NCBI RefSeq assembly: GCF_030684315.1
Contig: NC_081355.1
Coordinates: 130,195,178-130,259,177, forward strand
From: Stegostoma tigrinum
Lineage: Eukaryota
Length of the DNA: 64,000 bases
Direction: 5' to 3'
In this document: piece by piece, positions 1 to 64,000 of the stretch
How the letters are laid out: every line of letters starts with the position of its first letter
Position numbering within the stretch: the stretch's first letter is position 1
Made by a program: the position numbers and the translations under genes
Notes under the pieces: model-generated
What the model was told of the DNA's origin: nothing
The model's database searches: none
Seen by the model: the letters and a program-made list of their open reading frames with translations, nothing else

Positions 1-920
1 TGGTTTGGAAAGGAAATGATGTTCTGAAAAAAAATACTCTCCAATGGAGATGTTATCCTCTTCTACCTTTAGAAATGCACCTGCTATGTATTTCCAATGT
101 TCTTCTGTTTGTATTTCTGAAACTGAATTAGGAATGTAATACAAGCAAAATTTGATAATGCTACTTCCCAGAAGGGTCTGAACGGTCAATGCTACAGATC
201 TTAACACCATGAAATCAAATCTACCTTAACAGCCATTGCAAAATTCAGCTAATTTACAGTGTAGGCTTATTCACTAAGTTTAACGAATCGAGAGAAATAA
301 ACAAGTTACAATCCCAAAAATAATGGTATACTCCATCAGAAGGCTTACAGTGCCAAGACGTTATCTGAACTACAAAGTATTTAATCCTGATCATACTGAA
401 CAATCTGCTATTGCTTACAGTTGTAAATCTGCAGTCACCACACACGCGCGCAGAAACAACCTTAAGACTTAAGCAAAACTGAACTTGAATAAGTACTTCT
501 TTTGTAAAGTAGAATTCATTCCCCATTTGTACTCCTACTGCTGATGACAGCATTACAACTTCATAGTTAAATCAAACACCTACACCCTTATGATTATTTG
601 AAAATTGTCTTGCCAATAGCATTCAGAGAAACCTTTGTTTTAATGCAAGAAATTATCCATATCACATGAACAGAAAAAAAAGAGTGTCAGCTGTCCAGAG
701 TTTAATTCCGTTCCCTCAAAGAAGAATGGCTCTTTATAATTACCAAGTTAGCATTCCCTTCATTACAGCATTCATTACCTTTCTAAAATGACAGAAGTAT
801 AGCTTTTACCTTGACGCTACAACAAAGACGGGACTAAATGAGATATGATGGACATGAATTACAGGACGCTACACAGAATAAAGGCGGCAACTAAATCTGA
901 GGATTGCTGAAAAGGGAGAT

Positions 921-970
921 ATGTTGCCAGAGCTTTTTGTCTTGCACACATCAGGACAAAGACAAGAGTG
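921..970 (-). ncRNA. Degenerate minimal hammerhead-like motif, family C (AGCU stem-III loop)
   Basis: Minus strand TTGTC-CTGATGT-GTGCAAGAC-AAAA-AGCT-CT-GGCAA. The flanks TTGTC/GGCAA pair as stem I. The core is mutated. Related to 15697-15728. Confidence 0.4.
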
Positions 971-2328
971 CCATATCAATGTGGCATTATTTTGTTGGCT
1001 ACAAGTGACAGGCATTCATCTACATGGGTCTACTCTCTGCAAGTAAACGGAATATATTCATACCTTGCATGTCCTCTAAATTACTATAGTTCCTCATGCT
1101 TAGTCCACAATCAATCCCAAAGCCAGAGTCTACCTCCAACCAACCAACACCTTTTTCTCCTGCTGGATAAATTATTCTGATGACTTGAAATTTCTCATAC
1201 ATGTTTAGATGCATACAAAACAAAACTGCTTTCGCTATACTGTCTCTCTTTTCAGGAGTATTCAAGTTCTTCCCATCAAGCAAATGTTCCTAATAGAATC
1301 TGGAGGCATTCAGCATAAATCTGCATATTTTAATTAGAGTTTGATCTCTCCCCGAAATCCCTTCAGCAGCAAGCTACTACCTCTTGAAAACAGTGAACAG
1401 CAATGCAGTATTTCAACATTCCAACTGTAGATCATCCCCGAGGAGAGATTCACCATACCTATTGTAATTACGTTTATATTTTATCTTCCTCATTCAGGAA
1501 ACACAGTTACGTACCATGCCAAGAATGGTGGGTATGAGCAAAAATAGGAATTTTACTAAGCTTGCAAACTGGCATTTTCAGAGCTCAGTGCAGTAAAACA
1601 TTGGACTGAACAGAACTGAGCTTCTTACTCTCAGACGCCTGTTCACCAGCTCAGATATCTAAACACATCAAGATTACATTAAAAAGTCAATGTACTTATA
1701 GGTTTGACTCCGTGAAGTCAACAATATTTGCAGCTCTCAAAATGAATCACTATCATCTCTACTTTTCCATGAAATTTAGTACTGTGCAAAATTGGTCAAG
1801 AGTGAGAACGTACAATGACAATCCATCATTAAACATTCCTGTATCTATCAAGTCAACACTCCTCCAAAATCCAGAAACACCTTAAGATCCAGAGAAAAAC
1901 ATCAATTTTCAAAGGGGGAAAAAACCTTTCAAAGATTTCAAAGTTACAAGGATATTTGAGGTGACGTGCATTCACTCCCTTAACCTCACATCCTTTACTG
2001 CACTAAATATACCAATATCTCATGCATATTGATAGTGTGCTTCTAGGCTTTAACCATCATCACCCCTGTCCCTCATCTCATCAATATTTCAGCCTCTGCC
2101 CTAAACAGAATGGACAGTTCCATAGGCAAATGAAGTCTCTTCAATCCAAAACATGCTCAGAATAAACCATGTGGAGTTAATAACTCCATTTGCAGCACAG
2201 AGGATACCTGGATGCAAAGAAAATTCCCTCGACCTATTAACCATGATAACCTAAACATTTCTGTACATAAAAATAAAACTATAGCCACGCTACAAGATCT
2301 ATGTATCCTTTTAAGAACACTTTTCTCA

Positions 2329-2690
2329 GGAGGCAAATGTCCTAGCAGCTTTAAATTGCTATTCTATTAACCCAGACACCCAGGTAATGCTCTGGGGAGC
2401 TCGGCTTGAAGCACACCAGAGCAGATGATGGTATTTTAAAATCAATTTTTTTTAAATATCTGGAATTAATAATCTAATGATGAACATGAAACCATTGCCA
2501 ATTGTCAGGAAAAAAACCCATCTGGTTAACCGAGGCTCTTCAAGTAAGAAACTACTATCCATACCTTGTCTGGCTCACACGTGACTCCAGACCCACTGCA
2601 ATGTGGCTGACTCTGAACTGACCTCCAAACAATTAGAAGTGAGCAACAAATACTGGCCGAGCTAGTGACACCCACAATCACATGAATTAA
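2329..2690 (+). mobile_element. tRNA-derived SINE sharing its 3' tail with the APE-RT LINE at 24975-27955
   Basis: tRNA-like head, body ...ccttgtctggctcacacgtgactccagacccactgcaatgtggctgactct..., tail ...caacaaatactggcc...cccacaatc...gaattaa homologous to the LINE 3' end. Same family as 26875-27225 and 49481-49810. Confidence 0.7.
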
Positions 2691-5600
2691 TTATTTCAAA
2701 AAGCTATTTTACTTATGGACCTCAGAGCCAGGATCTTTAATTGGGATGATCTTCTAGCTGCAACATCCTCTGTGGATGTTACTAAATTCAATTCATTCAC
2801 AGATCATGAAGCTTTTCCAAAGCTAAAGAGGAACTACCAGGGCACTCAACTCTGTCTTGGGACAATTTTATCAAGTAACTAATCCCTTGGTAAATAAAAA
2901 TTGCACATTTCTCAACGTGATGCAAAGGAACTTAGTCTGGCCTCCCATCATTTCATCAATAAGTTTTAAGGATAACTATTTGAATAATCAAGTCCAATCA
3001 GTGATTGTGCAAGTTGAAATGACAAATCAAGCGACTGTAACAATGAAGGAATTGCTGATTTCACCCCTTTCTCCAAATAGGTATTGAAGCAAGGAAATCC
3101 AAGTTAGCCAATGTTTTAATTCTTTGCACGAATTGGCAACTAGTGGAACATAAAAACTGACCCTCCCGCAGAAAAAAAAAACTTACTGCAGTCAAAAAAA
3201 GCTTTAAATTTCATCAACTGAAATCACAAAATACAAAGAAATTTCCATATTCTGTCATGGAACAGCAATGTCAAAATTCTGAATTGTTATTCATTAAAAA
3301 ATGAGTCGTAAAAAAAATGTATAAGTGATGCCGAAATGGACACAAGTGTCAAGGTATTTGCAAAAGAATGAAGAAAGCAGGAAGACAACAACACTTTTAA
3401 AAAAGTCATTACATTCAGTCTGTTGAACATTGCAGTGGGCATTTGGGGTCACAATGTGTTTCCTTTACAGAGGACAAAACTAAAGCATCTTACAAATACC
3501 AAGCTAAGCATCCAGCTTTAAATAGATCCAGTTATAAATCCGGAAACAACACTGGCCTAATTTCATGTATTTGAATACCAAACAGAAAATTGTTATAAAT
3601 TCAACCCTCCCAACGAAAATTATCAATGATCATCAAAGTTTAAAAATATTCCGGTTTTGGAAGTTGACTTAATTTCCACACTGCAAGACATTAATCCAGT
3701 AGACAACTTCGAGGAGTTAATTTTTGCACAAATAGTGTACTTGAAGGTGTAGATGCACCTTAGTTTCATCTGTCAAGCTAAAAAGAAACAAGCTCAAGTG
3801 TACAGTCCGCACCCTACCAGCTCTTCTGCATGGAATCATATCTTCATTATCGGAAACAAAAAGAACTGCTTGCTTGTTAATTTCATCAGAATCAAAGAAG
3901 TAACTTCAGTGACAAGGGGTCCAATTTGAAGCAATTATCAACCTACCTCTGATGGAAAGGTTTTAAAATCAGTTTTCCTGATATACCCTCAATGATGAAC
4001 TCAGCAGTGAGTGAAATTAGCAGGAACCATTGGATATACCACCTATCTGAACTCTTCACCATATTAATTGCTGCATTAACAACAGAATTCTACAGTAGCT
4101 GGAAATAGGAAATGCAACTCTTTCAACAATGTTGTTTAATAAAATGTAATGGTCCAAAATAGATTATATGCAAAATAAATCCAAGAATGATACAGATTAT
4201 GGGGGTGGAGAACCAAGTCATTTTAAAACCAAAAACACGTGTCTGTTTCCAAACAGCTGCAGAAATAGAGAGGAACACAGAAAATCCAAACTAATAAAGC
4301 AATAATACACCAGGATATTAAAGCAAACTGTTATGGCTGCTGGAAACAGGGAATAAAACCAGAAAATTCTGGAAACAGTTTGTAAAGGGAAACAGATACT
4401 ACCTAGCCTGGTGATTGCGTCCAGCACTTTGTTGTTATTGCACAGTATATACAATACTGGCAGCTCATGTTTCTGTATACTCTCAGATCCCAGTACTTTA
4501 CCCAAACAACCAAAAGCTTCACAAATGCTCAGTGTAATAACAGAATTAAACATAAGGATTAAAGGCATACAAGAAAGCTAAGCCCTATAACTACTTTTAA
4601 TACTTTGATCAAGATAAATCTGCATCTGGTTCAGAGGTGGAGCTCCAATCAGGAAGGTTGTTTTTTGCTTTTTCTCTCCCCACAAGAACACCACCTTTAC
4701 ACACCAGTGTTATCGAGTTTAATGAATCATCTCAATCTTTTAAATATTATTTGCACCAACTTTGTACAGAATAATTCAGCCAAAGAAAACAATTTTATAT
4801 GATTCACAATAGTTAAGCAGTATATTCCGCATACCATTTGTTACTAAATGTCCTTTTTCTCAATATGAAAGTTAAAATTTTCAACTGAGTAGAAATGCAT
4901 ACTCATGGGCAACTTAAAACGGCAACTCAAAATTCCTGAGGGAGATGAAACAGTAGTCTCAGTACCAGCTTTAGGACGAAATAACATGCTAGTCAACTAC
5001 AATTTAGGTAAACTTAATTTGTTCCAAGATCTACAGCAGAGATTTCAATCAAATATCTCGAGGTCTTTTCTCTTACATTATATCTACTGACAGATATTTG
5101 CAACAGCCTTCATCAGCCAACCTGAGGGGGGAGACAGCCTAGGGATGAACCACTGCATCTTGAGAAACAGCTGATTATCATTAAATATTTTCTCTTTATT
5201 CTGCCTATGAAATGTAGAAGTTGCAGAAAGGTTTTTTACTGCTGCAGCAGTCCATTCCAGTAAATTATACACAATGTAACAACAACAACTTGGTGGCCTT
5301 GAAATTTCAGATCAAACCGATGGACAGTAACCACCTATGAATTCAAACCAATATTCGGGTTTAGTTTTGTTGAAACGCTTTGCACCCAGTTTTTTCCAAA
5401 TTAATATTCCTCCTTCAACTAATTATATTAAATCAGCAAAGTGATCATTCATCTCAGTTGACAAGTGAGAGACTTTGCTGTGCTTACTTAGCTGCTACAT
5501 TTGCCTACATGACAACAGTGCTCATACGTCAGTAATCAGAAATTTCAGCAATTTCAAGTAATCCACAGACTGTAAATTATTTCAAGGTATGAGGAATCCT

Positions 5601-5834
5601 GAAGTTCAATGTGAGGCCTTGCATCCTGAGTAGTCTCCAACAGACAGCAGCCTTGCTAGAGTACAGTCCCACAAACATCAGCATTTCTCCACGATCTTGC
5701 CCACTTAACTGTTCATCATGCAGGTACGAATCCAGGATAACAACTGAGCCCATCCTGTTCCTGTCTTCAACAAATAACCAAACACATGTACTCACTCCAA
5801 CAGAGTGACTGAATAGCAACCAGGATAAAGCATT

Positions 5835-5990
5835 AGATAAAAGTAAAGTTGCCATCGAGCTGCTCTCACATTACAGAGGAACAACTGGTGATTGTTTAGC
5901 TTGACGGAGACTACATCTCAGGTGAGGGGAAGAGGTTGAGATGGAGCTTCCTCCATGGTAACCTCAGTCTCAGTTGGCATCACTATTTCA
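5835..5990 (-). mobile_element. Old SINE-like repeat fragment (same family as 15750-15965)
   Basis: Shared caactggtg...ctcagg...gggaagaggttgag...ccatggtaacctcag blocks between the two copies. Confidence 0.45.
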
Positions 5991-6000
5991 AGGATTGGAA

Positions 6001-6300
6001 CATAACATAAGAACGCAAGAATGAGGAGCAGGAATGGTCAATTCAGCCTCTTGAGCCTGCACTGTCAATTAATGCAATCATCTCAACATCAAATCTACTT
6101 TCTGGACCACACTGCACAACACTTCAACCCATTACTACTCAAAATCAGTCTATTTCCTCCTCAAATTTACTCAATGTTCTGGCATCCACCACAGTTTAAA
6201 TTCCACAGATACATGATCCATTGAGAGAAGGATCTTCTCATTTGTTTTAAATCTGCTCATCCGTCTCTTAAAACAATGACCTCTCATTCTATTTCTGGTC
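6001..6300 (-). mobile_element. CR1 LINE 3' end, decayed
   Basis: cataagaac...aggagcagga...cattcagcc.cttgagcctgc is the reverse complement of the CR1 3' tail seen in other copies in the window. Confidence 0.6.
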
Positions 6301-7664
6301 CATGTCTGTCCTTTCAATAACCAGGGTTTAGGGTGGGGTGGAGGGGCAAGATGTGCAACTGGACTGCTTCAATCATATAACAAATCAAAACTGAATTTCA
6401 GGTCTCAGTCTTTGTGCCACTCAGGTGGCGTCTTTAAACTTCTTCACCAGAAGAACTGTTTTGGTGTGCAATATCCATTGCAAAATATTCATGATTCTCA
6501 AGTAGAAAGTGCTTTCACACAATAAACAGCTGTTTCCTGTAGCATGTTTGCAAACTGGAATTCAAAAGATGAAGCACTTAAGAAGCAATTTTCTCGTTTT
6601 CATCCAACTGATATAGCAGTGTATCAATCTCACAGCAGTGAAGGGGATTGGCAACAAACCTGCTGCCAGCAAATCCTCCAAAAGCCACCTAGTCACTGTG
6701 TGCGTGCGAAAAAGACCATGGTGAGATTTTTTTTGGGGGGGGGGGGGGGGAGGGCGGAGAATTCTTTGTACTGTGGGGAAGCAAACTTACTTCTCAGATA
6801 TTTCAAGTAGGATCTGCATCTCACCTGAAGAAAACCAGTCCTGCAGCTTTTGTAATTCCACTCATTTAAACGTGACCTGCTGCCTCGCAGGAGACTTTAA
6901 ACCTTAAACTGGAGAACAGAGCAGTAACTCAATGCAGCACTCTCTGTCGAGGTTTTGTCTGTTGCAGTACTTGGACTGCCAACAAGTGCAGGTCTCACAT
7001 CAGCAGTTACAGTATGGAGACTTCATCAGCAACACATGATTTATAATACACAGCTGAAAATTTGACTCAACTCAGAGACAGAGGCAGAGAGCGAGGGAGA
7101 TGTCTCAGTACAGGGCCAGTAAATCTTCACAATGTTTTGAAAGCACCAGGAGACAGCCTGGCAACACAATCAAAACAGTGACCTGTCTTTGCACTTTTGA
7201 ATTACGCATTACCACTACAGCAGAACTCTATCCCTGAGACTTCAAACTGAATGAAGCAGGCGAGACAACTTCTGTTAAGTCTCTCATTGCTACAACCCAA
7301 AGTCAGGTTACAAGCAAATTGGAAAACCAAAATACTTCAAGCAGTGAAAAGCTGAAAAAGAAAATGCTTAGAACATTTAAGCTGGTCAGCTAGCATCTGA
7401 TGGCAGAGACAGTGGTTGGGAGTGGGGGGGGGGGGGAGAGACGGATGGACGGACGGAGTTAATCCAAATTGAATTCAGCGCCCCTGTTCTTACATATTAC
7501 TGCAAAGAAATTAATCATTTCAAACTAGGTCCAATAGTATAATTACACACTGACATCTCAATAGATTTTGCTCCCTTGTCAAATAAATAGTATTTTGCTC
7601 GTACCAAAAGCAACTGTTGCCTTGGCCTTCTTTACGTAGCTTAGTTTTAGTTTATCTAGTTTGC

Positions 7665-8082
7665 AAATGAATTGGAAGCAGTTCAGAGAAGGCTTACTAG
7701 ACTAATACCTGGAATGATTGTGCTCCCTTTTGAGGAAAGTTGGGCAGGCTAAACCTTAATGCACTGGAGTTCAGAAAAGAAAGAGGTGACATCATTGACG
7801 GTCACACAAAGCAACGTGAATGAAACACACAAATGGAGGTGAGGAGAACTGTTTTTTCAGAGGATTGCAACTCTTGGAATTCTCTTCCTCAGCAGGCAAT
7901 GGTAGCAGACTTTGAATACGTTTAAGGAACGAAGTGAGTTTATTCATAAGCAAAGGAGTGAAAAAGAACTTAGGTAGTCAGAAATATGGAATGATTAGAT
8001 TATCCATGATCTTTTTGTATGGTGGAGCAGGCTCAAAAGGGCCAAGTGGCCTACTTTTGCTACTAATTCATATGATCTTATG
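7665..8082 (+). mobile_element. CR1 LINE 3' fragment, decayed
   Basis: ttggaagcagttcagagaaggcttactagactaatacctggaatg (LEAVQRR.TRLIPG) through the tail ggagcaggctcaaaagggccaagtggcctact. Confidence 0.75.
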
Positions 8083-8637
8083 TGCCTTAGCCTAATATAA
8101 AATTACATAAATCTGCTCAAGAATCACCCAATCAGAAAGCTCGTCATTCAGAACAAGATGTCTAGTTTAATCTGAAACATTGCAGAAACCTGCCCAGAGA
8201 TGGCTTGAGGCATTTCCACTGTTAAAAAGCAAGTCCGGTTTAAGGTTTTAGAAAGGCTTTTCATTTACATTTTCATTATGTCTCATCTGGAACTCCCCAT
8301 GAATATTAGGAGCTTCAAACTGAGTTTGTGAAAGCTTAGTAATTTGTTTGGCATTCAGGCTGCCTTAAATGGTTAAATGTACTATTCAATTCAATACTGC
8401 ATCATACAGATCAGGCTACTGAGGCATCTCTGGTCTGCATTTAGCCATCTGATCTCATGAGCTTCTGCAGCTCAAGGATAATATGACTGGCTTCAGCATC
8501 CCTAAGCTCCAGCAAGGATAATGAGAAAACTAAATAATTTGCAGCCTCTATACCGATTGCAAGTCATTGACTAATCCCAGTGCGCAGTATTTGGGCAAGG
8601 GACAGCACAAAAAAAACTGAACAGTACACAACAGTCA

Positions 8638-8726
8638 GAGATAATGGGAACTGCAGATGCTGGAGAATCCAAGATGACAAAGTATGAAGCTGGATGAACA
8701 CAGCAGGCCAAGCAGCATCTCAGGAG
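8638..8726 (-). mobile_element. PLE terminus mini-insertion (family A) with 16-bp TSD
   Basis: Matches the terminus of the long PLE at 47656-47720. Flanked by a perfect direct repeat CAGTACACAACAGTCA at 8622-8637 and 8727-8742. Confidence 0.85.
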
Positions 8727-8898
8727 CAGTACACAACAGTCATCAGGATTACTGATACTCATTACCACGTTATTGTCCTTGCCTCCATTACTTTCAATGT
8801 CATCGTTGGCCCTTTATTTCTCTCGTTCTTTTCATATGCAACAAGTTAGTTTCACCTAAGCTGAATCACTTCTGCAAGAACATCTGAATTTGTATTGG

Positions 8899-9084
8899 AA
8901 ACCAAAAGAACTGCAGATGCTGTAAATCAGGAACAAAAACGGAAGTTGCACTTCTGAGGAAGGGTCACTGGAGCCGAAACGTTTACTCTGATTTCATCTT
9001 CACAGATGCTGCCTGACCTGCTGAGCTTTTCCAGCAACTTCCGTTTTTGTTCCTGATTTAGAGCACCCACAGTTCTTTCGGTTT
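8899..9084 (+). mobile_element. Fold-back mini-element (family B) with hammerhead-like core
   Basis: About 50-bp inverted arms (8899-8949 and 9034-9084). Core CTGAGGA-A-GGGTCACTGGAGCC-GAAACGTT at 8954-8983. Degenerate 14-bp TSD TGAATTTGTATTGG / TGACTTTGTAATGG at 8885-8898 and 9085-9098. Confidence 0.75.
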
Positions 9085-10502
9085 TGACTTTGTAATGGGT
9101 TATGTTAAGTTTATTATAACCATATAACATGACCTGACCTTTGAGGTACCTATTAATAAGATATCTCAGTGCTTACTAATTGCTATTAAATATGTTGTTC
9201 AGAAAAATCGAGCAGTATATTAAAATCAACCATTGAATGAACGACAAAGCTCCTAAAACGAGAAAATAATAATCACTGTTACACCGCCAATGTGTAATCG
9301 ATTAAAAGCACACATTATCACACTCTAGCAAGGTCTGAACACGAGATCATTATCATACACCTCTATAATTTACATTTTAAGAATCGAATAAAACAAAAAA
9401 AGTGTGGTCCATTACCCACAGTGCAGGATGACACCAATGTAGAATAGAACAGGAAACCAGCTAAGTGGGGCAACAATAAAAACTTTTGATATTAAAAACC
9501 CGCACCAAAATGTCATCAGCTGAAAATGAAGGCAGTATAGTTATAAAGAGACAAAGTATTAAATATAGGAGAAAATGGAAGGGAAAGCAGAAAATAAAAG
9601 CATAGTCCAGCAAATATCATTGGTCCATTGATGTTGTTTAATAACTTCAAACAAAGCCCTCTGCTGTAATCCCATAAGTTTGGAAAAAAAATGGAATAAG
9701 TGTTCAATATGAATCAAATAAAATTTTTAGCAACATCTAGTGGTGGCATGATTTCAAGCAATCCAAAAAGATACGGTACATCAGCACTTTAATAAAGTCA
9801 CTCTGACATTTGGAATACACACTGCTTTGTTCAGATTCACATGAGCCTTAAATTGAAAATTCAGGAGACAACTCTCAATCAAATTTCTCTTGAGTAAATA
9901 AGCATCCTGGTTTCTGTTTCTTTATAGCAGCCGAATATAAAAGAGCTACCAATAATGGCAGAGAATTTGTTCACACATTTACAAATTTCATGAAATCACC
10001 AAAGTGAACTGAATGCAAACAATTCTTCAAGGAACTACTATAACTATAATTTCTACAACTGTGACTTAAAATGCCTTAAAATATCACAGAACACATCTCT
10101 GTGAAAACAATGAGCAGAATCAAGTAATCACAAAGAAATTCAATGTACTATAGATTATCTAATATGTGATTCTAGTTTATTCCAAGACTCTGATTAACTT
10201 ATTTTTCATGGCAGAGTCACAAATCTGGTTAATTTTTTTAAAATCTGAAAATGATATTTACTCAACCATGTTGGGTAAAACAAAGCAAGCCATGCCACAG
10301 GTTAGTCAATGCTTACCCTTGCATTTTCAACATTCATGTTATAGCCTGAAGCTCAAACAATGCATCAATTATTGGCTTACAGATCTGAACCAACATAATA
10401 AAATTAACCACCGTAACCTACTGTACCTATTCAATCACTAATACTCTTAGTTAATTGACTTAGCTGACGTGCTCCCCACTGCAACATGGAAACATTTTTC
10501 CC

Positions 10503-11757
10503 CACAGGAACAGGCCCTTCGGCCCTCCAAGCCTGCGCCGATCAAGATCCTCTGTCTAACCTGTCATCTATTTTCTAACAGTCTGTGTCCATTTGCTCCC
10601 TGCCCATCCATGTACCTGTCCAAATATATCTTAAAAGACGCTAACGTGTCTGCAGCTACCACCTCCGCTGGCAACGCATTCCTGGCACCCACCACCCTCT
10701 GTGTAAAGAACTTTCCACGCATATCTCCCTTAAACTTTCCTCCTCTCACTTTGAACTCATGACCCCTAGTAATTGAGTCCCCCACTCTGGGGAAAAAAGC
10801 TTTTTGCTATCCACCCTGTCTACAGGGTGTAGACCACAATCAGGTCTCCCCCTCAATCTCCATCTTTCTAATGAAAATAATCCTAATCTATTCAACCTCT
10901 CTTCATAGCTAGCACCCTCCATACCAGGCAACATGCTGGTGAACGTCCTCTGCACCCTCTCCAAAGCATCCACATCCCTTTGGTAATGTGGCAACCAGAA
11001 CTGTACACAGTACTCCAAATGTGGCCGAACCAAAGTCCTATGCAACTGCAACATGACCTGCCAACTCTTGTACTCAATACCCCGCCCAATGAAGGAAAGC
11101 ATGCCATATGCCTTCTGGACCACCCTATTGACCTGTGTTGTCACCTTCAGGGAACAATGGACCTGAACACCCAGATCTCTCTGTTCATCAACTTTCCCTA
11201 GGGCTTTTCCATTTACTGTATAGTTCGCCCTTGAATTTGATCTTCCAAAATGCACCACCTCGCATTTGCCCGGATTGAACTCCATCTGCCATTTATCTGC
11301 CCAATTCTCCAGTCTATCTATATTCTGCTGTAATTTCTGACAGTCTCCTTCACTATCAGCTACTCCACCAATCTTAGTGTCATCAGCAAACTTGCTGATC
11401 AGACCACCGACACCTTCCTCCAGGTCATTTACATATATTACAAACAACAGTGGTCCCAGCACAGATCCCTGTGGAACACCACTGGTCTCCAATTTGAGAA
11501 ACTCCCTTCTACTACTACCCTCTGTCTCCTGTTGCCCAGCCAGTTTGTTATCCATCTAGCTAGCACACCCTGGACCCCACATAACTTCACTTTCTCCATC
11601 AGCCTTCCATGGGGAACCTTATCAAATGCCTTACTGAAGTCCATGTATATGACATCTACAGCCTTGCCCTCAATCAACTTTGTTACGCCCTCAAAGAATT
11701 CTATTAAGTTGGTAAGACATGACTTTCCCTGTACAAAACCATGTTGCCTATCACTGT
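10503..11757 (-). mobile_element. CR1 (HER1-type) LINE, 5'-truncated, RT domain with frameshifts
   Basis: ORF track: [66 protein letters not shown]. 3' tail near 10503-10540. Confidence 0.93.
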
Positions 11758-12870
11758 TATATATCCACACGGTCATTAGTTTAGCCACCAGATCAAGGTG
11801 TTTCATTATTTGACAACTATTATAAGAACCAAAGTATGGCATCAATTTTTTTTCTTTACCAGCAGTGTCAAAAAATTTCAAGTATGCTAAACATACTCGA
11901 TCTTTTAGTAGTATAGAACTTGAGCATTCCTGTAAAGACAATTTGGCAAACCATTGGATTTCACACAACAGGACAATTTGCAAATTAATTTAAGGAGTAC
12001 ATCCAACACTTTCAATTCATTAGAAAAAAAGTTACTGCTTAACAAATGAAGAAGCACCAATTAATTATGACTGACCATTAACTGCCAGGCTTGAATTAAA
12101 TTTACACCTGAATTGTTGCCATCCTAGACTCAAACTCAACACTGAAACAGGAGTCACATGAGCTCCCTTTCCCAGGAAGTCTTCGATGAAAAAAAATCAG
12201 TTAGTGGGTTCCTTAATACTGTCTATCATAAACCTGCCTTTGATGGTCAGTATACACATTGGAATTCTTCTGGTTTGACATTCTGTAAGATTGGCCTTCT
12301 CAGCAAGCTCATCAATAAGGCCTGAAACAAATGATCAGTGTGCAAGTTGGTTGCACCCTGTTTCAGCATCAAAGGCACCCTGTGGAATTTCGGCTATCCT
12401 GTCAGGTAACTTCCTATTGTGCTTACTGCACAAACTCATGAATGATCCCAAGACCTTCGCTGCAATCCCTCAAGAGCAAGAGCATCCTTCCTCAGAAAAG
12501 GAGACCAAAACTGCACACAATATTCTAGATGCGGTTCCAGTCTAACTCAGAAAACAGCAAGGTTATTCCAATACTTCAGCAACAGATATAGTTAGTTGTT
12601 TCATATTGCTACTACACATTTGCAAAAGGTGTGATGTTCACCACGAACAGGATGCTGTTTTCAAGCCAAGATGATATTCTCCCAAACAGATAAACAAATA
12701 AGGTGGCAAATGAATTTCAGTGCTGGTCTGGTGGTGCTAAGTAGGCTATACGTTCCAAAGATTGGCGGGTTATTGCAAGCAGCATACCCTCTTAACAGTT
12801 TTCAACAAGCAAGGCACTGACAGTATCCAACCAGACTACATTTGCAAAACATTCAAATATTTCTTCGACA

Positions 12871-14402
12871 GAAACATAGAAGATAGAAGAGGTGGCCATT
12901 CAGCCCTTCGAGCCTACCCCGCCATTCTTCACAATCACGGCTGATCATCCAACTCAATCGACTAATCCTGCTTTCTCCCCATAACCTTTGGCTCTATTCA
13001 CCCCCAAGTGCTACATCCAGTCACCTCTTCAAGACAATCAATGTTTGGGCATCAACTACTTCCTATGGTAATGAATTCCACAGGCTCACGACTCTGGCTG
13101 AAGAAATGTCTCCTCATCTTTGTCCTAAATGGACTACCGCCAATCCTGGACAACAAAGTGCAGAGCTGGATCAACACAGCAGGCCAGGCAGCATCTAAGG
13201 AGCACAAGAGCTAACATTTCACGCCTAGACCCTTCATCAGAAAAGGGGGAAGGGGAGAGGGTTCTGAAATAACCAGGGAGAGAGGGAGAGGTGGACCAAA
13301 GACAGGTGGGGAGGAGAAGACAGGTGGGGAAGTAGGGAGGATGGACAGGTCAAGGGGGCGAGATGAGATTAGTAGGTAGGAAATGGAGGTGCGGCTTGAG
13401 GTGGAAAGAGGGGATAGGTGGGAGGAAGAACAGGTTAGGGAGGCGGGGACAAGCTGGGCTGGTTTTGGGATGCAGTGGGGGGAGGGGAGATTTTTGAAGC
13501 TTATGAAATCCACATTGATACCATTGGGCTGCAAGGTTCCCAAACTGAAAATGAGTTGCTGTTCTGTGACCCCTGGCTCTGGATATAGAGAACATTGTCC
13601 CTGCGTCTACCTTTCCCAGTCCTGTTAGAATTTTACAAGTCTCTATGCAATCAATCCTCATTCATCCAAATTCTAGCAAAACAATCCCAAACGAGTAAAT
13701 CTTGATCCATACGTCAGACCTGCAACCCCGGAAATCAGCCTGGCAAACCTTCGCTGCAATCCCTCAAGAGCAAGAGCATCCTTCCTCAGAAATGGAGACC
13801 AAAACTGCACACAATATTCTAGTTGCGGTCTCACCAAGGCCCTGTATAACTGCAACAGCACATACCTGCTCCTGTACTCAAAACCTCTCGCAATGAAGAT
13901 CAAAATACCAGTTTCCTTCTTTACTGCCCGCTGTATCAATTCCTGCTGCATACTCCTCTCTCCCCATTTACAGCCATTCAGGGAGTAATCTGTCTTCTTG
14001 TTTTTGCTTCCAAAGTGAATAATCTCACATTTATCCAAATTATACTGCATTGGCCACTGATGTGCCCACTCACCCAATCTGTCCAGGTCATGCTGAAGGA
14101 TCTCTGATCCTCCTCACAGTTCACCCTCCCACCCAACTTGGTATTCATCTGCAAACTTGGAGATGTTACGTTTTGTTCCCTCATCCAAATCATTAATATA
14201 TATAGTGAACAACCAGGGTTCCAGCACCAATCCCTGTGGTATCCCACTAGTTACTTCCTGCCAATTTGAAAAGGGCCCATTAATTCCTACTCTTTGTTTC
14301 CTCTCTGCCAACCAGTTTCCTATCCATCCCAGTACAACTACCTTATTCCCATTCGCTTTAATCTTGTGCATAATAACTTATGTAAGACTTTATCAAACGC
14401 TT
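12871..14402 (-). mobile_element. CR1 LINE, decayed, interrupted by a PLE fragment
   Basis: RT motifs [33 protein letters not shown]. 3' tail gaaacatagaagatagaagaggtggccattcagcccttcgagcct at 12871-12915. Confidence 0.88.
13151..13565 (-). mobile_element. PLE 3' fragment (GIY-YIG C-terminus, 3' UTR, degenerate hammerhead-like core) nested in CR1
   Basis: LGTLQPNGINVDF peptide shared with the 47984-48370 ORF. Minus-strand core CTGATGA-A-GGGTCTAGGCGT-GAAATGTT at 13240-13213. Confidence 0.85.
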
Positions 14403-14419
14403 ACATTAGATGCAATTCC

Positions 14420-15250
14420 ATGACTGATCAAATTTGCTGGATGATACCCAATTTAGAATTGTCTGCCAAGCTTGCAGTTGGGCCCATGTGAGGTTATGGG
14501 CTTTGACAGGAAGAGCTGAATTTTATTTAACTGGGCAAAGATTAAACATGTTGCAGTAAAGAGTATGGGTGTCTTAGTGCATAAATTATAAACATGCCAG
14601 CATCCAAGTTCAGAGGGTAATAGGGGAAGCAAACAGAACGTTGGTTTTTATTTCAAAGAAATTGGAGTAGATAAACAGGGAGATCTTGCTAAAACTATTC
14701 AAGGCACCGGTGAGACTATAGCTGGAACACTGCCAACAGTTTGGGTCCCGCTGTCTGTGGAGAGAGCGCGCATGGGAGGCAGCCCAAAGAAGGCTCACCA
14801 GATTGATCCTGGGTATGGAGGGATTTTTAAGAGGAGAGGTTCAGTAGTTAGACTTGTACTTGAATTTAGGAGAACAAAAAGAGGCCTTACTGAAACACAG
14901 AAAATTCTTAGTAAGTGTTATAGGGTACATATGGAGACATTGTTTCCCCTCATGAGCGATTCCAGGAGCAGAGGGCATAAAGGGTCACCGAGTTAAGACA
15001 ACAATGAGGAGGGATTTCTTCTCTCAGAGGGTAGTGAATCTACAGAATTCTTTATTACACAGGGATGTCAAGGGTGGAGTCTTAATTATCTCCAATGCTG
15101 AGACAGATCGACTTCTAATCATGAAGGAAATCAAGGGTTGTGGGACTAAGTGGCATTTTGATTCTTAGGTCAAGTCTGACACAAATAAATGGTACAGCAG
15201 ACTCACTAGGCCAAATGGCCTACCATTCGTACATCTAATGGTCTTGTGAA
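14420..15250 (+). mobile_element. CR1 LINE 3' part, decayed
   Basis: Homology to the CR1 ORF2 C-terminus (ttcttctctcagagggtagtgaatc) and the tail ggccaaatggcctac. Confidence 0.75.
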
Positions 15251-15696
15251 CCCGTAAGCTAGTCATCAGCTGAAAATAATGATCTTTTTAAATCAAAGTA
15301 AATCTATTCTTTTCTTTGAATGGACCAATAATTACAAAAACAGGTCGGTTGAGAAGTAATGAGCAATGTCTTGGCACGGTGCAAACCTTCGCAATGTACA
15401 ATTTTGCTTATCTCAGGAAAATCACAAGGAAGCTCCATCGTGAATAATCGTTGAGCAACAGTTGAATACTACAGTTAGTTTTTTTTAAAAAGCTGCACGT
15501 CAAGACGGTAGGCAGTCCTGTCTCTATAATTATCGATGTTGCCAAAGCATGGCATGTGGTTTGAATTTAATCAGCGAACTAGGTTTGACATTTCACATTT
15601 TCTACTACATCATCTTCAAGACAACCAAATCAGAACCTTCTGCTCATGTGGTGTAATTTGTTGTTCATTTTCTGAGTTTGCTTTCTTTGGACTACG

Positions 15697-15728
15697 GGCT
15701 TGATGAATACAAGATGAAAAGCTTTGAC
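15697..15728 (+). ncRNA. Degenerate minimal hammerhead-like motif, family C
   Basis: GGC-TTGATGA-ATACAAGAT-GAAA-AGCT-TT-GAC aligns to the 921-970 copy. Differences are mostly transitions. Confidence 0.4.
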
Positions 15729-15749
15729 TTTGCTTACATTCTGTACGAC

Positions 15750-15965
15750 CTAAATGTAAAGTCTCCACAAACCCAGATGACCACAGGGCTTCTCTCTCAT
15801 CAACTGGTGATGAGACAACTGGTGGTGGATTAATCTGAGGGTCACCATGTCTCAGGAAACGGGAGAGATTGAAAAGGACAATCCTTCATGGGAACTTCAG
15901 TGGCTTCAGGAATTGAACTCACATTGTTGGTGGCACTCTACATGGCAAGCCAGCTGATTCAACAA
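15750..15965 (-). mobile_element. Old SINE-like repeat (same family as 5835-5990)
   Basis: Shared blocks with 5835-5990. ggaattgaactc reads as a B-box-like GAGTTCAATTCC on the minus strand. Confidence 0.5.
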
Positions 15966-16659
15966 TGTCTAGCAAACAAGATAATAAAGGCTTAATAGTA
16001 TGATATAAAATACTTAAAATATCTAAATGAACAATAAATACAGCTAATGCAATTCTAATTAATCCATCAGGACAAACAATCCACATCATTAAAATACCTT
16101 CAACGTAACAAAATGAAAACATGAAACAAAACAGGAAAAGAAAGTGACATTAGCTGAGATATCCACAAGTCTCAGAGGCAGGTTTCAAGATGTGTCATTA
16201 AGGAGCACAGAGAGCTGTCCGGAGAGAATTAGAGTATAAAGCCGAGGCAAGTGAAAGAACAGTCACCAACTGTCAAGCGATTAAAATTGCAGACGCTCAG
16301 GATTCAAGAAATAAATGAGTACAGATATATTATAGGACTATGAGAATGGAAAATATTACCAAGGCAGGGGGTTACAACAGCATTCAGAGATTTTAAAATA
16401 AGAATCAGAGTTTTAGTATCAGTGCTTTACCACACTACAAGCCAATATCAGTCAGCGAACACAGGGTCACATATAAATGTTAGATAGTTCAAGTTAAGAT
16501 ACCGACAATATCTTTGGAAGAACTCAAGTGCGGGGATGACAGAAAATGGGAAGACAGTCACAAGTTGGAATAATCAAGGTAAAAGGTAACAAAAAAGTGT
16601 GAATAAAAGGAGTCCAATGTTAATGTTGTTGGATTAGTAATCCACAGATCATGTTCTGG

Positions 16660-17175
16660 TATCTGTGCCCCTCGTGATTTTATAAATCCCTATAACGTCA
16701 TCTCTCAACTTGTTATACTCCAATGAAAAAGTCCCAGCCTATCCAGCTACTTATAACTCAAATCCTCCAGTCCTGGCAACATCCTTGAAAATCTTTTCTG
16801 AACCATCTCCAATTCGCATTTTAGGGTAATCACAAGTACATGCAGTACTCAGAAAGTGGCCTCAATTGCACAACCCCAAAATAACACTCCAACTCCAATG
16901 CTCAGGGCTAAATGCCTGCTTAACCATCCTATGTACCAGTGATGTAAATTTCCAAGAATTATGTATCTGAACTGTTAGGTCTCTGTTTGACAACACCATC
17001 CAGGGTCCTACCATTAAGTGAACAAGTCTCACCCTTGTTCATCTTACCAAAATATAATGCCTTGCATCTCTCCAAATTAAACTCCATCTGCCACTCCTCA
17101 GCCCATTGGTCCAACTATTCAAGATACTTTTGTAGTTTTAGATTACCTTCTTCACCATCAACTATACCACCAATT
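16660..17175 (-). mobile_element. CR1 LINE fragment
   Basis: aaattaaactccatctgccactcctcagccca (WAEEWQMEFNL) and downstream ORF2 homology. Confidence 0.75.
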
Positions 17176-17504
17176 AAATACTGTAGTTTTTAAAAAGAGA
17201 TTTGTCATGCCACTAGAAAAAATGGAAACTAAGTGTTAAAAGTTACAAATTATGCAACCAAATCTAAATGCAGATTACGTGCCATATGCTGACATTTCTT
17301 TGGGGGTACAGGGGACTGCAACAGCACAAAGACAGCACTTTACAAAGCCTTATATTAAGTAACTGAATGCAAATGGATTGTGGCAAATTTATCAACTGTT
17401 GAGTATCAGACTATTTCTGAAGAAATTGCTGCTGCTGAATCACATGGTTGTGGGGTTTAGGGCTATGAGTACTAATTAAGGTCAACATTAGTTTCACAAT
17501 CAAA

Positions 17505-17700
17505 ATGCTACACTTTCAGAGGTGCTATCTTTCAAATGAGATGTTCAACCACATGTATCTATCCGCACGTGACTGGAAAACTGACATAGTACCGTACCAT
17601 TCAAAGAGAAGCAGGGAACAGGGTCTGGCCAATGCTCACTTTCCCAACATTATCTAAAGCAGACTGACCTTATTCTAACCATGGAACCTTGCTGTTGTTC
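17505..17700 (+). mobile_element. Deu-domain SINE (SacSINE1/AmnSINE1-like) remnant; similar remnants at about 5390-5530, 28010-28370, 39040-39270 and 53190-53500
   Basis: cagaggtgctatctttcaaatgagatgttcaacc...ttcaaagagaagcaggg...ctggccaat...ggaaccttgctgt resembles the Deu core as I recall it; not searched. Confidence 0.55.
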
Positions 17701-18705
17701 CTGCTGGCCAGTGGCCTTTTCCAGATCCACGTTTCTTTGGGTTGCCTTTCAAGTTATCGTGATTTAGTATAGTGTTGACCAACGGATTTGACCAAAAAGT
17801 TAGAAAATATGGATGATTCACCCCCCACCCCCCCAATCATACAAGCCATGAGTTAAAATCCATGCTGTCCCCAGCTCCTGTTGAAAACACTGATCAGCAC
17901 AAAACCGACTGGAAACTTGCAATCTTCAAAAAAATAGACAAGTTTAAAAACTCAATAATTGTACAGAGTTTTTTTTGGCTATGCAGTTTTACTGCATAGT
18001 GTTCTGGTGACATGTGGGTAAAAAGCAAATATTCATTTATGGGCAGAGAAACCAAGCTCTCCCATTAATTTACACAGTCATTTCAACACAATGAACATCA
18101 CATTGAGAGATCAGATTGTTATCAGATTACTCCAGCACAATTGTTGCAGAAAGGCGTAACAAAAGAAAGACTTTTCCCAGTTTGAACTACAAATAATGAA
18201 AATAAAGAATGCTAATAGCTCAGTTCTGAAGATTTCTTTCCCCTCGCCTTTCTTAAGTTCTCCACTCTGGCCAAACACCGCATTCCTTACAGAGACAGAA
18301 CAGTTTTGTTGATTGAAACATCTCTTCAAAATGCCCTGCCAAACGTCACTTGAAAACCCAAATACATAAAACCTTCAGATTCCCTTGTATTAACCCTGTG
18401 TTACACATCAGGAAAAAGCTGATTGATTTGTCAAACATAATTGCCTTTCCACAAAACCATCTTAACTCTGCATGATCACATTACAATTTTTCAAATGTCC
18501 TGCTAATACCTACTCAATGAAGGATTCTAGCACCCTAAAACCAGGATTCAGGTTTCAGTTTCACAGCGCAACGGTGCATGTTCAATATTACATGGTTGAA
18601 ATGCAGTATTGTCTCAATTTAAATCTTAGATCTTCCATATTTCCCTAAATTCCCGCTTATCATGCTTTCCCAACTTGAAGCAATTTGACAACATTTATCA
18701 GAGCT

Positions 18706-18788
18706 GCTCTGATGAAAGATCATTGACCTGAAACATTAATGCTGTTTCTCTCTACAGATGCTGCCTGGTCTGCTAAGTATTTTGAGAT
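18706..18788 (+). mobile_element. Family B-like mini-element with hammerhead-like core, host of a nested family A fold-back
   Basis: CTGATGA-A-AGATCATTGACCT-GAAACATT-AATGC at 18709-18742, followed by the family tail tctctctacagatgctgcctggtctgctaagtattt. The element resumes after 19007. Confidence 0.6.
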
Positions 18789-18993
18789 AACAAAGTGTGA
18801 AGCTGGGTGAACACAGCAGGCCAAGCAGCATCTCAGGAGCACAAAAGCTGACGTTTCAGGCCTAGACCCTTCATCAGAGAGGTCTAGGCCCGAAACATCA
18901 GCTTTTGTGCTCCTGAAATGCTGCTTGGCCTGCTGTGTTCATCCAGCTTCACACTTCGTTATCTTGGATTCTCCAGCATCTGCAGTTCCCACC
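18789..18993. mobile_element. Fold-back PLE mini-element (family A) with intact minus-strand hammerhead-like core and 14-bp TSD
   Basis: About 84-bp inverted arms (18785-18868 and 18881-18964) with a 12-nt spacer. Minus strand TCT-CTGATGA-A-GGGTCTAGGCCT-GAAACGTC-AG at 18880-18848. Perfect TSD AAGTATTTTGAGAT at 18775-18788 and 18994-19007. Confidence 0.9.
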
Positions 18994-19859
18994 AAGTATT
19001 TTGAGATTTGTGTTTTTATTTTATCTTTATTTCATTATATTTTTAAGGTCACCCGACAACTGTCAAAAATAGTTAATGCATCTTCAGTTCTGGAAAGCAA
19101 TTTTTTATCCTTGTCTTTCATCTCAAATCAGATCTGGAGTAGTGGTGATTAATTTGCTGGTTCCTCTTTCATGGTTTTCAGCACCTTCTGTTCCCCTTGC
19201 ACCACAGTGCCCAAAATTGTGCACAGAGCTCCAGATATGGTCTGATTTCAACAGTAAATAGTTTAGCCACAGCTTCCATAAACACTTTTGGCTGCTGTTC
19301 AAAACTCATCCGGTTTTGTTCACGTCTACTCTGCAATGATATAGTATATTGAATGTAAAGGTTATCGGCATTGAGATTTCCTTCAATTTCACCTTGAGTA
19401 ATTTCAAAAGTACTTATGAAGTACTTGCTACTTTCTCTTTATATTTGCACTCAATATGCACCAAAATTAAAATCTAGTCTGTCCTCTTCCATAGTTTTTC
19501 ACACTTACATATTTCACAGGTTATGCTATTGCAAAACAATGGAATTCCATTTAATCTGGTGGTTGAAAACTGAAGTTTTGGTAATTCTTCAGATCATTTA
19601 ACTGATGTAACTAATTCTAGCAGAGCTCTGAGGCACAGCATTTTCATAAGGCTTTTACCTCCCCTGTATTTTTCCTCTTTTCATTCTACAGTTTTGAAGA
19701 ATGGCATTCATGTAAGAGTACTATTTCTTAAAAAGTCACTCATTACCAGCAATCCAAACTCATGACTTCTACCATCGAGGAGGGCTCATAGGAATACCAA
19801 CACCTCCAACCCACATCTCATTCCTCTGGACAATTCCAAAGATGCACCACCCTCTGAAA

Positions 19860-20420
19860 AGTAAAGAAGTGCTGTTACAATGTCATAAGACATTGGTGAG
19901 ACCACACCTGGAGTAGCATGTCCGGTTTTGGTCTCCTTGCTTGAGGAAGATGTGTGGCAGTTCAGAGAAGGGTCGAAGGATTGAATGCCTACTTCCAATC
20001 CTAATTCCTATGCTGCTCTGAGTAAAATGATTTCTCATTGTGGTCCTAACACGAAGCCTCTCTTTCTTCATCTGTGCCCCTTTGTTTCGAGATTCCTCAA
20101 ACAGAAAATAAATAGTCAAATATCTTATCTACATCTACTCTAATCATTTGTACTATTCTGTAGCTTTCAACAAGGTCACCTCACATTCTTCAAAACCCCA
20201 CAGAGAATGCAAGCACAGTTTGTCCCATTTCTCTTCACAAACCATCCCAGGAACAAGTCTGGTGGACCTTTGCTGATCCTTCGAGATAAAGAGACCAAAA
20301 CAGCATCAAGTCCTCCAAGTGCAGTCTAGCCAAGTTTTTACACAGTGAAAGAGGACTTCCTGGGCTGCAATCCATTTGCAATAAAGGCCAACACTTCATT
20401 AGTTTCCTAACAGCAAATCA
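19860..20420. mobile_element. CR1 fragments in both orientations
   Basis: Plus strand ttggtgagaccacacctggagta...ttttggtctcc; minus strand ORF2 C-terminal homology at 20000-20420. Confidence 0.65.
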
Positions 20421-20559
20421 ATACAGCTGTTTTTAAACTTTTCCCCTTTCTTTCAAACAGAAACAACATCCACAAGCTTCCAACCTGCAGGAATCATTCT
20501 AGATGGAATTTTGGAAGAAGGTGACCAATGCGTTGACTATCACACGCTTGTTATTATTT

Positions 20560-20905
20560 ATCATGAGATGAGATGTGGTATCACTGATCCATCAGTATTT
20601 ATTGTCCATTGAACCAACTGACTTGCTAGGATCATTTCAGAGACGAGAGTTAACTATTTCCATGGATCAAGGACTTCATGTAGGTCAAACCAAATACAAA
20701 GAAACGACTTCCTTCCTTAGTTAACCAGATCTGTCTTTCTGACAAAGATCACATTCTTATTTAGGCTAACTTCTAAATCCACATCTTTACTGAATTCCAA
20801 TTTCACTACCTCCCAACGTGAAATTTGAACCGATGTCCTCAGAGCACAGGTCTGGGGTTTTGAATTTCTACTCTTGTGGTTCTACCAATATACCACTGCC
20901 TCCCC
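20560..20905 (-). mobile_element. Decayed tRNA-derived SINE (family of 2329-2690)
   Basis: catgtaggtcaaacca...cttccttcc...ttactgaattccaatttcac...ataccactgcctcccc aligns with 26875-27225. Confidence 0.55.
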
Positions 20906-21460
20906 TAGGCATGCATGTAGTCATGTGTTGTTACATCACCAGGTTGGCACCTCTTTTTCACTGTTCAATCTGGTTTTCCTTCTCAGCATGCCATCCTGCA
21001 CTCTATTCTGGTGCATGAATGATCCTCTAGTATGATGACAATCATGGGGTGGGGAATATATCATGCCATTAAGTTACAAATGGTGTTGAATACAGTTTTG
21101 TTGCTGCTAATATCACTGAGCACCTCAGTTATAATTTGCTTGTTTTGTTCAGACACCATCCTATCCAGCAAAATGCGAGTGGCACACTCAAAGGACACTT
21201 CAATGTGAAAGTGGGTCTTTGCCTCCACAAGGTCTGTGTGGTGTTCACTCCTACAAATACAATAATTGACAGCTGCATCTACTACACGAAGACCGGTAAG
21301 GAAGAGGTCAAGTACATCTTTTCCTCTTGAAGTCCTCACGTCCACAGATTCAACCAGCATGGTCAGTGGTTCCAGAAAGGACCCAAAACATTAACCATGT
21401 TTCCCTCTCCACAGATGGTGCTAGGCCCACGGAGTTTCTCCAGCACTTCTGATTTTATTT

Positions 21461-23175
21461 TGGTCGGTGGTGATGACCGGGAGGGCTGGACATGGGATGA
21501 AGACAGCGATGGGGAGGTTTTGAAGCTAGTGAATTCCATGTTGAGGTTATTGGGCTGGTTAGTGTGGAGTGGACAAAGGAGTCATGGAGAAAGTAGTCCC
21601 TACAGAAAGCAGACGGGGTGGGAGGGGAAGCTGTCTTTGGTGGTGGAGTTTGATTGCAGGTAGCAAAAAAGTGACAAAGAATGATGCACTGGATACAGAG
21701 GTTGCAGAGTGGCATACGAGAACAAGGAATAAGGTGCTGTTCCTCTAATTCTTGCATTGCCTCATTGTGACATTGGAGGGGGCCCAGGATGGACATACTG
21801 CTGAGGGAGTGGGAAGAGAAGTTGAAATGTTCGGCAACCAGAAGGTGGTGTTGATTGGAGCGTACAGAGCGCAGATGATCCGCAAATCTGTCACCGAGTC
21901 TGCGCTGGTCTCACCCATGTAGAGGAAACCACATCAGGTGCAACAGATGTAGTTGACCAGGCTGAAGTACAGGTGAATCCCTGTCAGATACAGAATTGTT
22001 TCTGGCATTGGAAAAAGGTGGAGGGGCAGTGTAGGGGCAGGTACTCCCAATTCCTCAGATAATGGGAACTGCAGATGCTGGAAAATCCAAGGTAACAAAG
22101 TGTGGAGCTGGATAAACACAGCAGGCCAAGCAAGTCCTAAGATGCTGCTTGGCCTATGTTCATCCAGCTCCACACTGTGTACTCCCAATTCCTCCACCGC
22201 TTCTGCTCCTGGAATGAAGCTTTCCACTTCAAGGGCCTAAATTTCCCCTCTCGTGTGATTCATATTACCCTTAAATGCATCTCTTGCATTTCCCACACTT
22301 GTGCCTCCAAACAACCTTCCCCCAACAAGGATAGAGTCCCCCTGGTCCTCCCTCATACGCCATCCCACCAACCTCTGAATCCAATGTATCGTCCTCCGTC
22401 ACTTTTGCTACCCACAATCAGGCACCACCAGAGATATTCCCCTCCCAGCCCTCTACTTTCTGCAGGGACAGTTCTCTCGGTGACTCCCTTGTCCATGCCA
22501 CACTAACCACCAACCACTCCACACCCAGCAACTTTCCCTGCAGCCGCAGGAAATGCTATACCTCCCCTCTCACCTCTGTCCAATGCTCCAATCATTGTGT
22601 CTGACAGGGATTCAGCTGTACATCTTCCAACCTGGTCTACAGCATTCGGTGCAACTGATGTGTTCTCCTCTACATCGGTGAGACCAAGTGCAGACACTTG
22701 ACAGATCTGCAGAGCATCTGTGCTTTGTACTCTCCAAACAACACCACCCCTTCTGATTGCCAGCCATTTCAATTCCCCCTCCCCCTCCCTTAACCACATG
22801 TCCATCCTAGGCCTCCTATGTCCCAATAAGCCACACAAAAACGCCACCTTTTATTCCACTTGGGAGCTTACAGCCCGATGGCCTCAACATAGAATTTACT
22901 GGCTTCAAAATCTCCCCACCCCCAAGCCTTATCCCCAGTCCAGCCCACCTCCTTGACCCGACATAACCTCTCACCTATCTGCCCCACCTTCCCAGTGACC
23001 AATCTCCACTATCCCCTGACCTGCATCCACCTATCACCATACCCCCAGCCTTACTCCCTGTATTTATTTCTGAGCTCCCTCCCCTATCTCCAGTCCTGAT
23101 CAAAAATGTCAAATTTCCTATTCCTCTGACGCTGCCTGACCTGCTGTGTTCCTCCAGCTCCACACAGTATTGACA
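21461..23175. mobile_element. Decayed PLE with an inverted 5' part: GIY-YIG segment on minus (21461-22040), RT end/GIY-YIG/3' UTR on plus (22041-23175)
   Basis: Minus strand MSILGPLQCHNEAMQELEEQHLI. Plus strand YSQFLHRFCS.NEAFH, PCSRRKCYT, LLYIGETK, ASHFNSPSPSLNHMSILGLL, and the terminal gctgcctgacctgctgtgttcctccagctccacac. Confidence 0.85.
22057..22178. mobile_element. Fold-back PLE mini-element (family A) with 16-bp TSD, nested in a PLE
   Basis: Inverted copies of the PLE terminus. Perfect TSD GTACTCCCAATTCCTC at 22041-22056 and 22179-22194. Confidence 0.88.
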
Positions 23176-24029
23176 GAGTGGAGGCTGATGGGAGAACTGG
23201 ACTTGGTGCAGGTTAGGATAAAAAGAGTTTTCCAAACAAAAATAAGGAACAGCCATTTAAATCTTCTGAAAGGAGTTTAGATTTTAATGAGTCATGTGAA
23301 AGCCAAACCAGTTCTATTTGAAATTAGACTGTGTAATTTGGCCAAAGTTGATAAAGGAATCCAAAGTTTGTGTTACTCTAAACCAAGAGCTTCACTCAGT
23401 ATTATGTCAGAATTAAATTATAAACATTGTATGCAATGTTTGGAAATGTTTCCACAATCTTCTGCTTATTAGCTTACTTAACCTCTCTCTCACCCGCTGC
23501 AGTGGCCAGCTAAATACACAGGTTTAAAGGCAAATCTTATAAATATTAATCATATTGATACAATTCCCAAGTGTCTACTTAAAATCAATGCCCAACCATA
23601 TATCCAGATTAACCAACAGGGATTGGGATGTCAACTCAAGCTATTACGAGGTGACTCATTTATTGAGCACTATTGCAGCTTTCATTTTCTGCTGAACACG
23701 GTACTAAATGATTGATGTAGTGTTCCTGAATCACCTCCCCATTAAATATCCTGAAATAAACAACACAGTTCAAATAGTGTTTAGAAATAATTCATTTGTC
23801 TATGTATGACGGACAAGTACGCCAAAAGATTTTCACTTACAGGCAGTCCCCAGGTTACAAATGAGTTCCATTCTTCAGTACACTGGGTAAATTAATGCGC
23901 AAATCAGAACACAATACAGTATAATATCAAATTACCATTTGGAAGGACATGCAAAGACTCACATTAGATCTTTAAAAATCAATATTAATACATCCTGGTA
24001 CTGGATCATGTTCCCAAGTACAGTGTGGA

Positions 24030-24590
24030 AGATATGCCCATCTGTATCAGTGGTGACAAAGAGGTGGTCAAGAGCTTCAAGTTCTTTGCAGTAAACATCA
24101 GTAATCTGTCCTCATCCATCCATGAAGGTGCTAAACTTAAGAACACCCCTACTTCCTCAGAAGACTAAGGAAATTCAACACGTACACAATGGCTGTTTCC
24201 AATTTTCACAGATGCACCATCAAAAACATCCCATCTGTACGTGTCACACCTTGGTGTGGCAAATACTCTGCCCGACGCTGCGAGAAATTACGGACTTGTG
24301 ATGAAACCAGCCTTCCTTTCATTGATTCTATCTGCACTCCCCACTGCCTCAGGAAAGCAGCCAACATAGTCAAAGATGCCTCCCACCCGGTTACACTCTC
24401 TTCCACTCTCTCCAATTGGGTGGAAGACAGAAAAGTTTGAAAACATGTACCAACAGATTCATGAACAGCTTCTTCCCACCTATCAGGCTTACGTATGGAC
24501 CAGCCACATATTAGGTTGGATCTTTCTCTGCACCTTCTCTGTTGTAACACTACATTCTGCATTCTGTTTTATTTCCCTTATGTACTTCTT
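24030..24590 (+). mobile_element. Rex/Babar-type LINE 3' fragment
   Basis: gaggtggtcaagagcttcaagttc...tacttcctcagaagactaaggaaattc...caacagattcatgaacagcttcttccc. Homologous to 51225-52118. Confidence 0.75.
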
Positions 24591-24827
24591 GTTATAGACC
24601 CAGCTAAACAAAAGAAAGAAGAATTCAATTTACTTAATTCTCATGGACAATTTAACAGAATAACACAGATTACTGAAGCACTAAACAGTAACTGCTCTAA
24701 CATAGTAGCATCCCATAAACACACCAGTGACAAAGGCAATTTCAGTGAAATTGATTGTCTCACATGGAATTATTGCAGCATGAAGAGAACCCCAGTTTTT
24801 AGTTGTAACAGAGGGGTGCAGGAGTTG

Positions 24828-24915
24828 CTTGAGGAAGGGTCACCGGACCTGAAACGTTAACTGTTTTCTCCTCCACAGATGCTGCCACACCTGCTGAGCT
24901 TTTCCAGCAATTTTG
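24828..24915 (+). mobile_element. Family B mini-element with hammerhead-like core (C3U variant)
   Basis: TTGAGGA-A-GGGTC-ACCG-GACCT-GAAACGTT-AACT followed by the family tail ctccacagatgctgcc...ctgctgagcttttccagcaa. Confidence 0.65.
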
Positions 24916-24974
24916 CTGACAACACCCACTGTCTTGTTTGGTTTTTATTTAGTAACTTCTCACCAACATCTGGG

Positions 24975-27955
24975 GGTTAGTGCCAAAATTGGGAGAGCTG
25001 TCTCATGGCTAGACCAGCAACAGGCTGACACAGTCGCACTCTCAAAATCATACCTAACAGACAATATCTCAGACTCCACCATCATCCCTGGTTGTGTCCT
25101 GCTCCCAACTGACCCAGCGATATAGTCAGGAGTGTGTTGCCCTGGAAGTCCTCAACAATGACTCCAGTCCCCATGAAGTTTCATGGCTTCAGGTTAAACA
25201 TGGGCAAGGAAACCTCCTACTGATTACCACATACCAGCTGATGAATAAGTACTCCACAATGTTGAAAACCACTTAGAGGAAGCACTGAGGATGGCAAGAG
25301 CACAAAATGTACTCTAGGTGGGGGGATTTCAATGTCCACCACCAAGAGTGGTTCATTAGCAGCATTGCTGATCAGGATGGTTGGGACCTAAATGACACAG
25401 CTGATAGACTAGGTGTGCAACAGGTTGCGAGGGAACCAACAAGAGGGGGGAAAAAATATATACCTGACCTCATCCTTGCCAAACTACCAGCTGCATCTGT
25501 CCATGACAGTATCGGCAAGAGCGACCAGTCCTTGTGGAGACAAAGTCCCACCTTCACACACACACACATTTTGTGTGACACTATCACTGTGCTAAATGGA
25601 ACAGATTTCAATCAATCAAGATTGGGCATCCATGAAGCATGTGGGCCATCAACAGAATTGTTCTCTAGCACATTCTGCAAGCTCATACCCCAGCAGAGGC
25701 TCCACTCTATCAGTACCAGCAAGTCAGGGGATCAACCCTGGTTCAATGGAGAGTGCAGGAGGGTATGCCAGGAGCAGCACCAAGCATACCTGAAGATAAG
25801 GAATAAACCCAGTAAAGCTATCAAAACAGGCCTACAACATATGCAGCAAGTGATAGGCACAGCTAAGTGATCCCACAACCAACGGATCAGATCTCAGCTC
25901 TGCAGTCCTGCCATATTCAGTCACGAATGGTGGCAGATAATTAAACAACTTACTGGAGGAGGAGGAGGAGGCTCCTCAAATATCCCCATCCTCAATGATG
26001 CAAGAGCCAAGCACATCAATGCAAAAGATCAGGCTGAAGCATTTGCAGCAATCTTCAGCCAGAAGTGCCAAGTTGATAATCCATCTCATCCTCCTCGAGT
26101 GCTACCCAGCATCACAGATGCCGGTCTTCAGCCAAGTCAGTTCTCCCCGGTCATATTAAGAAATGGTTAAAAGCACTGGATGGTACAAAGTCTATGGGCC
26201 CCAGCAATGGTACTGAAGACCTGTGCTCCAGAACTCACCATTACCCTAGCCAAACTCTTCCAGTGCAATTACAGTACTGGCATCTACTTGACGATGTGGG
26301 AAACCGCCCAGGTATGCCCACACTCGAGCAAGACAAATCCAAACTGGCCAATTATTGCTCTCAATCATCAGTAAAGTGATGGAAGGTGTCATCATCAGTA
26401 CTATCCAGCAGCACCTGCTCAGCAATAACCTGCTCAGTGACGCCTAGTTTGGGTTCCACCAGGGCCACACAGCTCCTGGCCTCATTACAGCCTTGAATCA
26501 AACACGGACAACAGAGCTCATTTCCAGAGGTAAACTGAGAGTGACAGCCGTTGACATTAAGGCCACATTTGACTAAGTGAGGCATCAACGAGCCCAAGCA
26601 AAACTGGAACCAACAGCTATCAGGAACATGGTTGTGGTTGTTGGAGGTCTGTCATTTCAGCTCCAGGACAGCTAGTGTATTGGCCTAAGCATCTTCAGCT
26701 GCTTCAATGACCTTACCTCCATCAGATGACAAGAAATGGGGATGATCACCAATGGTTGCACAATGTTTAGAACCATTCATGATTCCTCAGGCACTGAAGT
26801 AGTCCAGGTTCAAATGCAACAACATCTGCACAATATCCAGGCTTGGGCCGACAAGTGGCAAACAACATGTTTTAAAAATTCATTCACAGGATGAGGGCAT
26901 CGCTGACCAGGCAGCATTTATTGCCCCTCCCTAAAATTGCCCAGATGACAGTTAAGAGTCAACCATATTGCTGTGCGTCTGGAGTCACATGTAGGCCAGA
27001 CCAGGTAAGGATGGCAGTTTCCTTCCCTGAAGGACATTAGTGAACCAGAAGAGTTTTTCTCACAATTAACCATGGATTCACTATCATTAGACTATGAATT
27101 CCAGATATTTATTGAATTCAAATTCCACCATCTGCCATGGCGGGACTCAAACCCAGGTCTCCAGTGAGTTATCCGGGTCTCTGGATTAACAGTACAACGC
27201 TGATACCACTAGGCCATTGCCTCCCTGGTTAACACCACATAAATGCCAGGCTATAAACATCACCAATAACAGACAAATCTAACCACTGCCTTTGACACCC
27301 TTTAACGTCACCGAATCCCCTATTATGAGCAAACTTAACACTGACAAGAAACTCAGCTGGACTCATCAAATAAATAGTGGCTACACAGAAGGTCAGAGGC
27401 AAGGATTGGTTAACGTTCTAACACCCAAAGCCTGCCCAGAATCTACAAGCAGAAGTCAGGAATGTGATGGAATACTCCCAACTTGCCTGGATGGGTGCAG
27501 CTCGAACCATACTCAAGCTTAACACTATTCAGGACAAAACAGCCTGCTTGACTGACACCGCATCCATAAACATCCATTGCCTCCACCAACAGGACTCAGC
27601 AGCAACGGTGTGCACTGTCAACAAGACGTACTGCAGAAATTCACCAAAGATCCATAGACTGCACCTTCCAAACTCACAACCACCACCACATAGAAAAAGG
27701 AGGGCAGCAGACATAATCACAACCTGCAGTTTCCCTTTCAACCCAGCCATCCAGAGTTGGAAACACAATAGTCTTTTCCTTAACTGTCGCTGGGTAAAAA
27801 TCCTGTAATTCCCTTCCTAAAGGCTTTGTAGATAAAACCACAAAACGAGGACTGCAGCGGTTCAAAAAGCAGCACACCACCACCTTTTCAAGGGCAACTT
27901 GGGATGAGCAATAAGTGCTGGCCAGCCAGCGAACCCCACATCCCGTGAAATACTG
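24975..27955 (+). mobile_element. APE-RT non-LTR retrotransposon (Jockey/CR1 group, distinct from HER1-type CR1), near full-length ORF2, decayed
   Basis: Endonuclease motif WGDFNVHHQEW, PWFNGECR, LKTCAPEL..LAKLFQ, KVMEGVI, MEYSQLAWMGAA. 3' tail gggcaacttgggatgagcaataagtgctggcc...cccacatccc. Confidence 0.85.
26875..27225 (-). mobile_element. tRNA-derived SINE inserted antisense inside its presumed partner LINE
   Basis: Minus-strand head GGGAGGCAATGGCCTAGTGGTA (A box)...GGGTTTGAGTCCC (B box). The tail matches the LINE 3' end at 27890-27950. Confidence 0.85.
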
Positions 27956-28663
27956 AAAACAAAAATCATAGATGAGAAAGTGGTTGGGGACAAAGAGAGG
28001 GCCAAGAGTGTGTTTACTTAGTAGATCAGCTATTTTTCGAGGTAAGACTTTGGATGGACAAAGATCAAGAAGCAACAGGGTGTTGCCCAGCAACTTGACC
28101 AAGATTCTTTCCCTGAACGATCATAAAAATACAGAACAATTGGTTGTCTCTCTCATTACCTGTACAACATTTCTGTGGTCAATCTCAAACTTCAAATTAT
28201 CCTACCTCTATAAATAGTGCCTGACTACTGAGCCTGTTCAACTTTTTTTTAAATTGCTATTTTTGCCTCACGAACAGTAACCACCTTGAAAGCAACAAAT
28301 TGATCGTGAAATATTTTTGAACAGCCTGAGGCTGACATATGTCAACTTTTAAGGCTATTTAAATACTATGCTTCCTTATTGTGATACAAAATTCTTTATC
28401 ACAAGTGGCTACTGAAGCTGAGTCAATGACATTTGCAAACAAACTCGGTGAATGTAAGCAGGATAAAACAAAAACAGTGAACACAGCAAAAATCCAGTTA
28501 ACAAGAACAAGTACGGTGGTCAATGGCTTCATTTAGCCATGAATACTTTAATGGCTGACTACATGAAGACAATATAATTCTCAGATCAAAAGGGCTATTG
28601 AATTGGGAGTAAGTGACATCCTTCATCTGCTTTGTATAGAAACATGCTCCTGAATACTATCTT

Positions 28664-28795
28664 GTTCTGACGAAAGGTCACCTGACCTGAAATATTAATT
28701 CTGATTTCTCTCCACAGATGATGCCAATCCTGAGCTTTTCCAATGTCTGCCTGTTTTTGCCTGACTTCCAGCATTCACAGTTCTTCGGCTTTTTT
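28664..28795 (+). mobile_element. Family B mini-element with hammerhead-like core
   Basis: GTT-CTGACGA-A-AGGTCA-CC-TGACCT-GAAATATT-AAT at 28664-28699, then the family tail to cacagttcttcggctttttt. Confidence 0.7.
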
Positions 28796-29684
28796 AAACA
28801 CTTGTTTACATTGTACAAGTGAGCCAGAAAACCACTTCAACAAATTTTGCATAATTTGCAAGACATTTGAAATAGTGACAAAGGTCAAATAATTTCAAAT
28901 TTTTGAATGAAAGAAAAATCGGTCTTGCTCGACTCACCAATGCAAATTTGCAGAGTTTGCAGAAGTAAACACAGTAACTGCGTTCATTTTACTAAGAACA
29001 ATTTGTTACAGGATTTCACAAGAAGAAATGGTGGGTAAATGTCATGATCCTGATTTAACGTTTACAATATCTGCAATATTGCAAACTTTGTAGCAACTAC
29101 CTAATTTGGAGATGAGAGGAAAACTAATTACCTTCAAACAACGCAAGTCTCATGACAAGTTTCATTATCATTCTCCAAACAATCTTAATTCCCTGTTAAT
29201 CACAACAATACTATCAATTAAGTGGCTTAAAGTTCTTCTTTCTATGTTACATTGCTTGTTAGTAATTGATATTTTAATTGATTTTTGGCCTGGTCCCCAC
29301 TTCTGGCATCGTTACAGAACACAGCAGTAGAAAACAGACTCTTTTCATTAGAAATGACGTGTCCCAACTTTTCCACTATTACAAACTTCCAAACATCCTC
29401 TAATGCCTGTATATAAAGTTCTGGGCCATAGCCCAAAACACAGCTCAATACCATGAACATGTTTCCAGAATAAAGCTTTTCCTTCTTGCAGTATTTTGAT
29501 GTGGTAAATTCTGCCTTCTCTGCAAATCTAAAACTGTACACACAGTCACACTACACATTGTCACAATGTAACACTTATTCAAAAATTGAAGACATAAAAA
29601 ACAAAACAAGCAACTGTCAATTCAAGCTAAATGACCTGTCATTTGAAAAATTATAAAGGTATGATGACAGAACATTTATAAATA

Positions 29685-32300
29685 CATAATATAATCAGTC
29701 AGTATGGCTTTATGAAGATCACATCTGAGAAATCTGTAACAGTTCTTTGAGAAGGTAACACGTAGCGTGGATAAAGGGGAGCCAATAGATGTAATATATT
29801 AGGATTTCTAAAAGGATCTTCACAAAGATACTACTCATTAAAGTCTACTTGGGATAAGAGACCATGGTATTTTCAGTACAGATAGAGATTGAAAAACTAA
29901 TGGAAGGCAGGGCGGAATAAAAGGGGTGTTTTCTGGGTGGTTGCCTATGACCAGTGGAGAGGGACAGGAATCAGCATCAGGCCCACAATTATTTACTAAA
30001 TATACTAATGACTTCAAAGACAGAAGTGAATGTACTATTCCCAGGTTTGCAAACGATACAAAAATAAGCAATAGAAACAGGAGCAGGTCCTTTCCGTCAG
30101 ATCATGGCTGATCTGACATTCCTCACGCCCATTTTCCTACCCGATCCTCATAACCCTTAATTTCCCTGTTGATCAAACATCTACCTCAGCCTTAAACGTA
30201 GAAGGAATCTACCCTACTGTTCTGAGGCAACAAATTTCCAACACACTCAACCAAGAGTAGAAATTCCCCCTTATCTCAGTTTTAAATATGCTCCCTTTTA
30301 TTCTGTGAGACTATGCCCTCCAGGCCGAGACACTCCTATGAGGGGGAACATCCTCTCTGTATTTACCTTGTCAAGCCCCTTCAGAATCATATTTGTTTCA
30401 GTGAGATCCATTCTCGTTGTTCTTAATTTCAATGAGTAGGGTCCCAACCGTTTACTGCCTTTGTTCATTAGATAATCCCTCCAAACCAGCAAACATTCCA
30501 GTAAATCTTTTCTGAACTGCCTCCAATTAAACATCTTTCCTTAAATAAGCGGACCAAAACTGCTCATAGTACTCCAGATGTGGACTTCTCTACTGCTATG
30601 CTCCAAGCCGCTAAAAAGTCCAATGTGGTGCCGTTTTCTGAATATTTTCTCCAATTTAAATAAGATTTTGTTCTTTGGTTCTCTCTTTCAAAATGAACAA
30701 CTTCACACTTCCCGCATTATACTCCATTTGCCAACTTTTTACTCAGTTACTAAATATATCAATATCTGTAAAACATACTTCCATCCCTCCTGCAACATGC
30801 CTTTCCATCTATTTTTGTGCCGTCTGTAAATCTGGCTACAATACATACTCTTCACTCCTCCAAATCATAAACAGATACTGTAAACATTTATGGTCTCAAC
30901 ATTGATCCCTGTGGAACTCCAGTGGTCACACATTGCCAACCTGAAAAAGAATCCCTTGTTCCCACTCACTTTTAGCAAACCCCCTAGCTATGCCAATGCA
31001 GTACCTCCAACACTGTGGGTTCTTATGACTTAACCTTTTGTGAGGCACCTTAGAGAATGCCTTCTGGAAGTTGAAATACAACACAAGTACTGATTCCCCT
31101 CTGTCCACCCTGGTTGGGACTTTCCTCAAAACTCTAATAAATTAGTCAGACTGACTACAGCCATGATCACCCGTTCATGAAGCCATGCTGACTCTGCTCA
31201 GTTAGGATTTTCCAACAGTCTGCCTCAACTTCCTTAGTAATTGATTCAACATTTTTCTGACAAAGACGTTGTGTTAATCAGCATTCGTCCCTTTCTGATA
31301 GAGGTGTCACATTGGCAGTTTGCCAATCCTCTGATAGTCTTCCTGAATCCAAGGGTTTTTGGAAGATTATAATCAACCAAAACACCTACTATTGCTGCAT
31401 CTACTACTTTTAAAATTCCAGGATGCAAGCCATCAGGCTGAGGGGCTGAGCTGCCTTTCGCCCCATTAGTTTGTCTAATACTACTACTTCAGGTGATGCT
31501 ACTCAATTCCTCCTCTGAATTCTTCAGATTAATATGATAATTGAAGTATTTTCTACCATAAAGACAGAGGCAAAATATCTGCTTAAGCCCTCCACCACTT
31601 CCTTGCTCCTTGAAGGCAAACAGCAAGGATAGGAGTCGAAAGTGGGATAACAACAGGTTAAAGCAAAGGGCGAGGTTATGCACTTTGGCAGGTAAAAATA
31701 GAATAGCTGAATAATAATTAAATGGAGAAAGACTGCAGAAAATTGCAGTGGGATCTGGAAATTCTAGTGAACGAATCACGAAAACACAAGTTCATCAGGT
31801 AATAAGAAAGACAAATAGAATATCAGCCTTCATTTCAAAGAGAATGGAGAATGAAATAAAAAGGCTTTGCTCAACTATATAAAGCATTGATCAGACCACA
31901 ACTAGAATACTGTAAACAGTTTTGGTCCCCTCATTCAAGGCAAGATAAACTGGCAGTGGAAGTTGCCAGAAGTTTACTCAGGCTGATTTTGTGAATGGGA
32001 GGATTTGATGTGGAGTAATTGAGTACGTTGGCCTTTTACTCTTTTGAGATCTGTTTGTAACATAAAAGATTCTCAGGCGTTTAACAGGATAAATATGGAA
32101 AGATTGCTTCCCATTGTGCGAGAGTCTAAGACCAGAGACAATCATCTCAGAATAAGGAATCACCCAGTTAAGGAAGAAATCAGAATTCTTTACAGCAGAG
32201 GGCTGTCGAGGCTTGGTCATTAACTGTCTTCAGCCCGAGACAGACAGATTTTTAATCAATAAGGTAATCGAGGGTTACGGAACAAACGCAGGACAGTGCA
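29685..32300. mobile_element. Cluster of decayed CR1 LINE pieces (plus 29685-30070, minus 30075-31450, plus 31620-32300)
   Basis: RFANDTK; FQKAFSKVPHKRL; tgatcagaccacaactagaatactgtaaacagttttgg. Confidence 0.8.
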
Positions 32301-32324
32301 GTAGACTATTATCAAAACACCCAC

Positions 32325-32875
32325 TTGCCTGTATAAATACAGCAACATTCAAGGAGGTTACACCAGCCAAAGCTCCACATCCACAAGTAATCACACACTC
32401 TACCACTGATGCTCAGTACCAGCAGCATGTATCATCTTCTCCATAAGTTCACCAGGGCTCCTTAGATAGCAACTTCCAAATCCACAAACACAACAATCTA
32501 AGAGCACAAGAACTGCAGATACTTTGGAATACCACCAGCTGCAAGCTCTTCACCAAGGCACTCACAATCCAGACTTGGAAATGTCTCGCCACATCTTCCG
32601 TGTGTCTGGGTCTCCTCAAACTCCTTGGATAATGGTATTGTTGGTGTATATGCACCAAAAGAAAGCAACCCACTACCAATTGCTGATGCAAAATCTTTTC
32701 TTTTGGCAGTAATTTGAAACTGTTTGGGGTGTGCACTGACATGGCAGATTAGAATTTGAGAACCTGGTTGTTGATCTAGCACTGAAGCCAGAAGTGAGTT
32801 GTCGACCTGTCACCGGATGGGCATGAAATGTTGGCCCAGTCAGTGATTCTCACATCTCAGAAATCAACAATTAAA
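32325..32875 (+). mobile_element. 3' fragment of the APE-RT LINE family, carrying a foreign insertion of about 133 bp
   Basis: Homologous to 27470-27950 on both sides of 32681-32813. Confidence 0.75.
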
Positions 32876-34341
32876 AAGAAAGCACATCAAGGTTCACTTC
32901 CAGGACCAACATTAAAGTTTGGACTATCAAAAATTTCATCTTGTGACAATCTGCAGCTGGGTCTGTACTAACGAGCAACTTACTACATCCACTTCAAAGG
33001 CAGTTAAATGCAACCACATTAGCATGAGACTGCAGTAACATACCAGCAAGCTTTGATAAGGACAGTAGTCTTCCCTCCTGAATAAATTTTGGTGATGCCA
33101 GTTGGGTACAACAATCTGACAACTTCATGGTCATTGTTTTTTGAGGTCAACTTTTAGTTGCTACATTCTCAAAGAGAAAATGGGTTTGAAACTTTAAATA
33201 CTCATTAAACTCAAGTCTACTCAGTTACATTAGCAGAAGATAGAAAAGGAAACAAAAAAAGTGTCTTTAAAAGTGTCAGTAAATTAATGCCAATTAGTCG
33301 TTAAAAAGGTTCTTCTTGGAGAGTAGGGAGGGATCATGGTTAAGGTAATAGATGAGTATTCTGCACAGTTTCACTCAGGGCAAAAGGACACTCTCAATGC
33401 TATGAAAGGCAGGAGTCAGCAGAAAATTTTGATATGGCTAAAAATAGATAAAAGAGCGAATTCAAAGAATGTCAGTGCTCAAAATAAAAAAAGAAGTTAG
33501 AATTCAGATGATTCCAAGTAACTAAGGATGTAAGGGTGGAAACTGCAGGGGTGCTGTCCAAAAGCAGTACTCCTCGCTGGGTGAAAACAGAATCACAGAA
33601 CTGTTGCACCAGCAGCAAGAAACTGGAAATAAAAATGTTGGAAATACTCAGCAGGTCAGGCAGGAAAAACAGTGAGAAAGCAAAAGTCAACAGAAGCTTC
33701 TGGGAGCTGGAAATGTGACAAGTTAGGGATACTGAATTTTATGGAAAGATGAAATCTGGGAATTATGGTGAATATTGCTGAAGCTTGTTGTCTTACTTTC
33801 AAACAGGGTAAACATAAGAATGACATGTTTCAAACAGTCACAATAATTTATAATACAGGGTTGTAACTGGTTTGCAAACTGACTTTAATTGGCAGATGAG
33901 CGTTCAAAAAGAAAGCAGCCATTGGCCCAGAGCTCCCTAAGCTCGAGAAATGATTTGGATATATTGCTTTCATGCTCTGAACAAATCCCTGTACCTAAAC
34001 AAGACCCTGCGATTTTAAATAGGACTGTTGACGACCGACCTATACAGCCCTCTGCAGTAAAAATTCCCATGAATTCACTACGTTCCGTGAAAAAAAAAGT
34101 CAATCTCTACCTTAAAAGGGCAACCCTTTACCCTGAGATGATGAAGCTTTTTGTGCCTTGTCCAAGTGCCTTTTTTTTAAAAAAATATGAACATAAAACT
34201 GTGGTGAACAGTGACAGGTTGACAACTTGCTTCTGGCTTCAGTGCTAGATCAACAGCCAGGTTCTCAAATTGTACTGCCACATCAATGCACACCCCAAAC
34301 AGTTTCAAATTACTACAAAAAGAAAAGATTTTGTATCAGCA
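32681..34341. repeat. Inverted repeat pair 32681-32813 / 34211-34341 (about 130 bp, about 90% identity)
   Basis: tgctgatgcaaaatcttttc...ttgatctagcactgaagccagaag...acctgtcac is the reverse complement of gtgacagg...cttctggcttcagtgctagatcaa...gaaaagattttgtatcagca. Confidence 0.9.
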
Positions 34342-36444
34342 CACCTTGTGATCCACAGTTAAACATACATCAGCATCCTATTTCACTTCGAGGGCAATTA
34401 CAATGTAACATTATGAAAGGTTGTAATTTCATCCCAGGATTGTGAGCACTTGTATTTTATCCTCACTATTCATGACATTATCAAATCTTTTGTCTGAATT
34501 AATTCCTCCTCAGTTTTTTGCAAATGCCTGCAATTATCCTGCGGGTGCCAGTTTTGCACTGATATCTATGTACAGTGCACTATGAGCAAATACAAATCAA
34601 ATCAGCATCTCTAGTTTGAGCTGAGCTCATGACAGAAGCATACTTTCCTTGCATACGTGACTTACAAAGCTTCACTCCTTTAAATGTCAATGTTACACTC
34701 AAGGTAAAAACATTGCTGCTGTGAGAATTTTTATAGAAGTTAAGAAAACTTCTCGGCAATCCAGGAAAAGTCCGGGCAACATTTACAGTACAGATTCAAA
34801 CCGGGCTGGAATTAAATGACAGCAAGTGTGAATATCAAGTATGACAGGCTAGCCACCACAGGCAGCTGTACAACTCATGACTTTGGGGACCAGACAACAC
34901 CCAAACTCCAAAAGTTGCACAGCCGACAGTTTATCAGTGCACACCATTTCAAATTGAGGCCAAAGAATTTGTCTAGCTGCATCCTGTAATCCTAAACATG
35001 AATAAGTCTTTGAAGATTTTGTTTTCTACACTTGTGAGATTTGGACATCATTGGCTGGCCAGCATTTATCACCCGTCTGCTGCTTGAGGCGCACCTTTTG
35101 ACTGTGCTTGACCGAGTCAGCTCCTTTATTCACTCTAAAATCTTTTAAAGCTGAGAATTTCATACCAAATCCCAAAAGGGAAATAAAGATTCCCCAAAAC
35201 TTTTGGAAAAGCATGTTGTTTAGTAATTGAGCTGATAGTCTTGCTAAAAAATAATTTCATTGATGAGAATGCAGGAATAGAAGGAAGCAATTTCCATCCA
35301 AACACAGCATCCTCTTAAACAGCACTATTATTCGGAAAAATAGTTTTTAACGTGGATTCACATAGGCATCTTTATTGTAGTAAAATACTCCAATGCACTT
35401 CATATAAGAATTGAAGAGGTACAGAATCTTAAGAATTATCTTAGAAATAAGGATTGAGACGATTATAGATTCGCGAAAGGCAATACAAAGTAAGGATTTA
35501 AAATGTACAATATTAAAGCATATTGCATTTTTCAAAACTGAGGAAACTGGGAATAAATCAGACCACTCAGCAGAAGATTCTTCCACCAGGAAGAAATACA
35601 GAAAACTAATTCATTCAATAGGAAATCAGAGGAACTGACACAGCACAGATTTCAGTCACATCAATTTCACAGTATCAGATTTATTTCTGTTCAGTTAAGG
35701 CATATCTCTGATCATTTGATTACAGAACAATGAATTATGCAGCAAAAACCCAACTAAGTGCATCAGGAAATATTCTGAAATGTTGGCAGAGACAGAAGAT
35801 TGCACAGGACATAGACAGTAAACAACTGTGACTGTCAGAAATATGTTGAACTGCGTGAAGGCATTTTTCAAATGGTGCTTCTTTATCCTGGCTGCAGAAT
35901 GTTCGACACAATTATCTATAGATATCCATTCAGCTGCCAAACCAAGGAAATTAGCGTTGCCAAAATAAAAACACGTAGACGTGACTCACCCAGAGTAGAA
36001 ATTTTTAAAAAAACAGTAAAAGAGGTTTATGTGAGCCAGTGCATTCCTCGCACAAAACTGAAATTGTAGGTTTGGGTTCCAATCCCGGACTGTGTTGATC
36101 TCAGGCAGGGCGACTGCAGAAGCCCAATAATTGCTCTCAGAACACATGACTCAGGAGTTGTCAGGGAAGAAAAATTCAACTGGGTTCCTAATTCAGATCA
36201 ACAGTTACAGCTCAGGATGGAGCTTCAACATGAGATCTCCCCCACCCCTATAAAATCACCATAGTCAAGGGCTCCTTTGCATGAAGGATGACAACTCATT
36301 GAGGCTGAGATGAAAGTTATCAGCACATACCTTGATGACACACTTGGTGTTATGCAATCATTGACAAACTCTGGGATTATGCACCGATGGAAAGAACCTA
36401 GCAATGTTTAAATAAATTAACACACAGTGGAACATTTAATATGC

Positions 36445-37015
36445 ATACAGCCCAGACCATCATGAAAGCCAACCTTCCATCCATTGACTCCACTTACACT
36501 TGGCATTGCTGCAGAAAGACTGCCAACATCAAAGACCTGCCCCACCCTGGAAATGGTCTCTCCCAAACTCTCCAATCAGGTATAAGATAAAGAAGCTTGA
36601 ACACTCACTAAAGTTCAAGAACAACTTCTTTCTTGCTGTTATTAGACTGCTGAATGGACCTCTCTAATGTTAAAACTGATATTAATCCCGCTTTGTGCGC
36701 CTCCTGTCCAGTCATAACCCTGTATGCCTCAGTGTCTTAGCACCCTACTCTATCTAGTTTACCTGCAAATCTACAATTGTTACTCTGTCTACATCTCCAC
36801 GGGTATACAAATAGTGGGATACAGGCTCAATGCTGGCAAATGGGACTACATTAGGATATCTGGTCGGCATGAACAAGTTGGACCAAAGGGTCTGTTTCTA
36901 TGCTGTACATCTCAATGATTCAATCCTGTATGTCCTTGCTTGCTATGATCTGCCTGCACCACTCGCAAAACAAACTTTTCACTGTACTTTGGTAAATGCG
37001 ACTACAATAAATTAA
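36445..37015 (+). mobile_element. Rex/Babar LINE 3' end with a short CR1 3' tail inserted (about 36800-36925)
   Basis: gccaaccttccatccattgactcc...aagttcaagaacaacttctttc...cttttcactgtactttggtaaatgcgactacaataaa. Insert ggaccaaagggtctgtttctatgctgta. Confidence 0.7.
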
Positions 37016-38270
37016 ATGAATATTCTTCAATAGTGATTCTGTGAATGAGATTGTCAATGGAGCTAAAAATTACCATTCAGTACTGACTGACATGCGTTAA
37101 TTGTTCAGGCTAGTGGAAGAGAGAATTGGGAGGGCAAACCTACACGCAGGTTTTTCTCAACATTAAATTCACACTCTAGCACGTGCCAAATCTGCACCAC
37201 CAAAGCAGCTTAGATTAGATTAGCCCAGTATTTGTGAACAGTATTATTATCTTCATTGTAGGAGAAGAGGAGCACGCAACAACAAACACACATCTGATGA
37301 ACTACAGTCCATTTCTCTTGCAATGCATTGCATACAATCCAGGGCTGAAAATTAGTTCCAATAAACTGGTCAGAGAACAGTTGGGACACCCAATATATGT
37401 GGCACAAACCTGGAAGCCAAAAACATAATACTTTGTGGTGGATAAAAAAATTTCCTTACAATCAAAGAGTTTTACATAACTGAGAAAGAATCTGGCAATA
37501 ATTTTTAATATTTGAGGAATTCCACATTCCATAAGGAGTCCAATAGTCCTACTTTAGAGTGATACTTTGCGAGCTCCTTGAAATAAACGTCTACCTTGAT
37601 AAATATGATCTTTCACTTGCACAATTTTTTGAGCTACATTTTAAAGCTACTGGGCAATCCTCTCAGGTTCTACTTTCCACATATTTGAGTTCACCTAAAA
37701 AACCTGGTTGCCAGTCCTAAATTGCACCAGGTCCAGCTATCAGCTGTCACTCCTCTGCCTGCTGACTAACACTGACTCCCAGTTAAGCAAAGTCTCAATG
37801 CTAAAATTCTTTTCCCTGCTTTCAAATTCCTCCACAGCCTCGCGCATTCCCATCTCTAATCCTGCCAACCCTACAACGCTTGAAGGAAAAAACAGGAAAT
37901 ATTTGGTCAGGCAATATCTACGAAGACAGGGGAAAAAAAAAATCAGTTCACATTTCAGGACCTTTCATCCCAACCTCAAAGATGTGTGCACTCCTCAAAA
38001 TTCCAGCGTGTTAAATATCCAATTTTAATACCTTCAATACTGGCTCGAATTTCAAGGCTGTACACTCTGGAATTCTCTCCCAAAACTCCTTTTCCTCTTC
38101 TAAGTTGCTGGTAAACACCTACCTCTACAACAAGGTTTGTAGTCACCTAATGTCATATCCCTTTATCCAGTTGAATGACGAGTCTTGCTTGATAATGCTT
38201 CTAGAATCATTTCAAATGGATGACATTCAATCTATCAACTCCAAGCCAGCTTTCTAAGGGACCCCTCTTC

Positions 38271-38522
38271 AGGGTCCAGGCCCGAAACATCAGCCTTCCT
38301 GCTCCTCTGATGCTGCTTGGCCTGCTGTGTTCATCCAGCTCTGCACCTTGTTATCTCAGATTCTCCAGCATCTGCAGTTCCGGCTATCTCTGAAACAGCT
38401 TTAAGCCCACTGCGGAGCCTCTAAGGATGCCCACGCCGAACAAGTTACCCTCCTCCCTCCGGAAAAACCTCAGTGGATCTCTTGCCCACCACAACTCTCT
38501 CGTAATCTCTTCGGCCTTGAAA
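38271..38522 (+). mobile_element. PLE terminal repeat piece: partial hammerhead-like core, terminus, and read-through into the putative ORF start
   Basis: agggtccaggcccgaaacatcagc...cagttccggctatctctga, then gatgcccacgccgaacaagttaccctcctccctccgg...tcggccttgaaa (MPTPNKLPSSLRKNL...), homologous to 43510-43602. Confidence 0.8.
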
Positions 38523-39519
38523 TCCCTCTCATGCAATAGCTTTTATCCCTTCAATTAGTAGTTATGTGAATTTCCCAGACAACAAGTTTCAACAAGCTGT
38601 GTCTTTCGTCAGCAATACTGATTTAGCTTTTGACTTAATTCGATTAAACTTTTTTTGAATAAAAGATTAATTCTTACGTGAGAGAGAAGGATGGCAGTTT
38701 CATTATCACTACCACAGGAAAATCCAGGCCACGAGTTTACTCTTCCACCATCACATACAGCCTATCATGTATTAGGTATGTAGAACTTACATAACTTCCT
38801 CAAAATTTCACAAAATGAATTAAGCAAATCGCATAATATTTAGCCAATTATCCTAATCCCTTCACTTCCAAACAACTCCTGCCTTTTCTGTTTCCAATTT
38901 CCTGCAATACACCACACCCATCCAAATTAAGTTCATCTCCAGAGTTTGAGTACATGTTCCAGATGGGCACAGAAGGCAGTTTTAGATGATATACTAAATC
39001 ATTCTTTCACATTGATGTCAAATGTTCCATACCATTACTCAAAGCAAATTGATCTCCTGGTGCCCTGACCATTAAATCACTCGATTGAAATAATTCAAAT
39101 AGATTACCCAGTTATATAATTTATTGCTGTTTGTGGGACCTTGTTGCTTCCAAATTAGCTGTGTTGCTTCCACTGGACACAGCAACAACCAAATCTCAAA
39201 TGTACTTGCCTGGTTGAAAATTGACTCACGACCACACCATGGAGTGAAAGGTCAAAAAATGCTTTCAAATCCTATGAGCTAACTATGTCAATAAGCGATG
39301 CCCTTAACATGGTGCAATACATATTAGCTTCTGCACAAATTAAGCTTCTTCAAATCCCACTCCATTCATCGTACTGATCTGTGTTGATGAAAGAAAATAT
39401 TCAACATGTTTTCAAACAAAAGAAGAATGTTAAAAATTCCAGTACTAGAATGATGGTATGAATATTAATCCTGTACAACAATGGCACAGCAAATGACAGT
39501 GATGCAGCAGTGAACATGC

Positions 39520-41820
39520 TCCTGATGACGAGCAAGTCCAGAACCAGGGGTCACAGTCTACGGTTACATGATAAACCATTCAGGAAAGAGATGAAGAGAA
39601 ATTCCTTCACCTGGAGAGAGTAGTAAGCTTGTGGAATTCACTACCACACAGAAACCAAAACGAGGCCAAAAATTCTACGCGTTCAAGGAGGAGTTAGGCA
39701 AACCACTTACGGCAAAAGGGATCAAAGGATATGACAAGAAATAGAAATAAGATATTGAATTGACGATCAGCCATGATCATAATGAATGGAGGATCAAGCT
39801 CAAAGGGCCAAGTGGCCCACTGCTGCTGTTATTTTCTATGCTTCTTCAAACAAGTGAGGCATAGTTCTTAACAAACATACGTATCAACACATTATTACAA
39901 AAACATTAAGAGTCTATCATAAAGGATTGAACAGCACATTTAGAAATGCACAACATCAAACAGAATCAGTATGGCTTCAAAGGTCAAAGAACAGTACAGT
40001 ACACGAACAGGTCCCTTGCCCATCAAGACTGTGCCAACACGTTATACCTTTCTGAAATAATTTTTTTTTACATCTACATGGTGCATATCACTCTATTCCC
40101 TGCCTACTCAACTGTCAAGATACCTCTCCAACCTTGCTATTACATCTGCTTCTACCAGCTCCACTCGCAGCACATTCCAGGCACTTACCACACTCTGTAA
40201 AAAAACCTTGCCTTTCATATTTCCTTTAAACTTACCCCCTTTTATCTTAAATCTGTGTGCCCTAGTTACTGACATTTCTCCTCTGGCGAAAAAAAAACTG
40301 ACTATCCATGCCTCTCAATTTTGTAAACTTCTTTCAGATCACCCCGCAGCCTCCAACATTTAAGTGAAAACAAACCAAGTTTGTCCAATTTCTTCTCAAG
40401 TTAATGCTCTTCAAACCAGGCAACATCCTGGTAAACATTTCTGTACTGTTTTCAAAGCATCCACATCCATCTGGTAGTGTGCACACCAAAACTGTACACA
40501 ATGTTCCAAATGTGGCCTAACTAAAATTCTATAAAACTGCAACATGATTTGCCAATTTCTATGCGTTACGCCCTGACCAATAAAGGCAAACATGCCATTC
40601 TCCTTCTTGATCATCCAACTCACATGTTTGTTACTGCAGATGCCTAATCCTTCTGTATACTAATGCTTCTAAGAGTTCTCCCATTTACCGTACACTTCCT
40701 GCTTTCAGACATTCTAAAATGCTTTACCTCACATTTGCCCGGATTAGATTCCATCTGCCATTTCTCTGCCCAAATCATAAAGGAGGTGGTGGTAACAAGC
40801 AGGATTCAATAAGTGGGAAACAGTGGGTGCAACATATTAACATTTCCAAAAGGCATCTGATAAGTAACTTAAACCTGAGGTATGTTAAGATAACAGCACA
40901 TGGTGTGAGAGCAAGATTAGTTAACTAACAGAAGACAGAGTTGGGATGGCAACCTACAACTAGTGCAGCACCAGAAGAATCAGTGCTAAGGTCACAGATA
41001 TTGATATATTTGGATGAGGAATGTACATGCACTACAGCCAAGTTTGCAGATGACAAAATAGAAGAGAATGCAAGTGGTGAAGATAACACTAGAGTCTCCA
41101 GACGGACATAGGTTAAGCAAGCGGGCAAAAATTAGGCAGATGAAATAAAATGAGAGAAAATAAGTGATTTAAGGAAAGAGAAGTTGAGTATAATTTAAAA
41201 TGGAGAAAGCTACAGCATAAGGGATGTGGGATTCCTCATACATAAATCATGAAAAGCCAGTATACAAGTTCAGCAGGAATTAATAGGGAAATGGAGTATA
41301 ACAATAGCAAATTCTCACTAACAAATATAGAAAGCTGCACTGAGACCACACCTGGAATACTGTGATGGGTTTTGGTCCTCTTATCTCAGCTAAGATTTAC
41401 TGACGTTGAAGGTAGTCCAGAAAAAAACTCATGAGGTTGATCCCAGCTATGGAGAGAGTACAGAATGGCTGAGTAGACTGGGCCTGTACTTTTAGTTCAG
41501 CAGAATGAAGCGTGAGCTTATTGAAATATGCAAGATTCTTACAGAACTTGACAGAGTAGACGCAGAAAGGTCATTAACCCTCATGTGAGAATCTGGAACT
41601 AGAGGGCATAATCTCAGAAAACACTGCATATTTAAAAACAGTAACAAGGAGGAATTTCTTGTCTTGGGGGTAGTGAATCTGTGGGTTATCAAGTATATTC
41701 AAGAAACTGTCAGATTTTCAGCCAAAACAAAACATGCAGAAAAGGTAGCAAAGGGGAGTTGATAGTTTTCAGATCTCACTAAACAGCAGAACTTGCTACC
41801 TCTGCTCCTACATCTAATGG
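39520..41820. mobile_element. Cluster of decayed CR1 pieces (plus 39520-39842, minus 39985-40775, plus 40850-41820)
   Basis: LVRPHLEHCVQFW on the minus strand, KFADDK on the plus strand, and CR1 3' tails. Confidence 0.8.
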
Positions 41821-43774
41821 CATTAAGATATTGAAATGGTTGAAAAGAAATATTTAAATATCATCCAAAAAAAATTTTACATCTAACTATACTCTAGAGT
41901 ATAGAGTTTATTCTCTGTTCTCAAAATTCTACCAGAGCTTTTTTGGACACTGAAGATGGGGAAAAAAGACACTAGAGAAGTTTTTGCAGAAATGACCAGG
42001 AGATTAATTAAAACTATTCAGCCGATTTAGAAAGTAGTAACTTTACCCTCAGAACAAGAAACATTAAGAATTGATTGGCTTTGGTTCTACGATAGGGACT
42101 TATTTTGCGAAGACTAGGATCGAGTTCAGGTGTAATGCTTTCCATTTCACACAGTCCAGTAACACTCAATGTCAAGGTTCACAGGATTCTAGACACTTGG
42201 AATTAATTTTATTGGAAAAATTTAACTTGCTGCCTGGGGATTAAGTGGCATAACACAGTCACTGGAAAGAAGTGCAAAAGGGAAAATGGAGGGCAAGAAA
42301 GTGAATTGGTATTCCTGTCCAGACTTCTGGAAGATAGTTACAGGAACTCTGATGATGACAGTAATGAAAACAATTTTCTTGGGGGTTGAACTAGGAGTCA
42401 TTTATGGCCGATTACTGAGGGGGTGCATCTTTTTATTTTACTGCTGCAGTCCTTAAGCGAGAATATTGCCCTACTATGAGTGTGGCACAAGTTGATAAAT
42501 GAATTGTCATACAAACAAGAAAGTCAGAATGGTATGTATCATGGAACAGAATCTGGCATGTAATGGTGTTCTGAAGAGAGGCAGCAGCTATCTAAGTACA
42601 CTCTCACATTAAGAAAAAAAGGTGTAGTCCTAATCTAGTGGCAGAGGGAGGATAATTTTGACTGATGTCAAGACATCTTGTGTATTATCGTGACTAGCTA
42701 TCCAGACCAGCGGTAAGTATTTGACTGTCCTCCTAACCTTACATTTGTAAAGTGAAGGGACTAAGTCACCACGTGACAAGAAACCAAAATTGCAACCCTG
42801 CTCTAATAGTCAAAATACACATGGTTCATGGAAAATTGTGACCAGTGCTTTGGGGCCTGACAACCCTATTTTTTTTTTAAACTAAGTATCTTGGAGGAAA
42901 GCATAGAGATGGTGAGTTCAAGATCCATTCAAGGAATTTCCGCTGTGATGCCCTGGAGCTGAAATGGCTTGCTCTAAAATCCAAAGCTAATTCCAAGGAA
43001 AATTTGCTATGTCTCTAGGGATTTGAGGATCTTCTTCAGTTTTGCAGGGGTCCCTTGATGGCCTAGTCAGTCTAATGCTGCTCTAAATGCCAAGACCAAT
43101 ACCCTTGCCCTTCCTTTAATATTAAAGTCTTGATCCAAATCGAGGGTCAAAAAGGTACAAAGAAGAAGTCCGAAGCAAAGTAGCAACTTGTAGAACTCAA
43201 GTGAATGCAATAGCGTAAACTGTCCCTTGCTGATACTATTGACCAATCGGCCATGATTTCAGGAATGTGTATTGTGTCAATTTCTTTTGTCATTTCTCCC
43301 ACTGAGCCCGATTCCCTCATTCTGGAGGTGTAACACTAAATTGAGTTTCTTTTCCACAACTCTGTCAAATAAAAAGGAAGCAGTTCACAGCTGCCAGTCT
43401 CCAGAATCCAAGCCAAAAAGGTGCAAATAGACAAATAATGCGTGATTTCCCATAGCCAAGTAAACCTTCCGATAAACCTAACTCAAAGTTGGTAAAGACT
43501 CTTCCAGTGATGCCTAACCTGAAGTTACCCTGCTCCCTCCGGACAAACCTCAGGGGATCGCTATCCCACTGCAACTGTCTTGTAATCTCTTCGGCCTTGA
43601 AACTGCTCCATCCCTGCCCCTTTAACTTATCTGTCTCCTCTCCACCCATCTTCTCCTCTATCCATCTTCAATCCACCTCCCCCTCTCTCCCTGTTTATTT
43701 CAGAACCCTCTCGCCATCCCCCTTTTCTGAAGAAAGGTCTCGGCCCGAAACGTCAACTTTTATGCTCCAAAGAT

Positions 43775-43781
43775 ATGGGGG

Positions 43782-43835
<54 letters not shown>

Positions 43836-45287
43836 CCACTGGAGTCGTACCTGAGGACTGGAGAGAGGCAAATGTAATTCCTCTCTTCAAGAAAGGAAAT
43901 AGGGAAATCCCCGGCAATTACAGACCGGTAAGTCTCACGTCTGTCGTCTGCAAGGTGTTAGAAAGGATTCTGAGGGATAAGATTTATGACCATCTGGAAG
44001 AGCATGGCTTGATCAAATACAGTCAACACGGCTTTGTGAGGGGTAGGTCATGCCTTACAAACCTTATAGAGTTTTTTGAGGATGTGACTAGTAAGGTTGA
44101 TGAGGGTCAAGCTGTGGATGTGGTGTATATGGACTTCAGTAAGGCATTTGATAAGGTTCCCCATGGAAGGCTCATTCAGAAGGTCAGGAGGAATGGGATA
44201 CAGGGGAACTTAGCTGCTTGGATACAGAATTGGCTGGCCAACAGAAGACAGCGAGTGGTAGTAGAAGGAAAATATTCTGCCTGGAAGTCAGTGGTGAGTG
44301 GGGTTCCACAGGGCTCTGTCCTTGGGCCTCTACTGTTTGTAATTTTTATTAATGACTTGGACGAGGGAATTGAAGGATGGGTCAGCAAGTTTGCAGACGA
44401 CACAAAGGTCGGAGGTGTCGTTGACAGTGTAGAGGGCTGTTGTAGGCTGCAGCGGGACATTGACAGGATGCAGAGATGGGCTGAGAGGTGGCAGATGGAG
44501 TTCAACCTGGATAAATGCGAGGTGATGCATTTTGGAAGGTCGAATTTGAAAGCTGAGTACAGGATTAAGGATAGGATTCTTGGCAGCGTGGAGGAACAGA
44601 GGGATCTTGGTGTGCAGATACATAGATCCCTTAAAATGGCCACCCAAGTGGACAGGGTTGTTAAGAAAGCATATGGTGTTTTGGCTTTCATTAACAGGGG
44701 GATTGAGTTTAAGAGTCGTGAGATCTTGTTGCAGCTCTATAAAACTTTGGTTAGACCGCACTTGGAATACTGCGTCCAGTTCTGGGCGCCCTATTATAGG
44801 AAAGATGTGGATGCTTTGGAGAGGGTTCAGAGGAGGTTTACCAGGATGCTGCCTGGACTGGAGGGCTTATCTTATGAAGAGAGGTTGACTGAGCTCGGTC
44901 TCTTTTCATTGGAGAAAAGGAGGAGGAGAGGGGACCTAATTGAGGTATACAAGATAATGAGAGGCATAGATAGAGTCGATAGCCAGAGACTATTTCCCAG
45001 GGCAGAAATGGCTAGCACGAGGGGTCATAGTTTTAAGCTGGTTGGTGGAAAGTATAGAGGGGATGTCAGAGGCAGGTTCTTTACGCAGAGAGTTGTGAGA
45101 GCATGGAATGCGTTGCCAGCAGCAGTTGTGGAATCAAGGTCATTGGGGTCATTTAAGAGACTGCTGGACATGCATATGGTCACAGAAATTTGAGGGTGCA
45201 TCCATGAGGATCAATGGTCGGCACAACATTGTGGGCTGAAGGGCCTGTTCTGTGCTGTACTGTTCTATGTTCTATGTTCTATGTTCT
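43775..45287 (+). mobile_element. Young 5'-truncated CR1 (HER1-type) LINE with uninterrupted RT/C-terminal ORF2
   Basis: About 450 aa without stops ([58 protein letters not shown]), stop at 45193, (TGTTCTA)4 tail at 45261-45288, probable TSD AAAGAT at 43769-43774 and 45288-45293. Confidence 0.96.
43777..43833 (+). repeat. G8(AG)24 microsatellite at the CR1 5' junction
   Basis: Direct reading. Confidence 0.97.
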
Positions 45288-45762
45288 AAAGATGCTGCTT
45301 GGCCTGCAGCGTTCATCCAGCTCCACACTTTGTTATCCGTAAAGTTGGTAAACACAACTCATGAATAACTAGCTTCAGGTAACAATCACTAAAATTGTTC
45401 TCCAGGCAGGGGAAGCTTTGCCACGGCATTTTGTTAATTTTTTTTAAAAATTGCATAATGTGGTTAAGTTCCAGCAATTCTTCTGCCCTTGGCACAAAAC
45501 AAAGACTGACTAGAGCTGCATCTTCTCTACCATTGCTTTAGTTCAAATTCAAACAACTTTTATTTTTGCAAGCTAGCCAGTTTCTGGCATTTATACGACA
45601 TAGCCCAGCTTCTTTACCCAGTAGCAGACTCAGACCAGGTATTTCACTAGCATAGTAGATTTAAATAGTAATTTTGGTGGTTAACCGCTGCATAATTGTT
45701 GGAAGACAAAAAGGGCCCGTTTGTCTGTATTACTCACAATGTGAAAGTAATTTCTTGTTCTT

Positions 45763-46062
45763 GCACACAGTGGCTCAGTGGTTAGCACTGCTGCCTCACA
45801 GTACCTTGGACCAGAGTTCAATTCCAGACATGGGCAACTGTGTGTAAAGTTTACACATTCTCCCTGTGCCTGCGTGGGTTTCCTCCGGGTGCTCCAGTCT
45901 CCTCCCACAGTCCAAAGATGTGCAGGTTAGGTGGATTGGTTATTGTAAATGCAGGGTTACAGGGATAGGGTTGGGGATTTGATTCTGGGTGGGACGCTCT
46001 TCGGAGGGTCAGTGTGGACTTGCTGGGTGGAATGGCTTGTTTTCCACACCGTAGCGATTCTT
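45763..46062 (+). mobile_element. HE1-type V-SINE
   Basis: tRNA head gtggctcagtggttagcactgctgcctcacag...gagttcaattcc, V-domain gtgggtttcctccgggtgctccagtctcctcccacagtccaaagatgtgcaggttag, CR1-like tail. Confidence 0.9.
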
Positions 46063-46699
46063 TGAAAAACACCAATATGGACAGCAGAATCTTAACAATT
46101 ATGAAATTTTAAAGAACACAATAGGATTAAAAAAACATGAAAATACTAAAATGTAATAAACCAGTTTAATTTCAAAATATTATGACCCAGGCTCATTTGT
46201 TATATCCAACTTACATCCAAAACCAATCCTTCAGAAAACTAAAGATAATTTGTATTCAGCACTAATATAGACACTAGAATATTGCTGAAATCAAAACTTT
46301 TGTTTGAAGAGACACTTGTCAACAAAAAGAAGCAACTTGTATATTCTTTGGAGCTGTCATGGTTTCAGCAGGCAATGCCTAGGAATTTGTCACATCAAGT
46401 AATTACACTTCCCCCACTATACAATTTTTCTACAACCAATTATATGTTGCTGTAAACCCAAATAATTCAGATAATTCTCTGTTCAATGACAGACACACCC
46501 TCCCCACACTCTGGCCAAAAAGATGAACAATCATGTTGATACTAGTCTTTATAATAACAAAAATACATGGAGAACCTTTTCTCCTTGGTCTCTGGAAAAA
46601 TAAACCTTGCATCCAGTCCTTACCAATAATAATAGGACAATGGATGAAGAAACATCAAGGGCATACATCTACATCACACTAAAGTGCAATACATCAGTC

Positions 46700-47140
46700 G
46701 GGATCATAGTGTAAAAAGAGGCCATTGGGCCTATCACGTCTGCACCAGCTCTGAGCATTTTGACTTACTATCAATCTCTTGCCTTTTTCCCCACAAACCT
46801 GACAGTGTTCCTATTTAAATATTTAGCTAGAGCCCTCTCGAATGTCACAACTGAACGTGCCTCGACCACACTTCCAGGCATTCCAACCCTTAACCACAGT
46901 CTATGTGAAAAAGTTTCTTCTAACTTTGTATTTGTTTTCTTTTGCCCTCACTGACATTTCCAATGTAACAAGTTAGCACAGTTTGCAATCTCAGAAATTT
47001 AATTAGTAATGCGTTAATGGGTTATGGAAAGCAGGCAGGCAAGCAGAATTGAGGCCTAGATGAGATCAACCATGATCATATCAAATGGTGCAGCAGGCTT
47101 AAGCGGTTGAATTGCCTCCTCCTGCCCCTAGCTTTTATAG
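46700..47140. mobile_element. Short CR1 3' tails (minus 46700-46940, plus 47010-47140)
   Basis: gaggccattgggcctatcacgtctgcacc; gcagcaggcttaagcggttgaattgcctcctcctgcccct. Confidence 0.55.
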
Positions 47141-47655
47141 TGAATTTAATATTCGTAAGAGAAAAATCAGAAAAAAAAAATCAACATTTAAAAAGTAGTT
47201 TGTGAACTGCAGGATCACATTCTTGTCGTCCACATGCACCCATCACATTTCACAGTTACAGTCCATATCCAAGTTAGCACCTAGTTGAAACCAATTCGGT
47301 TACCTCACATGACAGTAAGCGGCTATGTTGTGGTTAGTCTTTGTAGAACCCAATTATTGTTCTCCATATTAACTCTACCCTGCACTGCTATATAAGTGCT
47401 TGGCCTTACTGACCTACTTATCGAGAACATCCGGCTAATTTGAACAAATGGGAAGGAAGGAGTTACATTTGTAAATATGATTTTAGAACTTAATGTTCGT
47501 TAACATCTGCAGTTCTGATTCCACTCAGTCGCAGAAATTCCACACAGTCTATTTCAATGGATCTAGAAATATACAAATGAAATTAGGTTCAAGAGAACAA
47601 AATTTCCCCTGTTCATACATTGAAAACTACAAGACTAATGTCCCTTCCCCAACAC

Positions 47656-49375
47656 AATCCAAGATAATAAAATGTGAGGCTGGATGAACACAGCAGGCCA
47701 AGCAGCATCTCAGGAGCACAAAAGCTGACGTTTCGGGCCTAGACCCTTCATCAGAGAGGGGGATGGGGAGAGGGAACGGGAATAAATAGGGAGAGAGGGG
47801 GAGGCGGACCAAAGATGGAGAGGAAACAAGATAGGTAGAGAGGAGAGTACAGGTGAGGAGGTAGGGAGGGGATCGGTCAGTCCAGGGAAGACAGACAGGT
47901 CAAGGAGGCGGGATGAGGTGGTAGGTAGGAAACGGAGGTGCGAATTGGGGTGGGAGCAAGGGATGGGTGAGAGGAAGAACAGGTTAGGGAAGCAGAGACA
48001 GGCGGGGCTGGTTTTGGGATGCAGTGGGGGGAGGGGACGAGCTGGGCTGGTTTTGGGATGCAGTGGGGGGAGGGGAGATTTTGAAGCTTGTGAAGTCCAC
48101 ATTGATACCATTGGGCTGCAGGGTTCCCAAGCGGAATATGAGTTGCTGTTCCTGCAACCTTCGGGTGGCATCATTGTGGCACTGCAGGAGGCCCATGATG
48201 GACATGTCGTCTAAGGAATGGGAGGGGGAGTTAAAATGGTTCGCGACTGGGAGGTGCAGTAGTATGTTGCGAACCGAGCGGAGGTGTTCTGCAAAGCAGT
48301 CCCCAAGCCTCCGCTTGGTTTCCCCAATGTAGAGGGAGCCACACCAGGTGCAACGGATACAATATACCACGTTGGCAGATGAACATCTGCTTGATATGGA
48401 AGGTCATCTTGGGGCCTGGGATAGGGGTGAGGGAGGATGCGTGGGGGCAAGTGTAGCACTTCCTGCGGTTGCAGGGGAAGGTGCCGGGTGTGGTGGGGTT
48501 GGAGGGCAGATTGGAGCGGACAACGGAGTCGCAGAGAGAGTGGTCTCTCCGAAAGGCAGACGAGGTTGGGGATGGAAAAATAGCTTGGGTGGTGCGGTCG
48601 GATTGTAGATGGCAGAAGTGTCGGAGGATGATGATACGTTGTATCCGGAGGGTGGTGAGGTGGTACGTGAGAACGAGGGGGATCCTCTGGGGGCAGTTGT
48701 GGCAGGGGCGGGGTGTGAGGGATGTGTTGCGGGAAATGCGGGAGACGCGGTCAAGGGCGTTCTCGACCACTGCGGCAGGGGGGAACGTTGCGGTCCTTGA
48801 AGAATGTGGACATCTGAGATGTGCGGGAGTGGAAAGCCTCATCGTGGGAGCAGATGCGGCAGAGGCAGAGGAATTGGGAATAGGGGATAGAATTTTTGCA
48901 GGAGGGTGGGTGGGAGGAGGTGTATTCTAGGTAGCTGTGGGAGTCGGTGGGCTTGAAATGGACATCAGTTACAAGCTGGTTGCCTGAGATGGAGACTGAG
49001 AGGTCCAGGAAGGTGAGGGATGTGTTAGAGATGGCCCAGGTGAACTTGAGGTTGGGTGGAAGGTGTTGGTGAAGTGGATGAACTGTTCGAGCTCCTCTGG
49101 AGAGCAAGAGGCGGCGCCGATACAGTCATCAATGTAACGGAGGAAGACGTGGGGTTTGGGGCCTGTGTTGGTGTGGAAGAGGGACTGTTCCACGTAACCT
49201 ACAAAGAGGCAGGCATAGCTTGGGTCCATGCGGGTACCCATGGCCACCCCCTTTGTCTGTAGGAAGTGGGAGGAATCGAAAGAGAAGTTGTTGAGGGTGA
49301 GGACGAGTTCGGCTAGGCGGATTGGTCGTGCCTGCGGGACAGGAAGAAGCGGAGGGCCTCATGGCTCCGGACACA
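47656..49375 (-). mobile_element. Penelope-like element (Neptune-type), 5'-truncated, frameshifted RT + Cys linker + GIY-YIG endonuclease + 3' terminal repeat
   Basis: AMGTRMDPSYACLFVGYVEQ, FLRYIDDCIG (RT catalytic motif), FLDLSV, KPTDSHSYL, PCNRRKCYTC (Zn-finger-like linker), VYCIRC..CGSLYIGETKR (GIY-YIG), LGTLQPNGIN. Confidence 0.95.
47724..47757 (-). ncRNA. Minimal type I hammerhead ribozyme-like motif in the PLE terminal repeat
   Basis: CU-CUGAUGA-A-GGGU(CUAG)GCCC-GAAA-CG-UC|AG. All core nucleotides are present. Stem II is 4 bp, stem III is reduced to the ACGU palindrome, stem I is only 2 bp. Predicted cut between 47727 and 47726. Confidence 0.7.
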
Positions 49376-49480
49376 GATGGTTTCTTTTTGTTTTCCTTCC
49401 CTGTCGCACCTTAGAGGAAGTTGTGACTAAAAGTATGATCCAGCCTGATGGATAAAATATCACCATTTTCTTGATTTATC

Positions 49481-49810
49481 CATGGGATGTGGACATTGGT
49501 GGCAATCCAAGATCTGTTATACATCCTTAAATGCACGTGAAATGACAGCATTTAAGAGTCAAATGCCTTGCTGTGGATCTGGAGTCGCATGTAGGCCAGA
49601 CCAAGTAAGGGCAGCAGTTTCCTTCCCTGAAGGACATTTGTGAATCAAGTGGGTTTTTCTGAATTTTTTCATGATCATCATTAGAATCCAGAATTTTGTT
49701 CAAATTCTTCTATCTGCCATGGTGGGATTCAAACCTAGGTCCCCAGAACATTACCTGGGTATATGGGGATTAACCATCCAACAATTACAACACGAGGCAT
49801 TCGCCTCCCT
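49481..49810 (-). mobile_element. tRNA-derived SINE (family of 2329-2690)
   Basis: ggagtcgcatgtaggccagaccaagtaagggcagcagtttccttccctgaaggacatt...ctgccatggtgggattcaaacc...gcctcccc. Confidence 0.8.
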
Positions 49811-49949
49811 GCCAAGGCAGGATTTGAACCCTCCTCCCAAAACACATCTCCAAACTCCAAGACCTAAGACCCTGCCCCCTCTTCTGCATCTAGGTCCTTG
49901 ACATCCTGACCCGCAGACCACAATCAGTAAGGAGAAGCGACAACTGAGC

Positions 49950-51222
49950 ATTTGGAAAAAGGTGACAGAATCAGTCATAGTCAGCATGGACTCACTATAG
50001 GGAAATCACGCTTGAGGAATTTTCCAGAATTTTACAGAATGTGACCAGTAGAGTGGACGAGGGTTAATCAGTAGATATTGTGCAACTGGACTTTCAAAGG
50101 CTTTTGACAAAGTTCCACACAAAAGATTAGCAAGGAAAATTAAAGCTCATAGTTTCTAGGGTAATGTATCAATATGGATAGAGAACTGGTTGACAGACAG
50201 GAAGCAGAGAGTTGGAATAAATGGATCCTTTGACTCGCAGGCAGCGATGATTGGGTACCCCAAGGTTCAGTGCTGGGACCCCAGCTGTTCACAACTTACA
50301 TTAATGATCCAGACAATGGAGCTGAACACAGTATCTCCAAATCTGCAGATGACACTAAGTTGGGTGACAATGTGTGCCGAGGGGCTGTAGGATGACTTGG
50401 AAAGGCTGGCTGAGTGGAAAAATGCAATGTAATGTGGATAAGTGGGTACTTATCCATCTTGGTCACAAAAACAGCAAGGCAGATTATTGACTGAATGGTG
50501 CCAATTTAGGATAAAGTGAAGTGCAACAAGACCTGGGTGTCATGGTGGAACAGTCACAGAAGAATGGCATGCAGGTGCAGCAGGCAGTGAGTAAAGCTAA
50601 TGGCATGCTGACCTTCATAGTGAGAAGATTCAAGTATGGAGTAGGGATGTCTTGCTGCAGTTATACAGGACGGTGGTCAGGCCACACAACTGGAGTATTT
50701 TCTGCAGTTTTGGTCTCCCAGTTCGGGGAAGGACATTCTTGCTATCGATGAAGTTCACCAGACTGATTCCCAGAATGACAATACTGACATACGAAGAAAG
50801 ACTGGATCGAGTGGGCTTGTACTCGCTGGAATTTAGCAGAATTTGGGGGGGGGGGGGGGGGTGGAATCTCAAAAACATAAAATCCTGCTGGGACTGGACA
50901 GGCTAGATGTGGGAAGAAACTCCCCAATGTTGGGGAAGTCCAGAACTGGCAGTCACAGTCTAAGAATACAGGGGTAAGCCATTCCAGGCTGAGATGAGGA
51001 AGAATTTTGTGAACCTGTAGAATTCTCTTCCACAAAGCTGTCAGGACTAGTTTGTTAGATGTATTCAAGAAGGAGCTGGATGTGGCCTTGTAGCTAAAGG
51101 GATCAAGGGGTATGGAGAGAAAGCAGTAACTGGATATTGAAATTGCATGATCAGCCATAAATATATTGAATAGTGGTGCAGGCTCGAAGGGCTGAATGGC
51201 CTATGCCTGGACCTATGTTTCT
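49950..51222 (+). mobile_element. CR1 LINE, 5'-truncated, decayed
   Basis: AFDKVPHKRL, tctccaaatctgcagatgacactaag, tail gcaggctcgaagggctgaatggcct...tatgtttct. Confidence 0.85.
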
Positions 51223-51224
51223 AA

Positions 51225-52118
51225 CACCTCCTCCACAATAATCCTCAACACCACAAGACTGCATACTTAGCACCTTATACGCTCACAACTATATGGCCAA
51301 ATTCACTTCTTCTTACAATTATAAATTTGCTGATGAAACCCATGTAGTGGGATTGATCTCAAACAATGAGACAGAGTACAGGAAAAAGAAAGGCAGCTTG
51401 CTGGCAAGGTGTAAAGGCACCAATCTCTCCATCATCACTAACAAAATGAAAGACCTGGTCATTGACTTCGGGAAGCAGAGTAGGGGGGTCATCCTTGTCT
51501 GCATCAATGGTGCAGAGGTGGTGATCAAGAGCTTCAATTTTCCAGAAGTAAATATCAACAATCTACCCTGCCCTCTTCCTGAAGCTACAGTCAAGGCGGC
51601 TCACCAATGTGTCTACTTCCTCAGAAGGCCAAGGAAATTTGGCATGTCCACAATGACTCTTACAATTTTTATTGATGCAGCACAGAAAAAGTGTCCTATC
51701 CACTACATCACTGCTTGGTATGGCAACTGCTCTGTCCGAGACTGCAAGAAATTATATACGAAGGCAGTCCAGTTCATCACAAAATCCAACTTTCTTTCCA
51801 TTTACTGTCTTTACTTCCCACTGCCTTGGGAAAGCAACGAACCTAATCAAAGACCCTTCCCATTGTCTTCCTTCATGCAGAAGATATAAAAGTTTGAATA
51901 CGCATACAAACAGATTTAAGAACTGCTTCTTCCCGCTGTTATCATACTTATGAATGGACCTTTCATATTAGATTTGATGTTTCTCAGCACATTCTCTGTA
52001 GTTGTAATACTGTATTCTGCATTCTGTTCTATTACACTGACGTAATTAGGGAAGGTACAATTCATCTGTTAACACCACTGTTTTTTGGTACATGCGACAA
52101 TATTAAATCAAATCAAAT
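51225..52118 (+). mobile_element. Rex/Babar-type LINE, 5'-truncated
   Basis: YKFADETHVVGLISNNETEYR...KMKDLVIDF...YFLRRPRKFGMS...ITAWYGNCS...NRFKNCFFP, and an (AATCA)n-like tail. Confidence 0.85.
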
Positions 52119-54013
52119 TCCAAGCAACTTCAGTCTAGGTCTCTACATTGATACTTAAGTGGAATTTCCAGTACCACCTTGATTCATTAGCAAGTTCCTC
52201 CCAGTCATTAGTGTCAACATAGGTGTGCTTCAACAACAGCTTCAGGATGCCTTTGCAGCATTTCCTTCATCCTCCCCATAACATCAGACATTTAAGAACT
52301 GAGGAAACAGGACCCAGAGGAGACATTTTCAACAATCTAGGTGTAGCACCCAGTCTATCATGGTTGATACTGCAGGAGCATTGCCTGAACGCTTGTGGAG
52401 CTGGACACCAAGGTGTCAAGTTGCATTTGATTTATTTTCATTTATTTTCTAAACCTTACTCCAATTCTCTCAAGTGTTTAGACTTATATTCAATCATCTG
52501 GAAACATTAATATTTCGAAGGAAATGGTGATAGGACTAGATCAAGCAAAATGGGAGGAGATTCACATGAAGCATACACACTGTGTGAAGTAGTTGGTCCA
52601 AGTTTCTGTGCTGTAAGTAATTTGTAATTCATGTTTTAATGCTTGTACTCATCTTAGAAATTATGCTTCCTACTTACAAGTGAAAATAATTTTTAAATAA
52701 TTTACACATTCAATGCATCATAAAATATATACTGTTATTTGTTTTAGGTTTTTCAATTCAGCTGCATCCTTTCATTTTTGATATATCATCCCTGTTAACC
52801 ACTACTGTGCCATTTTATTGGCTTCCAATACTTCTTTTTTGACAATTCATTCACAGGATGTTAGTGTCATTGGCAGTCTCTAATAGAAGTCCAAGGATGA
52901 TGATGATGATGGACACCTTCACAAACTACTCCATCCACAGTGCTGTTAGGAAGGAACTCCAGCTGTTTCACTCAACAGTGAAAGAGCAGCAATACTGTTG
53001 CAATTTGGGATCATGTGTGATTTGCTGAAGAAACTTGGTAGTTACTCTGTATGCCTGCTGCGCTTGTCCTTCTAAATGACAGAGATTGTGGACTGGAAAG
53101 CGCTGTGTGTAGACTGAGGTCTTAAATTAGATGCTTGTGAGCAGGCCGCTTGCACGTAATCTAGTTCAACACCTCAGCCTATTACTGAAAGAACACAGCA
53201 TTGTCAGAGGTGCTTATCTTCACGTGGCACAAAAAACCAAGTATTAAGACTGTGTATTCAAACAAGAACAGCAAGGTTTCCTCAACTGTTCAACAGCTTT
53301 TCTTCAGTAAAGATCATTCAAAACAAAACAACTGAACATTCATCTCATTACTGTTCGAGATTGTGCTGTCTGCAAAGAAACTGTCACTCCCCTCTGCAAA
53401 TTAAGAATGACTGCAGTTGAGAAGTAATTCAACATGCATCAAGTGTTTTGTGACATCCTCAATGACCTGTTCAAGTGCTGTCTGCATATAAATATGAGAT
53501 CCATTATTCCGCTCAATTCATGAATACCTTGTTTTCATTCTTAATGCATTTACAGATCAAATCCTGCATTCCCACCTGTATCAGTATTAAAACTTTTTCT
53601 TTAACCTAAATAGCAACCAACAATTTTTCCGGTGATGAATGACTTGCTTTAGATGAGAATTTTTTTTTCCCCCACAGGAATTTGTTAAGGCTTTATCCAG
53701 TGCAAGGTCAATTGAAAACTAGACATTAAACATGCAACCAAGGTGAATGAATAACATTTAAAATTAAGTTTATGGGAAGTCATCAAAAATTGTCCACTCA
53801 TTACAAAACTTACTGCTTGGGTGGCAAGGATTATAACACAAAGGATATGTCATCACATTTTTTCAAAAATCAATCCAAAAATATACCTCAAGCAAACTAT
53901 TTAGCCAATTATTCGAATATTTCTTGCACAGTAAATACACATTTGCAAATTCTAACTACACAGGAACATACAGAAAATCACAATAATTATAATCAAGGAA
54001 CATTAAATATTTA

Positions 54014-54155
54014 AGATAACAAAGTGTGGAGCTGGATGAACACAGCAGGCCAAGCAGCATCTCCTGAGATGCTGCTTGGCCTGCTGTGTTCATCCAGCTC
54101 CACATTTTGTTATCTTGAATTCTCCAGCATCTGCAGTTCCCATTATCTCTGATAC
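54014..54155. mobile_element. Near-perfect fold-back PLE mini-element (family A, lacks the ribozyme core) with 15-bp TSD
   Basis: 51-bp arms 54013-54063 and 54066-54116 with one difference. TSD AACATTAAATATTTA / AACGTTAAATATTTA at 53999-54013 and 54156-54170. Confidence 0.9.
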
Positions 54156-55269
54156 AACGTTAAATATTTAGCCAGTAGTTTTGTGGCACTGTGAAGTAAT
54201 ACATTTACAGCAGGCTACCACTAATACCTAACCTTACATTTCCGGTACATCTCAACTATTGATTAAAAAGTTAGTCCATGCACAAAGTAGGCAATACAGT
54301 TTGTGCGACCAATTATCCGATTCAACACAAACCTCCACTTTCAGTTTAACTAGAGTTGGAATACAATTCAACTCAACCAAATAGATTTATATGTATATGC
54401 TTTTGGTCAAGAGTTAAAAGATGCACGTGGCAGGAATTTCAAGGTCACAACTGTTCACAGCTCTTCAAAATAATTGACAGGTTTGTGAAAATTACACTTT
54501 CATTTGCTTGTGCTAACTATGCAAAGAATAAAAAAAAACGCACTTTTTAATCATAGTTCACACTAACAGTACATTAACTTCAACAATTGATCAGTATTAA
54601 AGGTCCATGTAGTTTAGTTATATTTTCCATTTACCTACTTTGGCTAATTGGCCAAACTTTCCAACTCTTATTTTTAACACTTTTCTGAGAAAGTAAACCC
54701 TGTTTTAATTACCCAACAGACTAGTCTGAAAACGTTTAGAGTTAATTTTAAAGTTACGAATCTAATTTACTACAATGAGATGACTTTAAATTAGACACCA
54801 GTTAGAGGGGAGCAATGTGTCCATCTCAAGCAGAAATTCGTTTCTTTTGTTGCTTGATGCGAAAACAGCGTTATTAGCCAATGAATTCCGATCCTACTCA
54901 TGCAATCATCTCACTGACAAGACTGACTGGAAATGAGAGAGGGGGAAATAACGCTTCTGTTCCTATTCGTATTTCGGTATCATCAGTAATCAGCGACTCG
55001 TCTACGGAATTTAATCGATCGTTCGAAAACATGAAACCCAAATTCTTGTCAAATACTTCCCAGGAAAGGAGTCCGAGGCCTCCGTGTTTGGGAAAGCCTC
55101 GAGCTGGAGTTGAGTCACCTTCTTCTCACAGTCCGAGGCCGCTCCATTTCACCTCACACCAGTTTGTATTTTTCTCCCCCGCCGAGGGAGGGGAAAGAAA
55201 ATAAATTTACAGACAGGAGAAAAATACACCCAAATCTGCCGGGGGATAAAGTTACGAAAAACTTTTTTA

Positions 55270-55740
<471 letters not shown>

Positions 55741-55796
55741 TTAATCTGTTTCCTTTCCTCTCTCACCGCTGCCGGCTGCAAGGTTGTATCTTTCCT

Positions 55797-55832
55797 TTAT
55801 TCCGCCCCGTGCGATGAAATGCTCTGTTTCAT
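55797..55832 (-). promoter_or_regulatory. Candidate upstream ORF (MKQSISSHGAE*) in the putative PARD3 5' UTR
   Basis: Minus strand GCACCACC-ATG-A (strong Kozak context). Stop TAA at 55799-55797, 140 nt before the PARD3 ATG. Only relevant if the TSS lies above 55832. Confidence 0.35.
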
Positions 55833-56196
55833 GGTGGTGCGAGCGGCCCCGCTCGGGTTGTACACGGCGCCTCTTCCTGCCGCCACCTGTTCCTGTTTGT
55901 GGGAGTGGAGCCGAGCACAGCCTTGCCGGAGGAACAGCCCAAAATCAGGGAAGCAAAACCTGGAGCACCCAGTGTCTCCCCGCCCTGGCCGCTCACGGCA
56001 CCGCAACGTTGCAAATCCAGCGTTCAGCTTCAACCACAGACGTGCAAAGCGCGTTCCTAGCCGCACAGACTGAGGTGAAGATAAATCATTACGGTGTTGC
56101 GCTGAGGGCCAAACTTCATCACTAAATACTGCATATATTCACTACCACGCTCCCAATGTCTTCCTTCCCTTGGAGATAGCAAGAACTGCACACATG

Positions 56197-56258
56197 ATCT
56201 GATGAAGGATCCCTGAAACTGCTTGACCTGCTGAGTGCCTCCAGCTCCACACTGTATC
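56197..56258 (+). mobile_element. Deleted PLE-terminus remnant with partial hammerhead-like core
   Basis: CTGATGA-AGG-ATC-CCT-GAAAC, then directly tgcttgacctgctgagtgcctccagctccacac. The cleavage triplet region is missing. Confidence 0.5.
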
Positions 56259-56279
56259 GACTGGTCCTCTCTCCCTTGC

Positions 56280-57640
56280 CGTCTGTTCCGTGAATTCGAG
56301 AGCTGGCACTGAGAGTGTGCAGGCAGAGCTGGATTGGGTGACCGGAAGACAATCAGCTATTGAGTGCATAGAAGACAATTCGCTCTTTCATGGAAGAGAG
56401 ATGGTTCCTTGGCATGACAAGTGCAGTAGTGACGGAATATACATGAAAGGAAATAGCTGTTTCTGCAGTTATGAATCCAGAAAGGTGTGTTGTCTCCCCA
56501 ATGCCAGAGGCCGTGATATATTGTGTGGCTACAGGGCACTTGGAAGGGGAAAAGTGAACAAGCAGAGGTCATGATCCAAATTAGTGGGCACAGGTAGAAA
56601 GAGGGGTGAGGTCTTATAGGAAGACCTTTGTGGGCTGGCATGGAGACTATCATTCAGGACCTCAAAGAATTAGTCTCCAGACTACCTCCAATGCCAAGAA
56701 TTAGATGGTACAGAAGCAAAAGCACAGAAAAATGTGTGGTTGGAGAGATGGTGCAGAAATGAGGGATTCCTACATCTCTGGGGATCGTTCATGGGAAGAT
56801 GGGACCTGTACAGGCTGACAGGTTGCACCATAACAAAGCTAGGACCAATGTCCTCATGGGATGCTTAGCTGATTGGCAAAGGTTGGGAAATAGCATGTAA
56901 CATTAGAAAGAAGAAACAAGGTCTGCAAAAGATTCAGAGAGATAGCATTGAACTAAGCAAAAACCAAATGAACTGCAGATGCGGTAAATTAGAAACAAAA
57001 ACAGAAATTGATAGAAAAGCTCTGCAGGTTTGGCAACATCTGCGGACAGTCATAGAGAGAAATCAGAGTTTAATATTTCAGATTGAGTGAACCTTCCTCA
57101 GAACTTCTGAATCTACTCAGAGCAAAGAAACAATAAAGGTGTAATACTGGGTGTTTTCTAGAGTTCAGAAGTTACAGAGGAATAAATTTGCAGCTAAATT
57201 ACACACAGAGATACAAACAAACTGAAGAATATTGAGAATAGGGGCTTTAATAATCCAGCTACATTTTGAGGTATACTAACAGTATAAAGAGCAGAGATGG
57301 AGAAGCATTTTGGAAATGCATTAATGGAAATTTCCTTGATTTGTATGTTCCTGGTCCAATGAGCTCAGAGGGCATTGTGGAACCTCGATTAAGGGAATGA
57401 GTTGGATCAAGTGTCAGTCAGGGAATGTGTAGGAAACAGTGATCATTGTATCATAAGATTAAATTGGCAACTGAAAGAAACAATATGTCATTTAGAGTCT
57501 AAATGCTTAATTGGAATAGAGCCAAATTCTGTATGGTGAGAACGGATCTGCCCCAGGTAAATTGGCATTAAACAGTAGCAGACAAAACAATGGTCTTATT
57601 TTTAAAGAAGAGCTGGAACAGTTGCAATCAAGGTACATTG
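56280..57640 (+). mobile_element. Decayed CR1 5' region (ORF1 SGNH-esterase-like and ORF2 endonuclease remnants)
   Basis: FCSYESRKVCCLPNARGRDI...GKSEQAEVMIQI (CR1 ORF1-like); ggaaacagtgatcattgtatcataagatt (G.SDH). Confidence 0.65.
56958..57110 (-). mobile_element. Family B mini-element with hammerhead-like core
   Basis: Minus strand AGTT-CTGAGGA-A-GGTTCACTCAATCT-GAAATATT-AAACTCTG and the family tail ...gcatctgcagttcatttggttttt. Confidence 0.65.
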
Positions 57641-57814
57641 TTAGGAGAGACATGGGTGGGGTAAGCAAAGACAAAAAACACAGAGAGTAAGATGCCGTCA
57701 GGTTGAGAAGTCCAGAGGGGGATGAAGACAAAACTGACAAATGAACATTTTAAAAATCCAAAAATCTTTAGAATATAAATAGGAAAGTGTCGTCTGTCTA
57801 AGTTTTTACAATCT

Positions 57815-58240
57815 TTGATCTGTGCATCCTTGCTTACGATGATCAGCCTGTATGACTCGTAAACAAAGCTTTTCACTGTACTCAGGTACACATGATAAAT
57901 CAATCAATCAATCAAATATCCCATTCTCAATTATTGAAGAACCCAACACATTAGTACAAAACATACAGCTGAAGACAGAGGCATACAGGTTACCTCGCAC
58001 AGGTTGTACACTAAGTGAGATCAGTGTTAGCAAGATCAGCATTATTTGAGCCTAAGGCATCTATTCATCAGTCTAATAATGGTGCATGTGTTCAAGCTTC
58101 TGTATCTTCTGCCTGACGGAAGAGGTTGTAAGAGGTCATTACCGGGGTGCAATGGGTCTTTGATGTTGACAGCCTTTCCACGGCAATGAGTCATGTAAAT
58201 AGAGTCCATGGATGGAAGGTTGGCTTCTATGATGGTCTGC
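57815..58240. mobile_element. Rex/Babar 3' fragments (plus 57815-57915, minus 58060-58240)
   Basis: aaagcttttcactgtactcaggtacacatgataaat(caat)n; ggatggaaggttggcttctatgatggtctg is the reverse complement of 36450-36480. Confidence 0.6.
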
Positions 58241-58244
58241 GCAA

Positions 58245-60455
58245 TTTTAACTATCTTCAGCCAGAAGTGTTGTGTGGATGATTCATCATGGCCTTCTCCT
58301 ATGATTCCAGCATCTCAGATACCATTCTTCAGCCAATTTGATTCACTCCACATAATATCTAGAAATGGTTGGAGGCTCTGGGTACTGCAAAGCCTATGGG
58401 CCCTGACAACTCTCAAGCAATAATACTGAAGACAAGTACTCCAGAAAATGCCACTCCTCTGGCCAAGCTCTTCCAGTACAGTTCTAACACTGGCTTCTAC
58501 TCAAATTTGGAAAATTGCAAAGGTGTGTCCTCTGCACAACAAGCTGGCCAAATCCAACCCAACCAAATACTATTCAGTCTATTCTCAATCATCAGTAAAG
58601 TGATGGAAGGTGTCATCAACAGTGCTATCGTCAAGCAGCACCTGCTCAGCAATAACCTGCTCAGTGATGTCCAGTTTGGGTTCTGCCAGGGCCACTCAGC
58701 CACTGACCTCATTACAACCTTAGTTCAAACATGGGCAAAAGAGATGAATTCCAGTGGTGAGGTGGGAGTGAGAGCCCTTGACATCGAGACTGCATTCAAC
58801 CAAGTGTGCCATCAAGGAGTCTTAGAAAAACTGGAATCAATGGGTATCGGGGAGTGTGAGGCCATGCAAAGGCTCTGCTGGTTGGAATCATACCTGGCAG
58901 ATGATGTTGTAGGAGGTCAGTCATTTCCACTCCAGCACATCTCTTTAGGAGTTCCTCAGGGTAGTGCCCTAGGCCCAATCATCTTCAGCTGCTTCATCAA
59001 TGACTGTCCCTCCAATATAAGGTCAGATGTAGGGATTGCACAATGTTCAGCATCATTCACGACTCCTCAGATGCTGAAGCAGTCCATAATGAAATGCAGC
59101 AAGATCTGGAAAATATCCAGGTTTGGGGTGACAAGTGGCAATTAACACTAATGCCACACAGATGCCAGGCAATGACCAAATAAGAGACAATCTAACCATC
59201 ACCACTTAACATTCAATGGTGTTACCATAATTGAATCCGCCACTTTCAACATCCTGGGGATTATCATTGACCAGAAACTTAACTGGACTAATTGCACAAA
59301 CACAGTGGCTAGGAGAGCAGGTCAAAGGCTAGGAATACTGCAGTGAGTAAGAAGGCATTTGGTATACTATTGGGTAGTGCATTGAGTACCGGAGTTAGGA
59401 GATCATGTACAGGACATTGGTTAGGCTAGTTTTGGAATACCGAGTGCGATTCTGGTCTCCCTGCTTTAGGAAAGATGGTGTGAAACCTGAAAGGGTTCAG
59501 GAAAGATTTACAAAGATATTGCCAGGGTCGGAGGTTTGAGCTAAAGGGAGAGGCTAAATAGGCTGGAGGTATTTTCACTGGAGCATCAGAGGCTGAGGTT
59601 TATAAAACCATGATGGACTGGATAGAGTGAATAGACAAAGTCTTTTCTCTGGGGTTGGGCAGTCCAGGACTATAGGGCATAGGTTTAAGGTCAAAGGGGA
59701 AGGGCCTATGGGGCAACGTTTTCAAACAGAGGGTGGCATGTGTATGGAAGGAGCTGCCAGAGGAAGTGGTGGAGGCTGGTACAATTACAACATTTAAAAG
59801 GCATATGGATGGGCATAAGAATGGGAAGGGTTTAGAGGGATAGGGGCCAAATGTTGCCAAATGGGACTAGATTTGTTTAGAATAACTGGTTGGCATGGAC
59901 AAGTCGGACCAAAGGATCTGTTTCCATGCTGTACATCCCTATGACTCTATGACTCTAAGTCAGATGTGTGATGGAATACTCTCCACTTGCCTGCTGCAAC
60001 AACAGTGTAGAAGCTTGGCACCAACCAGGACAAAGCAGCCCACTTGATTGGCACCAAATGCACAAACATTCACACCCTCCACCACTGACACTCAGTAGCA
60101 GCAGTATGTACTAGCTACAAGATGCACTGCCGAAATTCACCAAAGATCCTCAGAAGCATCTTACAGACCCACACCCATTTCCATCTAGAAGGACAAGGGC
60201 AATACATACATGGGAGCAACACCAGTTGCAAGTTCCTCTCCAAACCACTCATCATCCTGACTTGGTAATATATCACCATTCCTGCACTGTTGTTGGGTCA
60301 AAATCCTGGAATTCCCTTTTGAAGAGCATTGTGGGTTAACCCACAGCAGGTAGACTGCTGCAGTTCAAGAAGGCAGCTCACCATCTTCTGAGGGCAACTG
60401 GGGACTGACGATAAAATACTGCCCTGCCAGCAAAGCCCGTGTTCCAGGAATAAAA
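58245..60455 (+). mobile_element. Second copy of the APE-RT LINE family (RT half), interrupted by CR1
   Basis: 258-aa ORF with SKVMEGVINS, QFGFCQGHSATDL, LDIETAFNQV, GVPQGSALGPIIF. 3' tail gggcaactggggactgacgataaaatactgcc. Confidence 0.88.
59352..59957 (+). mobile_element. CR1 LINE 3' fragment nested in the APE-RT LINE
   Basis: ttggttaggctagttttggaatac...ttctggtctccc...; tail (ctatgact)2. Confidence 0.85.
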
Positions 60456-61472
60456 ATTTACACATGGAAGCAGACAGCGTGGTTGATGCACTTGTTCCAG
60501 AGAAGGGGTAAGTCAAACCCGTCTAATAGGATAAAACCAAAATACTAGTCGTACTAGAGGGTTCCCTTCTGAAACACCCAGAGAAGCTCGCCTCGCCTTT
60601 ATAATTTGTTAAAAGTGTGGTTAAAAATGAAAGAAAATCCCTGATATCCACTTTATAAGTAAGACATAACAATTTATTTATTTTTCTTAATTAATTTTAA
60701 AGGCCGTCTTACTTTGTGTCTGAATGTCAACTCAAATGGAGTAAACTAAGGTGATTTATTTGGGCCATCTCTAATGCCAAACATTATAAATGGGTCCGTT
60801 TATTGCAATAATTTGGCTAATCCTGGCAATAAGCCCTCAGCATGGTTTTTAGGGTCTGGTGCCACCTTCCCAATGCTCCCTGTGATTCAAGATGGTACAC
60901 ACTTAATTTAAAGTGTTTGATGCCTAAACTATTCATGATCTCCTTAAATAGTTTGGCAGTAAAATTGGACCCTAGTTCTGACTGAATCTCCCTGGGTAAA
61001 GGAAGCAAGCAACTCTTCCACCTTGACACTCCATAATGGAATTGCCTCCAGAAATCTGGTTGACACATCCCTTATGGTTAGCAAATACTGGTTTCCACTT
61101 TTGGTTTTAGGGAAGGGACCTGCACAATCAACCATAATCGGCGTACAAGTTTCTTCAAATGCGGGAATTGGCATCAAAGGCCTTGGTTTTATTACTGCAT
61201 GAAGCTTTCCTACCATCTGAGATGTATGACAGGTACGGCAAAATTCAACCACATCCTTATATAATCCAGGACTTTAGAAATGCTTTTGTATCTTAGCCTG
61301 AGTTTTCCTTGCTCCTAAATGACCCCCCACCAATAATTTGTATGCTACCTGTAATATTCCCGTTCATATGCTGCCCACAGCACAACCTGGTGAACCGCCA
61401 CCCATTTCTCCTCTGCACCAACCTGCCAAGGTCTCCATTTCCACCTTAGGATTCTATCCATAAAGTAATAAA

Positions 61473-61787
61473 GGGGCGGCATGGTGGCTCAGTGGTTCGC
61501 ACTGCAGCCTCACAGCACCAGGGACCCGGGTTCAATTCCAGCCTCGGGTAACTATGTGGAGTTTGTACATTCTCCCCGTGTCTGTGTGGGTTTCCTCCAG
61601 GTGCTCAGGTTTCCTCCCACAGTCCAAAGATGTGCGGGCGAGGTGGATCAGCCATGTTAAATTGCCCGTAGTATTCAGGGGTGTGTGGGTTATAGGGGGA
61701 TGGGTCTGGGTGGGGATGTTCCAAGGGGCGGTGTGGACTTGTTGGGCCAAAGGGTGTGTTTCCACACTCTAGGGAACCTAATCTAAT
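61473..61787 (+). mobile_element. HE1-type V-SINE inserted in the Gypsy element
   Basis: ggggcggcatggtggctcagtggttcgcactgcagcctcacagcaccagggacccgggttcaattcc; V-domain; tail ...tccacactctagggaacctaatctaat. Confidence 0.92.
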
Positions 61788-63087
61788 AACTTTCTGGAAT
61801 ACATTCTGATTCTTTTTCCAAGTAGGCTTTATGATATACATCTTTTATTGTCTCATCTTTTTGTTGTAACTCCATTAATCTTTCAGAACTAAACACCTTG
61901 CCTGTTCCTCTACCTGCCTAGGTTTTTCCTTTATCATTTCATCAAACAGGGTTTCAGTTAACTGGCCCTCAACTCCTTTCTCTTTCTCTTTAGTTTTTTC
62001 TTCATGCTGTAACTTATGACTGTAGGATCTTGTTACCATGCAGTCTGTAAAATTCCAGGGTATTTTTCTGTTAACTCCTCAGTTCCCTGGTTTTCCTTTG
62101 ACTTCTTCACTGCAAGTGCTGTCACTCCCACTCTTAATCCTGTTAGGTCATTTCAGAGAACAGACTCTATTCCTGGAATTGACAGTCTTTCAATCACTCC
62201 CACTTTCACATTCCCAGTCTTCATTGGACTTCCACCCTAATCTTACACAAAGGAAAGCTGCGTCTCTCTCCACCTATTCCACAGATTACCACATTTCAGA
62301 AGGAGTGCAAATAATTTCATCTCTTTCTATTAGAGACCAACCAGCTCCCATATCTCTCAATATTTTACCTTCTTTACCTTGTCCCCCTGCTCTTCCTAAG
62401 CAAACTCTACCCCCAGAGATGAGGATTTTGTAGCGATCAGGCAATATTTTACTATCTAGCCCATAACTAGGCTGTGCCATCTCCTGCAGCTCCTCAACTT
62501 CTTTTGGGATTTCCTTCACTACCTCAACCAATCTCACTGGTTTAGCATCTTTCACCACACCCTTTTCCCAGTACCTTTTTTAAACCACTGGCACTGTGAC
62601 TTTTTGTGTCCCACTCCAATGTAGAGACAACACCTGAGGCCTTTCACCTCCTTTTGCCCTCTTGGGTTTGTATTTTCATATGTGATAAACTGTTCCCAGT
62701 GTGATCTAATTTTTGTTTCTCATTAAAGGATCTTGTTCTTTCCCAATTTCCATCCCTCATGGAATAAAATTGCTGTCAGAAGCTAAGTTTTGATTGATGC
62801 AGTAACTCATAATCATCAACCATCCGTACAGCTCTCCTTGATATTTAAATGTTCTGTTCCACAATATGAGTTTTCATCATCTCTGGAAGTGAGTTTTTAA
62901 ACTCCTTCAGCAGAATAATCTCTCTAAGATCCTCTTACGTCTTTTCTATCCTTAATGCTCTCATCCATCTATCAAAGTTGTTCTGTTTAATTCTTTCAAA
63001 CTCAGAAGAAGTCTGACCTGGTTCCTCCCTTATATTTTCTGAACTGTTGCCTATATGCTTCTGGTACTAATTAGTAGACACTCAAAA

Positions 63088-63185
63088 TTTTCTGAAGGAG
63101 GGTCTTGGTCCGAAACGTCAGCTTTCCTGCTCCTCTGATGCTGCTTGGCCTGCTGTGTTCATCCAGCTCTACACCTTGGTATCTC
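63088..63185 (+). mobile_element. PLE mini-insertion starting 4 nt before a variant hammerhead-like core; 12-bp TSD
   Basis: TTTT-CTGAAGG-A-GGGTCTTGGTCC-GAAACGTC-AG...ttatctc. TSD AGACACTCAAAA at 63076-63087 and 63186-63197. Confidence 0.85.
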
Positions 63186-63432
63186 AGACACTCAAAAGAG
63201 CCTATCTTACTTCTTCATATTCTCTTGACACCTCCTCTGACAGCACTGCAAACACCTCACTAACCCTGCCTACTAACACGATCTGAAGAAACATTACCCA
63301 CGCAATCTCTGACCAATTCATTTGCCTGGTCAGTTTCTCAAGGGAAATGAAAAAAGGCTTCTACATCTTTATCATTGAATTTTGGTAATGTTTTGACATA
63401 TTTGTATATATCCCTACCATGTCTTTGGCTAC

Positions 63433-63658
63433 AGAGATGATAGGAACTGCAGATGCTGGAGAATCTGAGATAACAAGGCATAGAGCTGGATGAACACAGC
63501 AGGCCAAGCAGCATCAGAGGAGCAGGAAGGCTGACGTTTCAGGCCTAGACCCTTCTGCAGAAAATGAATTCAGACCCTTAGGCCCACAACACCAGCTTTC
63601 CTGCTCCTCTGATGTTGCTTAGCCTGCTGTATTCATCCAGCTCTATTTCTTGTTATCT
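63433..63658. mobile_element. Fold-back PLE mini-element with mutated core and 15-bp TSD
   Basis: Inverted copies of the terminus. Minus-strand core CTGCAGA-A-GGGTCTAGGCCT-GAAACGTC. Perfect TSD CATGTCTTTGGCTAC at 63418-63432 and 63659-63673. Confidence 0.88.
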
Positions 63659-64000
63659 CATGTCTTTGGCTACGATGGGTTTGCTCAACATCACTCTCCT
63701 CCTCACTAAGCCTAAGTTCTACCATCATCTCCATCCTTTAAATTGACTTTCCTGTTTAATTTGCAACTTCTGAAGTTCAAACTCGGTCTCTTTTTCTTTT
63801 TGCCCAGCCAAGAACATTCTGTCCTTTTCATTATCTTCTAACGTGGCTCTTCTTTACCTTTCTTTCTTTTCTGCTTTTGACTGTAATTCAAAATCTCTTT
63901 CTTTTCTTTCATTCTCTAACTCCAGTTGTCTCATTTGCAAATTAATTTTTTCCTAACTCCACTGCACTTGCCTGTTTCTCTGACATACCTAGGTGTTTGA

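What the first reader, a model, noticed from the sequence alone, without database searches (positions are those of the whole stretch)
18775..19007. MITE-like fold-back elements built from PLE termini, with long 12-16 bp TSDs
Seen: short (about 90-290 bp) insertions made only of PLE terminal sequence, mostly as head-to-head inverted pairs, with direct flanking repeats. These are 16 bp (8622/8727), 14 bp with 2 mismatches (8885/9085), 14 bp (18775/18994), 16 bp (22041/22179), 12 bp (43485/45341), 15 bp with 1 mismatch (53999/54156), 12 bp (63076/63186) and 15 bp (63418/63659). The fold-back point and arm lengths differ in every copy, so they are not amplified from one master MITE. Inference: each hairpin was created at insertion, by priming reverse transcription from both target-strand ends (twin priming) or by template switching by the PLE RT after a staggered cut of about 14-16 nt. 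Established: PLEs often have inverted terminal repeats, but TSDs are variable or absent in many families. This copy has about 84-bp arms and keeps a full ribozyme core.
Basis: partly seen in the sequence, partly recalled or inferred. Interest (0 to 1): 0.7.

Follow-up and report, generated by a model that had tools for sequence, protein, structure and literature searches.

The report
Hairpin stubs of shark Penelope retrotransposon
This is a tiny hairpin-shaped leftover of a Penelope-like jumping gene, a layout already described for this class, but a related shark lacks it and carries the flanking repeat only once, so such stubs record how the element cuts DNA and starts copying.

Summary
All 8 flanking repeats are at the stated places; 7 are far beyond chance, 8885 is weaker. 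Only 5 of 8 inserts are fold-backs; two are single arms and one is a longer piece split by a LINE. The focal insert is two head-to-head copies of the 3' end (pLTR) of a Neptune-type Penelope-like element (PLE). It is a real insertion: a related shark (93% identical) joins 18774 directly to 18994, with one copy of the repeat. These are not MITEs. In 4 of 4 family A fold-backs one arm carries the ~35-nt 'tail' and the other does not, the published PLE layout (PMC3846280, PMC8557442), matching the two RT start sites shown in vitro (PMC11167929). Best reading: nicks 9-16 nt apart, each 3' end primes its own cDNA (dual priming), and the two short cDNAs are joined. The ribozyme core is intact on one arm only, with a G-U closing pair, and is buried in the hairpin. 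The scan noted this in three other windows. New lead: over 130 contigs show tail-to-tail joints of PLE ends. Known architecture, useful mechanistic record.

The parts
18775..18788 (.). Left target-site repeat (14 bp; its last 4 nt also match the element end, so true duplication 10-14 bp)
   Evidence: skipped together with the insert in the relative
18785..18882 (-). Left arm: PLE family A 3' end without tail, ruler +93 to -4 (+1 = first base of the hammerhead core)
   Evidence: 95% identical to the end of the long PLE copy at 47662-47759
18850..18877 (-). Minimal type I hammerhead motif; single-stranded core bases intact, stem II closed by G-U instead of G-C
   Evidence: descriptor scan and comparison with the 47754 copy; features from PMC4209133
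18881..18991 (+). Right arm: same PLE end, ruler +10 to about +119, carrying most of the tail (18965-18991); 2-nt overlap with the left arm at the centre
18994..19007 (.). Right target-site repeat; the single copy kept in the relative
   Evidence: table 8, records 6 and 21; junction also held by a same-species contig (record 14)
18707..19022 (+). Host: an older, diverged PLE pLTR into which the focal insert landed
   Evidence: alignment with six other old pLTR copies
8622..8742 (-). Family A single arm with tail, 16-bp repeat (11-16); not a fold-back; probably absent in the relative
   Evidence: table 3 (indirect)
8885..9098 (.). Family B fold-back, tail-like end on both arms, 14-bp repeat with 2 mismatches; shared with the relative
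22041..22194 (.). Family A fold-back, tail on left arm, 16-bp repeat, inside an older PLE ORF fragment where the 16-mer is single-copy in the long natural copy
43485..45352 (+). Single-sense PLE piece (~330 nt) with 12-bp repeat, split by a later LINE; not a fold-back
53999..54170 (.). Family A fold-back, tail on right arm, 15-bp repeat (12-15), 3-nt overlap at the centre
63076..63197 (+). Family A (second subfamily) single arm without tail, 12-bp repeat (9-12)
63418..63673 (.). Family A (second subfamily) fold-back, tail on left arm, 15-bp repeat (12-15), short filler at the centre
47656..49370 (-). Long 5'-truncated, frameshifted parent-type PLE copy: RT motifs, CX4CXXC linker, GIY-YIG endonuclease, pLTR; no flanking repeat

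Best explanation
These are extremely 5'-truncated insertions of a Neptune-type, endonuclease-positive Penelope-like retrotransposon. Steps: (1) the element's GIY-YIG endonuclease nicks both target strands 9-16 nt apart, leaving 3' overhangs [stagger shown by the repeats and the empty site; the enzyme is inferred]; (2) each target 3' end primes reverse transcription on element RNA at one of two start zones, about +93 (no tail) or about +129 (tail), often helped by 1-4 nt of pairing [end positions and overlaps shown; priming inferred from the in vitro work on Poseidon]; (3) both cDNAs stop early and are joined head to head through 0-3 nt of overlap or a short filler, and repair fills the gaps, giving repeat - antisense arm - sense arm - repeat [inferred]. 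If only one end is extended the product is a single arm with the same kind of repeat (8622, 63076). Because both arms cover the same terminal stretch, two templates are needed: two RNAs in a dimeric particle, or two pLTRs in one tandem transcript. The stubs are dead-on-arrival by-products, not a separately amplifying family.
For: Arms are 92-95% identical to the 3' end of an RT + GIY-YIG copy in the window. Empty orthologous site with one copy of the repeat at 18775 (X1 record 6 and X4 record 21 contiguous; X7 records 29/30 fit by a 30-nt unitig overlap). 13 family A outer ends fall in two groups, 8 at +82 to +100 and 5 at about +118 to +133; 967 same-species contigs leave the element at 8635 (+130) into mixed A-rich flanks (table 7). 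4 of 4 family A fold-backs have one end from each group. 16 nt of overlap at 11 outer junctions against 3.7-5.9 expected (p = 9e-5 to 5e-3; read by eye). Centres differ in 5 of 5. Purified Poseidon protein nicks and extends both strands, starts RT at two sites that bound the tail, and is predicted to be a dimer (PMC11167929). Inverted pLTR + tail + 8-10 bp duplication described in rotifer PLEs (PMC3846280).
Against: The empty site is shown directly for 1 of the 4 named sites inside the laid stretch (8622 indirect, 8885 shared, 22041 no row shown), in one related species, and X1/X4 may be one data set. 8885 has the tail-like end on both arms, and 4 of 5 asymmetric is not different from two independent draws. 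10 of 19 PLE-end loci have no detectable repeat, including the family A copies 13141, 38271 and 47656. PMC11167929 reports RT starting at RNA sites not homologous to the cut DNA and concerns a Poseidon, not a Neptune, element. PMC3846280 prefers self-priming on an antisense template for inverted junctions. No biochemistry here; n is small.
Confidence: 0.65

Rival explanations
1. Single priming plus snap-back or template switch: one target 3' end primes RT, the cDNA folds back on itself (or jumps to an antisense template) and is copied back, then joins the second nick.
For: Overlaps of 2-3 nt at two centres and a short re-copied filler at 63418; both arms of a unit are the same subfamily and share some copy-specific bases; self-priming proposed in PMC3846280. 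Arm differences of 2-13% fit decay of identical arms.
Against: A cDNA primed at +93 lacks the tail, so it cannot template the tailed arm; a cDNA primed at +129 would have to stop copying back at +93, the very place where single arms also end (63076, 43485). Dual priming needs no such coincidence.
Confidence: 0.22
2. The stubs come from a short non-autonomous pLTR RNA (retrozyme- or SINE-like, perhaps starting just before the hammerhead) mobilised in trans, rather than by heavy truncation of full-length RNA; priming as in the best explanation.
For: 3 family A arms begin within ~6 nt upstream of the core (18775 left, 63076, 63418 left); 491 contigs leave at 18878 (table 7); 38271 and 43497 hint at a ~380-nt unit; chondrichthyan retrozyme consensus length averages 363 bp (10.64898/2026.07.22.740005).
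Against: Other arms begin at +10 to +51; none begins at the cleavage site (+28/29); no tandem array in the window; 18878 is also where the laid reference arm ends, so that count is not specific. Compatible with, not exclusive of, the best explanation.
Confidence: 0.25
3. True MITEs: non-autonomous DNA transposons that happen to derive from PLE ends and amplify from a master by cut-and-paste.
For: Short, non-coding, inverted arms, flanking repeats.
Against: Outer ends are not inverted copies of each other (tail on one side); repeat length varies 9-16; centres and sizes all differ; single-arm copies have the same repeats; same-species depth falls about tenfold across the 22041 centre (80,745 at 22133 to 8,446 at 22134, table 4).
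Confidence: 0.03
4. Post-insertion origin or artefact: recombination/deletion between long inverted copies, break repair that captured PLE cDNA, or assembly fold-back.
For: A long old inverted PLE exists at 21470-23172; the left focal junction was not seen in a listed same-species contig.
Against: Exact repeats abut both ends; arms differ at 5 of 84 positions; the right junction is in a same-species contig with 1 difference in 949 (record 14); clean empty site. Internal deletion of a longer inverted insert cannot be excluded for single copies.
Confidence: 0.1

Closest known systems
Complex insertions of EN+ Penelope-like elements: inverted pLTR plus 30-40 bp tail (Arkhipova 2013, PMC3846280; Craig 2021, PMC8557442)
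   Same: Head-to-head inverted pLTRs, tail on one end, variable-length duplication, heavy 5' truncation, hammerhead in the pLTR.
   Different: Here the whole insert is 120-230 nt with no ORF between the arms; repeats are up to 16 bp against 8-10 bp in the rotifer examples read.
Poseidon of Anolis carolinensis in vitro (Frangieh 2024, PMC11167929)
   Same: Both strands nicked and extended; two RT start sites bounding the tail; ribozyme cleavage not needed; AT-rich targets (repeats here 68% AT against 59% for the window, not tested for significance).
   Different: Poseidon, not Neptune; no nick spacing or inverted product reported in the main text; RT start said to be non-homologous to the target, whereas 1-4 nt overlaps are in excess here.
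L1 twin priming and proposed dual priming (Meyer 2010, PMC2837659; 10.1101/2024.08.27.596794)
   Same: Two target 3' ends each prime a cDNA; inverted pieces inside one duplication; short overlaps at junctions.
   Different: Twin priming copies different parts of one RNA and deletes between them; here the same terminal part is copied twice, as dual priming predicts; no poly(A), different enzyme.
Animal non-LTR retrozymes (10.64898/2026.07.22.740005)
   Same: Short, non-coding, PLE pLTR-derived, type I hammerhead.
   Different: Retrozymes are head-to-tail tandem units each with a ribozyme; these are head-to-head, with at most one intact core.
MITEs
   Same: Small size, inverted arms, flanking repeats.
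   Different: No fixed duplication, no uniform size, no matching termini, retroelement sequence.

Membership tests
EN+ Penelope-like element (source family) | RT followed by C-terminal GIY-YIG endonuclease | tested here: met
   Long copy 47656-49370: RVT_1 at E 0.0047, below Pfam's cut-off; EN stretch hits 19 proteins, 10 with PF26215, one with PF01541 and one with PF00078; motifs visible in three frames. The EN stretch itself had no Pfam hit.
EN+ Penelope-like element (source family) | Type I (minimal) hammerhead motif in the pLTR | tested here: met
   Descriptor hits at 47754(-) and 18877(-); Rfam found no hammerhead family at E <= 1, so this rests on the descriptor and PMC4209133.
EN+ Penelope-like element (source family) | Inverted 5'-truncated copy and 30-40 bp tail at one end | tested here: met
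   4 of 4 family A fold-backs; tail about 36 nt.
EN+ Penelope-like element (source family) | Variable-length duplication made on insertion | tested here: met
   Empty site at 18775; lengths 9-16.
Neptune/Nematis clades | CX2-5CXXC motif between RT and EN | tested here: met
   CX4CXXC in the 48231-48926 frame; definition in PMC8557442.
Neptune clade | RT phylogeny with Neptune rather than Nematis | not tested
   No tree built; Neptune is inferred from its vertebrate distribution.
MITE | Terminal inverted repeats reaching both ends | tested here: not met
   One arm overhangs by 25-40 nt in 4 of 5.
MITE | Fixed short duplication and uniform size from a master copy | tested here: not met
   genome-wide only 15 of 5,438 joints were shown.
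MITE | Partner DDE transposase with the same termini | not tested
   No genome is held.
Non-LTR retrozyme | At least two head-to-tail units, each with a complete hammerhead | tested here: not met
Active hammerhead ribozyme (focal copy) | Self-cleavage | not testable with these tools
   Predicted fold buries the core in an 84-bp stem; closing pair is G-U.
L1-type twin priming product | Inverted and upright parts come from non-overlapping regions of one RNA | tested here: not met
   Arms overlap over 32-84 nt of the same ruler positions.

The most novel reading that the evidence does not exclude
Neptune-type PLEs integrate routinely by dual priming: a dimeric particle cuts with a 9-16-nt stagger, each subunit primes its own template at one of two start sites with 1-4 nt of pairing, and the particle is also drawn to the ends of existing PLE copies, which yields frequent tail-to-tail joints. 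Shark genomes, with very many stubs and readable empty sites in relatives, would then hold an in vivo read-out of the still unsolved PLE integration step.
Probability: 0.35. Interest if true: 0.65.

Novelty: new member of a known kind. Interest (0 to 1): 0.4.

Why it matters
How PLEs make their tandem and inverted structures is stated as open in PMC8557442 and PMC11167929. Stub-sized inserts show both ends, the centre and the duplication within one short read, and the relative shows the pre-insertion site, so nick spacing, RT start sites and priming overlap can be measured at scale. Practical point: such hairpins will be mis-called as MITEs or microRNA precursors (one scored E = 0.0005 against a plant miRNA model, far below its cut-off). 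The architecture itself is known, which caps the interest.

Tried and rejected
Rfam: no hammerhead hit; two sub-threshold miRNA hits rejected as hairpin artefacts. Pfam on 9 and then 6 frame fragments did not see the GIY-YIG domain. Exact scan of JGI metagenome contigs for the family A end: 0 loci. No tail-to-tail joint of the kind seen exists in the window. Preference for inserting into older PLEs (2 of 8 here) was considered and dropped as too few. Hammerhead cleavage as the cause of the inner ends rejected: no family A arm starts at +28/29. Obligate one-tail asymmetry not claimed (4 of 5). No verdict on 22041 or 13141 in the relative: no row shown. Paper searches found no paper on short TSD-flanked PLE hairpins in sharks and none pairing Penelope with twin priming as a mechanism (3 listings, not opened); PMC12602865 has none of the terms. 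The library lacks most subscription papers; the older Penelope papers (1997-2006) and all supplements were not read and may give duplication lengths in this range.

Full report
Observation. The focal stretch is a 205-nt insert (18789-18993) between two exact 14-mers. Its arms are 84 nt and 94% complementary and fold as one long stem (z = -22 against shuffles, expected for any inverted repeat). With borders taken from alignments to natural window copies and 1,500 random border pairs as null, 7 of 8 have p of about 0.001 and 8885 has p = 0.005 with two mismatches. For 43485 the left border was first set from the repeat; later showed element homology starting at the same place.

Corrections. Five of the eight are fold-backs; 8622 and 63076 are single arms; 43485 encloses a LINE with an RVT_1 domain. 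A census with 9 natural arms as queries gave 19 PLE-end loci; 17 were tested and 2: 7 strong repeats, 2 weak (8885, 21360/21461), 10 none. Of 10 family A loci, 7 have a repeat and 4 are short fold-backs. Several repeat ends also match the element, so nick spacing is 9-16 nt, 10-14 for the focal copy.

What the sequence is. The arms match the 3' end of a long, frameshifted copy at 47656-49370 on the minus strand (95% for the focal left arm). That copy shows RT motifs, a CX4CXXC linker and a GIY-YIG stretch; the latter hits 19 of 618 candidate proteins, the best two from Rhincodon typus (91%) and Stegostoma tigrinum (89%), with PF26215 on 10, PF01541 on 1 and PF00078 on 1. The linker motif marks the Neptune and Nematis clades (PMC8557442, passages); no tree was built. 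The focal insert landed inside an older pLTR, on the transcribed side of a Par3-type first exon at about 55520-55650 (that it lies in that gene's intron is inference).

Empty-site test. One run search found a related organism A and the window's own species B. Four runs were laid on 8400-23400. In X1 (record 6) and X4 (record 21) one 2,612-nt contig aligns to 17099-18774 and then to 18994-19914 with no letters between: the insert and exactly one repeat are missing, at 93% identity. X1 and X4 may be one data set. In X7, a different sample, record 29 stops at 18774 with 52 letters left, which would end at 19045 and overlap record 30 by exactly 30 nt, as unitigs do. For 8622 the evidence is indirect: pieces 8391-8610 and 8744-8923 have the same depth in all three A runs. 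For 8885 organism A contigs reach into both arms, so it is older and shared, in line with its two mismatches. For 22041 no row was shown, but its 16-mer occurs once (2 mismatches) at the matching place of the long natural copy. A same-species contig holds the focal right junction (record 14); the left junction is not in a listed row. Loss in the relative by recombination between the repeats is formally possible but unlikely, given the single-copy target in the host element.

Anatomy. With +1 at the hammerhead core, 13 family A outer ends fall at +82 to +100 (8) or about +118 to +133 (5); a fourteenth copy (38271) runs on. Each of the 4 family A fold-backs has one end of each kind; the family B fold-back has the long end twice. 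In species B, 967 contigs leave the element at 8635 (+130) and 1,457 at the family B end 8899 into mixed flanks (table 7; counts incomplete by the tool's own note). Centres differ in all five: -4/+10, +51/+40, +44/+39, about -5/+14 and the family B one, with 2-3 nt overlaps or short fillers. At 11 outer junctions the repeat shares 16 nt with the element's continuation, against 3.7-5.9 expected (p = 9e-5 to 5e-3; without the one junction that leans, 3e-4 to 1e-2; read by eye; 4 of 11 have none).

Mechanism. A duplication flanking antisense-then-sense arms, both with their 3' ends outward, is what results if both target 3' overhangs prime cDNA. PMC11167929 (main text read, parts 1-3 of 4; supplements not read) shows a purified Poseidon protein nicking and extending both strands and starting RT at two internal sites that bound the tail, with no need for ribozyme cleavage. 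PMC2837659 (passages) defines twin priming as giving an internal deletion and proposes dual priming by two RNAs; 10.1101/2024.08.27.596794 and PMC10191854 (passages) describe the L1 cases. As the arms here overlap, dual priming fits best (0.65). Snap-back, close to the self-priming proposed in PMC3846280 (passages), needs the return copy to stop where single arms also end (0.22). A short non-autonomous template is possible alongside either.

Ribozyme. The core is complete on the focal left arm only, with G-U where the long copy has G-C; PMC4209133 (passages) calls that pair highly conserved and reports that minimal motifs need dimers and cleave weakly. In a transcript the core would be paired with the other arm. 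It is best read as a passenger.

Against a master MITE. Termini are unequal, repeats and sizes vary, single arms carry the same repeats, and same-species depth drops about tenfold across the 22041 centre (table 4). Only 15 of 5,438 joints were shown, so small bursts of one stub are not excluded.

New lead. Four of the 15 best-supported joints link two PLE 3' ends on opposite strands: family A tail end to a family B end (47 and 34 contigs in X11; 4-6 in X1 and X4) and to a tail-less family A end (31 and 21 in X11; 0-2 in A). Mean depth per contig is 25-35 against 15-25 for single-copy contigs, so they look like separate real loci, but sides are only 33-36 nt at 88% likeness and none is in the window. 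They suggest insertion at existing ends or concatemer formation; untested.

Comparison and verdict. Inverted pLTRs with a one-sided tail and a duplication are published PLE features (PMC3846280, PMC8557442, PMC8969392; passages). Eight paper searches found no account of these stubs in sharks, but older Penelope papers were not read. This scan's notes hold three similar findings from other windows, which are leads only; none with the words empty site and orthologous was returned. Verdict: real, correctly read as made at insertion, not MITEs, known architecture at minimal size; value lies in the mechanistic record. Interest 0.4.

Noticed in passing
table 5; window 8635-8637 joined to 8899, 18786, 22093: Over 130 same-species contigs join two PLE 3' ends tail to tail; far fewer in the relative. 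Possible end-targeting or concatemer formation.
   Followed up: partly
window 21470-23172: Old, large head-to-head PLE (arms 76-86% alike). The young 22041 insert's left repeat starts exactly at its inversion junction (22040/22041).
   Followed up: partly
window 38271-38532 and 43497-43774: One copy runs from pLTR through the tail about 140 nt further and stops; another holds that same stretch joined to the 3' UTR. Possible ~380-nt non-autonomous unit, two copies only.
   Followed up: partly
   Followed up: yes
window 32681-32813 and 34211-34341: 133-bp inverted arms, 90% alike, 1.4 kb apart, not PLE-derived, no flanking repeat found; unexplained.
   Followed up: partly
window 55267-55740 (-): First coding exon of a Par3/HAL-family gene (PF12053, E 3e-16).
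   Followed up: no
window 13141-13568 (-): Family A copy inside a LINE fragment with no flanking repeat; it may have deleted a few target bases instead (by eye, not tested).
   Followed up: no
window 18878, 63087, about 63570: Three family A arms begin within about 6 nt upstream of the hammerhead core, none at the cleavage site.
   Followed up: partly

Follow-up and report, generated by a model that had tools for sequence, protein, structure and literature searches.

Motif sites and host gene in the window

The window is the whole 64,000-nucleotide stretch of DNA analysed here, and coordinates without a locus label refer to it. On its minus strand lies the first coding exon of a PARD3-family gene (55525-55656). 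The next exon is found 83 kb past the left end of the window, so the window left of 55525-55656 is intron. A second locus of the PARD3 family is present on C9, which makes PARD3 and its paralogue inseparable here, and the gene is therefore named at the family level. Within the intron, at 47660..49359 (minus strand), lies a 5'-truncated and frameshifted Penelope-like element (PLE) of putative Neptune type, comprising a partial reverse transcriptase (RT), a Cys linker, a GIY-YIG region and a 3' pLTR.

The 3' pLTR contains an intact core of a minimal hammerhead ribozyme (min-HHR), here called family A, at 47727..47754 (minus strand), with C3 at 47754, G12 at 47734 and C17 at 47727. The sequence is CUGAUGA-A-GGGU(CUAG)GCCC-GAAA-CG-UC, which fits the motif quoted in an earlier note on this DNA. 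Stem II (47735..47746) has 4 bp (GGGU/GCCC) and a 4-nt loop, next to an unpaired A at 47747. Stem I (47725..47756) has 2 bp, pairing 47756-47755 (CU) with 47726-47725 (AG), and the third pair is U.C. The ACGU palindrome at 47728..47731 is predicted to form stem III solely between two RNAs, following the model of PMC4209133. As C17 is 47727, the cut after GUC is predicted at 47727/47726, in agreement with the position proposed earlier.

The earlier note claimed about 12 hammerhead-like cores in 64 kb, and all 12 were found in place and on the strand assigned to them. The copies are thus real; as a count the figure is low, the window holding 24 pLTR-type fragments, of which 12 are extra and lack part or all of the core. 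Such extra fragments lie at 8670-8728, 21380-21445, 22090-22175, 23104-23165, 37938-37959, 38271-38358, 45291-45337, 54014-54119 and 63580-63660, and several of them form inverted pairs. Inverted pLTR pairs are present at 18850-18966 and 63466-63660.

Besides 47754, a second intact family A copy (18850..18877, minus strand) is short, with its start some 4 nt ahead of the core, and stands head-to-head with a partial copy at 18881 (plus strand). The family A copy at 13213..13240 (minus strand), which terminates a PLE remnant (13564-13165) on its 3' side, is decayed, with AUGU as palindrome and one stem II pair broken. A family A/A2 copy whose stem II has an A.C mismatch at its base (43727..43754, plus strand) lies inside an internally deleted PLE. 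Family A2 is represented by 63092..63119 (plus strand), where A9 is changed to G, and by 63533..63560 (minus strand), where A6 is changed to C; the latter is located upstream of the first coding exon of the host and has an inverted partner at 63580 (plus strand). The partial copy at 56199..56222 (plus strand) carries an internal deletion and lacks palindrome and stem I. Two family B copies, both without stem I, are found on the plus strand: 8954..8983, having the full core and ACGU with one stem II mismatch, and 24829..24858, having U at position 3. The family B/C copy at 28667..28696 (plus strand) has the full core, 5 bp in stem II, 3 bp in stem I and an AUAU palindrome that is likely the result of double CpG decay. 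The family C copy at 18709..18737 (plus strand) has ACAU, whereby the palindrome is lost, and a stem II mismatch. Finally, a decayed family B/C copy with AUAU and stem II mismatches (57072..57101, minus strand) lies upstream of the first coding exon.

All 11 core letters are intact in eight of the 12 copies, 47754 included, and the literal ACGU in seven; the remainder read AUGU, ACAU, AUAU (twice) and ACUG. Core, paired stem II, palindrome and a stem I of at least 2 bp occur together in three copies (47754, 18877 and 28667). All the stem II and stem I forms quoted earlier, three of each, were seen among the 12 sites. The statement that N7 varies freely needs qualification: U, A, G and C all occur, although mostly in a family-specific manner, with U in 45 of 49 family A copies.

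A strict descriptor was defined as the core, a stem II of at least 4 bp and NN-U-H. It matches four times in the window, compared to a mean of 0.04 (maximum 1) in 100 first-order Markov controls. Elsewhere in the genome, 80 sampled 10-kb stretches (800 kb) gave 73 matches, compared to one in the reversed sequence. An Rfam scan of the window returned zero hammerhead matches, even at E up to 10. The same database gave a MIR2118 match at 63464-63661 (39 of the 85 bits needed), which we rejected as a reflection of the inverted pLTR pair.

The carrier element

The earlier note tied the motif to PLE termini and placed the 47754 core at the 3' end of a long PLE. The core does lie in the 3' pLTR, but the element is only a remnant of 1.7 kb out of 3.7 kb. 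The remnant is 88% identical to full-element positions 1938-3691 in L111, one of 20 loci with long open frames that were picked from 150 scored protein matches. L111 holds a whole element in which both pLTRs carry the motif (at 3225 and 6804, 3,579 nt apart), on the two sides of the ORF, and which is flanked by a direct repeat of 10 nt. L112 is likewise a tandem case, with the motif on either side of the ORF.

The element has the features of EN+ PLEs, namely a single ORF with RT and C-terminal GIY-YIG, pLTRs, and inverted truncated copies. At L126 an 823-aa frame contains RT, DKG, a C-x4-C-x2-C linker and GIY-YIG. Pfam matches of the L126 protein come in the expected order, with scores below the curated cut-offs (RVT_1, 24.1 of 29.6 bits; GIY-YIG, 18.3 of 22.6 bits). 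A PDB sequence search with the PLE protein P0001 gave zero matches at E up to 1. A CX2-5CxxC linker between RT and EN is given for Neptune and Nematis in the available part of PMC8557442, and the C-x4-C-x2-C linker of P0001 fits this pattern. On account of this linker we call the element Neptune-type; the label rests on motifs and is common to Nematis as far as the linker goes, and the clade of the family A carrier is accordingly a putative one.

Some further observations were made on PLE sequences. In L111 a long pyrimidine tract (6740-6803), which has CAG as its last letters some 23 nt ahead of the core, resembles a 3' splice site; a base of this site is changed in the 47754 copy, and few copies start there. 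In the window, 43456-45193 (plus strand) is an internally deleted PLE in which the start of the ORF (43495-43608) is joined to the 3' pLTR and then to a (GA)n run, followed by a LINE-type RT fragment in a single open frame of 530 aa (RVT_1, 122.6 bits). PLE remnants of greater age, with about 68-71% identity to the L111 element, occupy both strands at 21726-22947.

Families and copy numbers

In the 3.2 Gb genome the exact patterns of four families were counted, resulting in 102,682 matches for family A, 7,740 for D, 4,047 for B and 50 for E, and zero for the reversed controls. Together these are more than 114,000 exact matches, and about 290,000 motifs are extrapolated from 73 per 800 kb. A further 10,814 copies of family A carry G12A. 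Sequence downstream of the motif is common to A and B, and to B and C, while D and E are unrelated to these and to each other.

Endonuclease homology within 900 nt upstream was found for 28 of 98 copies of A, 6 of 75 of A2, 7 of 59 of B, one of four of C and five of nine of D. From this low linkage we conclude that most copies are short solo or inverted pLTRs. Four of the family B cases have a common upstream stretch, and the others look like neighbouring elements. Linkage to a PLE is direct for A and D, weak for B and C, and absent for E. In family D a second type of PLE, with a different GIY-YIG region, has a frame that runs into the motif and stops within stem II (L154:933-1534; L143-L154); we take this to be a Poseidon-type PLE. 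Family E (L131-L142:1501) has an AGCU palindrome and a stem I of 3-4 bp; in the 12 loci viewed the common upstream sequence amounts to only a few bases, and a linked PLE ORF was not found.

Structure, covariation and decay

Read from sequence, the proposal of a PLE-terminal minimal type I hammerhead that has no stem III loop, and whose stem III could form solely between two molecules, holds. Helix III and loop 3 are missing and positions 15.2-16.2 are palindromic, as ACGU in families A, B and D and as AGCU in E. Helix II begins with G10.1-C11.1, or G-U in some CpG-decayed copies, with an unpaired nucleotide after A9. Helix I directly follows N17 and is short, with 2 bp in A, where it is the weakest of the four families, and 3-4 bp in B, D and E. 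Three pair types are seen at I.1 (U-A, A-U or C-G) and three at I.2.

Stems I and II covary across families, as claimed earlier, and so does the palindrome. Among 26 hand-picked natural intact copies anchored on the motif, 31 of the 32 majority pairs of A, B, D and E are paired; the permutation mean was 18.5, and a value as high was reached in 0 of 100,000 permutations. Family E was shifted by one column in the MAFFT alignment and was therefore omitted from the tool count, being treated by motif anchoring. For 20 copies of A-D the tool counted 92.8% paired compared to 80.1% in shuffled sequences (0 of 500 as high), and the signal is destroyed by sliding the partners. Because the stems were read from the same hand-picked sequences, both tests lean to the favourable side.

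A resemblance by chance, multiplied by amplification of a repeat so that identity is by descent only, seems highly improbable. It would account for the fact that most copies belong to one family with a near-constant N7, and for the missing Rfam match. The covariation speaks against it, as do the agreement with the published consensus (PMC4209133) and the presence of the same motif on the second PLE type of family D, which has a different endonuclease region; by family D and covariation this reading is largely refuted. The flanks of the covarying families D and E are unrelated.

Decay was followed in family A using 49 in-register copies, obtained from 165 flank matches of which 50 had both flanks. 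Damage is concentrated at CpG; G12, the general base, differs in seven copies, 15.2 in three and 16.2 in 10. Core positions outside CpG differ less often than free positions (7/490 vs 22/441, p = 0.002), the difference having p = 0.06 once G12 is included. Covariation and CpG damage fit a selection in active lineages followed by neutral decay after insertion.

Folding was assessed on single and paired RNAs. The stability of the 136-nt monomer is unremarkable (z 0.77), and its predicted fold is not a hammerhead. In a 44-nt stretch of family A, the hammerhead formed as a dimer is at -5.5 kcal/mol compared to a cofold minimum of -38.0 kcal/mol, and a competing pairing of CUGAUG with CGUCAG, across the cut site, is predicted in the monomer, in a model that ignores tertiary contacts of the core. 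Stem II with its loop (47735-47746, minus strand) is near-palindromic in family A, and an intermolecular duplex is predicted. The model suggests that cleavage in family A may be slow or chaperone-dependent.

Orientation relative to the host gene

The earlier note placed the minus-strand copies in the sense orientation of the PARD3 pre-mRNA. This applies to 47754, 18877 and 13240, which are in the intron, but not to 57101 and 63560, which lie upstream of the first coding exon. Altogether, three of the 12 copies are intronic and sense, five are intronic and antisense, and four are upstream of the exon.

It is very doubtful that the intronic sense copies have been recruited by the host for cutting or regulating its pre-mRNA. 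The intact family A copies 47754 and 18877 are both sense in one intron, 29 kb apart, and could pair in principle. We reject co-option because there is no excess in density, the four strict matches in 64 kb being not above the 73 in the 800 kb sample, and no strand bias with three sense and five antisense intronic copies. Furthermore, over about 200 nt the 47754 copy has 95-98% identity with the 39 other copies that scored best, and the active fold is disfavoured in the folding model.

Where copies begin and end

The 5' ends of copies were surveyed in 1.32 Mb of unselected sequence, using one natural reference per family; alignment ends are fuzzy, and the diverged reference of family B gives artefact peaks inside the core. 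Between -8 and +1 from C3 we found 34 of 162 5' ends in young A, 53 of 112 in A2 and 28 of 87 in B (115/361). Ends within 3 nt of the predicted cut number five in A, two in A2 and three in B (10/361), and between -30 and -9 there are three in A, six in A2 and three in B. The pooled binomial p values are 1e-16 and 2e-44. Family D has no such cluster (0 of 11).

An alignment-free check agrees with the cluster, as 7,031 head-to-head pairs with cores within 30 nt were found genome-wide, 832 of them being exact -4/-4 joins. Among 50 sites listed, the spacer is 4-10 nt in 33 and at most 18 nt in 49, judged by eye. Clustering at the 5' edge and head-to-head joins are seen at 18850-18966 and 63466-63660 as well as at L086 and L076. 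For PLEs, head-to-head pairing with palindromic junctions has been described (PMC3846280). A published statement that the junctions sit at the 5' edge of the hammerhead was not found in a search of the openly accessible literature, PMC5785218 excepted.

The simplest reading of the start cluster suggests a defined RNA 5' end at -4/-5. Tentatively, and with somewhat more doubt than confidence, we propose that RNA of these Neptune-type elements starts at a site resembling an initiator, 4-5 nt upstream of CUGAUGA. The hammerhead would then form the 5' end of the transcript, stem I would thereby be capped at 2-4 bp, and tens of thousands of copies in the genome would record reverse transcription to an uncut end. 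If true, the ribozyme is a brake or a late step that does not produce the template, and the genome is a large in vivo record. In family A the base at -4/-5 is a C in a TCT initiator-like context, a short motif and as such weak evidence; the TCT initiator consensus is YC+1TYTYY. In family B it is an A that agrees with 5 of 6 letters of BBCA+1BW as given in the available part of PMC5287114, likewise a short motif of little weight. Drosophila Penelope has an internal promoter with its start upstream of the intron (PMC2377424). A rival for the cluster is release of the reverse transcriptase after copying the CUGAUG/CGUCAG hairpin. Under either the start-site or the release reading, there is no peak that would stem from templates cleaved at the upstream hammerhead. 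Since copies rarely begin at the cut site, we infer that cut RNA is not the usual template for insertion.

At the other end, family A copies (L111:3225-3360 and sampled copies) stop near +75, +91-94 and +128-129 from C3, the ends near +75 being in part due to subfamily divergence. The distance between the last two, about 35 nt, resembles the known PLE tail. Among short copies that start at the core edge the longer tail is no more frequent than among long ones (26/69 vs 35/76), so that an origin from the 5' pLTR is unsupported by the tail test.

Proposed mechanism

We consider it probable that the motif is a minimal type I hammerhead of the PLE pLTR, which in an active element would cut the element's RNA after GUC as two molecules joined via ACGU:ACGU, likely with the help of the element's own protein, and that the copies in the window are likely inert remnants. 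Two motifs in tandem, read-through or paired RNAs would join through ACGU:ACGU, and the core and stem II of one motif would act on the cut site of the other. Cleavage after GUC would be slow and probably involve the element's own protein. It may trim or limit multimeric RNA, and the uncut RNA would serve as template for insertion.

Cleavage itself is inferred by analogy with PMC4209133 and PMC11167929. In the former, the min-HHR monomer is inactive while dimer and trimer are weakly active. In the available part of the latter, the hammerhead of an anole PLE cleaves only with the PLE protein and is dispensable for insertion in vitro, and RNA-seq reads ending at the cut are reported as none.

A motif that does not undergo G12-dependent cleavage at C17 is an unlikely, though not negligible, alternative. 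It is in line with the 2 bp stem I and the competing hairpin, and with 5' ends that cluster at the 5' edge of the core and not at the cut. It also agrees with the normal insertion of catalytic mutants in vitro (PMC11167929, available part) and with the proliferation of Naiad PLEs without canonical hammerheads, which may be parasites of PLEs (PMC8557442, available part). On such a reading it is difficult to see why the 11 core letters, the U-H cut site, the register of stem I and the palindrome are kept in A, D and E despite unrelated downstream flanks, and why the non-CpG core of family A differs less than free positions (p = 0.002, or 0.06 including G12).

Comparison with known systems

The earlier note regarded the motif as a new, extreme, obligate-dimer variant. 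This does not hold, as the form was already defined in 2014 by Cervera and De la Pena (PMC4209133): the min-HHR lacks helix III and loop 3, neither being needed, and acts as a dimer, a definition repeated in the available part of PMC6155905. Their Fig. S3 contains many GAAA-C-G-U-C/U motifs, some with a helix I of 2 bp (Culex, Oikopleura and Drosophila), and examples of GAAA-CG-UC with a stem I of 2-3 bp. Consensus and examples of that figure cover each feature thought to be extreme, and the claim of novelty is therefore unsupported.

The shark motif shares with the min-HHRs the type I topology without helix III and loop 3, the palindromic 15.2-16.2, the extra nucleotide between 9 and 10.1, G10.1-C11.1 and a short helix I. 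It also shares a place in each of the two pLTRs, a predominance of solo dispersed copies, close pairs on opposite strands and several families per genome. The Acropora Neptune motif of that study resembles family A in its 4 bp stem II and GAAA-CG-UC-AGC context. The copy number here exceeds the figures of that study for coelacanth (4,000) and Xenopus (9,000), and the 2 bp stem I of family A falls among the shortest of those published. Shark or chondrichthyan terms are absent from the two supplementary files of PMC4209133 that were searched.

The variants of Lunse, Weinberg and Breaker (RNA Biol, PMC5785218), compared by way of their description in the available part of PMC6765202, are similar in being PLE-linked, with a reduced stem III and cleavage as dimers. 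EN+ PLEs of the Neptune clade (PMC8557442, available part) share RT, the CX2-5CxxC linker, which Nematis also has, and GIY-YIG at the C-terminal end, as well as partial tandems, inverted 5'-truncated copies and a tail.

Non-LTR retrozymes and canonical type I hammerheads (PMC7229834 and bioRxiv 10.64898/2026.07.22.740005, available parts) are likewise type I with dimer cleavage in amphibians, and the 126,247 motifs counted for the axolotl are comparable to the number here. They differ in having helix III, contacts between loops 1 and 2 and short tandem arrays, whereas the shark motifs are loop-less and dispersed at PLE ends. In terms of the canonical class, the shark motifs have no helix III, a helix I of 2-4 bp and not 6, dispersed copies and not 200-400 bp tandems, and no Rfam match. 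One chondrichthyan is included, for retrozymes, in the available part of the 2026 preprint.

As a ribozyme class the motif adds little, the loop-less obligate-dimer form being known since 2014. What is added is a host group not listed in the searched supplementary files of PMC4209133, and a very high copy number. A further parallel is the Anolis Poseidon element PAc (Frangieh et al. 2024, PMC11167929), which also has a hammerhead in the pLTR, uncut RNA as template, a 30-40 bp tail and alternative 3' ends at two points some 35 nt from each other, compared to +91-94 and +128-129 here. PAc belongs to another PLE clade, the ORF of family A starts well downstream of the motif, and protein-assisted cleavage, shown in PAc, is a prediction here. 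As genomic evidence, the accumulation of 5' ends at the leading edge of the motif and the lack of a peak where the cut is predicted agree with the uncut-template result obtained in vitro for PAc in 2024, and they bear on the question of the in vivo role of PLE hammerheads.
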